DNA from: a virus
Lineage: Duplodnaviria; Caudoviricetes
Virus record (IMG/VR): IMGVR_UViG_3300011268_000751
Location: 10,955-74,954 of that record
Reading direction: 5' to 3' (one strand)
DNA: 64,000 nt
The notes beneath the pieces were generated by a model. The model saw nothing but the letters and a program-made list of their open reading frames with translations. It made no database searches and had not been told where the DNA came from. Shown here in pieces: positions 1 to 64,000 of the stretch (within the stretch, counting starts at the first letter, position 1; every line of letters begins with the position of its first letter). The translations under genes were made by a program, and so were the position numbers.

Positions 1-980
1 ACTTTTTTGTAACCATCACAATCATACTTCACAAGAATAACTCGCATCTTGGGAGCTTTGATAATTCCCAACTTTGCATCAAGTTGCTCTTCAAAATAAG
101 AGTAGATGAATCGATTGTTAGTTGAAAATTCATCTACGATGTCATATGCAGTTCCAGTCACATAAAGAGTGCGACAGTTGAACTTTTTACGCATGGATTT
201 CCACTGAGTAGATCCATACCCAACATGTGCTTCATCGTAGATCATGAAATCTACTTTACAATCGATCTTTTTCCAGCGGTTTTCACCTTGAATCGTTGTC
301 CACAGAATAATTTGTTTATCTGTGCTCATCCAATATTCAAGTTGTTCCTTCCAGTTCTTATCAGCAAGATTGATGAAAGTCAGGTTATCAAAGTCAGCAT
401 ATTGCTTCAAATCATCTCTCCAAGATTGAATCGGAGAAGTATAACGAGAAACAATCAAAGTTACCTTATATCCTTTCTCAAGAACATGATAAAGCGACAT
501 AATAGATTTGCCAGAACGGCACTTTGCAAACAGAAGAAATTCCTTCCAACTTTCCCAAGTAGAATTAATCTTTTCAAGAAATTCCTTCTGATGCTTACGC
601 AGTTTCAGACGTGGTTTTTCTTCAGTTTTTTCTACAAAAAACTTCTCATGAATCATGTCAATGATGATATCAGTAGAAAGAGGAGAAGTTGCAAGAATTT
701 CAAAACTCTCCCTCCCCTTCTGAATGACCCCAGGAAGTTTATTTACAAATTCATGAAGAATATCGTCATGATGGTCATCTCTATCAGACCTAGTGGAAAC
801 ATTGTTCCACCTCTGAAGGAGCAAATACTCATCATTATTGGCAGCAAGAAGTTGCTTTGCTTTACCATAATCACTCCCTTTCCTAGGAATTCCATGAGTT
901 GCCATCATGCATGGACCCTTGGTTTCACCAATACCAAACCAATTGGGATTACTTTTGAGAGTGATGAAGTAGATGTTCAC
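1..980 (-). CDS. Superfamily-2 (DEAH) helicase / type III restriction Res-like protein with an extra N-terminal domain; 3' end truncated by the window edge
   Basis: Hand translation from GTG at 980 gives VNIYFITLKSNPNWFGIGETKG...; Q-motif LRKHQKEFL, Walker A-like AKCRSGKS (504-527), DEAH (225-236), motif III TGTA (147-158). Open to the window edge, so absent from the ORF track. Confidence 0.85.
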   Translation of the reverse strand, partial: MNIYFITLKSNPNWFGIGETKGPCMMATHGIPRKGSDYGKAKQLLAANNDEYLLLQRWNNVSTRSDRDDHHDDILHEFVNKLPGVIQKGRESFEILATSPLSTDIIIDMIHEKFFVEKTEEKPRLKLRKHQKEFLEKINSTWESWKEFLLFAKCRSGKSIMSLYHVLEKGYKVTLIVSRYTSPIQSWRDDLKQYADFDNLTFINLADKNWKEQLEYWMSTDKQIILWTTIQGENRWKKIDCKVDFMIYDEAHVGYGSTQWKSMRKKFNCRTLYVTGTAYDIVDEFSTNNRFIYSYFEEQLDAKLGIIKAPKMRVILVKYDCDGYKK

Positions 981-1003
981 GGTTTTGAATTAAGAATAAA
1001 CTC

Positions 1004-1060
1004 ATTATAGCAGAAATCCCGCTCAGTGGCGGGATCTGTACCAGTTCTTTAAGTGTCACA
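1004..1060 (-). promoter_or_regulatory. -10-only promoter (TATAAT) with upstream TGTGACA-N10-TGGTACA dyad and a GC hairpin
   Basis: TATAAT at 1004-1009; no consensus -35 at 17 bp; dyad half-sites at 1054-1060 and 1037-1043; ATCCCGC/GCGGGAT stem at 1016-1035. Confidence 0.55.
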
Positions 1061-1087
1061 GTCTCATCTTCAACGCTCACAAAGCAT

Positions 1088-1116
1088 ATTCTACTGATAT
1101 TTGAGGATTATGTCAA
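1088..1116 (-). promoter_or_regulatory. Sigma70-type early promoter TTGACA-17-TAGAAT
   Basis: Perfect -35 at 1111-1116, 17-bp spacer, TAGAAT at 1088-1093, upstream of the helicase. Confidence 0.8.
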
Positions 1117-1119
1117 GTA

Positions 1120-4100
1120 TCAGTAGAAATCAAACCAGGCAGTTCCATTCCAACCTTGATGCTTATTAGTATCTGAGTTGTATATCATAGCTCCTGCAAC
1201 TGTTGTTAATCCTGTTCTTTCCGATGTTGTGAGGACTGGTGGTAACATAAATCTCTGTTTTTGGAGAGTATCTCCTATGTAACTGCCCCAATGATCATTT
1301 GTAGTTACTCCAGCTCTTGAAAAATCAACTAAACTTCTTGGAGAAATAATCACTCTATTTCCAAATCTAAATGTTTGGGAATTAATCGGACTTAAATTAG
1401 TTGTTGTAGTATTCAAGTAAACTAAATTAACTCCTATACCAACAATTGAATAACCAAGAGTAGTAACTCCTGGAATAGGTTCTAATTGCAATCCAACTGT
1501 TAAACCTGTGGTGGTTATACCAGTTATAGTGGTTGTTCCAATACCTATATTTCCCGTTGCTGTGTATAGAACATTAACATATTCTGTTGATATACCAACA
1601 AAAACTCTTGTTCCTAACTCTAATTTTTCTGAAACTATTTCCTTAGAAGTAGAATTAACTCTAAATGCAGATGTAACTTCAACATTATTATCGATATTTA
1701 AATTAGTTGCTGTGCAAATATTTCCAAATCTATTAACTTGAAGTACTCCATTTCCTGCGCTAAAATTAGAACTTATAAACGCATTTCCCGAAGATTGTAA
1801 AATAATATTTTCATTTGAAGTTTTAATATTATTAGCGACTGATACATCAGAGCTTATAGAAACGTTTCCTCTATAATCAACTATGAATAAATTATTTGAA
1901 AGTCTTCCATGCTTAACAATAAATGATCCAGTATTTGCAGCACCTATATTAACGTTACTATTATCAAGTACAAAAGATATATCACCATAATTCTCATTAG
2001 ATAATGTAAATTTATTATCATCATAAGTTATATTTACATTATTTTTACCAGAACCAACTGAACTAGAACCTATAGACAGGACTGGAACACCTGTAGATGG
2101 AGTAAATCCAAATTCAAATAAATTTGAAAGACCAGACTTAGAAATTCTAACGGTCTTATTTGCAGTTGTTAGGATATTTAATGATAAATTAGAATCAGTA
2201 GTTCCAATACCAATTGATTTATTTGTCCCATTCAGGTATAATGATGCTGGGCTCCCAATTTGGAGAATATTTCCTGTAATATTTGTATTATTACTTAATT
2301 GTATAGTTCCTGAAGAAGATGATAATTGTAATGTTCCAGAAATGGTATCAATAACGGACGTACCAGAAACCCCAATTCGCACATCATCTATAAATGCTTC
2401 TCCAAATCTTCTACTTGCACTTCCAACATTACCACTACCATCTGTAGTTGGTACTAAACTAGTAACTGATGTAATTCCTGAAAGATATGAATTTCTATCT
2501 ACAAGTAAATCACTTAAAAGTCTAACTTTATCTCCGGAAGAATTTAATTGAAGTTCTGATGAAGTTGAGTTAATTCTATTAGTAGCATCAACGCCAATTT
2601 TAATTGTATTTGCAGTCAGTCCAGTATTATTAATAACAACTCCACCATCGAATGTTGATATTCCAGAAACATATAAATTTTTATTTGTAAAGATTGATCC
2701 TGTAAACGTAACACCAGATCCTGCAGATATTGTTCCAATTACATTAAGATCATCTTCTACTTTAACTATGTGGTTATTGGAACTTAAAATTAACTGATCA
2801 ATAGAAGTATCAATTTTATTACGGGTATCTATTCCAACTCTGACATCACTAAGATTTGATCCACCATCAGCAGTGAATAACTGAACTACTGATAATTGAT
2901 TAGTGACATTCACACTATCCTGAACAGTGACAATGCCTCCAGAAGTATTAATTAATAAATTTCCGCTACTTACAAATATTGTATTTGGGTTAACGTTTAT
3001 TTCAACGTTACCAATTACTGCGGATTGTGCATTTACTATTCCATTTAATGTTGATATTCCAGAAACATATAAGTTAGATCCAAATGTTCCAGATGAATTA
3101 ACAGTTAATTTTTTACCAATAACCTGATCTCCTGAGACTGTTAATCCACCACCGACTACAGCTCCTCCACCAACTGTTGCACTTGCACCTACTACAAGAT
3201 TTCTACCAAAAGTTCCACCATAACCTACTACCAAATCTCTTGTTATTGAACCATTTCCACCGACAGATAAACTATTTGCAATAGTTGCTCCACCGCCAAC
3301 AATAAATCCACCACCAACAGTTGCTCCAGCGCCAGCAGTTAAATGTCTTCCAGTGTTAACATCAAGAGTTGCTCTTATCGATTGATTAACGTTTAGATCA
3401 TTAGCAATCGTTGCACCACCACCAACAACTAAGTCTGATCCAAAGAAACCATATGAAGAAGCAGTAACAGCACCTCCAACTGTTAAACTTCCACCAAAGG
3501 ATCCTGATGTATTGAATGAGGCAGATCCACCAAAGTTTAAATTACCTGTAATGGTTGCACCACCACCAACAACTAATCCACCAGCAATTGTGGCGCCAGA
3601 TCCTACAGTTAATATTCTATTAGTAATTAAATTACCAGCAAATGATCCTATTCCACCGAAAATACCGTGAGATCCTGCAGTAATAATACCAGTAAGGAAA
3701 ATATCACCAGTTGAATTAATTCCTACGCCCCTTTTATATTCAGGAGTTCCACCAACTTGGAAAGTATAATCTGGGTAAGTTGTTCCGACTCCAACATTTC
3801 CAGCAGCGTAGATACTGGTATATCCAAAACCAGTATCTACATCAATCCATTGTGATGTTGGTAGATTAAGTAGATTTCCACCATCACCAAAATAAGTTAC
3901 AATTCCCAAAGGATATGGGAGTGTTGCTGTTATAATTCCTGCTTTTGCAGATAGACCACCCGCAGTTAAATTGGTTACTGAAAGAACTCCAACAGTTCCA
4001 TTCGGCGTGAAAAGACTGTTTGCCGTTACTAACCCTACAATCTTTGCTGTTCCTCTAACATCTAGAAATTCAGTCGGAACTGATGTTCCAATACCAACTA

Positions 4101-4182
4101 ATCCATTAGAATTTACAATGAAATTATCTTCATCAACTTGAACACCATATCTAAAGTTAAAGGACTTTTTGATATTAGACAT
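1120..4182 (-). CDS. Tail fibre / virion structural protein (1020 aa)
   Basis: VGIGT fibre motifs, ~12-aa GG(L/F)xVGGGATI repeats, DxVRIG..xxxIDT repeats, C-terminal GAMIYNSDTNKHQGWNGTAW motif typical of phage fibres. Confidence 0.75.
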   Translation of the reverse strand: MSNIKKSFNFRYGVQVDEDNFIVNSNGLVGIGTSVPTEFLDVRGTAKIVGLVTANSLFTPNGTVGVLSVTNLTAGGLSAKAGIITATLPYPLGIVTYFGDGGNLLNLPTSQWIDVDTGFGYTSIYAAGNVGVGTTYPDYTFQVGGTPEYKRGVGINSTGDIFLTGIITAGSHGIFGGIGSFAGNLITNRILTVGSGATIAGGLVVGGGATITGNLNFGGSASFNTSGSFGGSLTVGGAVTASSYGFFGSDLVVGGGATIANDLNVNQSIRATLDVNTGRHLTAGAGATVGGGFIVGGGATIANSLSVGGNGSITRDLVVGYGGTFGRNLVVGASATVGGGAVVGGGLTVSGDQVIGKKLTVNSSGTFGSNLYVSGISTLNGIVNAQSAVIGNVEINVNPNTIFVSSGNLLINTSGGIVTVQDSVNVTNQLSVVQLFTADGGSNLSDVRVGIDTRNKIDTSIDQLILSSNNHIVKVEDDLNVIGTISAGSGVTFTGSIFTNKNLYVSGISTFDGGVVINNTGLTANTIKIGVDATNRINSTSSELQLNSSGDKVRLLSDLLVDRNSYLSGITSVTSLVPTTDGSGNVGSASRRFGEAFIDDVRIGVSGTSVIDTISGTLQLSSSSGTIQLSNNTNITGNILQIGSPASLYLNGTNKSIGIGTTDSNLSLNILTTANKTVRISKSGLSNLFEFGFTPSTGVPVLSIGSSSVGSGKNNVNITYDDNKFTLSNENYGDISFVLDNSNVNIGAANTGSFIVKHGRLSNNLFIVDYRGNVSISSDVSVANNIKTSNENIILQSSGNAFISSNFSAGNGVLQVNRFGNICTATNLNIDNNVEVTSAFRVNSTSKEIVSEKLELGTRVFVGISTEYVNVLYTATGNIGIGTTTITGITTTGLTVGLQLEPIPGVTTLGYSIVGIGVNLVYLNTTTTNLSPINSQTFRFGNRVIISPRSLVDFSRAGVTTNDHWGSYIGDTLQKQRFMLPPVLTTSERTGLTTVAGAMIYNSDTNKHQGWNGTAWFDFY

Positions 4183-4201
4183 CGCACAGATACTTTTTAG
4201 T

Positions 4202-4209
4202 TATTTATT
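4202..4209 (-). promoter_or_regulatory. T4-type late promoter (AATAAATA)
   Basis: AATAAATAACTAAAAAG immediately upstream of the 4182 start. Confidence 0.7.
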
Positions 4210-4221
4210 TCATTAATAAAG

Positions 4222-7200
4222 TCATGTTATTCTCATAATAAATGCCAACGCATAATACCTAGGAGTAATATCTACAGAAGTTCCACTTCCTGTAGGACTA
4301 ATTGTTACAGTATGAGTATGACCGCCCCCACCTGTTGCCGTTGCTGTATGTCCATGACCACCACCTCCACCTATTTGTCCTCCACTAGTATTTGGATTTC
4401 CTGAATTTGCTGGCTGTGTTTCGTTTTCACTAGTATCCAGGACAAATCCTCCATTGGGTCCTTCCCATCCAGTAGCATTGCGGTCTTTACTAATTATAAA
4501 TGCATGTCCATGATTTCCTACTTCAGATACTGTAATGGTATGTGTGTGATCAGTAACTTCGGTTAAAGTTGCAGTATGAGAATGTGAAGGTAGATTACTA
4601 TCTGTTAATGTTATACTATTACTTCCTCCAGTTCCATTATGTGTAAGCACTGATCCAGATCCTGCAATAAATCTATCTCTCAAATCTGGTCTTCCAGCAG
4701 TTCCATCACATAATGCCCATCCACTAGGAAGTGAAGAAGTCAATCCAGACCACATGATAATTCCACCAAGAGGAATAGTTCCATATCCATTAAATGTAGT
4801 ATATTCAGTTTGGCCAACTGTTTTGGCATAAACATTATTCCATCTTAATGTTGTAGTTCCAAAGTCAAAAGTTGCATCTAACCTAGGAACAATGTTGCTA
4901 TTAATTCTTGATACGAATGTTACGATATCACCTACAATGTTACCAAGGGTTACATCACCAGTTACATTCAAATTATTTTGAATGTCTATAGTTCCACCAA
5001 CAGAAGATAAAATAAGATTTCCTGAAACAGTGTCAATTACCGTGGGACCACCAGCACCAATTCTAACGTTGTCGATGGTAGCATTATCGGAAACATTTAG
5101 GACGCTAACAGTTAAAGTCGCAGCAAATATTTCTTCCCATCTCAATGTAGATGTTCCTAAAGTGAAGCTCTCATTTGCTGATGGAATGATATCACTATCA
5201 ACTCTTGCTACAAATGTCACTGTGTCGGAAGTTGCATTACCTAAATCTACATTACCTGTTACTAAAAGATTTCCAGTTAAAGTTAAGAAACCTTCAGTAA
5301 AGTTATCCAATCTAACATTATAATCTTCAGATAGAGAATTTCTCTTGAAGTCAATATATGCTCCACCGGCACCAGTTCTATAAAGTTCAATGTTTCCATC
5401 AAGATTAATAATTACTTTGCTCGCATCGGGAACATTTTCTTGGGTTACTGTCAAGGTATCATAGATATATGTTTCCTCATTTACAATTAAAATATCATCA
5501 ATAACAACTGATCCTGTAGAAGAGTCGAGGATTAAATCTCCAACTATTGTATCAATTATATTATCGTTAGCAATACCAATTCTTACATTATCAATTGTAG
5601 CACCACCATTAGCATCAACAAGTCCAGTAAAGGTTGAAATGCCAGTTACAGTTACATTTCTATCGACGTTCAATGATACATTAACATCTAAGTTATCATC
5701 AACTATAATCGTTCCACCTACAGAATTTAATGTTAAGGTTCCGGAAGAAGTATCAATTGTATTATCATTTGCTATACCAATTTGAATATTATCAATATAT
5801 GCTCCACCATTAGCGTCAATAAACCCAGTAAAGGTTGATACTCCAGTTACATTTAATTGATTATCTACAATTACATTTCCACCAAAAGCACCCAGATTTA
5901 AATTTCCAGTTGAAGTATCAATCTTATTATCGTTAGCAATACCAATTCTTACATTATCAATTGTAGCACCACCATTAGCATCAACAAGTCCAGTAAAGGT
6001 TGAAATGCCAGTTACTCTAACGTTCTTATTAACTACTAGATCCTTAACAATACCAACACCACCCTTAACAATCAGAGCTGCTCCAGCGGCACTAATTGTC
6101 AATAGTTCAGCAGTAATAACTGGTGATGCATCAGTAAGACTATTAATTGTCATGTCACCATCAAATCTAGAAGTTCCATCAACTCTGAGGTCTCTTCTAA
6201 TTCTCATACTATTATTAATGGTTAGATATCCATTAATTCTTAGTTCACCATTGAATGTTACAGGTCCATCAAACTGCGAAAGAATAGTTCCAGAGTTTCC
6301 ACCTTCAACAATTAAACGTTCCTTAATTACAACTTCATCAAATACAAGACTCAAACGTGAAGGATCTCTACCTGTAATTGTTGGAACTGGAATACCATAA
6401 GTAATTTGCGCTCCACTGGTTGATGAATATTTGGTATTTCCAATGTAGAAGTCACCATCACTATTCATTCCAGTATAAGCAATGTTTCCGCAAGATCTCT
6501 GCTGAGACTGTGAAAGGAATGCTTCAATTTCTGTTAGAGCTCTTACCTGAACCTGAGGTAAACCAGTTGAGTAGTTTCCAGGTCCGTATCCAAGGTATTC
6601 AAATGTATGTCCTGATGCTCTAAGAATAGATGGTCTTCTGAATTCAATTGGAATTGGTTTGATTTTCTTAACCAGAGTTCCATTAGAGTGCGGCTGCGCT
6701 CTGGTTCCAAGATATCCACGATGAACTCTAATTTGATTATTTCCAGATCCAGTTAATATATTGGACTCAATTCTCATAATTTCATTATCAATCTGAATAA
6801 AGCTTCCTACTGGGAAGCGACTCATTTGAGATTGTGTAATTGGAGTTGTAATTACGTCATCATCTGGTGTTAGACCATTTGTTAAGGTAGTAACTTCGCT
6901 ATCATAGAAATACATCCCTCGGGATCCAAGGCTTTCACCGCTTATATCTGAAATAGCATCGTTTGTAGATAAACCATGTTTTACTACATAACCACCAGAT
7001 GCAGAATAATCTTTCTTTGTTATCGCAGTGATTGTAGTTGCTGATATTTTCTCATCAACAATGAAATCTCCAAGATTATTATTACTGGAGTTAAAAAGCC
7101 TAAATTTATTTCCAAGAACTAAACCATGTGCGCTAGAGAAATTAAACGTTGTTAGTTTAGAAACATTATCATATGTTTGAGATGTGATTGTAGGTGCAGG

Positions 7201-10200
7201 ACCCGTTGGGAATATGTATTGACCTGTGGTAATTGATGGATCGAAATTGGTAATAGCAACGGCAACTTGAGTTGCTGATGGAATTGAAGTAATCTTATAA
7301 TATCCATCAGAAGTAGTTCCAATACCAGTGATTTGAATACCATCTCCAATATCACCAGAAATACCACTGGTTGCAATTTGAATTCTGGCGCCAGTTCCTC
7401 CTGGACCGATAACTTCCGGATCAAATTCTAAGAACTCACCATTTGTATATCCAGAACCTTTAGAAATAATATCGACACCATCAACAGATCCAAGTTTTAC
7501 AACAACTTTTGCAGTTGCACCATCCCAAGAACTAGATCCTAAATTAAATAGTTTTACATTATAATATGTTCCATTATTATATCCAGTTCCTGGAACAATT
7601 GAAGAGTAAGTTGCAACACCACTAAATCCATGTTGTCTCTCTAAGGTGATAGTTGCAGTTCCTGATGTTGGGGATGCGAATGATGTAGAAACTCCTGTAA
7701 TTGATAATCCAAGTCCAAAGTCCTTGGCAAATTTATCAATTGTTTCTCTAGTTATACTTCTCTTGAGATCATTTGTTACAACTTGACCGATTGGGAATCT
7801 CTTTGCAAATGTTTTTGCTGCTGGTGGATTATCATCAACATTATCATTATCTAACTGTGGATAAAGGTCAACAACGTGCTGAGCGTATTTTAAATAATCA
7901 AACTCTCCTGGAATAGGATTATCCGCATTCAGAACATATAGATGATAAATTCCATCTTGAACTCCATAAATGAAAGGTGTAATAACATCATTTCGATAGA
8001 TATAATAATTAGAATTTATATCATTCTTTTGGAATCTTGGGAGATCGGCATTTCTGACATTAGTGTTACTTAAAAATATTCCTGGATTTCTAGTTCTTCC
8101 AAAAATATCGGTGGTTTCATATGTGAATGTATTGTTATCAACAATAGCAGTAACTTCAAATGTTCCGTTAAATCCAAGAGTTGGAGCTGCAATTAAGTTG
8201 GTTGTACTCACTACATTGCTGATGATGACAATATCGCCAACTTTTAGACTATGGGGAAGGTCTGCAAATACTAAAACTTCAGTTCCATTTGTGGTGCATG
8301 TGCTAATAAATCTTTGGTTTCTCCTAAAAGCATAATCACCTCTAGTAATTGTATTTGCGGTAAAGTCTGAGATGGTTGATACACCAGTAGTGCTAGACTC
8401 CTGTAAAACAAATCCTGCTAATGGATCTCTTGCGTTTTCTGCTTCCTTTGGAATAACGACTCTTACCTTATAAAGCTTTTCATCTAAACTACGGGAGTCT
8501 GGAATTCTCTTAACAAATGAAACTTCTGTTCTATCAGTTCCAAATCCTGAGGTTCCATCAAGTCCCTTGATTGTGGTGTAAATATCATTGTTTGAATTTG
8601 TATTTACAAACCAGTTTCCTTGAACTAGGTCATACTGAACTGGTGATCCTGGTTCTCCAGGCTCTTTATCTGATACTCTACTAAAAATGTATAGATCCGA
8701 TCCACCATAACAAGTAATGGGAAACCTGATCTCGGCATTTGTTCTAGAAGATGCAAGTTGAATTTCATTTGCACTATATTTGATTGCATAATATTGTCTA
8801 TGCTCTACAAGATTTTCTGGAATATCTCCAGAATCACTAATCAATCTAACTTTTTCTCCATTCTGTAATGAGTGTGCTCCAATATTGAAGACTGTCGAAT
8901 TTAAATCCAAATCTGGATTTGGACCATCAATAACTCGATATAGTTTCTGTGCGCTTTCTGATCCTAAAGCTCTTGTATTAACACCAACTGTAGAGAGTGT
9001 ATTATCTACCATGTAGATACTCGCATCTTTAATTCCAAGAGGAGTTTCTACGAAAACTTTATCGTTTAATTTGGCACCAAGACGATATTGTTGTAGAATA
9101 ATCGGTGGTTTTACGTCTGGGTTTCTAAATCCATAGATGTAAAGATGATTAGAATTATTTGCTGTGCTCGTTAGACCTACATCAATTGAAATCCAGTCAA
9201 TATTTTCTTCTTCTTCAACGTTTGCTCTCGGTCCAATGATCGAAGTTATATAACCTCTATTATCTTTATCGAATGCTTCTGCCTTGTATCCAGTTGCAGC
9301 AAGAGAATATTGTCCGAAGTTTGAGTTGGAGTTTGTAATTGAAGCGTCTCCACCACTTTCGGAGTCAAAGTGTTTCGTAAATCCGATTGCAAAAACAGAA
9401 ACAACCTGAATGAATGAATCATTAGTTAGTTTAATATGACTTGTTTCCCAACCTTTTCTATAAACTGCTCTAGGATCTAAGTGATAAACTGAATTACTAT
9501 CGGTTGAAGAAGATTGTGATGAAAGTTCTGCTCCGCTTACGGTAACACTTGTGTCTAAACCATTATAAACTCTAGAAACAGGATCATATTTTACAAATGC
9601 TCTGTCATCTTTTTGTAGGGAAATTGCAGTAAATTGTGCCGTAACCATCGAACGGAAACCAGTTGCCTTATTACCATCGGCAAACAAACCATTCATGCCC
9701 CACACAGAACGTAAGGAGCAGTTAAAGATATATGGAGATGCTCCAGAAACAGTATCAGTCTCAATCGTTACTGTTGCTGAAGAAGCACCAGGGAATGCTG
9801 GAAGATTAGGTCTTACGAATGGGAGAAGATAGGTAAACTTATTTGGATCTTCATCATCAATCTCTGCAACTTTTGTTGAGATATTATAGTCTTGAGTATC
9901 AACTCCTCTAATCTTAATTGGTGTTCCAACAGAGAATTCGTGTGGTTTTGCAGTTGTTACGGTAACAACATTTGTTGCCGTTAAACCATTTCCAGATTGA
10001 ATTGAAGTAATTTCAAATGGGTCAGTTGCAAATGCACCTACAATTTCAAACTCTGGCCTTTGTGGAGCAATACCTGTTGTACTTGTTGGATATTTGTCAG
10101 AAAAAGGAATTAATCTTCCAGATGCATCATTATATGCATTTCCTAATTTAGCATAATACATCTCAAGGTCGGTGAGAGTATATCCATCAACAATATTAAC

Positions 10201-10881
10201 ACCGTCAGCATAAGCAAAACAGCTAAGTTTATGGTGACTGAATGTTGGATTAGTTCTGTAAGGTAAAGAGAAATCTGCAGGGTCAGTATAGACTACTCCT
10301 AGTTCATCACCATCAAAGAATGATGCCTGCCAAAAATAGCAAGCACCTGTAACTCTGAAAATGGTAGAAATCTTTGCGTTTGGATCAGTTGGGTTAGGAA
10401 CATATTTTGGTCTGATCTTAACCTTTCTTAGATCCAAACCAACGATAGAAGTTCCCCTAGGAACGATTACACCACCTTCTACGCTATTGAATTTATAGAG
10501 TTGATTATCTTCTTGAGTAATATCAAAGTTTGAAGTTAAAGTAAAGTTTAATAGATCCTTTGCCAAAAAATCAACACCAGCAGGAGAAACTGCATAAGCA
10601 AAACCATCATCTTCCTTGATTGCAAATCCTGGGCGATTATCAATCGTATGCTCTCCAGGAAAAAGAAGAATAGTGGTTTTTTCAGTAATATCGTTATTTC
10701 TACCTTTCAAGTAAGAAAATCTCGCAGACTCAATTAGAGCTCTTTGGATAGTCTTAAATGGTTTAGTTAGTGAATTACCCTGATTGCTAATACTATCAGT
10801 AGAGTCCAAGTCATTTGGATTAACGTAAAGAATTCTACCTTCAGTATTCTTAATAAAATTCTCTAATTGATTAAGAGGCAT
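4222..10881 (-). CDS. Large tail fibre / tailspike-like protein (2219 aa) with N-terminal beta-helix-like region and C-terminal tail-collar domain
   Basis: N-term RILYVNPND...PFKTIQRAL; C-term IPLGGIIMWSG...GWALCDG...PDLRDRFIAG tail-collar motif followed by five HxH motifs. Confidence 0.8.
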   Translation of the reverse strand: MPLNQLENFIKNTEGRILYVNPNDLDSTDSISNQGNSLTKPFKTIQRALIESARFSYLKGRNNDITEKTTILLFPGEHTIDNRPGFAIKEDDGFAYAVSPAGVDFLAKDLLNFTLTSNFDITQEDNQLYKFNSVEGGVIVPRGTSIVGLDLRKVKIRPKYVPNPTDPNAKISTIFRVTGACYFWQASFFDGDELGVVYTDPADFSLPYRTNPTFSHHKLSCFAYADGVNIVDGYTLTDLEMYYAKLGNAYNDASGRLIPFSDKYPTSTTGIAPQRPEFEIVGAFATDPFEITSIQSGNGLTATNVVTVTTAKPHEFSVGTPIKIRGVDTQDYNISTKVAEIDDEDPNKFTYLLPFVRPNLPAFPGASSATVTIETDTVSGASPYIFNCSLRSVWGMNGLFADGNKATGFRSMVTAQFTAISLQKDDRAFVKYDPVSRVYNGLDTSVTVSGAELSSQSSSTDSNSVYHLDPRAVYRKGWETSHIKLTNDSFIQVVSVFAIGFTKHFDSESGGDASITNSNSNFGQYSLAATGYKAEAFDKDNRGYITSIIGPRANVEEEENIDWISIDVGLTSTANNSNHLYIYGFRNPDVKPPIILQQYRLGAKLNDKVFVETPLGIKDASIYMVDNTLSTVGVNTRALGSESAQKLYRVIDGPNPDLDLNSTVFNIGAHSLQNGEKVRLISDSGDIPENLVEHRQYYAIKYSANEIQLASSRTNAEIRFPITCYGGSDLYIFSRVSDKEPGEPGSPVQYDLVQGNWFVNTNSNNDIYTTIKGLDGTSGFGTDRTEVSFVKRIPDSRSLDEKLYKVRVVIPKEAENARDPLAGFVLQESSTTGVSTISDFTANTITRGDYAFRRNQRFISTCTTNGTEVLVFADLPHSLKVGDIVIISNVVSTTNLIAAPTLGFNGTFEVTAIVDNNTFTYETTDIFGRTRNPGIFLSNTNVRNADLPRFQKNDINSNYYIYRNDVITPFIYGVQDGIYHLYVLNADNPIPGEFDYLKYAQHVVDLYPQLDNDNVDDNPPAAKTFAKRFPIGQVVTNDLKRSITRETIDKFAKDFGLGLSITGVSTSFASPTSGTATITLERQHGFSGVATYSSIVPGTGYNNGTYYNVKLFNLGSSSWDGATAKVVVKLGSVDGVDIISKGSGYTNGEFLEFDPEVIGPGGTGARIQIATSGISGDIGDGIQITGIGTTSDGYYKITSIPSATQVAVAITNFDPSITTGQYIFPTGPAPTITSQTYDNVSKLTTFNFSSAHGLVLGNKFRLFNSSNNNLGDFIVDEKISATTITAITKKDYSASGGYVVKHGLSTNDAISDISGESLGSRGMYFYDSEVTTLTNGLTPDDDVITTPITQSQMSRFPVGSFIQIDNEIMRIESNILTGSGNNQIRVHRGYLGTRAQPHSNGTLVKKIKPIPIEFRRPSILRASGHTFEYLGYGPGNYSTGLPQVQVRALTEIEAFLSQSQQRSCGNIAYTGMNSDGDFYIGNTKYSSTSGAQITYGIPVPTITGRDPSRLSLVFDEVVIKERLIVEGGNSGTILSQFDGPVTFNGELRINGYLTINNSMRIRRDLRVDGTSRFDGDMTINSLTDASPVITAELLTISAAGAALIVKGGVGIVKDLVVNKNVRVTGISTFTGLVDANGGATIDNVRIGIANDNKIDTSTGNLNLGAFGGNVIVDNQLNVTGVSTFTGFIDANGGAYIDNIQIGIANDNTIDTSSGTLTLNSVGGTIIVDDNLDVNVSLNVDRNVTVTGISTFTGLVDANGGATIDNVRIGIANDNIIDTIVGDLILDSSTGSVVIDDILIVNEETYIYDTLTVTQENVPDASKVIINLDGNIELYRTGAGGAYIDFKRNSLSEDYNVRLDNFTEGFLTLTGNLLVTGNVDLGNATSDTVTFVARVDSDIIPSANESFTLGTSTLRWEEIFAATLTVSVLNVSDNATIDNVRIGAGGPTVIDTVSGNLILSSVGGTIDIQNNLNVTGDVTLGNIVGDIVTFVSRINSNIVPRLDATFDFGTTTLRWNNVYAKTVGQTEYTTFNGYGTIPLGGIIMWSGLTSSLPSGWALCDGTAGRPDLRDRFIAGSGSVLTHNGTGGSNSITLTDSNLPSHSHTATLTEVTDHTHTITVSEVGNHGHAFIISKDRNATGWEGPNGGFVLDTSENETQPANSGNPNTSGGQIGGGGGHGHTATATGGGGHTHTVTISPTGSGTSVDITPRYYALAFIMRIT
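5560..6015. repeat. Perfect 90-bp direct repeat (5560-5649 and 5926-6015) with a diverged copy in between
   Basis: Both copies read attatcgttagcaataccaattcttaca...aaaggttgaaatgccagttac, compared by eye base by base. Confidence 0.9.
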
Positions 10882-10913
10882 CGGATTATAGCGGTCAAAT
10901 TATTTCTATAGTT

Positions 10914-10921
10914 TATTTATA
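10914..10921 (-). promoter_or_regulatory. T4-type late promoter (TATAAATA)
   Basis: Exact T4 gp55 consensus about 33 nt upstream of the 10881 start. Confidence 0.8.
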
Positions 10922-11051
10922 GATTTAATTTCAAAGAAACTCTATAACATAAGTTCCTCTTCAATAAAAACATCATTATTTACAACATCGAATATGCATT
11001 CTGGTTTTAAAGAAAGAATTTCTTCCATTTTTAGTATGAGGCAGTAAGTTT

Positions 11052-11363
11052 TTATCCACTAAAATCCTCTTCATCATATTCATACTCTAAATCATCTGGC
11101 AAATCTTCTGGATTTTCCAGATCAACGGGGAAGAAGCATGGATGCGCTTCTTCATCAATTAAGTAGAAAGAATTCTTATACAGATCTTCAGGTTCATATC
11201 TCAATTGTAGATCTGCCAGACGAATTAATTCTGGATCAGTATTTGACAACTCAGATAATTCATCAAACGTGAATGGGATCTCGTTGATGAAATACATCTT
11301 CACTATCATACTGCCCTGATTATACCAACAGTATGAATGAGTGATTTTATACTTAAATGACAT
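11052..11363 (-). CDS. Conserved phage hypothetical protein (103 aa, acidic C-terminus)
   Basis: Natural-looking ORF, AGGAGA RBS-like sequence overlapping the start region, AATAAATA late promoter at 11386-11393. Confidence 0.7.
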   Translation of the reverse strand: MSFKYKITHSYCWYNQGSMIVKMYFINEIPFTFDELSELSNTDPELIRLADLQLRYEPEDLYKNSFYLIDEEAHPCFFPVDLENPEDLPDDLEYEYDEEDFSG

Positions 11364-11396
11364 AGGAGAATTTTCCCATATCTTATATTTATTTTA

Positions 11397-11469
11397 TGCT
11401 CCTTGCGTGGATCGAACACGCCTCAGGCGAATTATGAGTTCGCTGCATTCACCAGATTGCTAAAGGAGC
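11397..11469 (-). tRNA. tRNA with CAT anticodon, most likely tRNA-Ile2 (lysidine type) rather than Met
   Basis: Cloverleaf: acceptor GCTCCTT/AAGGAGC, anticodon arm GCGAA-CTCATAA-TTCGC, T arm GCGTG-TTCGATC-CACGC, A73, no encoded CCA. G1:C72 and no GGG/CCC anticodon stem exclude initiator. Has C4:G69 and C5:G68. Confidence 0.9.
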
Positions 11470-11472
11470 ATA

Positions 11473-11560
11473 TAGTCGCCCAGGGTATCGAACCCTGCCA
11501 AAGGCCCTAATCTGGGGCAAAGGGCTTATAAGGCCCCTCTGAACACCTGTTCTGACGACC
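11473..11560 (-). tRNA. Non-canonical 88-nt tRNA with TAT anticodon (Ile UAU) and long variable arm
   Basis: Acceptor GGTCGTC/GGCGACT + A73; anticodon arm GGGGC-CTTATAA-GCCCT; T arm CAGGG-TTCGATA-CCCTG; variable stem GCCC-CAGATTA-GGGC; short D arm GAAC-AGGT-GTTC; A at position 8. Confidence 0.75.
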
Positions 11561-11573
11561 ATAAACTAGATCA

Positions 11574-11602
11574 ATTATAGAGGATCTGGAACTCTTTGTC
11601 AA
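11574..11602 (-). promoter_or_regulatory. Sigma70-type promoter TTGACA-17-TATAAT driving the tRNA pair
   Basis: Perfect consensus hexamers at 11597-11602 and 11574-11579; the -10 ends 13 nt upstream of the first tRNA. Confidence 0.9.
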
Positions 11603-11799
11603 CTACCTTCTTCGTGATCCGTGTGTATTCGAATCAGGTCGTCAACTTCCTTATACTCTTCATAAGGAATCAGCATAGCATCTCCATATTCACTTTTGAT
11701 AAGGAAGGATTGACCTGCCTCAACCTTATCAAGGTATTCTTCAAAGTTTTCTTGTAATTCTTCAATCGTTAGAGTTTTCATAGATTGCAAGATCGGCAT
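11599..11799 (-). CDS. Phd/YefM-family antitoxin-like protein with no cognate toxin in the window
   Basis: MKTLTIEELQENFEEYLDKVEAGQSFLIKSEYGDAMLIPYEEY matches the Phd/YefM pattern. Likely true start at the internal MKTL. Confidence 0.65.
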   Translation of the reverse strand: MPILQSMKTLTIEELQENFEEYLDKVEAGQSFLIKSEYGDAMLIPYEEYKEVDDLIRIHTDHEEGS

Positions 11800-11971
11800 A
11801 CTCGATTTGTTCTGGAGACAGATTGCTGGTTACAACTTCCAGCACGTTCATAAATTCTTGAGTTGTATCACATTCAACCATGAGCTCACTTCCTTTATCA
11901 CTCAGCAGAAGAAAAGATTTACTGCAAAGATCAATCACAATACCTTGGACGCATTCTTGTGTGGCGCTCAT
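11762..11971 (-). CDS. Small hypothetical protein (69 aa)
   Basis: Directly downstream of a consensus sigma70 promoter; overlaps the antitoxin-like gene. Confidence 0.7.
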   Translation of the reverse strand: MSATQECVQGIVIDLCSKSFLLLSDKGSELMVECDTTQEFMNVLEVVTSNLSPEQIEYADLAIYENSND

Positions 11972-11997
11972 TCAGTTGTTCCGTTGATTACCCCCAT

Positions 11998-12026
11998 ATT
12001 ATAGGGGGTCCTGGCGCTGGTGTCAA
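11998..12026 (-). promoter_or_regulatory. Sigma70-type early promoter TTGACA-17-TATAAT
   Basis: Perfect hexamers at 12021-12026 and 11998-12003; the -35 overlaps the TGA of the upstream hydrolase. Confidence 0.9.
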
Positions 12027-13228
12027 CCCCCTGATCCGACGAAGGCGCGAATGTCCTGCTGAACCTGAGTGTTTGACACAAAAGCCTCATGTCCACCAGT
12101 TGCATAATAATTAAATGTATATGGAGCACAGTCCATACAATCATTCAAACCTGCTTGCAAAATATTTTGCATATTAAAGACCTGGGGAGCACCACTGTTA
12201 TTTCCAGTAGTATCATCTAGTGCCTGAATGTATAGAGAAGGAGATTTTAATCCTGTCAAATAATTTTTTAATGATATTGAATTATATTTATCAGGTTCAA
12301 TATCTGTTGAGAAAAATCCACTCTTTAATTTTCGACAAGAAAATATGCTATCATTAGTATCTTCAGAATAAGCGCAAGTTGTAAGAAGATCAATCGGTCC
12401 AGGAGCATTTAAAATTACACCATCAATCGTATGTAAAGTATTCAGTTTATGAACTAAAGAACCTCCTTGCGAGTGTCCGAATGTGTATATCTTATCTATC
12501 GATGTTCCAAATCCATCTGAAAGATAAGAGTCTAAAATATTCATAACCCATAAAAGAGCAGCTTCTGCATATGCTAAGTTGTCTCCCAGATAAAAATTAC
12601 TTATCTGTATTCCAGGAAACTGAAAATCTGCTCTCTCTTGATTTGTGCTTGGGAAACTAGTATTCCAACTTGGAATAGTATCTTGAGGATAAGCAACTGA
12701 AAAAATAATCTTGTCTCCTAAACTTAGTTTATTTTGATTCAGTGCAATATTTAAAAATTTTTCTGCAGCATTATATGGAGTTACACCTTCAGTGCTAATT
12801 GTTCCATGATAAAGAACTATTACATCATAGGATGGATTTGATGTAGGTGGAACATAGAGCCATCCTCTAACTGGCAAACTATTGTAACTACCAAAAACAA
12901 ATGATCTGTTCTGAGTTTGTTTTGGAATATTAAAATAGTTATTTAACTCTAAAGGTATTTTTCCACCACCTCTTCCATATACTTGACCTCTATGGGGAGT
13001 TCTAGGACCCCAAGCACTTCCCCTAATTGTGTTATATGATAATGAATTAAATGGAATATATAAATCATCAGAAAGACCAACTATATTGTTTGTTGATTTT
13101 ATGAATTGAAGTGGAAAAAGATTAGCAATATCATCTTCTATAAAATTTTCAGATACTTTGTATCTAAGATTAGGATCACAATAACTTTCTAACCCTTTAG
13201 ATGTAGATGAAAAATTGAATATTGCCAT
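12023..13228 (-). CDS. Alpha/beta-hydrolase-fold esterase/lipase-like protein with ~110-aa N-terminal extension
   Basis: VIVLYHGT, nucleophile elbow GHSQGG, candidate acid in YIQALDD, catalytic His in GGHE. Confidence 0.8.
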   Translation of the reverse strand: MAIFNFSSTSKGLESYCDPNLRYKVSENFIEDDIANLFPLQFIKSTNNIVGLSDDLYIPFNSLSYNTIRGSAWGPRTPHRGQVYGRGGGKIPLELNNYFNIPKQTQNRSFVFGSYNSLPVRGWLYVPPTSNPSYDVIVLYHGTISTEGVTPYNAAEKFLNIALNQNKLSLGDKIIFSVAYPQDTIPSWNTSFPSTNQERADFQFPGIQISNFYLGDNLAYAEAALLWVMNILDSYLSDGFGTSIDKIYTFGHSQGGSLVHKLNTLHTIDGVILNAPGPIDLLTTCAYSEDTNDSIFSCRKLKSGFFSTDIEPDKYNSISLKNYLTGLKSPSLYIQALDDTTGNNSGAPQVFNMQNILQAGLNDCMDCAPYTFNYYATGGHEAFVSNTQVQQDIRAFVGSGG

Positions 13229-15054
13229 TATCTTCCAAAAATGTGATGTGGATAAAATCCAATATACGTTCTTCTTCCCCTTGCTGAAGCTCTTTCAGTT
13301 CCTGTTTTATCTTGAGGAAAATTCTTAACTCCCAAAACTTTATTAATATCCCAAGATGTTGGGGATGATGTATATCCATATCTCAGTGAAGGATCGCCAT
13401 TTGATGATCCTGGGGGATTTGCATAAGCTGGAAACGCGGAATTGTTAGATACTACAATTCCTGAACCAAATATAGTTAAAAATCCAAATGTATAAGAACT
13501 GAATGGATTATATAAGTATCTCTTTGATTCTTTTAAAGTTAAATCACCTATTTCTAATAATATAGACTGTGAATCGGTATTAGAACTTCCCACATTTATT
13601 GTAATATTTCCAGATCCTACATTTGTAATATATGTCCCCGTTTCATTATCGAAAACTTCAGTTACTGGTCTCAAATATTGATTGACTGATATTTGAGAAG
13701 TATCAACTGAGATATTTGATGTATTTGGACTTATTGTTGTTATACCGGAAAATTTAATATCAATAAGATCACCATAATCTTGTGCTGTTGTTACTTTTGT
13801 TCCTCCCCCAAAGTATCCTACGCTAAAAGTTGCTACTCCAACTAAAGAAGTATTAATTCCAGATTTATTGAAGTAAATTCTATTTTTATAAAATGTATTA
13901 GTTGTATAAAATCCAAATAAAAATTCTCCGGTTGTAATTCCAGTATTAGTAGTTGGATTGCTTAATTCAATAAAACTATTACCTATGGATACAACAGTTG
14001 TGCCATCAGTATATCCATCAAGTTGTGGACTAATAACACTATCATTAAGTTCAATTCCTTTGGTATCCATATAAACAACAGTTGAACCTGGATATACTAT
14101 TGGGGCATATCTAGTAAATCCAACGCTTGTTTCAATTGAAAAAGTATTTGTAGATGCTGGTTGAAAACTGACAGCACTTCCAACTATAGAAAGAACTTGA
14201 GTAGTTTCTTCAAAAAAGTCACCTCTAACAAAATCACCAATTGCAATACGATTTACAAATCCTACAGGAATTGAACTAGTACCAGCCCCAAGATACCTAA
14301 ATGGATTAATTTCAGTCCTTAATGAAAATGAAGTAGTAACTCCGCTTACATAAGTATCAAACCCTACTACTCTATATCCCTCTGAAATTATTCCTGTCAA
14401 TGGAACAACATAATCATTAATAGCAAATTTTAAAGATCCACTTGGAAATCTTGCATCAGTATTGAAGAAAAACGTAGATCCAATACCAACTACAGTTCCA
14501 GTTCCAAATCCTAAATTTACAGTTTCTGAAAAATTATTTGTAGTTCTTGCGGATATATCGATATTATAATCATTAGTATTTTGATAAAATTTTATTTCAG
14601 TTGTTACTCCAGTAACATTCAATGTTGCTGGAAATATTTGAACGGCACCAGAAAGTATACCTACAATAATAGTATTGGATCCTATTATATTTGAATTTGG
14701 TAATATTTTTAGATCTGTTGTAATTCCTGAAGTATTAATTCCAGAAATTCTTGTTGTGCTTGGTCCAAGAGTAGAAGATTGAATACCAACTACCTGAATT
14801 CCTTGATTTATTCTTAATATTTTTGTGTTTGGATATGTAATTGATGGAATATATTCAACGTCTTGACCTGGGTATAATCCAGAAGTGTCTAATCCTACAA
14901 ATATATTTGTAGTTCTTGTATCAATTCCAACTGTTTTTGTAGTTTCTACTGTAAATCCTGGAGGTATAATATATTGATCTAATGCTCCTATTGATCCGCT
15001 GATAGAAGATCTTGGAAAAAAAGATATAGTTTCAAAATTCCAGTCAGTTCTCAT
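13228..15054 (-). CDS. Virion/tail-associated protein with ~55-aa beta repeats
   Basis: Recurrent T.GI..G..V......GT.V.SI....I.LS..TT units; Thr/Gly/Ile-rich. Confidence 0.65.
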   Translation of the reverse strand: MRTDWNFETISFFPRSSISGSIGALDQYIIPPGFTVETTKTVGIDTRTTNIFVGLDTSGLYPGQDVEYIPSITYPNTKILRINQGIQVVGIQSSTLGPSTTRISGINTSGITTDLKILPNSNIIGSNTIIVGILSGAVQIFPATLNVTGVTTEIKFYQNTNDYNIDISARTTNNFSETVNLGFGTGTVVGIGSTFFFNTDARFPSGSLKFAINDYVVPLTGIISEGYRVVGFDTYVSGVTTSFSLRTEINPFRYLGAGTSSIPVGFVNRIAIGDFVRGDFFEETTQVLSIVGSAVSFQPASTNTFSIETSVGFTRYAPIVYPGSTVVYMDTKGIELNDSVISPQLDGYTDGTTVVSIGNSFIELSNPTTNTGITTGEFLFGFYTTNTFYKNRIYFNKSGINTSLVGVATFSVGYFGGGTKVTTAQDYGDLIDIKFSGITTISPNTSNISVDTSQISVNQYLRPVTEVFDNETGTYITNVGSGNITINVGSSNTDSQSILLEIGDLTLKESKRYLYNPFSSYTFGFLTIFGSGIVVSNNSAFPAYANPPGSSNGDPSLRYGYTSSPTSWDINKVLGVKNFPQDKTGTERASARGRRTYIGFYPHHIFGR

Positions 15055-15055
15055 T

Positions 15056-16543
15056 TTATACTATTCTTCCGCAGAGTAAAATTCCTCTTGTTACACCATC
15101 AGTATTATATGATCCATCAATTACAGTATAAACTTCTGTTGGACTAATTGTTACAGTATCAAACTGAGCGATAAATGCGTTTGATTGTGGATAATAGAAG
15201 TCAATTAAAACTATATCATCTGGCAAATAATACGGACATGGAACATAAGTTGCAGAAATTGGAAGTCCCTTTATAACAGCATTAAAATCAAGACTTGGCG
15301 TAGTTCCATCAAAAGTAGAACTTCTATAGTAAATTCTTTGCCCTAAAGTAGATGATGGTGGGTTGTTAGTTCCTCCCATATCATTAGTATATGCATAATC
15401 TTGATATGATCCATTTCTAGATGGATAAACACATGAATGATATCCAGTCCAAGGTCTTAAGTGTTGACTTCTCCAGTATGCAGACTCAGCACCTCTTCTG
15501 GAATGAGACATTTTATAATCAGAAGTGTTAATGGCACCACCATAAACTCCAAATCTTAATGATGGAGAATCTGTGCTTCCATTAGTATAAATTGGAGAAT
15601 TATATGCACCTGTTCTAGCATTTGCTCTACTAACTAGAGTAAATCCCTCCATCCAAACTTTTTCAAGATCAAAAAATGCAGAGGTATAATTATGTAAGAA
15701 AAACGTTTGATATGTTTGATTAGGTAAAGTTGAAGATGCAAGAGTTGGTTGTTTGAAAGAGAAAATACAAAAATCAGGATCCAATCCAGATCTAAAGCAA
15801 TTTAGTTGAAGTGGATAACTCTGATCTCCATTTGAATAACCAACTGAAGCGGTTTTCAATTGACCCGAAGTAATTAATTCATTTCCCCCTGATAATGGAT
15901 CATTCCATCTTCCATCAAATCCAGGCTCTCCAGCCCATCTCCTGTGATATGGGTGATATTTTGCAGCAGATCCTATCTCTAAGGTTGATGTGCTTGAAAC
16001 TCTAAAAAACCAATAAGTTTCACCATATGCCTTATTATTATCTTGAACTGTCCTCAATACTCCCCATGGGGATGTGTTTGCAAAATCCTTATCGAAGAAA
16101 GTTTCAGTTGTTCCATAAGAAACTGGATTTCCAAATCCATCCCTAACAGTCGCTATAGTTATACTTAAATTAGATGCTCCATTAACTGCACCACCAATAT
16201 TTTCTGCTGATATAATTACAGTTTCACCATTAGAATAATTTCTTCCTGGGCGATTTACTACTACAGATGTTACAGTGTCTGTTGCTCCACTACGAATAAC
16301 GCGGAATGATGCTCCAGTTCCAATACCAGATGTGGTATTTTGAGTTCTATCATACCATGTAGTGTCTCCACCATTATATGTTCCACCTCCATTATATGTT
16401 GAAACATTTTGAACCAAACCTGTCAATGGTTCCGCATGAAGTTCAGCCCATGAAAAGGCATCTTCTAAACTTTCAATTACATTAGTCTTACTCCATCCAG
16501 GAAGACCATTATTTACATATACTGAAGATGTGCTAATTGTCAT
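15056..16543 (-). CDS. Virion structural / putative adhesin protein (paralog of 29025..30062)
   Basis: Shared YG(E/K)TY(W/Y)xF and LPDD...D.VTIS..E motifs with 29025..30062; lies in the late operon. Confidence 0.6.
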   Translation of the reverse strand: MTISTSSVYVNNGLPGWSKTNVIESLEDAFSWAELHAEPLTGLVQNVSTYNGGGTYNGGDTTWYDRTQNTTSGIGTGASFRVIRSGATDTVTSVVVNRPGRNYSNGETVIISAENIGGAVNGASNLSITIATVRDGFGNPVSYGTTETFFDKDFANTSPWGVLRTVQDNNKAYGETYWFFRVSSTSTLEIGSAAKYHPYHRRWAGEPGFDGRWNDPLSGGNELITSGQLKTASVGYSNGDQSYPLQLNCFRSGLDPDFCIFSFKQPTLASSTLPNQTYQTFFLHNYTSAFFDLEKVWMEGFTLVSRANARTGAYNSPIYTNGSTDSPSLRFGVYGGAINTSDYKMSHSRRGAESAYWRSQHLRPWTGYHSCVYPSRNGSYQDYAYTNDMGGTNNPPSSTLGQRIYYRSSTFDGTTPSLDFNAVIKGLPISATYVPCPYYLPDDIVLIDFYYPQSNAFIAQFDTVTISPTEVYTVIDGSYNTDGVTRGILLCGRIV

Positions 16544-16548
16544 TTATC

Positions 16549-17235
16549 TTAAGCCTCCATTCTTAAAATTGTTAGTGAAACTATTAAATCTGTAGTAAAT
16601 CCACATAAATTTGTGGCTGCTGCATAAATTGTTGTTGTAGGTGGATCATCAAAATTTCCACCTATAGAGTAAGGACTAAAAATTTGCCTAAAGGGGTATT
16701 CTCTAGTAACTGCTTCTGCTATTATTCCAGATCCTGGAACAGGATCTTCATTTAAACTCCTGTTAGAAATATCATAATTTCTAGAAACACTATCAGTATA
16801 TATGCGAACCCATGCAGATGAGGATGTTTCTATCTTCATCAATGCAAAAGATTTAAATCCTTCAAATTCATAAAATTCAGTGTCAAGATGTTCTACATTA
16901 TTTATTTTTTGACTGACAGTTGTTCTTGATGATAAACCTACAGGTAAGTTATCAATGTTTATCGTCTTAGCACTTAAAATACCAACAGTAACTGTTCCAT
17001 CAAAAAAACTATCACCAATAACATGAAATTGATATTGTGGCAGTTCTGTCCCTATACCAACATAATCTAAAGTATGAATTCCTACTACATCTTTTCCCCA
17101 AAAAGAATCACGATTTATTCCACCATATGAGTATCCAACCCATGCTTCACCATTCCAGACATACGTGTTATCTGTTATTGGATCTGTAAATAGTTCTAAT
17201 GGGTCTGGATTATTTGGAAAATTAATTGCTGCCAC
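16549..17235 (-). CDS. Short fibre/adaptor protein (GTG start)
   Basis: N-term MAAINFPNNP...TYVWNGEAW shared with 19564..20286; C-term SRTTVS...WVRIYTD..SR....RS...DP..GSG..AE shared with 30064..32070; late promoter AATAAATA at 17258-17265. Confidence 0.7.
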   Translation of the reverse strand: MAAINFPNNPDPLELFTDPITDNTYVWNGEAWVGYSYGGINRDSFWGKDVVGIHTLDYVGIGTELPQYQFHVIGDSFFDGTVTVGILSAKTINIDNLPVGLSSRTTVSQKINNVEHLDTEFYEFEGFKSFALMKIETSSSAWVRIYTDSVSRNYDISNRSLNEDPVPGSGIIAEAVTREYPFRQIFSPYSIGGNFDDPPTTTIYAAATNLCGFTTDLIVSLTILRMEA

Positions 17236-17260
17236 AATAATCTTATATTCTTTTTAATAT

Positions 17261-19561
17261 TTATTGTGGAACTAATATAGTAGAAATGGTGTAGTAATTT
17301 GTAGATGGAATTATATATTGGGAATATACTGATATCTTATTAAAATATGTTTCAGTTTGATATGTTGACAAATAAGATCTTTGAATTACTGACGTGCTTA
17401 AATCAGTTATAATTGGATTTGATCCGGAAACAACGTAACGATCTAAATCATTTTCATAAGTTCCAATTGCAAATTTTTCCTTTTGTATCATAGCGAGTGT
17501 ATATCCATTTAATCCAACCTGATTAAGTAAGAAAGTTATTCTATTTCTATTTTTCGATACTGTAAAAGATTTTTGTTTTCTAAGAGATAATCCAATCTCA
17601 TCTATAAATGGAAATTCTCTATATCTAAGTCTTCTGAATGAATTTACTGTTTGGTCTGTATTTAAAGTCAAAACTCCAGGTCTTTCATTAAGAATAGTGT
17701 CGCAACGTCCAGCAATATAAATTAAATCATCATTATCAATTGCCATATTGACACCAGACTCTGTTGTATCATTAGCATCATACCTGTTAATCCATAATAT
17801 ATTTCCAGAAGGATCAAACTTTGCAACCGTGTAGTCAAAGGAACTTTCTGGTAATCCTAATTTTCCAATAATACCATAAATGTTATTTTCAGTATCAATT
17901 GCTATTTCAGAAATAAAAATAAATTCATTCAAACTTACATTTAGATTATAAATTAAAGGCCATCCTGTTTCTAAATCTCCAGTATTTGCATTGATCTTGT
18001 ATAAGCATGGACCTGCACCATCAGTTGTAAAACTTCCACCAGAAGCATAAAGAAATTGTTGATTTGAAGTTAATGATAAAGATGTTATTTGCAATCCAGC
18101 AGAAGTTGCTGCCTGTAGGATCGGTGCTTGAGATGCATAAAGTGATTTCTTCCACAATATTGTCCCATTTGGTGAAAGTTTGATAATAAATCCGTAATTA
18201 TTTCCTACGCCAACATTAGAACCTTGACTTGAAGTTGCACTGCCGCTCACATAAATGTTATTAAATCTATCAGTAATAATAGATTTAATATCACTTGGTG
18301 CAAGAGTAGAAAAATTAGAGATATATGGATCTGAGTTTAAATAATACTCATTCGTCCATCTAATTTCTCCCTTATCACCATTTAATTTTGTTAGAAAGAA
18401 AGAAAATCTTCTACTGCTATTAATGTATTCTGTTCTTTCTACTCTTCCACCCCAAAAGTAAAAAGTTATGTTTGGTTGACTACTGAATATTTGCAATCCT
18501 CTAGAATTACTCGTTGCATCTGCAGTATAAGTAATTTTTTGCCATTCAGTTGTCAGTGTGTAAGTTGAAGTATTACCATCAGTAATTCCAAAGGTTATAA
18601 CTTCTCCACCAACTGCACCCCTGACATAAATCGAAAGAGTGTAGTTGACTCCACTTACAACTGTATTTGTAGTATTCCAGTATCTTCCCCACGCAGTTGA
18701 TGCATTGCATGTAGTATTACTATTTCTAATAACTCTTGTTGCTGTAAATGTTCCATTTGGTGCAGCAACTGCAGTTGTATTTGCAGTGATACTAGAAGAA
18801 CTTCCACAATAATTCGCCCATGAGCTTCCATTTAGATTATCCGAATACAAAACGGTAGCATTATCTCTTATTGAACGAAAGGCAACTAAAACATCATCGT
18901 TACTATCAATTGCTAAAGGTATTTCATCATGAGTAAATGTGGTTAATTCAAATAAAATATTAAATGTTTCTCCAACAGTAATTACTCGATTATTAATATC
19001 ACTAACTAATCTTGGGGCATCATATAATGTCTTGTTAATACCCTGCTTATAATAAGTTGTAGAGTCTGTTTCTGTGCGATCAAATGCCAGTTTATAAATT
19101 CTAGTTGGATCATTATTAATAATAATCCAAAATATAGTTCCATTTACACCATTTAAAAGAGATAATGATGGTGAAAAACTTTCATAAGTTGTTTTATGAA
19201 ACCAAAAAGTTATGTATGATAATGAGTTTACATCTATTGTAACATTACCCGATTGGGGTTCAACCTGAGCGCGAGAACCAAAACGATAGACATCAGTTGA
19301 GAATGTTGTTCCTAATTCATATTCCCAAAGTTTTTGACATTTTTTATTAAACTTGGTAATTAAAGGCTTCCCTAAAGTTGTTCCAGTTGTTTGATTTGAA
19401 CTTACAATAACATTATAATTTGAGTCTTCTACTAAACATGATCTACTTAATGTAGTAGAAGTTAAAGATGTTCCGTATCTAGAAAAAACCTGCCTTGTTA
19501 TATTTTGATCTCTTGGTCTGGAATTAAATCCATTTCTATTATGAGTATGAAATGCTGGCAT
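17261..19561 (-). CDS. Beta-propeller virion protein with an inserted carbohydrate-binding-module-like domain
   Basis: Repeated D..NNIY..G....KL...G...W blades; insert at ~18425-18855 with YTLSIYVRG...LTTEWQKITYT...FWGGRVE (CBM4/9-like). Confidence 0.6.
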   Translation of the reverse strand: MPAFHTHNRNGFNSRPRDQNITRQVFSRYGTSLTSTTLSRSCLVEDSNYNVIVSSNQTTGTTLGKPLITKFNKKCQKLWEYELGTTFSTDVYRFGSRAQVEPQSGNVTIDVNSLSYITFWFHKTTYESFSPSLSLLNGVNGTIFWIIINNDPTRIYKLAFDRTETDSTTYYKQGINKTLYDAPRLVSDINNRVITVGETFNILFELTTFTHDEIPLAIDSNDDVLVAFRSIRDNATVLYSDNLNGSSWANYCGSSSSITANTTAVAAPNGTFTATRVIRNSNTTCNASTAWGRYWNTTNTVVSGVNYTLSIYVRGAVGGEVITFGITDGNTSTYTLTTEWQKITYTADATSNSRGLQIFSSQPNITFYFWGGRVERTEYINSSRRFSFFLTKLNGDKGEIRWTNEYYLNSDPYISNFSTLAPSDIKSIITDRFNNIYVSGSATSSQGSNVGVGNNYGFIIKLSPNGTILWKKSLYASQAPILQAATSAGLQITSLSLTSNQQFLYASGGSFTTDGAGPCLYKINANTGDLETGWPLIYNLNVSLNEFIFISEIAIDTENNIYGIIGKLGLPESSFDYTVAKFDPSGNILWINRYDANDTTESGVNMAIDNDDLIYIAGRCDTILNERPGVLTLNTDQTVNSFRRLRYREFPFIDEIGLSLRKQKSFTVSKNRNRITFLLNQVGLNGYTLAMIQKEKFAIGTYENDLDRYVVSGSNPIITDLSTSVIQRSYLSTYQTETYFNKISVYSQYIIPSTNYYTISTILVPQ

Positions 19562-19563
19562 AA

Positions 19564-20286
19564 TTATCTATAGTCACCATTTACAAGACCTAATACGGTA
19601 TAATTTGCCGTGCTACTTGCAGATCCTACAGTATTAAATGCTGTAAAATTAAATATATCGATGCAATTTGTATTCCCCAAACCAACTATTCCTTCAGGCC
19701 ACTTTATAGAACTAATTACACCATTTAATTTAACTCTATTGCATGTTCTGGCAATACCTGTTTGCTGCACTATAACTGAAAAAGTTAATATATTATTATC
19801 GAAAGAAGCATCGGTTGGAATACCGACAACCTCAAGAACTATATCTCCAGTTGGATTGGAACAAAATCCAACATTTCCATCACCTTGACGGTAATTAATT
19901 CTAACCAGATTTCCAATTCCCCTGGTTAATTTCTCTGCTGTTGATTTTACTCTAAGTTCACTAGTATTTAAAAATCCATTAACAGTAGTAATTCCAGTTA
20001 TCGATGCATTATTATTGATATGTAATGAAGTTGCGGTAATTAATCCTGAAACTCTAGTAGTTCCAACTACATCTAACTCATAAAATGGATTAACTTTATT
20101 AATACCAACTTTACTTGTGGTATTAATACCAGTTAAATCATAGTCCCATATCTGGGTTCCTTGATATAGAATTCCTCCAGGACTAGTTCCAGTCCATGCC
20201 GATCCGTTCCACAAATATGTTATATCAGAAATTGGATCTACAAATATTTGATCTGGGAAAGGTGCATTTGGAAAATTAGAAGCCAT
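19564..20286 (-). CDS. Short tail fibre protein
   Basis: MASNFPNAP N-terminal module, VGI..P...LDV.G fibre motif, C-terminal IKWPEG...DIFNFT domain. Confidence 0.7.
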   Translation of the reverse strand: MASNFPNAPFPDQIFVDPISDITYLWNGSAWTGTSPGGILYQGTQIWDYDLTGINTTSKVGINKVNPFYELDVVGTTRVSGLITATSLHINNNASITGITTVNGFLNTSELRVKSTAEKLTRGIGNLVRINYRQGDGNVGFCSNPTGDIVLEVVGIPTDASFDNNILTFSVIVQQTGIARTCNRVKLNGVISSIKWPEGIVGLGNTNCIDIFNFTAFNTVGSASSTANYTVLGLVNGDYR

Positions 20287-20288
20287 AA

Positions 20289-23200
20289 TTATACAAGAGT
20301 AGTTGTGAGATTTCCAGAGTCATCAACGACTAAACGATATGCAGTCCCGTTTGGTGAGGTTAGAATAATACCCTGAGAAGTATTAATACCAACCTTCACA
20401 TCTCCGCCAACATGTAGTTTTGTTGTTGGATTTGTTGTTCCAATACCAACATTAAAGTTTTCATCACCAACTAACCAATACTTACTTGGATTAGCATCAG
20501 TTCTCACACCAATTGCTAATTGGAAATCTTTGTAAGGATCTGGAGAGTCAAACTCATAGGCGGAGCCAGTTCCAAGACCAATAATAATTTTTCTAGATGC
20601 TGCATCAGAAATTCCACTATAAGATCCTAAGAAAATATTATCTCTTCCAATAGTGTTAGCTTTTCCTGAAAATTTTCCAAAGAATAAATTATAACTTCCT
20701 TGATTACTTTCTCCGGATTGCGCTCCTAAGAAAATATTATTATATCCTTCAGTGCTAGCATATCCTGAAGCTCTACCAATAAAAACATTATCAGATCCAT
20801 TCGTATTATAATATCCAGCACCACATCCTAAAAAGACGTTGTTGCAACCAGTAAGGTTATTATATCCACTAAATCTGCCAAAGAAACTATTATAACTTCC
20901 AGTTAAATTATAAGCACCAGAACATTCTCCTAAGAAATTATTAGAATATCCACTAGTATTTTTAGCTCCAGCATAATAACCTATGAAGGTATTATAATCT
21001 CCAGTGGCACAACGCCCCGCATATTGCCCGATAAAAATATTATAATCTGAATCATAATTGTTGGCAGCCGCATACCCTCCAGCATATCCACCAATAAACA
21101 CATGTCCGTATCCACCATATGATCCACCAAATCCTCCTGCACCAGCACCGATCATAACAGAAGAAGAGGTTCCCGTAGTCCATGCACCAGCTCTGCATCC
21201 TATGAAAGTGTTACATTCTCCCCAACTATTCGCATATCCCGCACATGAACCAAAGAATATATTGTAATTTCCACCAACATAATACCCAGCAAATGCTCCA
21301 ATATAATTGTTATGAGTGCCTCCATATGAATAACTTCCTGCCCTATATCCTATAAAATTATTATATTCATATGTGCCCCAATCTCCAGTATTTGATGGAC
21401 CAGCATATGATCCTATAAAAGTATTATATTTTGCAAAACGATCAGGATGACTATTATCTTCTGGTTTTGAATAAAATCCTGCCGAATATCCAATAGCAAT
21501 AGTATGCAACCCCTCATCATTTCCACCAAATTCAATATTACCGACTATCAGTTTAGATAACTTAGTAGTTCCTTCAATATTTAAACTAAACAATTCTCTC
21601 TTATCTGATTTAAAATGGGGATAGTTTTCATATTGGATAAAACCACTTCCAAAGTAATTAGTTGTTGATGGTGTCGTAAAATTAACCGAAGATGTTGTAA
21701 AACCTGCAGGTCCAACAGTAGAACCAATGCCGACGTTACTAATTGTATTATGGAAAGCACTAAGATTGCTAATAAATTCTGTAGGAGATTGTGGAATTAT
21801 GTATTTACCGTTTCTAACTGGAATTAATTCTTCAACAGAATACCCACCATATACTCCTATAGAATCTCCATTCGCATCTAGATTTGCAACTATAAATGAA
21901 AGTGTATCACTACTTTGCTTTTGAATCCAACTGACATAACTGTCAATTTCTCTTCTAAAGTTCTCATATTGATTAGATCCATCATCAAAAATATCTTTAG
22001 TTTTGTCTGGAGTTGCAACATCTACAACAAATCTTATTTCATTACCTTTTACTTCTACTTTTGATGCTACTGCAGACTGAATTGTATTCTCAATACTACG
22101 ATATTCCTTCCCAATATTAGGAACACTTAAAAATCTCTTCCACATTAAGTCACCGGAAGAATTTAATTTTATAACATCATAACCATAAGTATGTCTACTG
22201 TTTAAGTTAGAATTTGCTGCTATAAGATAAATGTTTCCACTTGAATCAAAAGTAATCGAATTGGGATATCCATTAAAACGCTCATTACCTGAAGTAGTGG
22301 TATTAATTCTCTTCGTCCATTGCCTTACATAACTAGAATTATATTTTTCTACAAGATAACCATGTCCCAATCCACCAGAAAATTGCGAAATTCTAATTCT
22401 AGTGAAGAAATATATATTTCCACTACTATCAATATTGTTTAACGTATTTTTTTCATTTTCATTAAATCCTGTATAATTAAACCATCTGTCTGTAACAATA
22501 TTTGCATCAGTATCTAATTTTAAAACTCTTATTCTTTGACCTGAACTAGTAACTCTTCCAGTCCAATATAAATCTGATCCTCTTATTGTAAATTGTGTTG
22601 GTCCTGTGGTATTATATAAAAATTTAGTATATTGTATAGCACCTGAAGAATTTAATTTTAAAATATAAGGTTTATTTGATGGATACCCTGCATATCCTGA
22701 GGCATATATATTTCCACTTGAATCCGTTTCTATGAAGAATTTTCTTAATCCCAGATTAGAGTCATTAGGTTTTCTCAGAGTATAATCTTTTTCATGATCG
22801 ATATTATCAATTGTAGTTTGCCAAACTATATTACCTGAAGAATTAATTCTAATGAATGAAAGACTAGTTGATCCTAATCCTACATTAGCATCATAGTATG
22901 ATCTTACTGCAACTACAACCTCACCATTAGAAGCACTAGAAATACCACAGGCTTCAGAATATCTTGAATAATCGGAATTAGATGATTCTAGAATGTAATT
23001 CCACTCCAATTCTTTAGAAGAATTTATTTTGACTATAAAAGGTTTTGATACTCTACTTTCAGATTCCCCATATGCTCCTGTAGTATAATAATCCTCACAA
23101 AATGCACCAACAACATAAGTGTTATTATCCCCATCAGTGGTAAAATCATAATGAACTGCGGAATATGTTCCAATTCCTCCCCAAATTTCAACATCAAAAT

Positions 23201-23483
23201 TTCCATAAGTTACGATATAGTTGGTAGTATTTGCAATTCCCGGACTACTAATATTCAATACTGAATTTACTACTGTAGTCCCAAATCCTACATTACTTAA
23301 AGTATGAATACCAGCAGAAGTTCTTACAAAATCTGATGTGCCGCTGCCACCACCAGAAGGTAAATTTGTAAGACTTGATCCATCCCCAACAAATTTAGTT
23401 GCGGTAATAATTCCAGATCCGGAATCAATTGTAATATTACCTACTTGCAGACCGTTCTTAACTCTAAAATTTTGATTAGTCAA
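20289..23483 (-). CDS. Tail fibre with beta-propeller and 14-aa G-x-x-N-x-F-x-G repeats (TTG start)
   Basis: GIITATKFVGDGS, SAGIHTLSNVG, propeller blades, N(T/N)FIG repeat block, C-term GIILTSPNGT.YRL.VDDSG.L. Confidence 0.75.
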   Translation of the reverse strand: MTNQNFRVKNGLQVGNITIDSGSGIITATKFVGDGSSLTNLPSGGGSGTSDFVRTSAGIHTLSNVGFGTTVVNSVLNISSPGIANTTNYIVTYGNFDVEIWGGIGTYSAVHYDFTTDGDNNTYVVGAFCEDYYTTGAYGESESRVSKPFIVKINSSKELEWNYILESSNSDYSRYSEACGISSASNGEVVVAVRSYYDANVGLGSTSLSFIRINSSGNIVWQTTIDNIDHEKDYTLRKPNDSNLGLRKFFIETDSSGNIYASGYAGYPSNKPYILKLNSSGAIQYTKFLYNTTGPTQFTIRGSDLYWTGRVTSSGQRIRVLKLDTDANIVTDRWFNYTGFNENEKNTLNNIDSSGNIYFFTRIRISQFSGGLGHGYLVEKYNSSYVRQWTKRINTTTSGNERFNGYPNSITFDSSGNIYLIAANSNLNSRHTYGYDVIKLNSSGDLMWKRFLSVPNIGKEYRSIENTIQSAVASKVEVKGNEIRFVVDVATPDKTKDIFDDGSNQYENFRREIDSYVSWIQKQSSDTLSFIVANLDANGDSIGVYGGYSVEELIPVRNGKYIIPQSPTEFISNLSAFHNTISNVGIGSTVGPAGFTTSSVNFTTPSTTNYFGSGFIQYENYPHFKSDKRELFSLNIEGTTKLSKLIVGNIEFGGNDEGLHTIAIGYSAGFYSKPEDNSHPDRFAKYNTFIGSYAGPSNTGDWGTYEYNNFIGYRAGSYSYGGTHNNYIGAFAGYYVGGNYNIFFGSCAGYANSWGECNTFIGCRAGAWTTGTSSSVMIGAGAGGFGGSYGGYGHVFIGGYAGGYAAANNYDSDYNIFIGQYAGRCATGDYNTFIGYYAGAKNTSGYSNNFLGECSGAYNLTGSYNSFFGRFSGYNNLTGCNNVFLGCGAGYYNTNGSDNVFIGRASGYASTEGYNNIFLGAQSGESNQGSYNLFFGKFSGKANTIGRDNIFLGSYSGISDAASRKIIIGLGTGSAYEFDSPDPYKDFQLAIGVRTDANPSKYWLVGDENFNVGIGTTNPTTKLHVGGDVKVGINTSQGIILTSPNGTAYRLVVDDSGNLTTTLV

Positions 23484-23515
23484 GGTTCCAACAATCCCCT
23501 TACTACCTTTTCAGA

Positions 23516-23523
23516 TATTTATA
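23516..23523 (-). promoter_or_regulatory. T4-type late promoter (TATAAATA)
   Basis: Exact consensus directly after the terminator, upstream of the 23483 start. Confidence 0.8.
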
Positions 23524-23548
23524 AAAAAACCTCCCGTCTGGGAGGTTT
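23523..23548 (-). terminator. Rho-independent terminator closing the glycosyltransferase gene
   Basis: AACCTCCC-AGAC-GGGAGGTT stem followed by a T run on the minus strand. Confidence 0.85.
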
Positions 23549-23551
23549 ACT

Positions 23552-24454
23552 TTAAATCTTTTCAATTGCTTCTATGATCTTATCAATGTCAAAAATGTCT
23601 TCTCTTTCATTGAATGGATACTCATGTTCCACTCCCATGAAATCAAAGTCAAATAAGTAACTTCCGGGAAGTTTGAAATTATGAGGTTTAACAGTCTCAA
23701 TATTTGTATGAATATCGTGTCCGAAGACCTTAGGACTTGTGCCGTTCCATAGCACCACGGAGGGCAGTTCAAGCGCCGCTGCGGCATGTTGAAGGCAACT
23801 ATCGATCAGAACTCTCTTATCACTGTGAAGAACGATACTCAGGAACTCCATAGTTGATAATTGAGTATCCTGATCCCATAGAACTGGAGTTGCATTTACC
23901 AGTTTAGGAGAATTCTTTTTAGTGCATTGGTAGATGGTATATTTTTTGTGATACTTATCTACAATCTGCTGTGCCACATCAAATGGCATATCTCGCGCCC
24001 ACATATAAGGCTTGGCATCAGGTGTAATTAAACCACCATTGGTATGAAGAACCATGACTGGTTTATTTTTCACCCAGACATCTTTTGAGATGTTTTTCTG
24101 AAGTGCATTGAAAACAACTTCAGGTTTCTCTCCATTATATTCTAACTGATACATCTTGCACCAAGTTTGAATTAATGGCAGTTTTTTATGAATGTGATCT
24201 GTTGTAAAATAAGGCTCATTGTGAAAAATTAATGAGTCTGTATTCTCAATATAATTTTGATAGAAATAACTGGTATTTCCTAGTTGATAGACTCGATCAA
24301 CAAAATCTAGGTTGATAAAAATATCTTGATAGACGCAAACTACAATGAGTTTTCTATCAGGATGATTGTTTTTGATACATCTTGCAACTGCTGTTGCTGC
24401 AATATGTTTTCCCAACCCACCTTGAACGTGAAAAATACTATATTTTTGCGACAT
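23552..24454 (-). CDS. Glycosyltransferase, GT9 (heptosyltransferase)-like
   Basis: N-term GGLGKHIAATAVARCIK..HPDRKL and C-term LIDSCLQHAAAALELPSVVLWNGT match the GT9 motifs GxxGD..(L)K..P and xDSGxxHxAAALxxPxVxLFG.T. Confidence 0.75.
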   Translation of the reverse strand: MSQKYSIFHVQGGLGKHIAATAVARCIKNNHPDRKLIVVCVYQDIFINLDFVDRVYQLGNTSYFYQNYIENTDSLIFHNEPYFTTDHIHKKLPLIQTWCKMYQLEYNGEKPEVVFNALQKNISKDVWVKNKPVMVLHTNGGLITPDAKPYMWARDMPFDVAQQIVDKYHKKYTIYQCTKKNSPKLVNATPVLWDQDTQLSTMEFLSIVLHSDKRVLIDSCLQHAAAALELPSVVLWNGTSPKVFGHDIHTNIETVKPHNFKLPGSYLFDFDFMGVEHEYPFNEREDIFDIDKIIEAIEKI

Positions 24455-24455
24455 A

Positions 24456-24878
24456 TTATACGGATGCCAAATATTGAGTTGCTTGTTCTACAGTTTGCTC
24501 TAAACTAGTTAAATCTTGATTTTGCTCTAAAACTGCCGCATCTTGAAGAACTGATTGAATATACTTTATTCCACGATCAATTTTTCTTTTTGATAAAGAA
24601 TCGTTGGAATTTGATGAAATTAAATCCTCAATTTCTTTTTGTGTTATTGAAGAAGCTTCTATTCTCTTAAGTGCTACATTATTTTTTCTAATTTCAGACT
24701 CTACAGAATCTACAATATTTAAATCTTGCAATTTATTTTCTAAATCTGAAACTACATTTTCATAACGAGTTAGTTCTTCTGGACTAAGAGTGTTTATGTT
24801 AACTCTACCTAATCTGTTTAACATGTTTTGTGTTTTATTTTTAAGATTTCTAGTGTTTATTCTTTCCATTAATCTCAA
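24456..24878 (-). CDS. Hypothetical helical protein; C-terminal half paralogous to 24875..25138
   Basis: Coupled to its neighbours; IEDLISSNSND...IDRGIKYI aligns with IRELVAAGNHD...IQRNVDHL. Confidence 0.6.
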   Translation of the reverse strand: MRLMERINTRNLKNKTQNMLNRLGRVNINTLSPEELTRYENVVSDLENKLQDLNIVDSVESEIRKNNVALKRIEASSITQKEIEDLISSNSNDSLSKRKIDRGIKYIQSVLQDAAVLEQNQDLTSLEQTVEQATQYLASV

Positions 24879-25138
24879 ACCTGTGCTACGAAATCAGTTC
24901 CCAAAGTTACTGCTTCTTGAAATCCCACAAGACGATCTGATCCAGAATTTGCAATATCATCTTTTCCGAGCATGAGTGCTAAGTGATCTACGTTTCTCTG
25001 GATAGTTGCTTCAGAATTTTCATCATGATTTCCAGCAGCAACTAGTTCACGAATAAGATTTTCGCTATGTCCCATTGCCTCGATGTGACGTGCCGTTTGC
25101 TGTTCTGGTGTTAGTTCTTCTCTATGTTTGAGTGGCAT
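24875..25138 (-). CDS. Small hypothetical protein (RNVDHL motif)
   Basis: GGAGA RBS; its stop overlaps the next start. Confidence 0.7.
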   Translation of the reverse strand: MPLKHREELTPEQQTARHIEAMGHSENLIRELVAAGNHDENSEATIQRNVDHLALMLGKDDIANSGSDRLVGFQEAVTLGTDFVAQV

Positions 25139-25149
25139 TTTAAGTCTCC

Positions 25150-26052
25150 TTACTTAACGATATTTATCTTTGGAGTTTGTTGTCTCCAGAATTCTGCACC
25201 TTCACATTTCTTGAGAATTTCTTCTGGAAGAACATCCTTAGGATCTGGAGCAGTTGATTTGAGCTCTGATCTAACTTCATGCATGTCAGCAAGACCATAA
25301 GTAATTACATCTCTCTCACGATTTTGATTTTCAAGAGAGTTAAAATCATGCTCGTAATACTCTTCTTCAAGAAATTCATAAATTCCTTTCATTGTTTTCT
25401 CAGGATTTTGAACGAGATCTTGATACTCAACAAAATACAAACGATCTTGAACTTCTTGTCTAAATGCTTCTGCTACTGCATTCATAGATTGACCTAGAAT
25501 TCCTTCAGGTCCAGCAATGAATTCACAACGATTAGTATCATTAATTGGAATATTCTTCTTGACTAATTGTTCGTCAATGAAGTTAATCCTAGGCATTCCT
25601 TCTTGATAAGGATTACGACGGATCATTGTAATCATTGAAGTCAGGATCTCATCAACAGATCTGACGGGAACAAGAATTTTTGCCTTCTGACGAATATATC
25701 CTTCAATATAAGGAACTCTCGCAGTCCAGGCACGGTTCTTATCAATCACTACAGGTTTTTCTACATCACTATAGAACTGATGAATGATTGATGAGATAAT
25801 TTGATCTGCTTGTTGTGGTTTTGGATATCCAAAAAAGAGTTCATCATTCTGAAGATGACTCTCAATCGCATACATGGTTGATAAAACTGGACTAGAAGGT
25901 CCAGAATAAAAATTAGGATTTTGATTGAGAATAGACGAAAGAGCAGAACTTCCAGAGCGAGGAAGTCCTGCCATGAAATAATACTTTTTTGGTTTCATAC
26001 TATTATCCATGGAGGAGAAAAATCCTCCCTTGATCTGATTATTTTTCGCCAT
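25150..26052 (-). CDS. PAPS-dependent sulfotransferase family protein
   Basis: 5'-PSB loop YYFMAGLPRSGSSALSSILNQNP; IDKNRAW; 3'-PB-like VRSVDEILTS; VEYQDLVQNPEKTM. Confidence 0.85.
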   Translation of the reverse strand: MAKNNQIKGGFFSSMDNSMKPKKYYFMAGLPRSGSSALSSILNQNPNFYSGPSSPVLSTMYAIESHLQNDELFFGYPKPQQADQIISSIIHQFYSDVEKPVVIDKNRAWTARVPYIEGYIRQKAKILVPVRSVDEILTSMITMIRRNPYQEGMPRINFIDEQLVKKNIPINDTNRCEFIAGPEGILGQSMNAVAEAFRQEVQDRLYFVEYQDLVQNPEKTMKGIYEFLEEEYYEHDFNSLENQNRERDVITYGLADMHEVRSELKSTAPDPKDVLPEEILKKCEGAEFWRQQTPKINIVK

Positions 26053-26059
26053 AAGTTAA

Positions 26060-28789
26060 TTATATTTTTGTTGCTATAAAGTTGACAGTATAGTTAGTCG
26101 TCGATGTTGACGATGCTGCTGCAACTAGTCTAACATTTCCACCGGAAATGTCAACATCAAACGTTGCAACTTCAGTATTATATATGTTTCCATACTGAGT
26201 ATCATAAGCATTTGTACCATCATGAATTGCTAGGATCTTAACCGCCTGATAGTTTGTTCCTCTTGTTGCCTGAATGGTATATTCAACTGAGCGATAAACT
26301 GAGGTTGACAATCCAGAATGAATTCCTGTTGCAATTGTAGATGCAGTAGATGCCTGAACTGATCCATAAACAGTAGTGTCATTTATTTGAATACTTCCAC
26401 CAACTGTCAGTTTCTCTGTTGGAGTTATGGTTCCTATACCAATATTAAAGTTCTCATCACCGATTAACCAATAATTTGCTGCATTTGCGTCAGTTCTTAC
26501 ACCAATTGCTAATTGTTTATCTTTAGTTGTATCTGGGGAGTCGAAATTATTACCCCAGTATTCTCCAGATCCAATGACAACTTTATAAGATGCTGAAGTT
26601 GATAGACCAGTATAATTTCCTAAGAATGTATTAAAAGAACCAGTTTGATTATAGTGACCTGATCCAGATCCAAAGAATGCATTATAACCACCAGTCGTAT
26701 TATAATATCCAGCCCATGATCCTACTATAGTATTTTCTGTACCAGTAGTATTATAATATCCAGATTGTTCTCCTATAAAAACACTCCAACTTCCCGTTGT
26801 ATTATTTTTACCACTTTCTTTTCCAAAAAAGTTATTTTGGGTTCCAGTTATGTTACTACATCCGTTATATCTTCCAAAGAAATTATTATCAGATCCAATA
26901 GTATTATTATATCCTGCTTGTTTTCCTATAAAGTTATTTGAAGAACCAGAAGAATTGCATTTTCCTGCATATTGTCCTATGAAAATGTTTCCATCCTTAA
27001 CACTGATTGATGAAGTTATTCCAGTTACATATAAATTAATGTCATCAGTAGGAGAAGTTCCACCAACTAAATTTCCCGGAACTGTTATTCTTTCATAAAG
27101 TGAGAAATTTTTAGTTCCTGTAAGTGTAGCACCCCAGTAACTTGGACCTCCGCTACTATTTCTGGCAAAAGTATATATAAATCCTGTTCCACCTAGATTA
27201 CCAGATAAATTGGGTATAGTATAAATTTGATTTGCTGCAGATGGAACTATTGAAAATGAAAGATCTATACTAGTTACAGATCCACCTCCACCAATTCCAT
27301 TAACAGTAATTCTTAGATCATTTGCTGGAGTAGATCCTCCTATTAGATTTCCTGGTATTAAAATTCTTTCACCAACAACAAATCCAGATCCACCATTACC
27401 AATACTAGAACCACTAAGTTCTCCTATACTATTTCTATATAATGTTACAGTAAATCCAATTCCACTTAAAGTTCCGCTTCTATTATTAAGGGTATAATTT
27501 TGATTTGCTTGAGAATTAATTAAATTTGCAACAGAATAGTTCGTAACAATACCAGTTATTATTGATGTAACTGATGAAATTGAAAGTTTTATATCAGAGT
27601 CAGTAAAGACAATTCCAGTAGTTCCTCCTATACTAAGAACAGAAACTGGATTTGTGGTTCCTAGACCAACTCTTCCTAATGTATGAATACCTGCTGAAGT
27701 TCTTACAAACTCTGATCCTGCTGGTGCAGTTACAGTCATAATACCAGCACCAAAAGCAACCGTTAAGTTGTCTCCAAAATCAATAGTTGATGCTGTCCCT
27801 ACTATAACAGTATTGTCTCTTATCTGAACTCCTGCTCCAGTAGAGACAATATTTGTAAGACCAGAACCGTCTCCAACAAATTTAGTTGCTGTTATAATAC
27901 CAGTAGTATTAACGCTTGCGGTTGCAGTGAGTGTTGTAGAAACACCAGCAGTGGAAGCGTATGTTGAAACACCACTAGAGGTAGCATAAGTTGCTATGCC
28001 TGCTGTTGTAGAATACGTTGAAACTCCACTAGAGGTAGCATAAGTTGCTATACCTGCAGTAGAAGCATATGTAGAGATGCCAGCAGTGGAAGCATAAGTT
28101 GCTATACCTGCAGTAGAAGCATATGTTGAAACTCCACTAGAGGTAGCATAAGTCGCTATGCCTGCTGTTGTAGAATACGTTGAAACTCCACTAGAGGTAG
28201 CATAAGTCGCTATGCCTGCTGTCGATGCATATGTTGAAACTCCAGCAGTTGATGAATAGGTTGATAGACCAGATCTCGTAGCATAAGTTGCTATACCAGC
28301 AGTGGAAGCATATCCTGATGAACCTGTTATATTTGATCCAGCAACATAAATTGCAGTTGCACTTACAATGCCAGTATTACCATAAACGGTAACACCAGAT
28401 CCAATTACAATATTATTATTAGTTCCATCAAAAGTAATACTACTATTACCAACTGTCAGAATTCCAGTAATTCTAGCATTACCATCAACAAATAATGCGG
28501 TAGTTCCACTTCCAATAACATGTAAGTCATATCGAGGAATAGTTGTCCCTATACCAACCTTTGTTCCAGTATAAATTCCTGTTGATCCAGAAACCCAAAT
28601 CCCAGCAGTAGTCGAAATTCCACTTACATTAGATAAATCTGCTCTTGCTAATTCAAATCCACCAGTAGTAATGCCATTATGAACTCGTAAAGAGTTTGTA
28701 TCAGTATTGACTGAAATTTCTCCAGCAGCACCTTTAAAATTATTATTCTGACTCTGGCTTCCTCTTCTAAATTGAACTTGAGTAGGCAT
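26060..28789 (-). CDS. Tail fibre with Mtd-like N-terminus, 9-aa repeats and NxFxG repeats
   Basis: QVQFRRG...GEISVNTD...RVHNG.T.GG N-terminus; C-term YRSVEYTIQAT.G..YQ..KIL..HDGT; late promoter CATAAATA at 28806-28813. Confidence 0.8.
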   Translation of the reverse strand: MPTQVQFRRGSQSQNNNFKGAAGEISVNTDTNSLRVHNGITTGGFELARADLSNVSGISTTAGIWVSGSTGIYTGTKVGIGTTIPRYDLHVIGSGTTALFVDGNARITGILTVGNSSITFDGTNNNIVIGSGVTVYGNTGIVSATAIYVAGSNITGSSGYASTAGIATYATRSGLSTYSSTAGVSTYASTAGIATYATSSGVSTYSTTAGIATYATSSGVSTYASTAGIATYASTAGISTYASTAGIATYATSSGVSTYSTTAGIATYATSSGVSTYASTAGVSTTLTATASVNTTGIITATKFVGDGSGLTNIVSTGAGVQIRDNTVIVGTASTIDFGDNLTVAFGAGIMTVTAPAGSEFVRTSAGIHTLGRVGLGTTNPVSVLSIGGTTGIVFTDSDIKLSISSVTSIITGIVTNYSVANLINSQANQNYTLNNRSGTLSGIGFTVTLYRNSIGELSGSSIGNGGSGFVVGERILIPGNLIGGSTPANDLRITVNGIGGGGSVTSIDLSFSIVPSAANQIYTIPNLSGNLGGTGFIYTFARNSSGGPSYWGATLTGTKNFSLYERITVPGNLVGGTSPTDDINLYVTGITSSISVKDGNIFIGQYAGKCNSSGSSNNFIGKQAGYNNTIGSDNNFFGRYNGCSNITGTQNNFFGKESGKNNTTGSWSVFIGEQSGYYNTTGTENTIVGSWAGYYNTTGGYNAFFGSGSGHYNQTGSFNTFLGNYTGLSTSASYKVVIGSGEYWGNNFDSPDTTKDKQLAIGVRTDANAANYWLIGDENFNIGIGTITPTEKLTVGGSIQINDTTVYGSVQASTASTIATGIHSGLSTSVYRSVEYTIQATRGTNYQAVKILAIHDGTNAYDTQYGNIYNTEVATFDVDISGGNVRLVAAASSTSTTNYTVNFIATKI
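27940..28315. repeat. 27-bp tandem coding repeat (S/T-T/S-A/S-G-I/V-A/S-T-Y-A/S) with a 162-bp higher-order duplication
   Basis: Units ABCD recur after EF in the translated repeat; DNA nearly identical (e.g. gttgaaactccactagaggtagcataag four times). Confidence 0.85.
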
Positions 28790-28813
28790 TATAATACTTT
28801 TTAGTTATTTATG

Positions 28814-29023
28814 TTATCTTGGATAAAGTAGTCCAACCTTTGGTCTTAAGTCCACTGGAATTAAAATACTATTTAATGTTTTACCCTCTGCCAGTATTAC
28901 TGAAGGTGGAATCGCAATATCAATTATTGTGGTGGGAGTTACTGTTCCAACTCCAACTATAAAACTCGTAATTGCTAATCCAACACTTGCCTGACCTAAT
29001 GGACTTTGATTAAATGATGCCAT
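28814..29023 (-). CDS. Small virion-associated protein ending RPKVGLLYPR (start likely ATG at 29023)
   Basis: ATG lies 2 nt after the upstream stop, the same coupling pattern seen elsewhere in this operon. Confidence 0.6.
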   Translation of the reverse strand: MASFNQSPLGQASVGLAITSFIVGVGTVTPTTIIDIAIPPSVILAEGKTLNSILIPVDLRPKVGLLYPR

Positions 29024-29024
29024 A

Positions 29025-30062
29025 TCAAACAACTCTTGCCAAGAACATGGGAGATGCTCCTGTAGTTATTGTCGCATTATTCGCAACGTTAATCATTTCC
29101 CATTCTTCAACTCCACTAGAAACAACTAATCTATCTTGAAGTGCCATAGTATTGTTTGCATAATGCATAGATATTCCAAAATCATCAGGAAGTCCTTTAA
29201 GTAAATACTGGCTATATTGAGCTCCTGTAAAAATCGGAGTAACATTTGCTGCATACGCTGGATTATTATTACTAAATGCAACAGGAAGACCTATAGGAGG
29301 AAGTTCATATGCTGGATCATAATTGCCAGCACCATTAAAATTACTAGTGCTGCTACTTAAATTACCAACACCAGAATATGCTGAAACTATATAATTGGTA
29401 TAATTGAAACTATTATTATTATAAAGTCCAGCACTGGTCGCTCCATATAACCCAGATCCTACTGGGTGATATGATCTTCTTAAAGCTAAAAATTGACGAA
29501 ATCTAGCATATCCTTGAACACTACTTGTTCCGACAGTTGATTGTAGTAAGTGATGAAAAAATACTTTATTCAGATCAATCCATGATACAATTTTTCCTGC
29601 AACAGATGGATGAGCAATATGGAAATTAGAAGATGTTGACCCATTTCGGATAAAAAACCAATTAAAATTAGTGTCAATATTACTCCGATATCTAGTTATA
29701 GTGAGAGTTGTTGTATTAGACCAAGAAAGAAAATTATAATGATTTGTGCTGACGTTAGTTGTAGTAGAAAAATAATCTAAATACTGAGTTCCTGTTGGGA
29801 CATGAGTTGTTGAATTCCATCCACTGGCAAGAGCCAAATACGTTGCACCACCATTAAATATAAACCAATAATAGGTTTTACCATAGGTTTTTGATGCATC
29901 ATACTGAACTTCAAGAATTCTATTTTCCATGGTTCCTGATAGAAAACTATCATACCAATCAGTCATCAATCCAGCATCAATAAAAACACTTTTAATAAGA
30001 TCAGCATGTTGTGCTGCGGTCCATGTTGGACTTAATGTATAAGTTTGAGTAGTTACTGCCAT
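29025..30062 (-). CDS. Virion structural / putative adhesin protein (paralog of 15056..16543)
   Basis: YGKTYYWFIF and LPDDFG...LQDRLVVSSGVEEWE motifs; Tyr/Asn/Ser-rich. Confidence 0.6.
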   Translation of the reverse strand: MAVTTQTYTLSPTWTAAQHADLIKSVFIDAGLMTDWYDSFLSGTMENRILEVQYDASKTYGKTYYWFIFNGGATYLALASGWNSTTHVPTGTQYLDYFSTTTNVSTNHYNFLSWSNTTTLTITRYRSNIDTNFNWFFIRNGSTSSNFHIAHPSVAGKIVSWIDLNKVFFHHLLQSTVGTSSVQGYARFRQFLALRRSYHPVGSGLYGATSAGLYNNNSFNYTNYIVSAYSGVGNLSSSTSNFNGAGNYDPAYELPPIGLPVAFSNNNPAYAANVTPIFTGAQYSQYLLKGLPDDFGISMHYANNTMALQDRLVVSSGVEEWEMINVANNATITTGASPMFLARVV

Positions 30063-30063
30063 A

Positions 30064-32070
30064 TTATGCTTCCATTTTTACTATAGTTATATTGAAAGAA
30101 ATATTTGTTGAAATTCCTGATAAGTTATTCATAGTTATGTATATTTTATTTGTAATTGGGTCATCATTATTAAATCCAATTACGAAAGGTGTAATATTTA
30201 CTGTTGATAATCCAGCGGTTGCAATTTCTGCAACTAATCCACTACCAGCAGAAGGATCATTATTAATTGACCTATTTAAATCACTTGTCCTAGAAGCATC
30301 ATCAATATATAGACGTATCCAAGCAGCGGTTGATAACCCTACTTTCATTATTCCATAAGTTTTAAATCCTGATATTTCTGTTACTCCAATTCCATTCGAT
30401 GGTATAAGAGTTGTAATTCCAGAAACAGTTGTTCTAGATGGTAATGAGGATGTAGCATTAACTGTTGCTATTCCAGCAGAAAATGAAACTGAAATATTTG
30501 ATCCAAAATCAATAGTTCCCGCAGTTCCAACTAAAATATTATCATCTAAAACTTTAATTCCACCGCTTCCTGTAGGTAAATTGGTTAATAAAGATCCATC
30601 ACCAACAAACTTAGATGCAGTTATAATTCCTGTCGTATTAATATTTGAAGTAGTTCCAACTCCAACAGTTTGTGGAGTCCATTGACTATTTGAAGAGTTC
30701 CAAGCTAGTGCTTGACCGTTTGTTGGTGTTACTGTAGAGGTATCAACATCATCTAAATTGTTAATTACATACCCAAGAGTTGTAGGAGTAGTTGTAAGAA
30801 AAGATGCTGTCGGTGGTGTAAAGTTAGAAGTATATCTTGCAAAATTACTTACTCGTATTTCGTCCAAATATCCTAAAGTTGTTCCAGCATTACTATAATG
30901 AGGACCTATTGTTAATGATCCTGTTGCAATATTTGTAGAAAGAGTTCCACTTTCAAATAAGGATCCATTTATAAAAATTCTAAGCGTGGTTCCTGATCTA
31001 GTGCAAGCAAGATGGTTCCACTGATTAAGAGTAGTTGTATTTCCACCACTCGTTCCTCCAGTTATATAAGATACTCCTCCACCATAAGTATAGAAAAATA
31101 CTTTACGCGAAAGAGCATCATCAGTATATGTAAAATTCCAACTATATCCTGCGCCATTATCTAAATTAAAGAATAATTTATATCCAGTAGTAAATTGAGT
31201 AGGATACCACCAACATTCAAATGTAAAATCTCCCGATCCAAAAGTCTCTATTCCAGAAACTGATAATGAGTCACTTAAAGTTGTTCCAGTATAATATGAT
31301 GATGATCCAAATTTAGATTGAGCTGTCGAAATTGTCCCTGTTCCATTTCTTGTTATTGTTCGTTTTAATAAACTGCTATCAGTAAAAGTTGTGGAACCAT
31401 TAGTTCCTTCCATACCAAGTAACAATTTTACATTATTAACGTAAAATGGATCTACAAATGTATTATAGTTATACCCACCAATAACTGGTCCAGCAATCCA
31501 CTGACCATTCTGATAAATTAAAGCTCTACCATCAGTTACTGTATTTAAACCTGAAACATTAACACCAGATAGTGTTGTAAATGCTAAACCAGCTAATGAT
31601 CCAACTGTAAGAATTCCGGAAATTCTAGCATTACCTGCTATCCAAGTATCACCATTTACCCATAAAGAAGTTCCAGATGCTCCTACTGAACCTACCTCCA
31701 ATTTATATCTTGCATTTGTGGTCCCTATACCAAGATCACCTTGAGTGTCAATTACAACTATTGAAGATCCAGTTCCTACTTGGAAAGGTTGTGTTGGTTT
31801 GGCAGTTCCTATACCAAGATTACCTTGAGTGTCAATTACAAATATTGAAGATCCAGTTCCTACTTGAAAAGGTTGTATTGGATTGGTAGTTCTTATCCCA
31901 ATAGAAGATGAAAAAGTTACAGTACTACCTATACTATTCGTATTCCCATTAAAGGTAATTCCACCAACGTTGCCAATAGTAAGAATGCCTGTAATTCTTG
32001 CATCCCCATTAACGAGGAGAGCATTTGTTTGACTTAAAGGTTGAATAGTATTTACCTTTAACGTACTCAT
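30064..32070 (-). CDS. Tail fibre with a LamG/concanavalin-A-like domain
   Basis: LLLGMEGTNGSTTFTDSS...DFTFECW...WNHLACTRSG..LRIFING...LDEIRVS..ARYTSNF; C-terminal module shared with 16549..17235. Confidence 0.8.
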   Translation of the reverse strand: MSTLKVNTIQPLSQTNALLVNGDARITGILTIGNVGGITFNGNTNSIGSTVTFSSSIGIRTTNPIQPFQVGTGSSIFVIDTQGNLGIGTAKPTQPFQVGTGSSIVVIDTQGDLGIGTTNARYKLEVGSVGASGTSLWVNGDTWIAGNARISGILTVGSLAGLAFTTLSGVNVSGLNTVTDGRALIYQNGQWIAGPVIGGYNYNTFVDPFYVNNVKLLLGMEGTNGSTTFTDSSLLKRTITRNGTGTISTAQSKFGSSSYYTGTTLSDSLSVSGIETFGSGDFTFECWWYPTQFTTGYKLFFNLDNGAGYSWNFTYTDDALSRKVFFYTYGGGVSYITGGTSGGNTTTLNQWNHLACTRSGTTLRIFINGSLFESGTLSTNIATGSLTIGPHYSNAGTTLGYLDEIRVSNFARYTSNFTPPTASFLTTTPTTLGYVINNLDDVDTSTVTPTNGQALAWNSSNSQWTPQTVGVGTTSNINTTGIITASKFVGDGSLLTNLPTGSGGIKVLDDNILVGTAGTIDFGSNISVSFSAGIATVNATSSLPSRTTVSGITTLIPSNGIGVTEISGFKTYGIMKVGLSTAAWIRLYIDDASRTSDLNRSINNDPSAGSGLVAEIATAGLSTVNITPFVIGFNNDDPITNKIYITMNNLSGISTNISFNITIVKMEA
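31724..31891. repeat. 84-bp tandem duplication (QPFQVGTGSSI.VIDTQG.LGIGT twice)
   Basis: cctataccaagat.accttgagtgtcaattacaa.tattgaagatccagttcctacttg repeats at 31724 and 31808. Confidence 0.85.
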
Positions 32071-32075
32071 ATCTT

Positions 32076-32378
32076 TTACTCTGGTTTAGGATATTTATTT
32101 TTCACTTCACCAATCATCTCTTTCCAACCATCATAACCTTGATGATATAAAGTATCTAACTGATCTACAATTGATGGGTATTCTTTAGCACGATCTCTTT
32201 GATATTGATTTCTTTCGTATTCTAATTGAAGTCTTTCTATTTCTCGATTAATTTCTTCCTCTGTTGGAGGTGGTAATTCATTTTCATCAAACCAAACAAG
32301 TCCATCATAACTATCACCAGTTAAAGACCATTCTGCTCCAGGTCTTAATGAAAGAATTGCGGAGGATATACTTATCAT
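32076..32378 (-). CDS. XkdW-like / fibre-assembly chaperone-like protein
   Basis: AI.SLRPGAEWSL.G..YDGL.W....P...YQR.RA.EYP...QLD...KYPKP. Confidence 0.65.
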   Translation of the reverse strand: MISISSAILSLRPGAEWSLTGDSYDGLVWFDENELPPPTEEEINREIERLQLEYERNQYQRDRAKEYPSIVDQLDTLYHQGYDGWKEMIGEVKNKYPKPE

Positions 32379-32917
32379 GATGTTATCTCCATTAATATAA
32401 TATTACTACAACTAAGCATATCTTGACTAACTCTATCATTTATATATAGAGGACTACTTCCCCCAGCCCATCCAGAATTTGCATATATTTGGTAGGTTAG
32501 TGTGGAAGTAGTTCCCGGTGAGTCCAAATATTCTATAGGCATACTAAAAATTTGATTTGATCTGGTGGCATCACCACTATCTTGAGAAGATTGATAATGA
32601 GTCCAATAACAATTAGATCCTCCAGATTGATTGTTTCCTCCATGATTTGGCATCAAATCAGATCCATTCCTGTAGATATGAATTCCACAAACATAAGTAT
32701 AACTACAAACAAGCATCGCGCTAATTAATATTTTATTAGAGCTTGATGATGGTGTTATGGATGCAGAAAGACCAGTAATTGCTTGTGGTGTTGTTGAAGT
32801 AATTGATTGTCTAACAAATCCGGTATTTGCAGAAACGACTTGAATAACGCTTCCAGTGCTATTCAGTAGTGGCTTTCCAGAAGTTGTTTGAATAGCATTA
32901 GCTCTTAATGTACTCAT
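32375..32917 (-). CDS. Small fibre-tip-like protein
   Basis: MSTLRANAIQTTSGKP..GSVIQVV..ITPSSSSNKIL..YLDSPGTTS..TY..S.I.LMEI; paralog of 33240..33740. Confidence 0.7.
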   Translation of the reverse strand: MSTLRANAIQTTSGKPLLNSTGSVIQVVSANTGFVRQSITSTTPQAITGLSASITPSSSSNKILISAMLVCSYTYVCGIHIYRNGSDLMPNHGGNNQSGGSNCYWTHYQSSQDSGDATRSNQIFSMPIEYLDSPGTTSTLTYQIYANSGWAGGSSPLYINDRVSQDMLSCSNIILMEITS

Positions 32918-33240
32918 GATCCCTCAGGTTTTGGATATTTATCTTTTACAGCAAGACAAGCATTTATGTATGCCTGAATTTGATCTTGATCTCCTTTTAC
33001 GATACCATCAAGATAGTCTCTAAAATCTGGATATTCTGGAGCACGAAGTCTTTGATACTCAGTGTCTTCCCATTCCTTTTGAAGTCTTACTACTTCTGCT
33101 TCAACTTCTTCTCTGGATGGTTTCTTTTGACCTCCTTCATAGACTGGTGGTTCTAACCAAACAAGACCATCATATATTCCACCATTAAGAGACCAACTTG
33201 CCCCAGGTCTTAATGAATTTAATGCATCTGCAATATCCAT
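32914..33240 (-). CDS. XkdW-like / fibre-assembly chaperone-like protein (paralog of 32076..32378)
   Basis: ALNSLRPGASWSLNGG.YDGLVW...YQRLRA.EYP...KYPKP. Confidence 0.65.
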   Translation of the reverse strand: MDIADALNSLRPGASWSLNGGIYDGLVWLEPPVYEGGQKKPSREEVEAEVVRLQKEWEDTEYQRLRAPEYPDFRDYLDGIVKGDQDQIQAYINACLAVKDKYPKPEGS

Positions 33241-33740
33241 TATCCAGAAATCTCCATAAGTGTAAGGGACGAAGTGCTATTATATAATACATTTGTGGGA
33301 TGTCTATTAAAATATCCTGTTCCTCCATCAACAACCATTTGCAATTTATAAGTAGTTGCTGAAGTAGTTGCTGGAGAGTCTAAAAAATTAAAAGAAGCTG
33401 TTGGTGCATATGTAGTATTCCAAGATGTAAAAGATCCAGCACCATTACCTGGAGCACTTGCAGGCTGAGCAATCCAAGTTCCACCTCTAAATACCCTAAA
33501 GCTGCATGTAGCAGTTGTACTATTAGAAACACCACCTATAGTAATTAGCACAAGAATTTTACTAGAACTTGATGATGGAGTTATAGTAGCGTTAAAACCA
33601 GTTACATCAACATAAGACGTTGATGATGTTGTAAATTCATCATTTTTAAAAGCACTAACAATTTGTAAAATACTTCCTGTGCTGTTTAATATTGGTTTTC
33701 CTGCAAGTGTAGTAATTGCATTAGTCTTTAATATACTCAT
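33240..33740 (-). CDS. Small fibre-tip-like protein (paralog of 32375..32917)
   Basis: MSILKTNAITTLAGKPILNSTGSILQIV..ITPSSSSSKILV..FLDSPATTSATTY..SSLTLMEISG. Confidence 0.7.
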   Translation of the reverse strand: MSILKTNAITTLAGKPILNSTGSILQIVSAFKNDEFTTSSTSYVDVTGFNATITPSSSSSKILVLITIGGVSNSTTATCSFRVFRGGTWIAQPASAPGNGAGSFTSWNTTYAPTASFNFLDSPATTSATTYKLQMVVDGGTGYFNRHPTNVLYNSTSSLTLMEISG

Positions 33741-33744
33741 AGTT

Positions 33745-34302
33745 TTATATTATCGCCCAAGTTGCACCACTATTTACTGTAACCGTTACGCCATTATTTA
33801 TGGTAATTGGTCCAATACTCATCTCATTATAATCTGTAGTTATTGTATAATCTGTGGAAATCGTTGGAGTATTACGGAAAAATGGTGCCTGAGATAAAGT
33901 AATAGGACTTGTGGAAATCAATCCCCCCGTGCTTGTAATTCCAGAAACGGTAACATTTCCAGAAACTTGAAGTTTTGATACTGGATTTGTTGTCCCTATA
34001 CCAACATTAGATGATGTGTGAATACCTGCAGAAGTTGTAACCCACTGAGATCCTATTGGTAAATTAACTAATCCAGAACCATCTCCAACAAATGCTGCAG
34101 CAGTTATAGTACCACTAGATCCACTAATAAGAATGGAAGAATTAATTCCAACTGTTAATATTCCAGTTACTCTTGCATTTCCTGAGACTTCAAAAAAAGA
34201 TACGGGAATAGTAGATCCTATACCAACATTTCTAGAGGTTGGATTTACTGTTACTCTATCAACAGAAACTAAATTTGCCGATTGGCGACTTTTCCCTGGC
34301 AT
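33745..34302 (-). CDS. Short tail fibre protein
   Basis: FVGDGSGL, SQWVTTSAGIHT, C-term MSIGPITINNGVTVTV.SGATW; late promoter AATAAATA at 34316-34323. Confidence 0.75.
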   Translation of the reverse strand: MPGKSRQSANLVSVDRVTVNPTSRNVGIGSTIPVSFFEVSGNARVTGILTVGINSSILISGSSGTITAAAFVGDGSGLVNLPIGSQWVTTSAGIHTSSNVGIGTTNPVSKLQVSGNVTVSGITSTGGLISTSPITLSQAPFFRNTPTISTDYTITTDYNEMSIGPITINNGVTVTVNSGATWAII

Positions 34303-34330
34303 ATCTTTTTTTAGTTATTTATTTTTAGGT

Positions 34331-37300
34331 TCATGACAATTCACCAAGATCATTTATTGCTAGAGTTGGACCTGGATCACTAAGAGCATCAAATGTTGGT
34401 GAAATAGCAGATCCAAATGCATCAGAAACAAGAGAACTAAAGTCTCCATAATCTCCAAATGGAATGAAGAGTATCTGATTTGAAACTACTTCAAGAAGAT
34501 CATCGAGTGCTGCTCCTTCATTTAAAGTGATTGAAGTTCCATTATCAGCAACATATTCAGTTTCACTTAAACGAATTCCATTTAAAAATACGTCTATTTG
34601 TCCCACATTATATGTGGTTGAAAATAATGTTTGTCCGTTTGTTGCAATAAAAGATGTTGTATTCCTAGAAACTCCAGTTGGAGATGATAAAGAAGTTGTA
34701 ACTGTTACAATACCAACAGATGCTTGAGATACCGTTAAGTTTCTTCCAAAATTAATAGTCAGAGCAACACCAACATTAACATTATTATTGCTAATATTAA
34801 TACCAGTAGATGATGAAGGAATAACTCCTGTTAATAAAGATCCATCACCAATAAACTTGAGTGCTGTTATAACTCCTACAGTGTTTATCTGTGTTGCACT
34901 AACAATACCTATTGTAGATATTCCAGATACATTCAGATTAGTTACATCTACAATTCCACCAATTGTATTTGTAGCAATACCAGAAGTCTGAGAGTAGGTT
35001 GCAATACCTGCATTTGGAGAATATGTGGAAACTCCTGAAGAATTAGAATAGGTTGCAATACCTGCATTATTTGCATAAGTTGCAATACCTGCATTTGGAG
35101 AATATGTAGAAACTCCTGAAGAATTAGAATAAGTTGCAATACCAGCAGTCTGAGCGTATGTTGCAATACCTGCACTTGATGAATATAAAACAGATGAAGG
35201 TTTCCAAACACTATTACTCGCATCCCAAATTAATGACTGACCGTTTGCTGGTGCCGTTGTAAAAGTATCGACATCATCAAGGTTATTAATTACATATCCA
35301 AGAGATGTTGATACTCCAACACTATTTGGGAATGGATAATTTTGTGGAGTGAAATTAGAAGTGTATCTCGCAATTCCTTTGGTGATACGAAGATCATCTA
35401 TGTATCCATCAAAATCACCATTCCAATATCTTCCTATACGCAAATTTGACGCTGATGTTGTAAATGTGGCAGACGTAGTCGCCGTCGTCCCTGCTACACC
35501 ATTTAGATAAGCAGTCACTGTGGAACCACTACGCACAAATGCAGCATGATACCACGTTCCTGTGATTAACGTTCCTGTGCTACACAAAGCCGTTCCCGTT
35601 GAGGGAGCATTCCAGATTGATAACCTATTAGTCTGTGTGCTGTGATCTAGCACGATCACAAATGCTGTTCCCGTGAATGATGATGCACCGTTAGAGATTA
35701 GACCAGAGGTCTGCATCGTATTGACATATAACCAAAACTCAATCGTAAAATCACCATCTAACGTAAATGCATTATTGCTATTTACAGTTAAAAAATCTCC
35801 ACTACCATCAAAATAAGCACTAGCACCACCAAACTTACTCTGTGCCGTGCTTATAGCAACATTACCATTTGGAGTAACTGTTAGATTATTGGAACTAGAA
35901 TCTGTGAAGGTGGTAGATCCATTACTACCATCCATGTGAAGTAGTAATGATACATCATTAAAGTTAGTATCTGTTGGATCTGGATATGCTACAGTGGGTA
36001 AAGTGAAACTAGATGTATATCTAGCAATTCCCTTTGTAACTCTAACATCGTCAATATATCCATACCAAAATGCTTGCGACCCATCCCATCCATTACTACC
36101 AATTCTAAGACCATTATTGGAAATATTAAGGCTCTGAGTATTAGTTGTAATTGCCTCTAAAGCACCATTAACAAATAGATATACACTAGAACCACTCCTT
36201 ACCAAAGCAACATGATACCAAGATCCAGTATTAATAGTTGTAGTACTAGAAATAATTGGATTAGTAGTATTGGTTCCAACGTTTATTTTTCGTGGAGATC
36301 CAGAAACCATGAAATACCATGATCCAGTTGATCCAGAACCACTAAATGATGGGTTTCCGTTTCCTAAAAGTGTTGGATATGAATTTAATAATCCAGTAGC
36401 ATTAAACCAACATTCAATTGTAAAATCTCCAGTTCCAAATTGGAAATTTGGATTATCTTGAATGTTTATATAATCTCCACTGCCATCAAAATACGCACTG
36501 GCGCCACCAAACTTACTCTGTGCCGTGCTTATTTGGGTGTTTCCAACAACGGTTATAGTATTAATACCAGAATTTGCTCCACTATCAATAAAGGTAGTAG
36601 ATCCATTACTACCATTCATATGCATCAGTAATGATACATTATTAATATAAGGATCACTAGTATTGTAACTATACCCACCAATGACTGGACCAGAAACCCA
36701 TTCACCATTTTGATAGATTAATGCTCTGCCATCAGATGCTGCTTGAATAGCAGTGATATTGACATCACTAATTCCATCTAAAACGGTTGCTATTCCAGTT
36801 AATGAAGAACCATCACCTATAAACTTAGAAGCAGTTATAATACCAGAAGTAAAAACACTAGAGTCTATATCTAAAGTTCTCGCTATTGTTGAGATACCAG
36901 CAAGTAAAGCATAAGTCGATACTCCTGCCCTAGTTGCATAAGTTGCTATACCTGCAGTCTGAGCGTAAGTTGAAACTCCAGAAACAGAGGCATAAGTCGC
37001 TATACCAGATGTCTGAGAGTAGGTTGCTATACCTGCAGTTTGAGCGTAGGTTGCTATACCCGCCGTCTGAGCGTAGGTTGCAACTCCAGCAATAGAAGCA
37101 TAAGTTGAAAGACCAGCACTTATACCAGTTAATTGACTTCCATCACCAAAGTATCTGGTTGCAGTAACAACTCCAGAAAATAATCCATTACCAATCACAT
37201 GTAATTTTGATGTTGGATTTGTGGTTCCTAATCCAACATTTCCACTATAAGGAGATAATACTACTCTACCATTAGAGTTTGCTAAGATAATTGGAGTTCC

Positions 37301-38452
37301 AGAAATATCATTAACTCCAAAAATATCTCCAGTTAAATTATTAGAAATTGATAATAACTGACCTGAAGATCCCTCAAAACTCAGTGCTCCACCATCTTGT
37401 TCGTATCCTTTAATCTTAATATGTTGAGTTGTAGAAGTTCCACCAGAAACTACAACCTCGCCGTTTACATGTAGGTTATAAAGTGGATTTGTTGTTCCTA
37501 TACCAACCTTAGAAAGAGTATGAATACCTGCAGAATTTGTAACCCACTGAGAGGATATACCAATTACACTAGATAGACCTGATCCGTCACCAACAAATCT
37601 AGATGCAGTGATGATGCCAGTAGTATTAATACTTGAGGTTGTTCCAAAACCTACAGCAAGAGATGCTATACCAGCACTGGAAGCATAAGTTGCAATTCCC
37701 GCAGTTGATGAATAAGTTGAAAGACCGGAGATTGAAGAATATGTTGCAATGCCACTAAAAGAAGAATATGTTGATATACCTGATACCTGAGCGTAGGTTG
37801 ATATACCTGCTATAGAAGCATAATTTGAAAAAGTCGATAATCCACTAGAAGAAGCATAAGTAGATATGCCAGATACAAATGCATATGTTGCAATACCAGA
37901 AGAAGTAGCATAATTTGAATAAGTTGCTAAACCTGCTACTGAGGCATAAGTTGCTATACCAGAACTAGAAGCATAAGTCGCTAAACCTGCTACTGAGGCA
38001 TATGTAGAAACTCCAGCAACCTCAGCATAAGTCGCTAAACCTGCTACTGAGGCATATGTAGAAACTCCAGCAACCTCAGCATAAGTCGCTAAACCTGCTA
38101 TTGAGGCATATGTAGAAACTCCAGCAACCTCAGCATATGAGGATATCCCTGCAACTGGAGCATAACTTGAGAAGATTGTAACAATACCTGAGTTTACAGG
38201 TGTTACATTAACTCCTTGTCCGAAATTAATTTCAAATGCAGATCCAACTAATACATTATCATCGGTGATTGTTATACCAACACCAGAAGCAACAACACCA
38301 GTCAATAAACTTCCATCACCAGCAAATTGAGATGCTGTAATTATTCCAGTAAAATATGAATTACCAACGACTGAAAAACTAGTCAGATCCTCAGTTGCTG
38401 ACTCAATACCAACGTTAAAATATGGTTCTCTTCCGCTTAAAAACTTTGCCAT
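34331..38452 (-). CDS. Long tail fibre with two tandem LamG-like domains and three 9-aa repeat arrays
   Basis: Two SLL(M/L)HM.GSNGSTTF...ISTAQSKFGGASAYFDGSGD...ARYTS.F domains (~35330-36640); AG(I/V/L)(A/S)TYA arrays; five GDGS joints. Confidence 0.8.
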   Translation of the reverse strand: MAKFLSGREPYFNVGIESATEDLTSFSVVGNSYFTGIITASQFAGDGSLLTGVVASGVGITITDDNVLVGSAFEINFGQGVNVTPVNSGIVTIFSSYAPVAGISSYAEVAGVSTYASIAGLATYAEVAGVSTYASVAGLATYAEVAGVSTYASVAGLATYASSSGIATYASVAGLATYSNYATSSGIATYAFVSGISTYASSSGLSTFSNYASIAGISTYAQVSGISTYSSFSGIATYSSISGLSTYSSTAGIATYASSAGIASLAVGFGTTSSINTTGIITASRFVGDGSGLSSVIGISSQWVTNSAGIHTLSKVGIGTTNPLYNLHVNGEVVVSGGTSTTQHIKIKGYEQDGGALSFEGSSGQLLSISNNLTGDIFGVNDISGTPIILANSNGRVVLSPYSGNVGLGTTNPTSKLHVIGNGLFSGVVTATRYFGDGSQLTGISAGLSTYASIAGVATYAQTAGIATYAQTAGIATYSQTSGIATYASVSGVSTYAQTAGIATYATRAGVSTYALLAGISTIARTLDIDSSVFTSGIITASKFIGDGSSLTGIATVLDGISDVNITAIQAASDGRALIYQNGEWVSGPVIGGYSYNTSDPYINNVSLLMHMNGSNGSTTFIDSGANSGINTITVVGNTQISTAQSKFGGASAYFDGSGDYINIQDNPNFQFGTGDFTIECWFNATGLLNSYPTLLGNGNPSFSGSGSTGSWYFMVSGSPRKINVGTNTTNPIISSTTTINTGSWYHVALVRSGSSVYLFVNGALEAITTNTQSLNISNNGLRIGSNGWDGSQAFWYGYIDDVRVTKGIARYTSSFTLPTVAYPDPTDTNFNDVSLLLHMDGSNGSTTFTDSSSNNLTVTPNGNVAISTAQSKFGGASAYFDGSGDFLTVNSNNAFTLDGDFTIEFWLYVNTMQTSGLISNGASSFTGTAFVIVLDHSTQTNRLSIWNAPSTGTALCSTGTLITGTWYHAAFVRSGSTVTAYLNGVAGTTATTSATFTTSASNLRIGRYWNGDFDGYIDDLRITKGIARYTSNFTPQNYPFPNSVGVSTSLGYVINNLDDVDTFTTAPANGQSLIWDASNSVWKPSSVLYSSSAGIATYAQTAGIATYSNSSGVSTYSPNAGIATYANNAGIATYSNSSGVSTYSPNAGIATYSQTSGIATNTIGGIVDVTNLNVSGISTIGIVSATQINTVGVITALKFIGDGSLLTGVIPSSSTGINISNNNVNVGVALTINFGRNLTVSQASVGIVTVTTSLSSPTGVSRNTTSFIATNGQTLFSTTYNVGQIDVFLNGIRLSETEYVADNGTSITLNEGAALDDLLEVVSNQILFIPFGDYGDFSSLVSDAFGSAISPTFDALSDPGPTLAINDLGELS
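34975..38165. repeat. Three 27-bp coding repeat arrays (~34975-35180, ~36890-37115, ~37670-38165)
   Basis: e.g. gcatatgtagaaactccagcaacctcagcata three times at a 54-bp period near 38000-38135; 81-bp duplication near 35000-35160. Confidence 0.8.
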
Positions 38453-38793
38453 TAGTTTAGTGTCTCTAGGATACTACCGATGAATTTAAGATTTGTTGAA
38501 TTAGAACCTGAAAGAACTAGAATATCTCCAGACTCAAGAACTAATTTTCCAGAAAGTAGATTTGCAGTATCATTTGCAGGAATACTAAAATCTTTTAGGA
38601 TTTCAGTAGTAACTGCAATGCCAGCAACTTTTCTCTGATGAGAAAAAGAAACTTGGTGAGTTTGATTACTAATATTTGCAATTTGTGCTAACAAAACAAC
38701 ACCAGTATATCCAACAGGTGCTGTATAAATTCCAACTGGTGATGTTTGTGCGACTTTAGTGACAGTTTTAAATACGTTAAGTGCTAATGCCAT
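38452..38793 (-). CDS. Small virion structural protein (113 aa)
   Basis: IYTAP.G...VVL.AQIANI...KLVLE.GD.L motif typical of small phage tail proteins; coupled on both sides. Confidence 0.65.
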   Translation of the reverse strand: MALALNVFKTVTKVAQTSPVGIYTAPVGYTGVVLLAQIANISNQTHQVSFSHQRKVAGIAVTTEILKDFSIPANDTANLLSGKLVLESGDILVLSGSNSTNLKFIGSILETLN

Positions 38794-38794
38794 A

Positions 38795-41700
38795 TTATCC
38801 TCCGAGTGCTAAAATGAATGGTGTCATGGTTGAGAACAAACTCTTAGAATAGAACGTTCCAGAAATAGTTCCAGTCTGCTGATTAATCACAACACCATCA
38901 CCAATTCTAAAGTTACCAGATTGATCGGTGCTGGTGAATACAACCAATCCACCATTCTTTGCCACAGTTTCATTATCTTGAATTGCAACACCACCAGTGG
39001 AAGGAAGTGCCTTAGATATTTCAGTCCCTGATCCGATATACTCTAATGAATGGCCTGAGGCAAGCAATCTACTCTGTTTAAAGAATGGTGCCTGTGTTCC
39101 AACTCCAACGGCATAGGGGACATTATCAGAAATAGTAATAGTGCAAATTCCAGAACTCGTAATTGGAGTACAAGAATTAATCACATAATATGCAGGAACC
39201 ATTTCCGCATAGGCAATCGCTGTATTTATTCCAACATCAGGAGATAGAACTGTAACTTTTGGTGGAACTTTATAACCTCTACCATTAGAAATCATCTCAA
39301 TATTTCTAACTCCACCATCAACAACTTCTGCTACAGCAGTTGCAGGAATTCCCCATTCAGTTTCTGGTTCTTCAATAATAATATCAGTATTTGTTAGATA
39401 TCCAGTTCCACCAGAGGAAACAACAACTTTACCGACACTATAATAAAGATCTCCAAAATAAACTACCTGACCGTCAAATGGGCGAATTGTATTGATCTTC
39501 ACAGTTCCACCACCCACATAAGTATGAGGAAGAGTTGATGCACCCACATTTGCACTAAATACCGTGCTTGCTAAAGATACTGAAGGAAGACCAGTTAAAG
39601 ATCCTGCACCAATATAAGTAGTAAGAATTCCAACTAGATTATCAATCGTGCTATAAACATCAGCACAACCGTTGATGTTTTGATTTGAATTAACTGCAGG
39701 ATCAATTTGAAGTGCCAAGTTCTGTGCGTTCAGTAAATTATTAATTGCCTTCTTGGAGTAATCTCTAATCGCACGGAATGCTGTAATTGACTCAGCAACT
39801 TCTCCAACTAAACCATTTGAACGTGGTGCTCCACTGATGGTAAAATAAGACTTTGTTGCTTCTAATATACTCTTATTAGTATATCCTTCAAGATCATCAG
39901 CAATCGCATCCACAATATATCCAATATCTCTACGACACTTACTCTGCCCTGTAACAAAAATACCCGGATTAATTGTTATAGTATTGAGAGTAGAAAGATT
40001 TCCAATACCAACTGCCTGAGTTGTGATGCTGACAAGAGTATCAATTGCAGATTGAACGTTAGCACATGAGTTTGGAGATGTATTAAACCCAGTTACAGGA
40101 TCTGCAGTGAGTGTAAGATCCTTATAATTTAATTGATTGGTAATTGCTTTCTTTGCATAATCTCTAGCGGAGTTGAAAGCATAATTTGACTCTGCTTCTT
40201 CTCCTAGAAGAGATGTAGTTGCAGATCCTACATTGTTAAAGTAGAACTTAGTAAATGCGATAGTATAAGAATTTCCACCAGTAAAGATGTCTGTTGAGAA
40301 TGCATCTACAAAATATCCAAGGTCTCTAGCACACTTATTCGTTGTTGAAATGCCAAGATTTTCATTGAATGTTGATAGTGATGCAGTTGTTCCAATTCCA
40401 ATTACTGTGGTTACAATTCCTACAAGAGTATCAATATTTGCCTGAACGTCTGTGCAAGAATTTTCATTTCCAGATTGTAGAACCAGTAACGAAGTTCCTA
40501 TTCCACCATATGTTGCAGGACCAGAACTAATTCCAAGGTTTTTGAAGTTCAGTTGATTTGTAACTGCCTTCTTCATTAAATCTCTAGCAGAATTAAAGGC
40601 AGTTACACTTTCCACTTCTTCACCAATCAATCCATTTGATATTGGATTGCCAGTATTATCAAAATACTGAAGTGTAAAATCTCTAGAATACTTATTACCA
40701 CCAGTAAATACATCAGTTGAAATTGCATCAATCAAGTATCCAAGATCTCTGGCACACTTATATCCACCAGGAGAACTTGTGGTTCCAATTCCAACTCCTA
40801 GATTAAAGTATCCAAAGTTAGAATTAGGAAGTGAAGATGTGCTTCCTGAACCAATTACAGTTGTTACAATTCCAACAAGGTTGTCAATGTTCGTTCTAAC
40901 ATTCGCACAGGAACTGGGATCAGTATTAAATCCAGTTACAGGATCTGCGGTGATTGTTAAATCACTATATGCTGCACCAACAAGAGTGTTTGTGATTGCA
41001 CTCTTCATCAGTTCTCTTGCTTCAACAAATGCATAATTTGATGCTACTTCTTCACCCTGTAGTCCGTTTGTGATTGGATTACCAGCACCATCAAAGTATT
41101 GTAGAGTAAATTGGCGAGAATAATTATTACCACCCGTGAAAACATCAGCGGAGATAGCATCTACAAAGTATCCAAGATCTCTCTTACACTTAGACTCTGA
41201 CGATGCAATCGCTGGATATACATTATAGGCATTCGTCCAGGCAATACTTACGATAACATCCTTATTTCTTTGAATTAATCTATAGGCATCAAAGTATCTA
41301 GATCTATCATTTGTTTGAAGATCGCCAGGAAAATAAAAATCGGAATGAGCGATTGCAACTGCACCTAAAGACTTATCGACGATTTCCTGCTTGTTAATTT
41401 GAATTAACCTGGAAGCATCATAATATCTCGATCTTGCATTTGTTTCTGGTTCATCGGGAAAATAAAATCCAGATGGAAATCCAATAGCAATCGATACTAA
41501 AGATTTATCTACTATTTCTTGCTTGTTCTGCTGAATTAAACGATACGAGTCATAAAATCTTGAGTATTGTGTAGTCTGCTGATCTCCAGGGAAATAAAAA
41601 TCAGGATGCTCTATTGCAATTGCTGCAAGAGATTTATCTTGAATTTCTGTTCTATTTGCACGAATTTGGTTTGCTGCATCAACATATCTACCAGGAGCAA

Positions 41701-42910
41701 CTGTTTTAACCTCAAAATTATATCCAAACTTACCAGATGGATATGTTAGAATTCCAGGTCCAGAGGGGCAAGTAAATCCAAGACCAACAATCGAAACTCC
41801 CATTCCCACATTAAACTTATGTGGTTGACTGGTCGTGATCGTAACAATACCACACCCATTATCATATTTTGCAGTCACTACACCTAAGGTTGGAGTGCTT
41901 AAATCAATTGTGAATGTGTCACTATTTGAATCTGTTGCCTGTACTATTAAACCAGTAAATTTTAATGGTCCAACACCATCCGAAACCAGGGCATAGTCTC
42001 CAAAGGATGAGTTAGAGTTTGTGAGATCACATGCACCGCCAGATCCACAATAAACTGCAGTCTCATTACAGATAGTGAATAAAGAAACTAACTGGGCGTA
42101 TCCCTCATTAGTAATAGAACAACCAATTCCACCCTGATTATATTGAGTATAAGAATCAAGAACCATACTCTTCGTAGGTCCAATAGATAACTTACCGTCT
42201 ATTCTGAGACCAATACTATCAGGAATAAAGTTCGTACAATTCTGAATATAGGGTGATTGTGCGTTATATCTTGCCGCTGCTGGATCAAAAGAAAAAATTG
42301 CTCCAGGATTTGCTGGACCTACAAATGCCATCTCGGCAATATAATTTCCTTCACCAACATAAAACAAATCACCTTGATTTTGTGGAGTTACACTTACTTC
42401 ACGAAGACTATCACCAACCACACTCACTTGGTTTGGTAATGTGATTGGATTATCTTCTATGTAAGTTCCAGCACTAACCTTAATAACAGTTCCCTCTGTT
42501 GCTGCTGCAACTGCTCCCTTGATAGTTGCCTTTGCTTTTCCAAGGGTTCTTCCATCATTTGCATCACTTCCATTTTTTGTGACGTAGAGGAGATTTGTGA
42601 CTTGTGGAAATCCATTTACCGTAACCGTTGATAAACCACTAACAACTGGAGATACTTCTAAACCAACTCCAGAAAAATTAACTGTATTTGCAAATCCTAC
42701 AATAGTTCCGTCTTTAGCAACTCGGACACCAGAAATCTTTTGAATGGTGTCTGTAGTTACATTATCAAGAGATAGAATATTTTGTAATTGACGCCCAGAA
42801 CTAACAACTTGCGAATTACCGATGCTTACGGAAGTTGCAGTTACTACACCAGCATTAACTATATTTCTACTATCATCGATGATAGTAGATCCTACGATTT
42901 TAATTGCCAT
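38795..42910 (-). CDS. Tailspike-like beta-helix protein with inserted helical repeats (1371 aa)
   Basis: LYVTKNGSDANDG....AKATIKGA...GTY.E..P...VVGDSLR; four ~44-aa RY.DA.RLI..NK.EI repeats; about four ~140-aa KC.RD.GY..DA repeats; CTAAATA promoter at 42946-42953. Confidence 0.7.
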   Translation of the reverse strand: MAIKIVGSTIIDDSRNIVNAGVVTATSVSIGNSQVVSSGRQLQNILSLDNVTTDTIQKISGVRVAKDGTIVGFANTVNFSGVGLEVSPVVSGLSTVTVNGFPQVTNLLYVTKNGSDANDGRTLGKAKATIKGAVAAATEGTVIKVSAGTYIEDNPITLPNQVSVVGDSLREVSVTPQNQGDLFYVGEGNYIAEMAFVGPANPGAIFSFDPAAARYNAQSPYIQNCTNFIPDSIGLRIDGKLSIGPTKSMVLDSYTQYNQGGIGCSITNEGYAQLVSLFTICNETAVYCGSGGACDLTNSNSSFGDYALVSDGVGPLKFTGLIVQATDSNSDTFTIDLSTPTLGVVTAKYDNGCGIVTITTSQPHKFNVGMGVSIVGLGFTCPSGPGILTYPSGKFGYNFEVKTVAPGRYVDAANQIRANRTEIQDKSLAAIAIEHPDFYFPGDQQTTQYSRFYDSYRLIQQNKQEIVDKSLVSIAIGFPSGFYFPDEPETNARSRYYDASRLIQINKQEIVDKSLGAVAIAHSDFYFPGDLQTNDRSRYFDAYRLIQRNKDVIVSIAWTNAYNVYPAIASSESKCKRDLGYFVDAISADVFTGGNNYSRQFTLQYFDGAGNPITNGLQGEEVASNYAFVEARELMKSAITNTLVGAAYSDLTITADPVTGFNTDPSSCANVRTNIDNLVGIVTTVIGSGSTSSLPNSNFGYFNLGVGIGTTSSPGGYKCARDLGYLIDAISTDVFTGGNKYSRDFTLQYFDNTGNPISNGLIGEEVESVTAFNSARDLMKKAVTNQLNFKNLGISSGPATYGGIGTSLLVLQSGNENSCTDVQANIDTLVGIVTTVIGIGTTASLSTFNENLGISTTNKCARDLGYFVDAFSTDIFTGGNSYTIAFTKFYFNNVGSATTSLLGEEAESNYAFNSARDYAKKAITNQLNYKDLTLTADPVTGFNTSPNSCANVQSAIDTLVSITTQAVGIGNLSTLNTITINPGIFVTGQSKCRRDIGYIVDAIADDLEGYTNKSILEATKSYFTISGAPRSNGLVGEVAESITAFRAIRDYSKKAINNLLNAQNLALQIDPAVNSNQNINGCADVYSTIDNLVGILTTYIGAGSLTGLPSVSLASTVFSANVGASTLPHTYVGGGTVKINTIRPFDGQVVYFGDLYYSVGKVVVSSGGTGYLTNTDIIIEEPETEWGIPATAVAEVVDGGVRNIEMISNGRGYKVPPKVTVLSPDVGINTAIAYAEMVPAYYVINSCTPITSSGICTITISDNVPYAVGVGTQAPFFKQSRLLASGHSLEYIGSGTEISKALPSTGGVAIQDNETVAKNGGLVVFTSTDQSGNFRIGDGVVINQQTGTISGTFYSKSLFSTMTPFILALGG

Positions 42911-42957
42911 TTACCGTCTTCGTGTTGCCACTGGGTAATCAGATTTATTTAGGTCAG

Positions 42958-45900
42958 TCATAATAATCTTTTTTTCAATTCATCAATTTCTTTTTGTTGT
43001 TCCTTAACACATTCAATTAATAATCCAATTAAACCATTATAATTAACAGATTTAGTTTCATCACCATTTACAAGTTGTGGAAGAACCTTTTCAATCTCTT
43101 GAGCGACAACACCAGCAGAAGAACGATTTGTATTCTTCCAATCGAATGTAACGCCGCGAATTTGTTTCACTGTTTCAATTGGATTTTGAATTGGTTCAAT
43201 GTTTGTCTTGAGCTTTCTATCAGAGAGTGAGTCATAATCTGTTGAAGTTATAATTCCAGTAACATAAAGGTTTCCTGCAACTGTCAACTTAGATGTTGGA
43301 TTTGTAGTTCCAACACCAACATTTACAAGAGTATGAATACCAACGGAAGTTGTAATCCACTGTTTAGATGTTTCGGCAGCAACTCCAGAAAGTTGAGAAC
43401 CATCACCAATAAATCTCAGTGCTGTTACAATTCCAGCAGAATATAATTGAGTTACAGTAACAACACCTAAAGTGGAAATACCAGTTACATTTAAGTTAGT
43501 TACAGAAGCAAATCCACCAGATACACTTGTTGAAATACCCGAGGAAGATGCATAAGTCGCAACTCCAGCAGATGATGAATAGGTTGCTAAACCAGCAACT
43601 GAAGCATATGTAGAAACTCCAGATCTTGTAGCATAAGTTGCTATTCCAGCAGTCTGAGCGTAAGTTGCAATACCAGCGACTCTAGCATATTCAGCAACAC
43701 TAGAAATTCCAGCACTTATACCAGTTAGTTTAGAACCATCACCGAAGAATGTCGTAGCACTTACGATACCTGCAGTTACAACTCCAGTGATAATCGCATC
43801 ACCAATTACATGCAATCTAGAAGTTGGAGTTGCAGTTCCAACACCAAGATTTGTAAACGTATGAATACCTACTGGAGTTGTGATCCATTGAGTGCTAATT
43901 CCAGTTACAGAGTCAATCGTTGCATATCCAGAATTAAACGTAACGGTCAGATTATCACCAAAATCTAGAGTTGCAGCAATACCAATCAAACTTCCAGAGT
44001 CTCTTACAGAAACTCCAGATCCTTGAGCGACAATTCCAGTTAATTGACTACCATCACCATAGAACGATGTTGCAGTAACAACTCCAGTGAATAACCCATC
44101 ACCAGAAACTGTAAGTCTAGATGTTGGATTTGTAGTTCCGATACCAACATTAGAAAGTGTGTGAATACCGGAAGAAGTTGTGACCCACTGAGATGCTGTA
44201 ATTCCTGTTAAGAAACTTCCATCACCATAATAAGTTGTTGCTGTTACAACACCAAGAGTAGAAATTCCAGTAACATTTAATTGAGTAACAGATGCCACTC
44301 CACCAATAACGCTTGTAGCAACTCCAGCAATCGTAGCGATGCCAGCAACTTTAGCGTATTCAGCAACACTAGAAATTCCGGCACTTATACCAGTCAGTTT
44401 AGAACCATCACCAAAGAATGTTGTGGCAGTTACAATACCAGCAGTAATTATTCCTACATTTATGATATTTGAAATATTTGTAGGACCTAATGTAGTAATT
44501 CCACTTACATTCAGAGAAGTTACATTTGCCGTTCCTCCACTTACGTTTGTAGCAATTCCAGCGATTGTAGAGATACCAGCAACCTTAGCATACTCGGCAA
44601 CACTGGAAATTCCAACACTTATGCCAGTAAGTTTAGAACCATCACCAAAGAATGTCGTGGCAGTTACAACACCAGCAGTAATTACACCAACACTATTAAT
44701 ATTTGAAATGTTTGCATTACCTAAGGTTGTAATTCCAGTAACATTCAGTCCGATTACATTTGCAGTTCCACCATTTACATTCGTAGATACTCCAGCAATA
44801 CTTGCATAAGTTGCAACACCAGCAGTTCTTGCATATGTAGAAATTCCAGATGTTCTTGCATATCCAACATCTCCAAAGAATGCAGAGGCAGTTACAACAC
44901 CAGTAATTAAAGCATCACCATAAACAGTTAATGTTGAAGATGCAGATGTTGTTCCAATACCAATACTTCCAGTGGTGATAATTCCAGTTCCACCACTAGA
45001 CCAATAATTAACGACATTTACTGTTGTAATTCCAGAAACTATTGAAGTTAATGAAATATTTTCACCGAAGTTAAGAACTGATGCAGTTCCAAGTAAGATA
45101 TCATCATCCCTAACAAGAACACCAGAACCTTCTGCAATAATTCCTGTCAGTTTAGAACCATCACCAAAGAATGACGTGGCAGTTACAACACCAGCAGTAA
45201 AGATACCAGATACAACACCATTCCCACTAACAAATATATCAGTGCCACTAATACTTGTTACTGATAATGCAGTTCCAGTAATACTAGTTCCAATAATTGA
45301 TCCAGTTGAAAGTCTTCTTGAAGTTACAACTCCAGCAACATCAACATCACCACCAACTGATAATCTGGAATTTGGATTTGTAGTTCCAATACCAATATTC
45401 AGTCTTTCATTACCAACTAACCAATACTCATTAAATCCAAGAGAGTTAATACCAATTGCAAGTGTTTTTCCTCTTTCTACGACTGGGAAGTCAAAGTATG
45501 AAGCACCTTGACCGCTACCAATTACGATCTTATAAGAAGAATTCTGAGAACACCCAACAAAAGATCCAAAGAAAGTATTATTACACCCAGTAGCATTATT
45601 AACACCCGAATAGAAACCAAAGAAACTATTCGTTCTACCTGTAGTGTTACATACACCAGATGATCTACCAAAGAAACTGTTTCTAAATCCTGTAGTATTG
45701 CAACGACCTGCTAGGAAACCAAAGAAACTATTCGAGTCTCCAGTAGTATTACACTGTCCCGCATTTGAACCAAAGAAACTGTTATAGCAACCAGTGGTTG
45801 TAAACTTACCAGTGAATGATCCGAAGAAACTATTATAAGCGCCACTTGTAATTGATGCTGCAGCACCAACACCAACAAAACTGTTTAAAATACCAATATT

Positions 45901-48900
45901 CTTAATTAATAAGGCACCAGTTTCTTTACTACCAATCTTAACATTATCATCAACAAATTCTAAAATACCAGAAATAGTTAATTGTGATGTTGGATTTGTA
46001 GTTCCTATACCAACTTTCGCTAGGGTATGAATACCTGCAGAAGTTACAATCCACAGAGAGTCTGCATTTGCTGCAATGACTCCAGTTAATCCAGATCCAT
46101 CACCAATAAACTGTGCGGCACTTACAAATCCAGAAACTACTTCATTACCTATAATATCAACTGTTACTCTTGGATTGGTAGTTCCTACACCAATTGTTCC
46201 ATTAAAGTATGAATTTCCAGCAATTTGTAACTTTTGATTAGATGTTCCAGTAGAAGTTCCTCCACCAATCAGCACTGGACCATTTCTAAAACTTACCAAC
46301 CCAGCAGATACTAATGAAGTATTTGCGGTTATATTAGATGCTGTTATATTGGTTGAAGTTAAATTAGTAACAACACCAACACCATAATTTAAATTAATAC
46401 CTTGTAAGTTGGTTATAGTTCCATATCCAACATACTGAATATTGTTACCAACGATATTAAAAACATTTCCTACAATATTCGTTAAGTTATCAATTGTTGC
46501 AGATGGTGAAACAATAAGACTAGTTGCATTAAATGTTGTGGCAGTTACAACTCCACTTACAATAGCATTCCCACGAACATCTAAAGCTTGTCTTGGTGCG
46601 GTAGATCCAAGACCAACTCTTGAAATTGTATTAATGCCTGCATAGGTAGACTCCCAAATAAAGAGTTGTCTGATAGAGTCATTAATACTTACAGTAACAA
46701 TACCAGCAGAAACAGGAGAAGCATCAAAGAAACCATCAAAGTTTAAAGTTGCCGCAACGCCAACAAAATTCCCATTATTTCTAATGTTAATACCAGGACT
46801 TACTGTTGCAGTAATGTTATAAAGACCAGATCCATCACCATATATTTTTGCAAATGTTGCAATTCCTTGGAAATGAGAGTCGCCATAAACAGTAAATTTT
46901 GCGATTGGTGCAGTGCTTCCAATGCCAACAAAGAAGTCATTATTACCAATAATCCAAGAACTATTTCCAGCACCGATTGCTAATTGGTGTGATCCATAAT
47001 CATCCAGAAGCTGAGCACTATATCCAATTGCAACATTATATGATCCACTCCGAAGATCACATCCAGCGAAGGCACCAAAGAAACTGTTATAATTTCCTGT
47101 GCTATAAAGACCAGTATCTCTACCAATAAATACGTTCTCTCTACCAGTTATGTTACATCTTCCAGTGCTACAACCAAGGAAGATGTTCCAACTACCAGTA
47201 GTATTATAAGAACCAGTAAATCTACCAAAGAATATGTTATAAGATCCAGTAGTATTACGCTTACCAGCACACTCACCGAAGAAGTTATTATATCCACCAG
47301 AAGTATTTGCTCTACCAGCCTCATAACCAAAGAAATTATTGGATGAACCAGAGAAATTACACTGCCCTGCAAAGGCGCCCATGAAGTTATTCCAACTTCC
47401 ATAAGCATTTGCTGAACTTGTTCCAGCGTAATAACCAATATAATTATTTCCACAACCAGTAGTATTATTATATCCAGGTCTATATCCAATAAAGGTATTA
47501 AACTTTTCTTCGGGAGTTAATGTATATAATGGAGTTGTCTCTGAAGACATTCCAATTTTAACATTAAATCCAACAAACTCCTGCCTACCACTAACAGTCA
47601 ATCTATTAGAGGCAGTTGTAGTTCCAATACCAATATTCAGACCTGTATAAATTCCAGAAGAATTATAATCCCACTGACCTGCCTTGCTTAGATTGGTAAT
47701 ACCACTACCATCACCAATAAATGTTCCAATAAATGCTGGAGATTTTATAGTATTTGCATTAACAATATTGCCATCAAACTGAGTGGCAGTTACAATACCT
47801 GTTCCACTAACAATAACATTACCAACAACAGTTAGTTTTGCTCTTGAAACATCAATTGTCCCAATTCCAACACTTCCAGAAGTCCAAATACCAACTGATT
47901 GTCCTTGTGCTGATGGAGACCAACGAGATGCAATAATATTTGGAATGTTAGTAAGGAGAGAACCATCACCAGAAAACTTATCTGCGGTTACAATACCAGT
48001 AAATCTTGCGCTACCAACAACATCTAATTTTGCATTTGGTATAGCAGTTCCAATACCAATATTCAGATTTTCATCACCAACTAACCAGTATTCTGACTGG
48101 CCTGTTGTGTTTAGACCAATTGCAAGTTGCTTATCTTTATTTGGGAAATAAGCATCAAAATAATTCCAATCAACGAAATCTGGAGGAGTAAATGTTGGGA
48201 GAGCAGTTCCTTGTCCCAATAAGATCTTATAAGATGCTAATTGAGATGTTCCAGTATAATTACCAAAATAAGCATTATCATGACCCTCAGTATTATAAAA
48301 ACCTGCTGCCTGACCTATAAAAGTATTCTTATATCCCTCAACATTATTATATCCAGCAACATTACCAAAGAAATTGTTATCATATGAAACTAAACTGTTA
48401 TACCCAGTGCATTCACCGATAAAAATATTTCTATATCCGGTAGTATTTGCATATCCTGCTTTCTTACCAATGAAGATATTTTCTGCACCAAATGTATTTG
48501 AGTGACCTGCCTTCTCACCCACAAATACATTACTACAACCAGTTCTGTTAAAGAATCCAGAGCACTGTCCGAAGAAAACGTTATATGCCCCAGAAGTATT
48601 GTTCTTACCTGCTTTTTCTCCTATGAATACGTTTGCATTTCCACAGTTTTCATATCCAGCACACGTCCCAAAGAAATTATTGTGACTTCCACAATAATTA
48701 TAAGCACCAGCTCTATAACCAAAGAAATTATTATATGATCCATCACAACCAGCACATAATCCAGCAGATTCGCCAATATAAGTATTAAAGGATCCAGTAG
48801 AATTATAATAACCTGTAAATCTTCCAATAAAAACGTTAGATGACCCAGTAGAATTATAATATCCTGACAGTTTTCCTAAGAAAACGTTATTTTCACCAGT

Positions 48901-50349
48901 TAAATTTGAAGCGCCAGTCTGTTTTCCAATGAATATATTGTCAACACCAGTGTTACATTCTCCAGAATTTCTAAATGAATTTCTTCCAGAACCAGAACAT
49001 TCTCCAATATAGATATTACCATCTGCTCTGTTCCAGTATCCAGCATCTTTACCAATTGCAATAGTATTATTATTATTGAAATGACAATATCCTGCACCAG
49101 ATCCTAAAAATATGTTATTCCCACCAGCAGAAGTTCTATTCGCTCCTGTATCAAAATCACCAATAGTAATATTACCATCAACAAATCCCATAACTCCATT
49201 AAGAGTTAATGGGAATATAGCATCATTTGTTCCTAACCCAACATGAAGTGAAGTATGGATTCCTGTATTATTTTTAGACCAATAGTTTTCAACTAGTAAA
49301 GATGAGTAATTTGTCCCATCAGGAGAAAAATCTACCCACTGAGTAGAGTCTACATCAGCATAATATATGTAAGCTCTACCATCAGTTGAATTAAACCAAA
49401 GATTTCCTACCAAAGGAGAAGTTGGAGGAGTATCAGATATTGTGACGGTTAATACTGGGTCTGGTGGTGATAAGTCAATCCATTGAGTTGAGTCAGAATC
49501 TTCATAATATAGAAATGTTCTTCCAACATTAGAGTCATACCATAGGTTTCCAGGAAATGCAGTAGTCGGAGGTGTCTCTCCAACATACATCGTCGGAACA
49601 TATATTCCACTACCAAAAAACTTAGGTGCTGTTACAAATCCAACAACTGATAATGAACTTCCAATTCCTACATTTCCGTTAAAAGTAGAATTTCCAACTA
49701 CTTGAAATGCGGAAGATAATGTTGAGGTTCCTATTCCTACATTTGAAAATGTATGAATTCCTGTTACGTTTTTAACCCAATATGACTCTCCTCCTCCACC
49801 ACCACCAAAAATAGGACCGCCGCCGCCACCACCACCACCTTCACCAGTCTCAATACCAACATCTACTCTTACTATTCCAGATTCAATGCCACTAACAATA
49901 AGATAATCACCAAAGTTAATTGATGTGACTAGTCCAATATACCTATTACTATCTAAAACAGTAACATAAGAAGTTACTGTAGATACTCCAGAAGACTCTG
50001 GGGTAAGTATTAAGTTATGCCCGAAATCAATAGTCGTAACCAACCCAACATAACTCTTATCATCCCAAAGGGTTGAGTAAGAAGTTACTGTTACTATTCC
50101 AGAAATTCTCGGGCTTACTGATAAATTGTAACCAAAATCAATAGTTGATACAATACCTACTACTACATCACTATCCCATACAAATAATGCTCCATAATCG
50201 GCGTAGATCTTTCCATAATCATCAATGAAAAGTTGTCTACGATAAGGAGCATCTTCACGATTTTCTATTACATGTAAATTTACGTCACCGAAAAATCTAG
50301 CACCTTGATTGAAATATGCTTGTCTACCTGTTACAGTTACTCTTTCCAT
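42958..50349 (-). CDS. Giant tail fibre (2463 aa) with C-terminal intramolecular chaperone (peptidase S74)
   Basis: C-term SDRKLKTNI...GVTFDWK...GVVAQEIEKVLP.LV...SVNY.GL..LL.E.VKEQQ..I..LK; three NxFxG repeat blocks; about 11 GDGS joints; poly-Gly hinge at ~49790-49845. Confidence 0.85.
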   Translation of the reverse strand: MERVTVTGRQAYFNQGARFFGDVNLHVIENREDAPYRRQLFIDDYGKIYADYGALFVWDSDVVVGIVSTIDFGYNLSVSPRISGIVTVTSYSTLWDDKSYVGLVTTIDFGHNLILTPESSGVSTVTSYVTVLDSNRYIGLVTSINFGDYLIVSGIESGIVRVDVGIETGEGGGGGGGGPIFGGGGGGESYWVKNVTGIHTFSNVGIGTSTLSSAFQVVGNSTFNGNVGIGSSLSVVGFVTAPKFFGSGIYVPTMYVGETPPTTAFPGNLWYDSNVGRTFLYYEDSDSTQWIDLSPPDPVLTVTISDTPPTSPLVGNLWFNSTDGRAYIYYADVDSTQWVDFSPDGTNYSSLLVENYWSKNNTGIHTSLHVGLGTNDAIFPLTLNGVMGFVDGNITIGDFDTGANRTSAGGNNIFLGSGAGYCHFNNNNTIAIGKDAGYWNRADGNIYIGECSGSGRNSFRNSGECNTGVDNIFIGKQTGASNLTGENNVFLGKLSGYYNSTGSSNVFIGRFTGYYNSTGSFNTYIGESAGLCAGCDGSYNNFFGYRAGAYNYCGSHNNFFGTCAGYENCGNANVFIGEKAGKNNTSGAYNVFFGQCSGFFNRTGCSNVFVGEKAGHSNTFGAENIFIGKKAGYANTTGYRNIFIGECTGYNSLVSYDNNFFGNVAGYNNVEGYKNTFIGQAAGFYNTEGHDNAYFGNYTGTSQLASYKILLGQGTALPTFTPPDFVDWNYFDAYFPNKDKQLAIGLNTTGQSEYWLVGDENLNIGIGTAIPNAKLDVVGSARFTGIVTADKFSGDGSLLTNIPNIIASRWSPSAQGQSVGIWTSGSVGIGTIDVSRAKLTVVGNVIVSGTGIVTATQFDGNIVNANTIKSPAFIGTFIGDGSGITNLSKAGQWDYNSSGIYTGLNIGIGTTTASNRLTVSGRQEFVGFNVKIGMSSETTPLYTLTPEEKFNTFIGYRPGYNNTTGCGNNYIGYYAGTSSANAYGSWNNFMGAFAGQCNFSGSSNNFFGYEAGRANTSGGYNNFFGECAGKRNTTGSYNIFFGRFTGSYNTTGSWNIFLGCSTGRCNITGRENVFIGRDTGLYSTGNYNSFFGAFAGCDLRSGSYNVAIGYSAQLLDDYGSHQLAIGAGNSSWIIGNNDFFVGIGSTAPIAKFTVYGDSHFQGIATFAKIYGDGSGLYNITATVSPGINIRNNGNFVGVAATLNFDGFFDASPVSAGIVTVSINDSIRQLFIWESTYAGINTISRVGLGSTAPRQALDVRGNAIVSGVVTATTFNATSLIVSPSATIDNLTNIVGNVFNIVGNNIQYVGYGTITNLQGINLNYGVGVVTNLTSTNITASNITANTSLVSAGLVSFRNGPVLIGGGTSTGTSNQKLQIAGNSYFNGTIGVGTTNPRVTVDIIGNEVVSGFVSAAQFIGDGSGLTGVIAANADSLWIVTSAGIHTLAKVGIGTTNPTSQLTISGILEFVDDNVKIGSKETGALLIKNIGILNSFVGVGAAASITSGAYNSFFGSFTGKFTTTGCYNSFFGSNAGQCNTTGDSNSFFGFLAGRCNTTGFRNSFFGRSSGVCNTTGRTNSFFGFYSGVNNATGCNNTFFGSFVGCSQNSSYKIVIGSGQGASYFDFPVVERGKTLAIGINSLGFNEYWLVGNERLNIGIGTTNPNSRLSVGGDVDVAGVVTSRRLSTGSIIGTSITGTALSVTSISGTDIFVSGNGVVSGIFTAGVVTATSFFGDGSKLTGIIAEGSGVLVRDDDILLGTASVLNFGENISLTSIVSGITTVNVVNYWSSGGTGIITTGSIGIGTTSASSTLTVYGDALITGVVTASAFFGDVGYARTSGISTYARTAGVATYASIAGVSTNVNGGTANVIGLNVTGITTLGNANISNINSVGVITAGVVTATTFFGDGSKLTGISVGISSVAEYAKVAGISTIAGIATNVSGGTANVTSLNVSGITTLGPTNISNIINVGIITAGIVTATTFFGDGSKLTGISAGISSVAEYAKVAGIATIAGVATSVIGGVASVTQLNVTGISTLGVVTATTYYGDGSFLTGITASQWVTTSSGIHTLSNVGIGTTNPTSRLTVSGDGLFTGVVTATSFYGDGSQLTGIVAQGSGVSVRDSGSLIGIAATLDFGDNLTVTFNSGYATIDSVTGISTQWITTPVGIHTFTNLGVGTATPTSRLHVIGDAIITGVVTAGIVSATTFFGDGSKLTGISAGISSVAEYARVAGIATYAQTAGIATYATRSGVSTYASVAGLATYSSSAGVATYASSSGISTSVSGGFASVTNLNVTGISTLGVVTVTQLYSAGIVTALRFIGDGSQLSGVAAETSKQWITTSVGIHTLVNVGVGTTNPTSKLTVAGNLYVTGIITSTDYDSLSDRKLKTNIEPIQNPIETVKQIRGVTFDWKNTNRSSAGVVAQEIEKVLPQLVNGDETKSVNYNGLIGLLIECVKEQQKEIDELKKRLL

Positions 50350-50360
50350 ATTTCATCCAC

Positions 50361-51374
50361 CTATGATAGGGTGAAGGTAGAAGAAGTATAATCAGTTACA
50401 CTTGTCAATAAGGAAGTTTCTATATCACCTATATCACCTAACACTCCACTACTAAGTGCTGATGATATACTATCAACACCACCACCAAGAAGTGATGATC
50501 CTATATCACCCAAAGAACCAGTTAATCCACTGGTAAGACCACCAGTAACGCTCCCTAAGGCACTATTTAAACCTCCAGATAAACCACTAGATAATGCTCC
50601 AGTTAATCCACTAGTTAAACCTCCAGTTAGTCCTCCAGCAAGATCTCCTAAACCTCCTGTCAATGCTCCCGTCAATCCTCCAGTTAGTCCTCCAGCAAGA
50701 TCTCCTACAATACCACCCAATCCACCAGTTAATCCTCCAGTTAGTCCTCCTACAAGACCTCCTAATCCGCCACCAGTTAGACCACCTACCAAATCTCCAA
50801 CTAATCCACCACCAAGGATAGATCCTAAACCACCACCACCTAATAATGAACTTGCAACACCAAAAGCACCAGAAAGAATATCACCACCAACAAAACTATT
50901 TTCAAAAACTTTAACACCAAAAGTATCTTCAATTAAGTTTCCAGTTAGTCCATCAGCATCAACTTTATTTGCCGATAATAATACTCTACCAGACCCCCCT
51001 TTAATATTAACATTTCTTCCAGCTCTTATGTCTACATCTTCATCCGCTTCAAGCATAATATTATGTGCCTTTATTCTTACTCTACCAGTTCTCTCTGCAA
51101 TAATTGATATATCCCCATTTTTTCCTGAAATCAATATGTCTATTCCTGTTTCTTTATTCTTTACTCCACCAACCATTTCTATGGTTCTCTCATTATAAAT
51201 TCTATATGTTCCACCTTCACTAAATCCAGTTAAAGCAACATCTTTACTGTCATTGACAGCATACATGTTATAAACATCATATCCGTCATTACCAACTTGA
51301 GGATTATTAGTATCAATCCTATACTTAGGACCCAAACTAAATATATCTCTTGCTTCCCAATTATATTCTGCCAT
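50361..51374 (-). CDS. Putative spike/needle (gp5C-like) protein with a Gly-Leu-rich C-terminal extension
   Basis: Beta-strand repeats (DILISGKNGDISIIAE..VRIKAHNIMLEADEDVDIRAGRNVNIK); directly downstream of gp5; GGL(T/V) repeats at ~50460-50850. Confidence 0.55.
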   Translation of the reverse strand: MAEYNWEARDIFSLGPKYRIDTNNPQVGNDGYDVYNMYAVNDSKDVALTGFSEGGTYRIYNERTIEMVGGVKNKETGIDILISGKNGDISIIAERTGRVRIKAHNIMLEADEDVDIRAGRNVNIKGGSGRVLLSANKVDADGLTGNLIEDTFGVKVFENSFVGGDILSGAFGVASSLLGGGGLGSILGGGLVGDLVGGLTGGGLGGLVGGLTGGLTGGLGGIVGDLAGGLTGGLTGALTGGLGDLAGGLTGGLTSGLTGALSSGLSGGLNSALGSVTGGLTSGLTGSLGDIGSSLLGGGVDSISSALSSGVLGDIGDIETSLLTSVTDYTSSTFTLS

Positions 51375-51386
51375 TCTGGATTTAAT

Positions 51387-53927
51387 TTATGTTGGACAAT
51401 CTTTAACGTAATTAACTTTTTCTTGTAGTATTCTTCTACGCAGTCTTGCTTTTTCTCTTGCTCTTATAACTTCTGGTGCAAGAGCAGGTAATTCTTGCTC
51501 TTGAATTGCAAGTTGAACGACAAGAGGTTCTGCAGGATCAGGAATTTGTGGAACATTATATTCACGTTCACGTAAAAGTTCATCTTTAAGTGGTAGATTT
51601 GGTTCTCCATCTACAAGAGAATCAGGGTATTCTATTGAACCTATAATAGGTATTAAAGAAGCACCGGTCCCAGTGTCAGATGTAATATTAATTTGTGGTA
51701 AATCAGTTACTTCTGTAGTATTTATTGGAGTTACTTCTAGGATTTCTCCAGTATCTTCATCAACAACAGCTTCATATTTGTTTCCAAAATCATCCGTTAT
51801 AGTAGGATCTATATAACCAGATCCACCATCCTCAACAACAACATTAATAACCTCATATTCTTGAATCTCGGATACAGGATAGTTTTCACCAGTAGAAACC
51901 ATATATGCACTAATAATTCTACCATCATCATTAATTTGTGTTCTTGCTATTGCACCATAACCATCATTACAATTATCAGTAAATTGAATATTGGGAGGAT
52001 ATCGATATCCAACTCCAGAATTTTGAACCTGAACTCCTATGATACTACCAACTCTTTTACCATTCCTCTTCATCTTGTATTTTCCCATTAATGGTCTAAC
52101 TCTGGCACCATATCCACCACCACCAAAAACTTGAGCGGTTGGAGGATTACAGTTTAATGGTGGACCAGTATAGCAACTAGCATTACTATTCTTACTCTTA
52201 CCATTAAAAACATTTAGAGAACCTACTAGACTCTCAAAATCACTAGCTGCTCTAGAAAATGTAGATCCTTCAGCAAAAGATTTATAAATTTTTACTTTGG
52301 TTCCAGATTTATATTGATTACCAAGATCACCTCTAGAAACTTGAACCTTATGAGTTCCAGTTTCAACTTTTAGAACACTCATAACTTCATCTTTTATTTT
52401 AATACTGTAACCTTCTTTTACAAGATCAATATCTCTTATTTTAATTGTGGTTTCATTTTTACTAACCTTATTAGTAATCTTAGATGTCACAAAATCTTTT
52501 CTTTGTTCCTCAGTTTGTGTTATAACAGAATCTGGAAGTTCATTCTCATATATAACTGCCTTTCCAACCTTTTTACCGGCATTCATAGTATCCAAGATTT
52601 GCTTATATAAATCATTTCCTCTATATCCTTTACTTCCAGATCCAACTGCAAGATTTCCTGTCAGTCCAGAACACTTCTTCCTATTTTGTTTACAATCTAA
52701 AACACCACCACCACTATTCAGGTAATTTGAAACAGATCCTCTTAAAAGATTTTCTAAACTAAATCCAGGAGAAAGAATTTTAGTTACGGCATCAAGAAGT
52801 GGTGATAAGTTTCTAATCATTTCATCAATCAGAACATTTAATAATCCGGCGGTAAATTCAACTCCAGAACACTCTGTATAATTTTCAACGTTTTTAACAT
52901 ATTTTTCAACTAAATCTTTAATTTTCTTATAAGAAGAATTTATACTTTTGCTGGCAGCACATGGAATACCCTTTTCAAGAGCTTTAACTGGGGCAACCAG
53001 TGCCTGTTGAGCTAAAACTCCTGCAGCATGAGCTACAGCAAATTTACATGCAGGATCACATGGAGTTATAGAATAAACATATGCAAATATTTTAGAATAT
53101 AAAAGATCTAATCCATTTGATAGTATTCCAATCAACTTGGTATATACATTTTTAAACATTTGTCCGATAAAACCGTTCGACATTCCTTGAATTTTATCAA
53201 CGGTTCTTTTTATTTCAGAAGAAATATCCATAGCAATTGATGGAATTTTTAGCCTACCGACTAAATTTTCCATTTCAGACATTAAACTTTGAGCTATAGT
53301 ACTCTTACAAGAATTTGCAGAAATAATCTTATTTCCAATAGCATTAAAATAAGAAAGTTCCGGTAATATCGATTTACCAAATTCACTACCATATTGACTT
53401 TTTAATTCACTATTTAATTTACCAACCTGACTAGGATCAAGAGTTCTTGGAGACTTTTGTGAATTTTTGTTCTGCTCGTTTGTCTGATCTGCAGGAATTA
53501 CAGATCCATCATTCTTAACTTGATTAGTATAACCTGTAAATGGTTCAAAGGGATTTTTAAATTTTTCGGTCGAAACTTCTGATGTTCTACCAAAACATCC
53601 AAGAATAACAGGTATTTGCCCATTATCACCATCAAGAAAAAATCCAAAAACAACATCACCCGGTTGAATTTTTATATTTGTTGCATAATTTGCAGCACCT
53701 GTTCCTGCTGTTGCCGGCAAAAGAACCTGAGCCCACGGAAGATCATTATTAGGTAAAATTTTCTCATCATGAGTATGATATCCCATAATGCGAACTTTAA
53801 CTCTATTTCCCCATCCCTCACCATTCTCTTGTTTACCCTGAGCTTCTATTGGTGGAACTTGTCCTATCCACCATCTAAAACCATCTCTACCGACGAAGTT
53901 ACTTTTTAGTAAGGACTCTTCTATCAT
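51387..53927 (-). CDS. gp5: Baseplate hub subunit gp5-like (N-terminal OB-fold; no T4-lysozyme domain recognised)
   Basis: FRWWIGQV...RVKVRIMGYH...DLPWAQVLLP...GDVVFGFFLDG..GQ.PVILG. Confidence 0.85.
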   Translation of the reverse strand: MIEESLLKSNFVGRDGFRWWIGQVPPIEAQGKQENGEGWGNRVKVRIMGYHTHDEKILPNNDLPWAQVLLPATAGTGAANYATNIKIQPGDVVFGFFLDGDNGQIPVILGCFGRTSEVSTEKFKNPFEPFTGYTNQVKNDGSVIPADQTNEQNKNSQKSPRTLDPSQVGKLNSELKSQYGSEFGKSILPELSYFNAIGNKIISANSCKSTIAQSLMSEMENLVGRLKIPSIAMDISSEIKRTVDKIQGMSNGFIGQMFKNVYTKLIGILSNGLDLLYSKIFAYVYSITPCDPACKFAVAHAAGVLAQQALVAPVKALEKGIPCAASKSINSSYKKIKDLVEKYVKNVENYTECSGVEFTAGLLNVLIDEMIRNLSPLLDAVTKILSPGFSLENLLRGSVSNYLNSGGGVLDCKQNRKKCSGLTGNLAVGSGSKGYRGNDLYKQILDTMNAGKKVGKAVIYENELPDSVITQTEEQRKDFVTSKITNKVSKNETTIKIRDIDLVKEGYSIKIKDEVMSVLKVETGTHKVQVSRGDLGNQYKSGTKVKIYKSFAEGSTFSRAASDFESLVGSLNVFNGKSKNSNASCYTGPPLNCNPPTAQVFGGGGYGARVRPLMGKYKMKRNGKRVGSIIGVQVQNSGVGYRYPPNIQFTDNCNDGYGAIARTQINDDGRIISAYMVSTGENYPVSEIQEYEVINVVVEDGGSGYIDPTITDDFGNKYEAVVDEDTGEILEVTPINTTEVTDLPQINITSDTGTGASLIPIIGSIEYPDSLVDGEPNLPLKDELLREREYNVPQIPDPAEPLVVQLAIQEQELPALAPEVIRAREKARLRRRILQEKVNYVKDCPT

Positions 53928-55249
53928 TTGTTGTTAGTTCCGTGTAGTCCAAATGTATCTCTAATTAACTTCATGGATGTATATGAAGCTTCACCATCAA
54001 AGTGATGACATAATTCTTTTATCATATATAGACCACTTTGTTCCTCATCATATTCATCCTTATCACTATTGGAGATTTTAGGGAATTTACAAGTAATAAT
54101 ATCTCCAGCATTTAAATTAGTATTTAAAGCAACTGTCATATTGACAGATTGTGTAAAGAGAATGTTATATCTCATTAAAGCCTGGGATTGATATTTTCCA
54201 GGATCAGCATTAACTTGTTTAGACACAGTAGGATCTAAAGTTCCAACATCCATAACTTGTGTTATTATTCTTGTTGGACTTTCCCCTAAAGACGTTGAAT
54301 TTGAACTGGATATATTAGGAAGTTTTAAAGACTGTCCTAAATTTTTAACTCCCGATGAATAATTATTGAGAGTGAATTTACCTTCAGAAGGAGATGTAAA
54401 TGTAAATTTTAAAGGGTCATAAAACATTCTGTAACTAGAATATGTTCCTAGTCTTAATTTTTCTAAAAGATTTTGATTTTTATCAGTAAAATACTTTAAA
54501 ATTTTAAAATCATTATTTCTATTAATTTTATTTTCATTTACTTGAGTATAATAATATTCAGCTTTAGATGTCTGTTTAATTAATTCATCTATTGATCTAA
54601 ATTGAAATCCTTCTTTAGTCTGAAAGAATAAAAACCCTGCACTAGAGTCCCCAGAAGCAGAAGGAACTGCCTTTGATGCTAACCATACCAAAACCGTAAA
54701 TGGTTTTCTCATGTTTCCAATAAAACCATACTTATTTGTTGTTCTATCAATAGTTCCTACCTTTTCCGTTTTCAAATATTCTTTCAATATATCTCTGACT
54801 GAAGTATCAATAGTAGAAGCAGTTGAATATTTCTTTAGAACCCTACTAGTTTCATTTGTTATTGCTTCTCTGGAAACCAAATTAAGAACGAATGATTCCC
54901 TTTGAGTTTCTGAAATAACTTCAGTTATACTAGAAACATAAAAATAATCTTTAACATTCTTTGAAAAATCTAGCCCAGCATTTCCCTCAGAATTTTTCTT
55001 TATTTTTAGAGCAACCCTTTCTCCACCTCTTAGTGGTAATCCATTATAAATGGATTGAAAACCACCACCAGAAGATGATGGAATTGAGTCTCCAGTATTT
55101 ACAACTCTAATTTTAGCAGTAACAGTTGGTGAGAAAATATCTTCATAATAGTCAATCGAAACCGTTCCCGTCCTAATATCTACTGACTTACTTTGATCGT
55201 TTGACTCTATAGTCAATAATTCATATAGTGACTTATCGATTGCTGCCAT
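53924..55249 (-). CDS. Baseplate hub protein (gp27-like)
   Basis: IDYYEDIFSPTVTA.I...FLFFQTKEGFQFRSIDEL...V.LNTNLNAGDII...SGLY.I.EL.H.F...T..KL.RD; position next to gp5. Confidence 0.65.
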   Translation of the reverse strand: MAAIDKSLYELLTIESNDQSKSVDIRTGTVSIDYYEDIFSPTVTAKIRVVNTGDSIPSSSGGGFQSIYNGLPLRGGERVALKIKKNSEGNAGLDFSKNVKDYFYVSSITEVISETQRESFVLNLVSREAITNETSRVLKKYSTASTIDTSVRDILKEYLKTEKVGTIDRTTNKYGFIGNMRKPFTVLVWLASKAVPSASGDSSAGFLFFQTKEGFQFRSIDELIKQTSKAEYYYTQVNENKINRNNDFKILKYFTDKNQNLLEKLRLGTYSSYRMFYDPLKFTFTSPSEGKFTLNNYSSGVKNLGQSLKLPNISSSNSTSLGESPTRIITQVMDVGTLDPTVSKQVNADPGKYQSQALMRYNILFTQSVNMTVALNTNLNAGDIITCKFPKISNSDKDEYDEEQSGLYMIKELCHHFDGEASYTSMKLIRDTFGLHGTNNK

Positions 55250-55250
55250 T

Positions 55251-57374
55251 TTATGTGTATGCTAGGTCTAAGAGAATATGATGTTTCATAAATCTATTTA
55301 ACAAAGTAAGACTACTGATCGATGGTGGTGCGGATGCCCCTCCTCCACCAGAAGAAGCAACTACAGGTTGTGGTTGCTGAACGTCATTAATAAAAATAGT
55401 CTGCTGCTCTGGAGTGGTTGATGTTTGAATTGTTTGAGCTACTTGTTGAGATAATTGGGGTGAAGAAACTTGCGCTGCTGGTGCTACTGGAGCTGCAGAG
55501 GGTGATGGAGTTATTGAAGGTGCAGTTGGCGCTGCAGTTGTTGTTGGAGTTGCCTGTGCCGTAGATACTGGAGCAGTAGTCTTTGGTGCTGGAGTTATTG
55601 GTGCTGGTGTTGGTTTTGTTTGAGTTTGCTGATTTTGTCCCTCAACCTTTTTTAATGGGTGGTTTTTTAACCAAGATCCTGGATCTTCATAAGAACTAAA
55701 TTGACCATTTGATGCTGGTGGATTATTAGAAATTTCCCAGTGAAGGTGAGGTCCAGTTGATCTTCCTGTACTTCCAACCAGTCCAATTAAAGTTCCTTGA
55801 TTGATAACTTGCCCTGCTCTTACTGCCGGTTTATCTCTCATGTGTCCAAAGAAATGATAAGCACCGTAGATATCATCTTTCCACACAGCCCAATTTCCAT
55901 ATCCACCATCTGAAGATGACCCAGCTAGACCTGTATGAGTTACTTTTCCAGGAAAATATGCATACATCGGAGTTCCTGAAGGAGCAGATATATCATATCC
56001 GTTATGAGGTCTACCCCATCTCATACCTTTACCTGATGTAATAACAGTATTCGCTCCAGGCTTAAATGGACTATAAGGAACACTTAATTTTCTATTTCCT
56101 TGAGAGTCACCACTTGTTCCAGATACAGCAGCAAAATTTGTAGATAATGGTGTCTGTGGAGCCCCTTGCACTCCGGGTTTATCTTCTTGAGAAACTGGAG
56201 AACCCAAAGATTTTTGATATGCTTGCTGCAACACTTTTAATTTTGCAACTGGTTGCCCATAAGCACTTGATCCACTTAAAGTTGGAAATGAAGCCCATTC
56301 ACCAGACAATAAATTAGAAACTTTGGCACTTAATCCTTCTTTGGATAATAATGCATCAGTAACTCCTCTACGCTTTGCCAACCATAATGCAGCCTTATCT
56401 TGATTAACTGGTGAAAAATCTGTTAACCCAAGTGCATTTGCTGCTGTTTGCCAGGTGGGTGTCAGAAATTGATATCTTCCTGCTGCAGATGAGGCATAAC
56501 GACCAGATCTAATAACTCTATCAGGATGTTTCCACCCCTTTGATGTATCAAAAGTTCCACCGCCAAACATAGTCCTATAACCATTTGGTCCAGAAGTCCC
56601 TTCACCAGTAGCAATAGCATCTAATAATGCTCTTTCTCTAGGAGTTCCATATGTTGCCCTAGTTCCTCCATTTCCACCAGGAGCACCGGTAGTCTCATCG
56701 CCTTCAGATCTTTCTCCTGGGGGAGTAGTATAATCAGTTCCTGCTGGAGGAATTGAACCAGGACCGCCAGGAGCAATTGACTCACCCAAAGAAGTCGTTG
56801 CTAATTTTACACCTTCATCTATTTGCTTACCCATATCAGTGAAAGTATTTTCAAGATTAGTAAATGATTTCTTAACTCTATTAGATGTATCTAAGAAATC
56901 TAAAGAAATTATATCCTGAAAAACAGAACTCAATAAATTTCCAAAGTTCTTAACAATATTAAAGATATTTTTTATAAATCCCTGCAATAATGCAAACATT
57001 CGTTGTATTCTTGCAATCAATTCTTGCGCCATCGCAATAATCGTTGGAAGATTATTCATTAACCATCCAAGCAATAGTGTTCCTAGAAAGGACAAAATTC
57101 GACTTAAAAATCCTCCAGTGGCTCTGACAATTGCTTTAATTGGAGTTGTTATTATATCCTTTGCTTCTAATGCTGCCTCATTTTCTTTTCTTCTTTCATA
57201 TTCTTTTTTTCTTCCCCAAAAAGTCTTTTTACCTTGTATGGTTTCTTTTTTTACTTTTGTTTTTTTAATTAAAAAATTTCTCATATTAGAAGTAGTTTTT
57301 TTAGATCCGAAAATACTACTACTAAAAGATTTTATACTACCACTAATTTTAGAAAGGTTTAATAATTTTTTCAT
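55251..57374 (-). CDS. Tail/hub-associated lysin: lambda-R-type lysozyme domain plus M23 peptidase domain
   Basis: ALLDAIA.GEG...YRTMFGG...SAAGRYQFL..TW...DFSP.NQD.AA...EWASFP (~56250-56650); HNGYD..AP.GTP...H..GHM...TG.STGPHLHWEI (~55670-56040). Confidence 0.85.
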   Translation of the reverse strand: MKKLLNLSKISGSIKSFSSSIFGSKKTTSNMRNFLIKKTKVKKETIQGKKTFWGRKKEYERRKENEAALEAKDIITTPIKAIVRATGGFLSRILSFLGTLLLGWLMNNLPTIIAMAQELIARIQRMFALLQGFIKNIFNIVKNFGNLLSSVFQDIISLDFLDTSNRVKKSFTNLENTFTDMGKQIDEGVKLATTSLGESIAPGGPGSIPPAGTDYTTPPGERSEGDETTGAPGGNGGTRATYGTPRERALLDAIATGEGTSGPNGYRTMFGGGTFDTSKGWKHPDRVIRSGRYASSAAGRYQFLTPTWQTAANALGLTDFSPVNQDKAALWLAKRRGVTDALLSKEGLSAKVSNLLSGEWASFPTLSGSSAYGQPVAKLKVLQQAYQKSLGSPVSQEDKPGVQGAPQTPLSTNFAAVSGTSGDSQGNRKLSVPYSPFKPGANTVITSGKGMRWGRPHNGYDISAPSGTPMYAYFPGKVTHTGLAGSSSDGGYGNWAVWKDDIYGAYHFFGHMRDKPAVRAGQVINQGTLIGLVGSTGRSTGPHLHWEISNNPPASNGQFSSYEDPGSWLKNHPLKKVEGQNQQTQTKPTPAPITPAPKTTAPVSTAQATPTTTAAPTAPSITPSPSAAPVAPAAQVSSPQLSQQVAQTIQTSTTPEQQTIFINDVQQPQPVVASSGGGGASAPPSISSLTLLNRFMKHHILLDLAYT

Positions 57375-57375
57375 T

Positions 57376-59532
57376 TTACACTACCACATTATATTGAACT
57401 TGTGAATATAACAGATAGAAATTATCAGGATTTGATGAGGCAATATATGGAACTTCACTTGCTGTTCCACTCTTTAGTGATGTTTGCGGTTGACTTTGAT
57501 TTGGATTACTACTTGCATAAACTACATTTGGTTTTGGAGTTGGAGAAGGTCCAACTACAGGAGGAAGGGGCAACGTATCAATTTTTGCAGGTTGAGTTGA
57601 AGATTGATCTATTGGAGCACTTGTAGATTGGGAAGAGGGTGCTTCAACTTGTGCTGGTTGAGAAGTTGTTGCAGGAACTGGTTTTGGAGTCAATTTCATC
57701 TCAGTCCAATCATAACCTTTTGATTTCGCCCAAGTAATTGCCTGTTGCTGTTCTTGGGGAGTCATATTATTCCAAGCCTCAACAATTCTTCCTCTTGCCA
57801 TTCCATTATTTCTATATTGCCAAGCCATCTCAAATTTCTTAACCATCTCTGGACTTGGAGGAGGTAGAGCTGCAGATTGAGGAGTAGAAGTTGCTTGTGC
57901 TGCTGATGGTTGAGATATTGTTGGAAGTTCTGGAATTTTTGTCTGTGTTGGTGTAGATGCATCTACCTTACTTTCTGTCTGTTGTGATGGAACATCAAAA
58001 CTAGTAACCTGAGAAATCATAGGTTCCTGAGGAAAAATTTCTTCAGATGTTTCAGATGAATTCATAGGCATTGGAGAAAATGCTGGTATAATAGTTCCTT
58101 GTGGGACAGATAGTGAAACTAAAGGTTTTTGTTGAGTTGCCGAACTAGTTGTAGAAGGTGTAGTAGGTGTTGAAGGTGTTGAAGGTGTTGAAGGTGCAGT
58201 AGGTGTTGAAGGTGTTGAAGGTGCAGTAGGTGTTGTTGCAGTTTGTCTATTGGTCTGGAGAGTTGATGTTTGTGTTGGAGGTTCGTTTGAATTTTTACCA
58301 AAAATATTTCCGCCAAACATTTCTGCAATTGCATCAGCACCATATGCAACTCGAAAAGGAACCTTTAAGGCTCCTGGAGCAAATAATGCCCCACTAGCAA
58401 GAGCAGCATCGGTAAATTGTCCTGATGCAGCATCCATTATACCACTAATACCAGTTAAACCTTTTCCAATTGCACCACCAAGTCCTCCTCCAGGTTTACC
58501 TCCAGGTTTACCAGGAGAACTTGGTGAGGGTTTTCCTCCTCCAGCACCACTAGCTGCGGCAACACCTCCAGCAGCGGCAGCACCTCCAGCAGCGGCAGCA
58601 CCTCCAGCAGCAGCGGCACTTCTACCACCAATTCCAACAAATGATGCAGCAGCAGAAGCTACTTTCTTACCAAGATCAGCAATTTTAAAAAATAATTTAC
58701 CTAGAGTATTTCCAATTACAAATTTACCTATTTTAAATGCTAGACTTCCTATTGTAGCAACAATTCTAAGAAATCCAAGATTTAAAAATGTTAATATTCC
58801 ACCAGCAATTAATAAATGTTTTATTATATTATTTTTTATATCCTCAAATTTTTTACGATTTCCTTCAGAGTCAGCCTTAAATAAATCTATTGCCTTATCA
58901 ACCAACCATCCAGTAAACAATATACCAAAAAATCTCATTAAATTTGCAAGAGTGAATTGGAGTTTATTTCCAATTGCCTTAATCGGTGCCATCAAAGCAC
59001 CAGTAATTCTTTTTTCTAATTGATTTTCAGCACCTTTTCTATATTCAGTTTCTGCTGCTTGCTTTTGCTCTATAAATTCTTGCTTTGCCTGAGACTGTTC
59101 TAGTACAGCATCATTTTTTAAAAGAGTCTCAACTCCCTTAAGATTAGCACCTAGATCTGCAACTGCAACTTTAATTACATCAAATTGCCTCTGTAAAGAG
59201 CTAATTAAATTATTGTTTGCTACTATTTGTTCTTGATCTCGTTTAGCAAGATCGTTTATCTGCTTCTGTAATAATTGTAATTGCTCTGGATTAATTGGGG
59301 GTGGGGATGGTGGTACAGTTAAAGATCCAGGATCAATTGCTTTAGTTAGAGGAACAATTGCTCCACCACGTCCTCTTCCACCCGAACTTCCAGTTCCAAA
59401 AACAGAACTTGGTAAGGTTCTAATTCTACCTAAAGAAAATTTTTGTAAGGTAATTCTTTCTGATCTGGTATAATAACCACCTTCAGGTTTTTCTCCCGTC
59501 TGTGCTCTCGTACCAGCCTCTTCCCTATCCAT
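57376..59532 (-). CDS. Tape-measure-like / hub-associated protein with coiled coil, hydrophobic segments and low-complexity linkers
   Basis: Coiled-coil N-half, FFGILFTGWLV-type hydrophobic helices, AAAGG and PSTP repeats; position after gp51. Confidence 0.55.
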   Translation of the reverse strand: MDREEAGTRAQTGEKPEGGYYTRSERITLQKFSLGRIRTLPSSVFGTGSSGGRGRGGAIVPLTKAIDPGSLTVPPSPPPINPEQLQLLQKQINDLAKRDQEQIVANNNLISSLQRQFDVIKVAVADLGANLKGVETLLKNDAVLEQSQAKQEFIEQKQAAETEYRKGAENQLEKRITGALMAPIKAIGNKLQFTLANLMRFFGILFTGWLVDKAIDLFKADSEGNRKKFEDIKNNIIKHLLIAGGILTFLNLGFLRIVATIGSLAFKIGKFVIGNTLGKLFFKIADLGKKVASAAASFVGIGGRSAAAAGGAAAAGGAAAAGGVAAASGAGGGKPSPSSPGKPGGKPGGGLGGAIGKGLTGISGIMDAASGQFTDAALASGALFAPGALKVPFRVAYGADAIAEMFGGNIFGKNSNEPPTQTSTLQTNRQTATTPTAPSTPSTPTAPSTPSTPSTPTTPSTTSSATQQKPLVSLSVPQGTIIPAFSPMPMNSSETSEEIFPQEPMISQVTSFDVPSQQTESKVDASTPTQTKIPELPTISQPSAAQATSTPQSAALPPPSPEMVKKFEMAWQYRNNGMARGRIVEAWNNMTPQEQQQAITWAKSKGYDWTEMKLTPKPVPATTSQPAQVEAPSSQSTSAPIDQSSTQPAKIDTLPLPPVVGPSPTPKPNVVYASSNPNQSQPQTSLKSGTASEVPYIASSNPDNFYLLYSQVQYNVVV
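58140..58625. repeat. Coding microsatellite-like repeats (9/27-bp PSTP-TAP units; 18-bp AAAAGG units)
   Basis: gtgttgaag-type repeats at ~58160-58235 and agc(a)gcggcagcacctcc repeats at ~58555-58620. Confidence 0.75.
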
Positions 59533-59698
59533 TTATTCCTTGTTTCAGGTTTTGTTCTTCAATATAATTTTTCAAAAGAGAAACATAAACTTCCCTTTCC
59601 CAAGGGATCATATTTTCAAGCTCTGTTAAACTATATTTATGGTGTTGGACCAAAGCAAAATTTGTCTTGTAATATGACGCAAGATCCTCATGCGCCAT
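59525..59698 (-). CDS. gp51: Baseplate hub assembly catalyst gp51-like (57 aa; missing from the ORF track)
   Basis: Hand translation MAHEDLASYYKTNFALVQHHKYSLTELENMIPWEREVYVSLLKNYIEEQNLKQGING*, directly after gp26. Confidence 0.9.
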   Translation of the reverse strand: MAHEDLASYYKTNFALVQHHKYSLTELENMIPWEREVYVSLLKNYIEEQNLKQGING

Positions 59699-59700
59699 CG

Positions 59701-60420
59701 CTACGCGAAAAAAGATGTTAATCCCTCCAGAACAACTTCACTTTCAACTTCAGTATTTGGATTTTTAACTTTAATGGTGTGAGAAAGTTTAGGCATCGTT
59801 TCAAAAAACTTCTCAATTTCCTTAAATTGATTTGAAGTTAATTGTTCGATAAATTCAGAAAGTTCTTTTTTAGTACAATCTGATGCAGCCCAAGATTCTT
59901 CTTCTGTATAAACTTGTTCGATACATGAAGTAATAAGATCAAATGTATCTGAAACTGTAATTTCTCCACTAGAACTAAAATTATTTTTAATAAATTCATT
60001 TAGTGAAGGATATCTCATTCTCATAATCAATTTTTCATCAAGTTTAATATCTCTAGAATGCTCGGGAGAAACTTCAACTTGAATTTCATCAAGATTAATT
60101 GTTCTAGGAACCTTCGTAATTCCATCATCAGGACAAGTAATCAGTACATCAACTGTTTCTCCTACTGATTTACCCCTAATATTCAAGAACAAATATTCAA
60201 TATCAAAAGTAGCAAGTTCATCAACTTTTATTCCCTTCGACAAAATGCAATTTGAAATTACAGTTTTAACTGCATTAGTAATCTGTTTAGTATCCTCACT
60301 TTCCATCGCAATAATCAAAACCTTTTCTTCTTTAACTAGAAATGGTCTATATCTTATCTTCTTTTTTAATGATGGAATTTCCAACTCATATGTTGGTGTA
60401 GAAATCTTTGGTAAAGGCAT
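59701..60420 (-). CDS. gp26: Baseplate hub subunit gp26
   Basis: MPLPKI.TPTYEL.IPS.KKKIRYRPFLVKEEK.L...FDIEYLFLNIRGKSVGE; GATAAATA promoter at 60446-60453. Confidence 0.9.
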   Translation of the reverse strand: MPLPKISTPTYELEIPSLKKKIRYRPFLVKEEKVLIIAMESEDTKQITNAVKTVISNCILSKGIKVDELATFDIEYLFLNIRGKSVGETVDVLITCPDDGITKVPRTINLDEIQVEVSPEHSRDIKLDEKLIMRMRYPSLNEFIKNNFSSSGEITVSDTFDLITSCIEQVYTEEESWAASDCTKKELSEFIEQLTSNQFKEIEKFFETMPKLSHTIKVKNPNTEVESEVVLEGLTSFFA

Positions 60421-60451
60421 AATAACCTGCTAAATTCAGTACAATTATTTA

Positions 60452-61255
60452 TCAACGAATGGTAGGATTCACATTTCCAGAATTAAACGTAACACCTCTT
60501 ACACCACTTTCATTTCCAAGAGATTGTCCTGTCCTGAAAATAAGCCTCTCCGTTTGAGTATTATTTGAACTATTTGAACTATTAGAAGTATTGGAAGTAT
60601 TGGAATTATTGAAAATCTGATTAACTAAACTACCAATAACATTAGAAACTGTAGTTTCTGTAGTTTTAGCGCAAATATACCTCTCATAATTAAATGTTAC
60701 TGAAACTCTTAAAATATCTGATGCCTGATAAGAAACTACTGGTGCAGACATAGATATTGGAAATAATCCATAAAACATATAACCAAAACCATAATTATAA
60801 TCTTTATCAAATTTAATGATCTGAGTCGAATCAACTTTATATTCAATTGGATACCTCATTCTATAATAATACCCTGGAGAATTAACAGATTCATTAGATC
60901 CAGATGAAATAAATTCCATCCAATACTCAAACATTTTTAACACTTTATATTGTGAGTCAACATAAAATTCTAGAGTAATAGGATCATACATTCTAGTATG
61001 TGCGAACTTTTCATTTACTCCAGTGTATGCTCCTCTAATATCAGCAGTTGCAAAGGAAGTTGTTGGTAATTGCGCTGAACTGCAAAGTAATCCAGCATTC
61101 TCATTCATAAAACTCAATGATACACCACGATCAGATAGATAACTTCTTAACTCACTGGAAAATCCACCAAAAACAACTTGATAATGGGATGTCTGCGCTA
61201 AATTAAATACTGATTTAATGTCAGATATACTTTTTTTATAGTTTGCGAGAGACAC
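60452..61255 (-). CDS. gp54: Tail tube initiator / gp54-like (gp19-fold) protein
   Basis: LLCSSAQLP..SFAT...EKFAHTRMY..ITLEFYVD..Y......WM...D...Y.FYGLFP...L.V.V.F.Y; GTG start. Confidence 0.65.
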   Translation of the reverse strand: MSLANYKKSISDIKSVFNLAQTSHYQVVFGGFSSELRSYLSDRGVSLSFMNENAGLLCSSAQLPTTSFATADIRGAYTGVNEKFAHTRMYDPITLEFYVDSQYKVLKMFEYWMEFISSGSNESVNSPGYYYRMRYPIEYKVDSTQIIKFDKDYNYGFGYMFYGLFPISMSAPVVSYQASDILRVSVTFNYERYICAKTTETTVSNVIGSLVNQIFNNSNTSNTSNSSNSSNNTQTERLIFRTGQSLGNESGVRGVTFNSGNVNPTIR

Positions 61256-61294
61256 TCTAAATACTTGAAGACTATAATATATGTATATTGATAG

Positions 61295-61735
61295 ATGTCA
61301 TATAAAGGAAAATATAAATTAACAAATCCAAAAAAATACAAAGGTGATCCGACAAATGTAATCTATAGATCTTTGTGGGAAAGAAAATATATGAGGTATC
61401 TTGATCTTCATGATAATATTTTAGAATGGTCGAGTGAAGAAATATTCATTTGGTATAAGTCTCCAGTTGATAATCGTCCTCATAGATACTTTCCAGATTT
61501 TTATGTGAAAGAACAAATGTTTGATGGAACAATTCAAAAATATCTTGTTGAAATAAAACCAAAAAGGCAATTATCTCCACCAAAAGAACCAAAAAGAAAA
61601 ACAAAAGGATACATATATGAAGCAATTGAATATGCAAAAAACCAATCAAAATGGGAATATGCAAGAGAATGGTGTAAGGATCGTCAATATGGATTTAAAA
61701 TTTTAACAGAGGATGAATTAAACATCAAGTATTAA
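61295..61735 (+). CDS. gp4: Head completion nuclease gp4
   Basis: YKGKY...NPKKYKGDP.N..YRSLWER..M...WSSEE...HRYFPDF...LVEIKP...NQ.KW; CTAAATA at 61257-61263. Confidence 0.9.
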   Translation: MSYKGKYKLTNPKKYKGDPTNVIYRSLWERKYMRYLDLHDNILEWSSEEIFIWYKSPVDNRPHRYFPDFYVKEQMFDGTIQKYLVEIKPKRQLSPPKEPKRKTKGYIYEAIEYAKNQSKWEYAREWCKDRQYGFKILTEDELNIKY

Positions 61736-61736
61736 A

Positions 61737-62138
61737 ATGCCAAGGAAAACTCTTAAAGAAAGAAATGTTAAACCAGTTGAAGATACATCTAACAATAGAT
61801 TAGCACCTGTATTGGATCTAGTAACTGGAAAAGAAGATCCAGATGATCTAATGCTATTAATTATTGAAGCCATTCCAGAAAGTGAAATGCCACCAAAAGT
61901 TGGAAATTTTTATACCTTTATATATTCACCCAAGACTCCAAACATTAAATATGATGAGTATCCTCTAGTAGAAGTTACTCAAGTTTTCGCATGGGGATTT
62001 AAAGGAATTAATCTCCATTATCCAGCTCCAAGGCAATATACATGGCAAGAAATAGTTGGGACCATACACAGGGCTAAATCCTCAGAAATTAAATCTCTTC
62101 TTTCTATTCCATATATGAAATTGCGTCTAAATAGTTAG
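61737..62138 (+). CDS. gp2: gp2 DNA end-protector-like protein (short)
   Basis: GNFYTFIY.PKTP...YDEYPLV......GFKGINLHY motif; position between gp4 and gp48. Confidence 0.55.
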   Translation: MPRKTLKERNVKPVEDTSNNRLAPVLDLVTGKEDPDDLMLLIIEAIPESEMPPKVGNFYTFIYSPKTPNIKYDEYPLVEVTQVFAWGFKGINLHYPAPRQYTWQEIVGTIHRAKSSEIKSLLSIPYMKLRLNS

Positions 62139-62152
62139 AAACGGTTGTAACT

Positions 62153-63028
62153 GTGGCAGAATACAGATACCCATACAGAAAATTAGAAAAAACTGATGAT
62201 TATCTACATATCAAGGTGGTAGATTATAAAGCTCCAGGGATACCAACCTTGGGACAAACAACTTCGTCATCAAGTAGTAATCAAGTGACGGTTAATCATA
62301 ATATTTACTTACCCATGCCTCAAGGAATTGAGGATTCTAACTCGGTAGATTGGGGAGATGACACTTTAAATCCAATTGCAGCAACTGCTCTAGGATTAAG
62401 TAAAGATGCTATAGAAAGTGATAATCCTTTTAAAGGTATTCAATCTGGAATACAAAAAGCAATTGGAATTACTAACGATCAAATACTAGGTGGAAACGCA
62501 CAACATTTAATTTCAACTGGATTTGCAGCAGCGGCAGTTGGTGCTTTAGGGGCTAATGTTAATTTAGAAAGTCTTATAAGTAGATCTTCAGGTCAAGTTT
62601 TAAACCCAAATATGGAATTATTATTTAAGGGTGTTAAATTAAGATCTTTTCAATTTACATATGATTTAGTTGCCAGAGACTCTACTGAATCTTCTTACAT
62701 TAAGGGTATGATAAGAACTTTGAAGACAAGTATGGCACCAAGAAAAAGTTCTTCTGCAAGTACAGCTTCTCAAGGTCTATTCATAAGTGCTCCAAATGTT
62801 TTTCAATTAGAATTCAGGAAAGGATCAAGCAAGCATCCATTCTTACCAACATTTAAACCCATGGCACTTATTGGCATGGGAGTAAATTATACTGGATCTG
62901 GAACATATGCAACATATAGTGATGGAGCACCAATTCATTTAAATATGACGTTATCATTCCAAGAACTGAATCCAGTCTACTACGAAGATTATAATGATTC
63001 TAACGCACAAATTGGAGTAGGATACTAA
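62153..63028 (+). CDS. gp48: Baseplate tail-tube cap gp48
   Basis: IYLPMP.GI.D...V.W...NPNMELLF.G..LRSF.F...AP.VF...Y.DG.P....L.F.EL; CTAAATA at 62127-62133. Confidence 0.85.
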   Translation: MAEYRYPYRKLEKTDDYLHIKVVDYKAPGIPTLGQTTSSSSSNQVTVNHNIYLPMPQGIEDSNSVDWGDDTLNPIAATALGLSKDAIESDNPFKGIQSGIQKAIGITNDQILGGNAQHLISTGFAAAAVGALGANVNLESLISRSSGQVLNPNMELLFKGVKLRSFQFTYDLVARDSTESSYIKGMIRTLKTSMAPRKSSSASTASQGLFISAPNVFQLEFRKGSSKHPFLPTFKPMALIGMGVNYTGSGTYATYSDGAPIHLNMTLSFQELNPVYYEDYNDSNAQIGVGY

Positions 63029-63684
63029 TGGGATACTTTAGAGAACTACCTAATTTAGAATACCCATCTTTTCTAAGTGATGCAAACTCTTCTACTGATT
63101 ACTTAGTCGTTAAAAACCTTTTCAGAAGATTTAAAATCAGAGATGATTTCTATAAATTACGAGAAACATCTATTCTGATAAAATATACTATTACAGATGG
63201 ATCCAGACCAGATTTGGTTGCGGAAGAATTATATGGAAGTCCAGACTATGATTGGGTTGTATTGATTAGTGCGGGAATTATTAATATAAGAGATCAATGG
63301 CCTCTTTCTGAAAGAGACATTTATAGATTTTCAGCAAATAAATATGGAGAAAATAATTTAACAGACATAAAATACTATGAAACTCTTGAAGTTAGAGATT
63401 CTGAAAATCGTTTAGTCTTACCTGCAGGAAAAATTGTAGATCCAGATTTCTCAATTCCTGATCCAAATAATAAATTAGCAACTTTAAATCCTGTTACTGC
63501 CGTAACAAATTACGAACATGAAGTTCGTTTAAATGAAAAGAAAAGAACTATTCGTCTATTAGAACCATTATACTTGCAACAATTCGTGAATGATATGAGA
63601 GAACTTATGATTTATTCTAAATCTTCAGAATTTGTAGATATCAAATTAATTAGAACAGATAATATGAGAATTAAGTCACCATAA
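63028..63684 (+). CDS. gp53: Baseplate wedge subunit gp53
   Basis: MGYF..LP...Y...KNLFRR...Y.I.DG.RPD.VA..LYG.P.YDWVVL....I.....QWPL...YE...NEKKR.I.LL. Confidence 0.9.
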   Translation: MGYFRELPNLEYPSFLSDANSSTDYLVVKNLFRRFKIRDDFYKLRETSILIKYTITDGSRPDLVAEELYGSPDYDWVVLISAGIINIRDQWPLSERDIYRFSANKYGENNLTDIKYYETLEVRDSENRLVLPAGKIVDPDFSIPDPNNKLATLNPVTAVTNYEHEVRLNEKKRTIRLLEPLYLQQFVNDMRELMIYSKSSEFVDIKLIRTDNMRIKSP

Positions 63685-64000
63685 GAGTTCTAAATTCTTA
63701 TCAAACATCATAACGTATCGGTGCTTGCGGGAGCGTTCTTTCCATTCTCCCTCAGCACCTTTTACTTTGCCTCGTGAATGCTTGGTTCCATCTGCATAAT
63801 AGAAATCTTTCTTTGCATCTGTGAGACCGCAATACTTAAAATTACAAGCGCGATAGATTGTGCCACTATGAAAATCACTATCGGCGTATGAAATGATTGC
63901 TTTGACTTCAGTATCTTTTCGCAGTTGTCTAATCGCTTTTGAAACGAACCAAGAAGTGATATTATACTCGCTCTGTTGAGTTTGTGGATGAATGCAGAGT
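63676..64000 (-). CDS. mom: Mom-like (GNAT-fold) DNA adenine-modification enzyme, 3' part; 5' end truncated by the window edge
   Basis: Hand translation ...LCIHPQTQQSEYNITSWFVSKAIRQLRKDTEVKAIISYADSDFHSGTIYRACNFKYCG...SRKHRYVMMFDKNLELLW*. ISYAD, GTIYRA.NF.Y.G and KHRY are Mom-family hallmarks. Overlaps the gp53 3' end by 9 bp. Confidence 0.75.
   Translation of the reverse strand, partial: LCIHPQTQQSEYNITSWFVSKAIRQLRKDTEVKAIISYADSDFHSGTIYRACNFKYCGLTDAKKDFYYADGTKHSRGKVKGAEGEWKERSRKHRYVMMFDKNLELLW

Follow-up and report, generated by a model that had tools for sequence, protein, structure and literature searches.

Two tRNA genes with the anticodons UAU and CAU lie in tandem on the minus strand of the window, by which we mean the whole 64-kb stretch of DNA that was analysed, taken from a 75-kb IMG/VR viral fragment of 35% GC that is approximately 33% complete. 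They form part of a small cassette together with a DUF7294 gene, an ORF resembling Phd/YefM antitoxins, two sigma-70-type promoter sequences and an ORF for an acidic protein (Table 1). The window carries chiefly tail and baseplate genes, and its closest isolates are the Synechococcus phages S-SRM01 and S-SKS1, followed by the Prochlorococcus phages P-SSM2 and P-SSM5. ARAGORN called no tRNA in the window besides these two, and the other 11 kb of the viral record yielded none. The 75-kb record, about one third of the viral genome, likewise yielded no TilS gene.

Table 1. Features of the tRNA cassette, with positions in the window
Feature	Position	Strand	Basis
Sigma-70-type promoter (TTGACA 11602-11597, 17-nt spacer, TATAAT 11579-11574)	11574..11602	-	Perfect consensus match
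Five-helix tRNA(UAU), 88 nt	11473..11560	-	ARAGORN, MFE fold, covariation
Extra hairpin of tRNA(UAU), stem GCCC/GGGC, loop CAGAUUA	11504..11518	-	Fold and covariation
Inter-tRNA spacer, 3 nt, UAU	11470..11472	-	Sequence
tRNA(CAU), 73 nt, copy of picocyanobacterial tRNA-Ile2	11397..11469	-	Rfam RF00005, alignment with host gene
Phd/YefM antitoxin-like ORF, 66 aa, directly upstream of promoter and tRNAs	11599..11799	-	Pfam PF02604
DUF7294 ORF, 69 aa, first gene of the small cassette	11762..11971	-	Pfam PF23966, 62.3 bits
Second perfect TTGACA-17-TATAAT promoter, preceding the DUF7294 and Phd-like ORFs	11998..12026	-	Consensus match
Acidic ORF, 103 aa, starting 33 nt past tRNA(CAU)	11052..11363	-	ORF call

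Promoters and neighbouring genes

The initial annotation had described two tRNAs 3 nt apart behind a TTGACA-17-TATAAT promoter, an arrangement that we confirm on the minus strand, with the UAU gene preceding the CAU gene. The perfect consensus occurs twice in the window against 0.15 matches expected from shuffled sequences, of which 2 in 100 contained two, and the end of the -10 element lies 13 nt from the first tRNA. The promoter is found at the same place in related loci (12/12 in L016, 11/12 in L099, 10/12 in L026, L116 and L046). The TGA stop codon of the Phd-like ORF falls within the -35 hexamer, and in loci that have no promoter at that spot the tRNAs are probably carried on the Phd-like transcript.

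The Phd-like ORF matches PF02604 with 28.9 bits (E 1e-6), just below the cut-off of 29.8. Homologues occupy the same place in S-TIM5, where they are annotated 'Phd-AT', and in DSL-LC02, where the label is 'antitoxin'. No Doc/YoeB-type toxin gene lies beside it, its neighbours being the DUF7294 gene and the tRNAs. The DUF7294 ORF is kept upstream in five related loci (L077, L084, L086, L081 and L066), and homologues of the 103-aa ORF follow the tRNA pair in L081, L084, L086, L077, L035, L062 and S-SKS1. Since no terminator is predicted between the CAU tRNA and the 103-aa ORF, the latter may be co-transcribed with the tRNAs.

The CAU gene and host tRNA-Ile2

In a local search the CAU gene scored 52.5 bits (E 1.3e-10) against the Rfam tRNA family RF00005, whose threshold is 29 bits; it was missed by the whole-window Rfam gathering run and by the RF00005 search of its own genome, which we take to be filter losses. 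Its anticodon, at 11436-11434, sits in the loop CUCAUAA, the discriminator is A73 and no CCA is encoded. Bacterial initiator tRNAs are marked by C1xA72, A11-U24 and GGG/CCC (PMC1635315); the phage gene has G1-C72, C11-G24 and an anticodon stem GCGAA/UUCGC lacking GGG/CCC, and thus bears no initiator marks. It also has C4-G69 and C5-G68. The initial annotation was accurate on both counts.

Each of three picocyanobacterial genomes encodes exactly three CAU tRNAs: an initiator with A11, GGG/CCC and an encoded CCA; an elongator of the Met type with C3-G70 and the loop UUCAUAA; and a third, single-copy tRNA-Ile2 with G3-C70, a pair given as a marker of isoleucine identity (Silva et al. 2006, PMC1635315). 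The phage gene matches the third class. Over positions 8-65 it is identical at 55 of 58 bases to the gene of Prochlorococcus and marine Synechococcus, shares with host tRNA-Ile2 the unusual D arm UAGCAAUCUGGUGAAUGCA, and has the same A13-A22 mismatch in that arm as the host gene, its D-arm and variable-loop features being otherwise canonical. The 18-mer of its anticodon arm finds matches mainly in Cyanobacteria among 185,579 species genomes, and blastn returned no match to the gene in E. coli genomes. Judged by its sequence, therefore, the phage CAU gene is a captured host tRNA-Ile2.

The acceptor stem has been rewritten, from host GGGGGUC/GACCCCC to phage GCUCCUU/AAGGAGC, such that five of the seven pairs differ. 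Several alternative acceptor stems (GCUCCUU, GCUUCCU and others), all still pairing, occur among viral tRNA-Ile2 copies, and many of these copies retain the host-type GGGGGUC.

TilS in the host group

The picocyanobacterial host genomes examined encode TilS, the enzyme that would convert C34 of such a tRNA to lysidine. The host proteins have 344-345 aa and a PP-loop domain; of two that were checked one gave a weak substrate-domain match, and neither gave a Pfam hit to TilS_C, the C-terminal domain that reads the acceptor stem. Type II TilS enzymes have been described that are devoid of CTD2, the domain contacting the acceptor stem (PMC12514573), and by its sequence the host enzyme looks like such a short type II protein without an acceptor-reading domain.

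This bears on the basis for calling the CAU gene "TilS-type". The label proposed in the initial annotation holds, as the gene is a copy of host tRNA-Ile2; the reason offered for it, C4:G69 and C5:G68, does not, as these are determinants of the type I enzyme of E. coli and host tRNA-Ile2 has G4-C69 and G5-C68 instead. Combined with a type-II-like TilS, the host pairs indicate that C4-G69/C5-G68 is not family-defining in this host group, and we rejected the E. coli determinants as evidence of identity. Conversely, if the host TilS has no CTD2, the changes in the acceptor stem do not have to prevent modification, and it is plausible from the sequence that the phage copy is still a TilS substrate. 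With five of seven acceptor pairs changed, acceptance of the phage copy by TilS or IleRS is not guaranteed. TilS activity can itself differ widely, the enzyme of a low-AUA, high-GC bacterium being about 1000-fold slower than that of E. coli (PMC12514573, Table 1).

Architecture and covariation of the UAU tRNA

Both tRNAs have a 7-bp acceptor stem, a 5-bp T stem, a T loop of the form GUUCRANNC and a 7-nt anticodon loop with U33 and a purine at 37. Beyond this the UAU tRNA departs from canonical tRNAs, in which the D arm has a loop of 7-11 nt and two linker bases (8 and 9) and the variable region is a 4-5-nt loop or a class II arm. Its acceptor stem, which opens with G1.U72 and includes C4-G69, is joined by a single linker base (A8) to a 4-bp D stem closed by the tetraloop AGGU. 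The anticodon arm has the loop CUUAUAA (U33, A37 and A38; anticodon at 11530-11528) and is followed by an extra hairpin with a 4-bp stem and a 7-nt loop, a 6-nt variable segment, the T arm with loop UUCGAUA, and A73; CCA is not encoded. The trinucleotide GAU (11512-11510) occupies anticodon-equivalent positions in the extra-hairpin loop, with A at the position of U33 and U at that of A37. The MFE fold has -38.1 kcal/mol (z -2.7). In the local RF00005 search the gene gave no match even at E <= 10, only its T arm being seen.

ARAGORN placed the gene at 11561-11472, a register with U1-A72 and U as discriminator. We disfavour this call because the equivalent A is immediately followed by an encoded CCA in 26 of 43 relatives, which sets G1 at 11560, A73 at 11473 and the intergenic spacer at 3 nt; an eighth pair, U-1:A73, could form in the window copy, but the same 26 sequences speak against it. 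U stands at position -1 in 32 of the 43. RNase P usually prefers U at -1, which fits the G1.U72/A73 register. In this register the C4:G69, A37, A38 and A73 that had been read from the sequence beforehand are all present.

A pattern scan of viral contigs returned about 85 relatives of the five-arm tRNA, of which the 43 sequences of the tiny-D-arm subclass made up the covariation set. Each of the five helices is 98-100% paired in this set (99.5% of cells overall), and every acceptor and T-stem pair is paired in 100% of the sequences; control structures slid by 1-3 columns reached 39-46%. Both sides change in 19 of the 28 pairs, and pairs 44-58 and 46-56 of the extra-hairpin stem covary. G1.U72 is present in 40/43 and A73 in 43/43. 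Pair 4-69, which had been proposed as an IleRS element in the UAU tRNA, is not conserved in the family, being A-U in 31 and C-G in 8 of the 43. The sequence AGAG that follows the D hairpin has two potential pairing partners, the U-run past the anticodon stem and the CUU past the extra hairpin; each alternative fits 98-99% of sequences, with one-sided changes only.

For most family members the loop CAGAUUA and the UAU anticodon were fixed by the search pattern, so the invariance of the loop in these sequences is circular. Copies found through the neighbouring CAU gene also keep the CAGAUUA loop, the S-SKS1 loop being CCGAUUA, and the UAU anticodon is present in all of them. In the published phages S-SKS1, S-CBWM1 and DSL-LC02 the five-arm tRNA is left unannotated in GenBank.

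Distribution of the tandem in viral contigs

The frequency of the tandem was assessed from a search of viral contigs in which the query comprised only the D arm and the anticodon loop of tRNA-Ile2; 109 loci from it were examined with ARAGORN. A tRNA(UAU) lies no more than 120 nt upstream of tRNA-Ile2 in 75 of them. The two genes are separated by 0-3 nt in 58 loci, with an ordinary tRNA(UAU) of 72-73 nt in 50 and the five-arm form in 8; the spacing is larger, within 120 nt, in 17 more. A tRNA-Leu(UAA) follows the CAU gene in 27/109 loci. In published genomes, that of S-TIM5 among them, the tandem is mislabelled as tRNA-Ile plus tRNA-Met.

The five-arm form thus occupies the slot that an ordinary tRNA(UAU) fills in most relatives, which argues for their functional equivalence, and the two forms never occurred together in the stretches fetched (84 and 72 loci, none with both). 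They have G1.U72 and A73 in common, G1.U72 being nearly universal among the phage genes. The presence of an ordinary tRNA(UAU) in the same slot is also an argument that function in this host group does not require the GAU hairpin. The idea that this hairpin acts as an IleRS decoy loses weight because, within the host group, genes for ordinary tRNA(UAU) outnumber the five-arm form roughly eight-fold in this slot, and also because the hairpin loop has A33/U37 where real tRNA-Ile has U33/A37.

The Phd-like gene belongs to the same neighbourhood. In 70 of 110 viral loci its end lies upstream of the first tRNA by an estimated 0-57 nt (mostly 0-11 nt), and its linkage to ordinary tRNA(UAU) genes is equally tight. 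Our literature search found no paper describing either a dual-route AUA tandem or its link to a Phd-like gene.

Usage and meaning of AUA

ATA accounts for 20.9 per 1000 codons, or 27% of Ile codons, in the ORFs of the phage window, for 1.5 per 1000 (3% of Ile codons) in Synechococcus MIT S9451, and for 25-36 per 1000 (33-43%) in two Prochlorococcus genomes. Whether the phage uses ATA more than its host therefore depends on the host: usage is about 14 times the level of Synechococcus MIT S9451 and not above that of the two low-GC Prochlorococcus. A rationale of codon supply is accordingly strong for Synechococcus-like hosts and weak for Prochlorococcus. No tRNA(UAU) was found in the host genomes examined. 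The GIGT motifs, in which GGT ATA GG had been noted to recur, show no enrichment of ATA, which codes for the GIG isoleucine in 10 of 34 cases (29%) against a background of 27% of Ile codons.

The amino acid meaning of the codon was examined in a conserved tail protein. At its ATA sites 81.5% of homologue cells have Ile, the corresponding values being 81.9% for ATT and 81.7% for ATC, and four of its ten ATA sites fall in invariant-Ile columns. The homologous proteins were translated with the standard code, so that shared ATA codons could inflate the match to Ile. The agreement of ATA with ATT and ATC argues against recoding to Ser or Leu.

Comparison with known systems

The phage CAU gene resembles the bacterial tRNA-Ile2(CAU)/TilS system in its loop, its A73, its lack of initiator marks and its near identity to the host gene, and differs in being virus-encoded, in its replaced acceptor pairs and in standing beside a second AUA reader. 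The UAU gene presents the anticodon in a normal 7-nt loop, as do the tRNA-Ile(UAU) of Mycoplasma mobile (PMC3575796) and a B. subtilis suppressor (PMC3919564), with which AUA is read without lysidine. In those cases TilS or tRNA-Ile2 is missing, whereas the phage tRNA(UAU) coexists with a TilS-type tRNA and with hosts that have both TilS and tRNA-Ile2; unlike them, too, the phage copy combines an extra hairpin with a minimal D arm, and the phage genes carry the nearly universal G1.U72.

The long extra arm, the D tetraloop, the UAU anticodon and the toxin-antitoxin neighbourhood recall the allo-tRNAs(UAU) (Mukai et al. 2017, PMC5389517; PMC7609411). For these, 'possible five-stem-junction structures' were noted, and six species were inactive as amber suppressors in E. 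coli (PMC5389517). Published descriptions of allo-tRNAs set the phage form apart, since it has an acceptor/T geometry of 7/5 and not 8/4 or 9/3, and A73 and not G73 or U73; moreover, the allo-tRNAs(UAU) come from Acidobacteria, whereas the five-arm tRNAs come from phages and carry the 7-nt extra loop CAGAUUA. Given the 7/5 geometry the five-arm tRNA is not an allo-tRNA in the strict sense, and membership of the allo-tRNAs or of class II was rejected on this geometry, with its full covariation, and on A73-CCA. The nematode nev-tRNA(UAU) likewise combines a long extra arm with a UAU anticodon; it is eukaryotic, has a class II body and is described as decoding an alternative leucine code (PMC3333845), whereas the phage extra arm is not class-II-like and AUA positions align with Ile.

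Phage tRNAs are usually explained as codon-supply genes, and Enav et al. (2012) reportedly treated cyanophage tRNA genes as codon-supply or host-range genes. The present genes resemble the codon-supply tRNAs of cyanophages in that a low-GC phage carries tRNAs for A-ending codons rare in high-GC Synechococcus (PMC11726456). In a marine Synechococcus, cyanophage translation is blocked when just one tRNA for a rare codon, Leu-TAA, is lacking, and tRNA-Leu(UAA) proved to be the limiting tRNA in WH5701 (Zborowsky et al. 2025, PMC11726456). Unlike the described codon-supply tRNAs, the phage genes comprise two probable AUA readers of different chemistry in tandem with a Phd-like link.

Alternative readings

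A first question is whether the CAU tRNA escapes lysidinylation, keeps C34 and is charged by MetRS as an extra elongator tRNA-Met, so that the pair would cover AUA and AUG. Its acceptor stem does differ from that of host tRNA-Ile2 at most pairs, E. coli MetRS accepts unmodified tRNA-Ile2 (PMC1635315, PMC12514573), and GenBank labels most homologues tRNA-Met. That label, on the other hand, is the default for a CAU anticodon, and one homologue, in Sf-FS3, is annotated tRNA-Ile2. Many viral copies keep the host-type acceptor stem, and the D and anticodon arms, which the short type-II-like TilS would read, are kept almost base for base. ATG, moreover, is used at 9.9 per 1000 codons in the phage against 18-21 per 1000 in the hosts, and no extra tRNA-Met is thus needed. 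We regard this reading as very unlikely. Still less probable, to the point that we reject it, is that the five-arm RNA is a recoding tRNA whose long extra arm makes it a substrate of SerRS or LeuRS, with AUA read as Ser or Leu. The resemblance to allo-tRNAs, whose most frequent anticodon is UAU (PMC5389517), extends to a possibly lengthened anticodon stem, and the nev-tRNA(UAU), described as part of an alternative leucine code (PMC3333845), offers a precedent. Yet ATA sites of the tail protein match Ile with the same frequency as its ATT and ATC sites, four of the ten lying in invariant-Ile columns, A73 is invariant among the 43 relatives where Ser identity typically goes with G73 or U73, the geometry is 7/5, and an ordinary tRNA(UAU) fills the same slot in most cyanophages.

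It is also conceivable that the five-arm RNA does not decode at all, acting instead as a decoy or regulator tied to the antitoxin-like gene or as a processing signal for an mRNA 3' end, and that only the CAU tRNA serves translation. The Rfam tRNA model misses the RNA, five-stem-junction allo-tRNAs(UAU) were inactive in E. coli and often lie near toxin-antitoxin genes (Mukai et al. 2017, PMC5389517), and the Phd-like ORF ends just before the first tRNA in most loci. The same Phd-like gene, however, is just as tightly linked to ordinary tRNA(UAU), and covariation preserves what a decoding tRNA would use, namely the 7/5 stems, the T loop, G18G19, U33, A37, the 7-nt anticodon loop and A73-CCA, while the anticodon is UAU in every copy found through the neighbouring CAU gene. 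We judge a non-decoding role to be unlikely, slightly less so than an extra tRNA-Met.

Proposed role of the tandem

On the sequence evidence assembled here, the reading we favour, and hold to be probable with appreciable room for error, is that both genes encode Ile tRNAs for AUA, one TilS-dependent and the other not, expressed from a host-type promoter and meeting the phage's demand for AUA decoding. The coexistence of two such readers had been suggested in the initial annotation; it agrees with the CAU gene being a host tRNA-Ile2 copy, with hosts that have TilS and no tRNA(UAU), and with the recurrence of the tandem in 75/109 loci, while the arguments built on C4:G69 fall away.

A short transcript containing the two tRNAs, possibly extending into the 103-aa ORF, would be made by host RNA polymerase from the early-type promoter. 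RNase P and 3' trimming would release the tRNAs, which the host CCA-adding enzyme would complete. Host TilS would then convert C34 of the CAU tRNA to lysidine before charging by IleRS; the UAU tRNA, in this phage the five-helix version, would be charged with Ile and read AUA directly, without TilS. In this way the AUA-decoding capacity of a phage with 35% GC would be raised in picocyanobacterial hosts and most of all in high-GC Synechococcus, and the redundancy may have been selected as a backup because the supply of host TilS or tRNA-Ile2 is limiting.

A more elaborate and, in our view, improbable possibility, if somewhat less so than the alternatives weighed above, is that the Phd-like gene, tRNA(UAU) and the tRNA-Ile2 copy constitute a counter-resistance unit that would free AUA decoding from the host supply, the extra hairpin of the five-arm version presenting GAU, the usual isoleucine anticodon, in a non-decoding copy that would recruit IleRS, or another tRNA-Ile-specific factor, to a tRNA which such a factor would otherwise accept poorly. 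Such a role suggests itself because a reduced level of tRNA-Ile2 or TilS could be a host's means of starving phages, as has been shown for tRNA-Leu(UAA).

For the favoured reading, in which both tRNAs decode AUA, the point of interest is that two readers which differ biochemically stand side by side for a single rare codon in most cyanophage contigs with a host-type tRNA-Ile2. That an antitoxin-like gene is so closely linked to the pair suggests that tRNA supply may be related to defence, and with the five-arm tRNA the variety of tRNA shapes possibly suited to translation becomes wider. Culturable phage-host pairs exist, S-SKS1 on WH7803, with the five-arm UAU and CAU pair, and S-TIM5 on WH8102, with an ordinary tRNA(UAU) beside the CAU tRNA. 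If both tRNAs work, the tandem provides a natural test of the acceptance of a UAU anticodon by IleRS, and it points to the step at which AUA decoding is limited in the ocean's most abundant phototrophs, be it tRNA gene dosage, TilS capacity or both.

Acceptor stems and junction folds of the phage tRNAs

In the phage copies of host tRNA-Ile2, namely the CAU tRNA of the window and those of the viral loci, the body of the host tRNA is retained and the acceptor stem has been exchanged. GCUCCUU was found in 45 copies, GCUUCCU in 25 and a host-like stem (GGGGGUC/U/AU) in 26, besides rarer variants; pairing is intact and A73 is present in every variant. In both architectures, nearly all phage tRNA(UAU) genes combine a G1.U72 wobble with A73: 40/43 five-arm sequences (the small-D-arm form with an extra hairpin; alignment A4) and about 53/57 ordinary tRNA(UAU) genes. 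The corresponding pair is G1-C72 in host tRNA-Ile1, in host tRNA-Ile2 and in the phage copy of the CAU gene.

Within the five-arm RNA, the AGAG segment 3' of the D hairpin has two equally good partners, the U-run past the anticodon stem and the CUU past the extra hairpin, and two alternative junction folds are therefore possible.

The antisense of the CAU tRNA matches the Rfam model RF04354 (Plastid-ycf2 5'UTR) with 34.4 bits. The consensus of this model resembles the reverse complement of plastid trnI-CAU, which suggests that the model catches cyanobacterial-type tRNA-Ile2 genes.

Positions of the features discussed
Feature	Sequence	Position	Strand
Perfect promoter, head of small cassette	window	11998-12026	minus
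DUF7294 ORF and orphan Phd/YefM-like ORF, between promoter and tRNAs	window	11599-11971	minus
CAU tRNA	window	11397-11469	minus
RF04354 match	window	11396-11469	plus
Alternative pairing segments	alignment A4	columns 22-24, 40-42, 60-62
Same segments	window	about 11539-11537, 11521-11519, 11502-11500
Five-arm tRNA(UAU), S-CBWM1	L002	1505-1591
Five-arm tRNA(UAU), S-SKS1	L003	1502-1589
Five-arm tRNA(UAU), DSL-LC02	L004	1455-1547
Inter-tRNA palindrome	L280, L292, L295, L310, L325, L333, L359, L365
TnsA-like ORF	window	61295-61735	plus
ResIII/DEAD helicase ORF	L125	7342-8616
N6-methylase-like ORF (weak)	L125	8645-9046

Unannotated five-arm genes in published genomes

The published phage genomes S-CBWM1, S-SKS1 and DSL-LC02 all contain a five-arm tRNA(UAU) gene that is not annotated. 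The S-CBWM1 copy may be decaying, since its anticodon loop is one base short, leaving a 6- or 8-nt loop, and the gene is not called by ARAGORN.

Genomic context

Several cyanophage contigs carry a 24-nt palindrome, ATTCGCTATTTGCGAATAGCGAAT, between the UAU and CAU tRNAs, accompanied in some by a structured element of roughly 50 nt; this palindrome is absent from the window. Elsewhere in the window, the structural block is followed to its end by an ORF on the opposite strand whose N-terminal domain is that of a TnsA-like endonuclease, and the 11 kb outside the window (L125) hold helicase and methylase-like ORFs.

Promoter, DUF7294 ORF, orphan Phd/YefM-like ORF and tRNAs, in that order, form a small cassette of early type. 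In 70 of the 110 viral loci with a host-type tRNA-Ile2, the end of a Phd-like ORF precedes the first tRNA by an estimated 0-57 nt, mostly 0-11. Toxin-antitoxin systems also occur near allo-tRNA(UAU) genes (Mukai 2017, PMC5389517).

Follow-up and report, generated by a model that had tools for sequence, protein, structure and literature searches.

A stretch of cyanophage DNA of 64,000 nucleotides (the window) carries a compact tRNA gene with a UAU anticodon and a long extra arm. From sequence comparisons, we consider it probable (about 0.7 by our own estimate) that this gene encodes a genuine phage tRNA, early-transcribed, that reads AUA as isoleucine and is not a recoding device. Keeping AUA apart from AUG is a classic decoding problem, and bacteria usually solve it with lysidine made by TilS; the usual IleRS charges a plain UAU tRNA only poorly. 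In all 121 full-length copies compared, the loop of the extra arm carries the triplet GAU, which is the anticodon of the major isoleucine tRNA.

The tRNA(UAU) gene and its fold

The window belongs to a 75-kb cyanophage contig of 35-36% GC in which nearly all genes lie on the minus strand and whose nearest named relatives are the Synechococcus phages S-SRM01 and S-SKS1. Its gene content is that of a baseplate, tail and fibre region, and a series of exceptionally long ORFs (2219, 1373, 1371 and 2463 aa) occupies the fibre/baseplate portion at 4222-10881 and 34331-50349 on the minus strand. Over the whole contig, ARAGORN called only two tRNAs, both on the minus strand: tRNA(tat) at 11561..11472 and tRNA(cat) at 11470..11396. 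The first was reported as tRNA-Ile(tat); covariation among homologues (see below) sets its extent at 11560..11473, which gives an 88-nt gene with G1 at 11560, the discriminator base A73 at 11473 and no encoded CCA.

The acceptor stem starts with the 5' strand GGUCGUC (11554..11560), which pairs with 11474-11480 and contains a conserved G1.U72 wobble. It is followed by a single linker base, A8, and a reduced D arm (11541..11553 including the linker) of sequence GAAC-AGGU-GUUC, that is, a 4-bp stem closed by the 4-nt loop AGGU with G18 G19. The anticodon arm (11519..11539) consists of a 7-bp stem and the loop CUUAUAA, a canonical loop (C32 U33 ... A37 A38) with the anticodon UAU at 11530..11528. 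The variable region is 23 nt long and reads UU-GCCC-CAGAUUA-GGGC-CUUUGG. It comprises the extra arm (11504..11518), with a 4-bp stem GCCC/GGGC and the 7-nt loop CAGAUUA (11514..11508) in which GAU occupies 11512..11510, and a conserved, single-stranded linker CUUUGG (11498..11503) between the extra arm and the T arm. CUUUG is invariant in this linker but was fixed by the search pattern, and the last base follows the two sub-lineages. Finally, the T arm (11481..11497) is formed by CAGGG-UUCGAUA-CCCUG, with a 5-bp stem and the loop UUCGAUA. All these elements are read on the minus strand.

The minimum-free-energy fold of the RNA is this cloverleaf (-38.1 kcal/mol, z -2.7), and none of 200 shuffled sequences folded as well. 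A sequence-only reading of the window had proposed a non-canonical class-II-like body carrying a UAU anticodon and A73, an assignment that ARAGORN, the fold and the homologues now bear out; its coordinates, its length of 88 nt, its 7/5 branch, A8, the 4-nt D loop and the 23-nt variable region all stand. It had missed that the gene lies on the minus strand and that GAU sits at the centre of the variable-arm loop CAGAUUA. Measured against canonical tRNAs, which have U8 and a D loop of 8-11 nt, the molecule is atypical in its invariant A8, its one linker base and its 4-nt D loop. The Rfam tRNA model (RF00005), run on 601 nt, did not report it even at E<=10 and found only the neighbouring CAU tRNA, and a search of the whole window at the Rfam gathering thresholds gave no match.

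Homologues and covariation

Pattern scans located the compact UAU tRNA on more than 120 IMG/VR contigs, and BLAST revealed copies in S-SKS1, S-SRM01, S-CBWM1 and DSL-LC02. The GenBank records of these four phages do not annotate the tRNA; in the fifth record checked, SynMITS9220M01, a near-identical copy of the DSL-LC02 form is annotated as tRNA-Ile. The loop sequences were fixed in the first IMG/VR scan, and the repeat was anchored on the D arm, leaving the anticodon and the whole variable arm free. The covariation set consisted of the 44 distinct 88-nt sequences among the matches listed (at least 120) from the IMG/VR pattern scan.

The fold, which the sequence-only reading had left to be confirmed by covariance, is supported in these 44 distinct homologues. 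Standard pairs fill 99.5% of the 1188 stem cells, a share that drops to 38-46% if partners are shifted by 1-3 columns, and compensatory, two-sided changes occur in 17 of the 27 pairs and in all five helices. The acceptor and T stems are paired in every copy, with double changes in five of seven and four of five pairs, respectively. Two of the four D-stem pairs covary (CG/AU and UA/CG), as does the stem of the extra arm (GC/CG; GC/CG/AU/UA). Within the anticodon stem, the inner four pairs covary; the outer three (G.U, A-U and G.U) are invariant and thus provide no covariation. The bases G22, R23 and G24 of this outer extension are nearly never replaced in IMG/VR (0, 0 and 2 exceptions, respectively, over three scans).

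Since the seventh acceptor pair and the first T-stem pair both covary (GC/CG in each case) and the base at -1 is variable, the branch is 7/5 and not built on an 8-bp acceptor; A8 is invariant and cannot pair with column 80. For the same reasons, we rejected the drawing with an 8-bp acceptor (8/4 or 8/5), in which ARAGORN and RNAfold add a U-1:A73 pair, A73 being the discriminator base. We also considered an alternative fold in which AGAG (21-24) pairs with CUUU (58-61), giving two 4-bp hairpins on a common stem. It is not favoured: the G24-to-A variant keeps an A-U pair with U40, whereas its pairing with C58 would be A.C, and the subtypes with a 5-bp arm read CUUGAG. In two compact copies, from a Nostoc MAG and a second record (L186 and L221), A23 is changed to C together with U41 to G and U59 to G, positions 41 and 59 being the two bases able to pair with position 23. 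This co-change, seen in a single lineage, may reflect a base triple or an alternative helix with the CUUUG linker.

Besides the covarying 7-bp acceptor and 5-bp T stems, the elbow contacts of tRNAs in general (T54-A58, G18-U55 and G19-C56) are present. G18 G19 is found in 43 of the 44 copies and A73 in all of them. T54-A58 is replaced by A54-U58 in five copies, and G18/U55 changes to A/G together in one; these paired changes point to selection on a tRNA-like elbow. Pair 1-72 is G.U in all copies except one, in which it is U.G. The G1.U72 wobble recurs in phage tRNA-Ile(UAU) genes of the plain type and in several GAU-arm copies from bacteria, which suggests a shared functional feature. The copy of S-CBWM1 (L002:1501-1591) has suffered a 1-base deletion that leaves a 6-nt anticodon loop, UUUAUA, and an A.C stem mismatch; all other helices and the CAGAUUA loop are kept, and ARAGORN makes no call. 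This long UAU tRNA may be decaying or may be a variant.

The loop of the extra arm is as constrained as the anticodon loop

With the anticodon left free in the scan, TAT was recovered in 121 of 121 full-length copies. The loop of the extra arm, equally free, reads CAGATTA in 119 of them and CAGATCA in the other two, GAU being kept in all 121. The extra loop is therefore as constrained as the anticodon loop, whereas its own stem varies freely. GAU is flanked in this loop by A at the position equivalent to 33 and by U or C at the equivalent of 37, where a purine is expected. We considered whether the extra hairpin could be the true anticodon arm of a tRNA-Ile(GAU) containing an insert, and rejected this drawing: the extra loop has A33 and U37, and the UAU loop is canonical.

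The CAGAUUA loop was found in none of the 98 long-arm Leu, Ser and Tyr tRNAs of the same loci (1 Mb of phage DNA). Extra arms of another kind occur in cyanophages on the class I isotypes Asn GUU, Cys GCA and Pro UGG, which are 80-89 nt long and have small arms with GAAA or GGAA tetraloops (L002:2425-2510 in S-CBWM1, and loci L028, L041, L080 and L105). In locus L017, the variable region of one tRNA-Lys(UUU) is 12 nt long and unstructured, and includes GAUUA.

Promoter and neighbouring genes

A sigma-70-type promoter, TTGACA-17-TATAAT, with 12/12 matches, lies at 11574..11602 on the minus strand, with 13 nt separating the end of its -10 box from G1. A look-up of public RNA runs containing this DNA listed none. 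Of 98 distinct sequences upstream of homologues, 41 contain a comparable promoter (at least 10/12 matches, at the same distance). In many of these loci the tRNA promoter is bracketed by a CCAGATC/GATCTGG palindrome, and the -10 box frequently falls within CCAGATC-N10-GATCTGG, a candidate operator that could be the target of the Phd-like protein described below. A second perfect 12/12 sigma-70 promoter, at 11998-12026 on the same strand, serves a DUF7294 ORF, and both promoters fall within 450 nt.

Only 2-3 nt downstream of the UAU tRNA lies the CAU-anticodon tRNA (11396..11470, minus strand; called by ARAGORN, Rfam tRNA score 52.5 bits), with which it is presumably co-transcribed. In other phages, a CAU tRNA follows within 150 nt for 42 of 89 long UAU tRNAs, and 68 CAU tRNAs lie within 600 nt of a long UAU tRNA. 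The adjacent CAU tRNAs form a distinct conserved class with the D loop UCUGGUGA and an acceptor that starts with GCUCC, GCAGG or GCUCG. Where a phage has a full tRNA array, another CAU tRNA of a different type (acceptor GGCAGUG, loop UUCAUAC) is located elsewhere in the array, so that the adjacent one may be a lysidine-type tRNA-Ile2 rather than the elongator tRNA-Met. In that case, one transcript would contain two AUA readers. A BLAST of the CAU tRNA against E. coli genomes, in view of an Ile2 or Met annotation, gave no match.

Directly upstream of the UAU tRNA lies an ORF of 66 aa (11599..11799, minus strand) resembling Phd/YefM (phrog_375, 1.3e-11; PF02604, 28.9 bits, narrowly below the cut-off of 29.8). 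It is an orphan, with no toxin gene beside it. A Phd-like ORF is found on the same strand within 300 nt upstream in 81 of the 119 loci with room for it. In S-TIM5, the same slot contains the Phd-like gene followed by Ile, CAU and Leu tRNAs, the Ile gene being an ordinary 72-nt tRNA-Ile(UAU).

About 10 loci hold both a short canonical and a long UAU tRNA, sometimes 3-20 nt apart. The short form measures 73-75 nt in loci L028, L045, L055, L059, L061, L062, L072, L102 and L108, and the gene orders seen in two-form loci are long-CAU-short-Leu(UAA) and long-short-CAU-Leu(UAA). This co-occurrence argues against a simple redundancy of the two forms, which do not appear to be simply interchangeable and may do different jobs. 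These loci and the plain form of S-TIM5 show that a UAU tRNA does not strictly require the arm.

Meaning of the AUA codon in the phage

AUA is abundant in this AT-rich phage, where it accounts for 414 of 21,087 codons (19.6 per 1000), a quarter of all isoleucine codons. Moreover, the cyanobacterial hosts almost never carry a UAU tRNA: two such genes have been reported in 61 cyanobacterial genomes, AUA being read by CAU tRNAs instead (PMC6933170). The abundance of AUA speaks for a tRNA that reads this codon.

The use of AUA in conserved proteins is isoleucine-like. In a 441-aa tail protein, seven of the ten AUA positions fall in nearly invariant Ile columns of an alignment of 119 homologues. 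In a codon-level comparison with six named phages, 45 aligned codons are not AUA; 29 of these are AUU or AUC, 6 encode Leu and none encodes Ser. For the 846-aa baseplate hub, the 20 AUA positions were compared with 35 representatives of 50%-identity clusters. The AUA columns have compositions of I 0.30, V 0.19 and L 0.11, close to those of the AUU columns (I 0.40, V 0.17 and L 0.11), whereas Leu-codon columns contain L at 0.44-0.47 and Ser-codon columns S at 0.21-0.25. By these alignments, in which the AUA profile matches that of AUU, AUA is isoleucine in this phage. The codon test gives the meaning of AUA and not the tRNA that delivers it, since a host tRNA-Ile2 also reads this codon.

A wider family in bacteria

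Among 185,579 prokaryote species genomes, none matched the strict compact pattern. Relaxing it to CTTATAA ... CAGATTA ... GGTTCRA gave 96 matches, 49 of which are called tRNA(tat) by ARAGORN, with lengths of 89-101 nt. The combination of UAU anticodon and CAGAUUA loop is found in bacteria mostly among Acidobacteria. Carriers with a normal D arm belong to Pyrinomonadaceae and Blastocatellia, and those with Sec-like long D stems to Terriglobia, Ca. Angelobacter and Bryobacteraceae; further carriers are Rhodobacteraceae, Acidithiobacillus and Polynucleobacter, and the compact cyanophage type occurs in a Nostoc MAG and an Aquiluna MAG. The design of the window tRNA, in which a UAU anticodon arm precedes a hairpin with GAU in the middle of its 7-nt loop, recurs on other bodies in phages and in about 49 bacterial genomes. 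By this shared sequence, the window tRNA is the compact representative of a larger family of UAU tRNAs with the CAGAUUA loop.

Among the closest published counterparts is the allo-tRNA(UAU) group (Mukai et al. 2017, NAR 45:2776, PMC5389517; review PMC7609411), which shares with the window tRNA the UAU anticodon, a long variable arm, a D tetraloop, a lengthened anticodon stem, neighbours of toxin-antitoxin type and a presence in phages and Acidobacteria. The text of Mukai et al. does not mention a GAU loop (PMC5389517). Allo-tRNAs differ in having an 8/4 or 9/3 branch and mostly G73 or U73, as for serine identity, whereas the window tRNA has a 7/5 branch and always A73, and thus departs from the group on both counts. 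The Acidobacterial GAU-arm set of the relaxed scan overlaps the allo-tRNA(UAU) group in taxa and shape (Terriglobia, Bryobacteraceae and Ca. Angelobacter). In these copies (L139, L159, L168, L171, L195 and others), the CAGAUUA loop goes together with a long, Sec-like D stem, and the acceptor of some seems to reach 8 bp. They probably correspond to the allo-tRNA(UAU) group already described; if so, that group would consist of isoleucine- and not serine-type tRNAs.

Other classes resemble the window tRNA in part. TilS-independent class I tRNA-Ile(UAU), such as Mycoplasma mobile tRNA-Ile2 (PMC3575796), has the same anticodon, A73 and a presumed lysidine-free reading of AUA. These plain tRNAs measure 72-77 nt, and the bacteria relying on them have an adapted IleRS, whereas the GAU-arm carriers tested are Trp-type (see below). 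The plain tRNA-Ile(UAU) of S-TIM5 occupies the same genomic slot and also has G1.U72. Class II Leu, Ser and Tyr tRNAs and the nematode nev-tRNA-Ile(UAU) (PMC3333845) share the stem-loop variable arm, and nev-tRNAs also share the UAU anticodon. However, their arm has a short variable loop in place of a 7-nt loop of invariant sequence, and the D loop of the window tRNA is only 4 nt; moreover, nev-tRNAs are nematode-specific with a Leu-type body, while the phage uses AUA as an isoleucine-like codon. Bacterial tRNA-Sec has in common the 4-nt D loop, the long anticodon stem and the long variable arm, but its 8/5 branch, 6-bp D stem, UCA anticodon and G73 are absent here.

A possible role for the extra arm

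In the sequence of events that we propose, the tRNA would be transcribed early, from its own sigma-70 promoter and together with the adjacent CAU tRNA; host enzymes would trim the transcript and add CCA, and the product, its D arm shrunken, would adopt an L shape and read AUA as isoleucine. Charging with isoleucine, as well as the job of the arm, we infer. Our preferred proposal for the arm, tentative and more likely wrong than right, is that it acts as a second, non-decoding 'identity anticodon', so that IleRS reads GAU and the ribosome reads UAU. The host enzyme, presumably a Trp-type IleRS, would handle U34 poorly, and its flexible C-terminal domain would read G-A-U on the extra loop instead. 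'Which amino acid' would thereby be separated from 'which codon', and A33 and U37 would keep the extra loop from acting as an anticodon.

Several observations bear on this proposal. In E. coli IleRS, W905 is the cause of the poor charging of a UAU tRNA, and bacteria that rely on UAU have Arg or Lys at this site or a eukaryote-type enzyme; the same study lists the cyanobacterium Cyanothece PCC 7424 and Ferrimonas balearica as carriers of tRNA-Ile(TAT) whose IleRS is of the Trp type (PMC3575796). When we aligned the IleRS of four bacteria with the GAU-arm design to that of E. coli, all four had Trp in the W905 column. This fits an arm that supplies GAU to an unadapted IleRS, and the support is weak, Trp-type IleRS being the majority state in bacteria. 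A precedent, limited to archaeal LeuRS, exists for the reading of variable-arm loop bases by a class Ia relative of IleRS (PMC9976931). Against the proposal, t6A at A37 is a strong determinant for bacterial IleRS, and the extra loop has neither U33 nor an A37 that would carry this modification; moreover, a cyanophage of the same host genus, S-TIM5, has a plain short tRNA-Ile(UAU), and some phages hold the plain and the long form together. A full-text literature search found no description of an extra arm with a GAU loop on tRNA-Ile.

The molecule could also be an AUA-reading isoleucine tRNA whose arm has a use unrelated to IleRS, whether as a handle for a modification enzyme (such as one acting on U34, against AUG misreading), a support of the shrunken core, a processing signal or a means of escape from anticodon nucleases. 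Such a role is possible, if on the improbable side. The loop is conserved like an anticodon loop and yet is an imperfect anticodon mimic, G22-R23-G24 and the CUUUG beside the arm are sequence-invariant, and the small GNRA-capped arms of the cyanophage Asn, Cys and Pro tRNAs leave room for a general role of arm expansion. No partner enzyme is linked to the arm, and mere compensation for the reduced D arm does not account for it, since the same hairpin sits on bodies with a normal D arm, in DSL-LC02 and Pyrinomonadaceae, and on Sec-like bodies. We consider it unlikely that the RNA works outside translation, as a tRNA-shaped decoy, sponge or regulator directed, for instance, against a host toxin or a tRNA-cutting defence and acting with the Phd/YefM-like protein. 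The frequency of the Phd-like ORF directly upstream (81 of 119 loci) would suit such a role, as would a bait with two isoleucine anticodon-like loops and the phages that keep a normal short tRNA-Ile(UAU) beside the long form. In addition, published allo-tRNA(UAU) genes lie near toxin-antitoxin genes, and Mukai et al. found no suppressor activity in E. coli for the variants that they tested (PMC5389517). However, the linkage extends beyond the long form, since in S-TIM5 an ordinary tRNA-Ile(UAU) adjoins this Phd-like gene. The molecule moreover retains the 7/5 branch that EF-Tu requires, along with an anticodon loop, a T loop and an A73 like those of a functional tRNA, and the phage has a high demand for AUA decoding.

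The sequence-only reading had raised the possibility that LeuRS or SerRS charges this RNA through its long arm and A73, inserting Leu or Ser at AUA or AUG. E. coli LeuRS indeed ignores the anticodon, and a long-arm tRNA-Ile(UAU) of nematodes is leucylated in vitro (PMC3333845, PMC4300185). Nevertheless, recoding is not supported and appears very improbable: in two conserved tail proteins the AUA columns are of the Ile/Val type, like those of AUU and unlike Leu- or Ser-codon columns, with Ile codons far ahead of Leu codons at the aligned positions, and inserting the wrong residue at 2% of all codons would carry a heavy cost. Leu charging by an enzyme of the E. coli type requires A15-U48, G18G19 and A20a (PMC9976931); A73 and GG are present here, but the 4-nt D loop (NGGU) leaves no room for A14, A15 or A20a, and position 8 is A. 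Ser identity is opposed by A73 in the place of G73, by the arm with its 4-bp stem and 7-nt loop, and by AUA columns that contain no Ser signal. A pseudo-tRNA or a chance fold, for which one could invoke the missing Rfam match, the four unannotated GenBank records and the 6-nt anticodon loop of the S-CBWM1 copy, is next to impossible to reconcile with the covariation, the loop conservation, the promoter and the wide distribution of the gene. A phage tRNA that reads AUA as isoleucine thus remains the reading that we prefer.

Implications

Because standard tRNA models miss this gene and four of the five GenBank phage records checked do not annotate it, phage tRNA inventories and codon-supply analyses undercount AUA readers. 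A widespread UAU tRNA whose extra arm conserves the anticodon of the major isoleucine tRNA suggests a third solution to the problem of reading AUA. If IleRS does read the GAU of the arm, an unadapted, Trp-type IleRS would suffice for phages and some bacteria to use an AUA reader that needs no lysidine. This would be the first case in bacteria of a sequence-specific recognition of the variable arm by a class Ia synthetase, with identity naturally uncoupled from decoding. Finally, the Acidobacterial link may re-explain the functionally puzzling allo-tRNA(UAU) group as isoleucine, and not serine, tRNAs.
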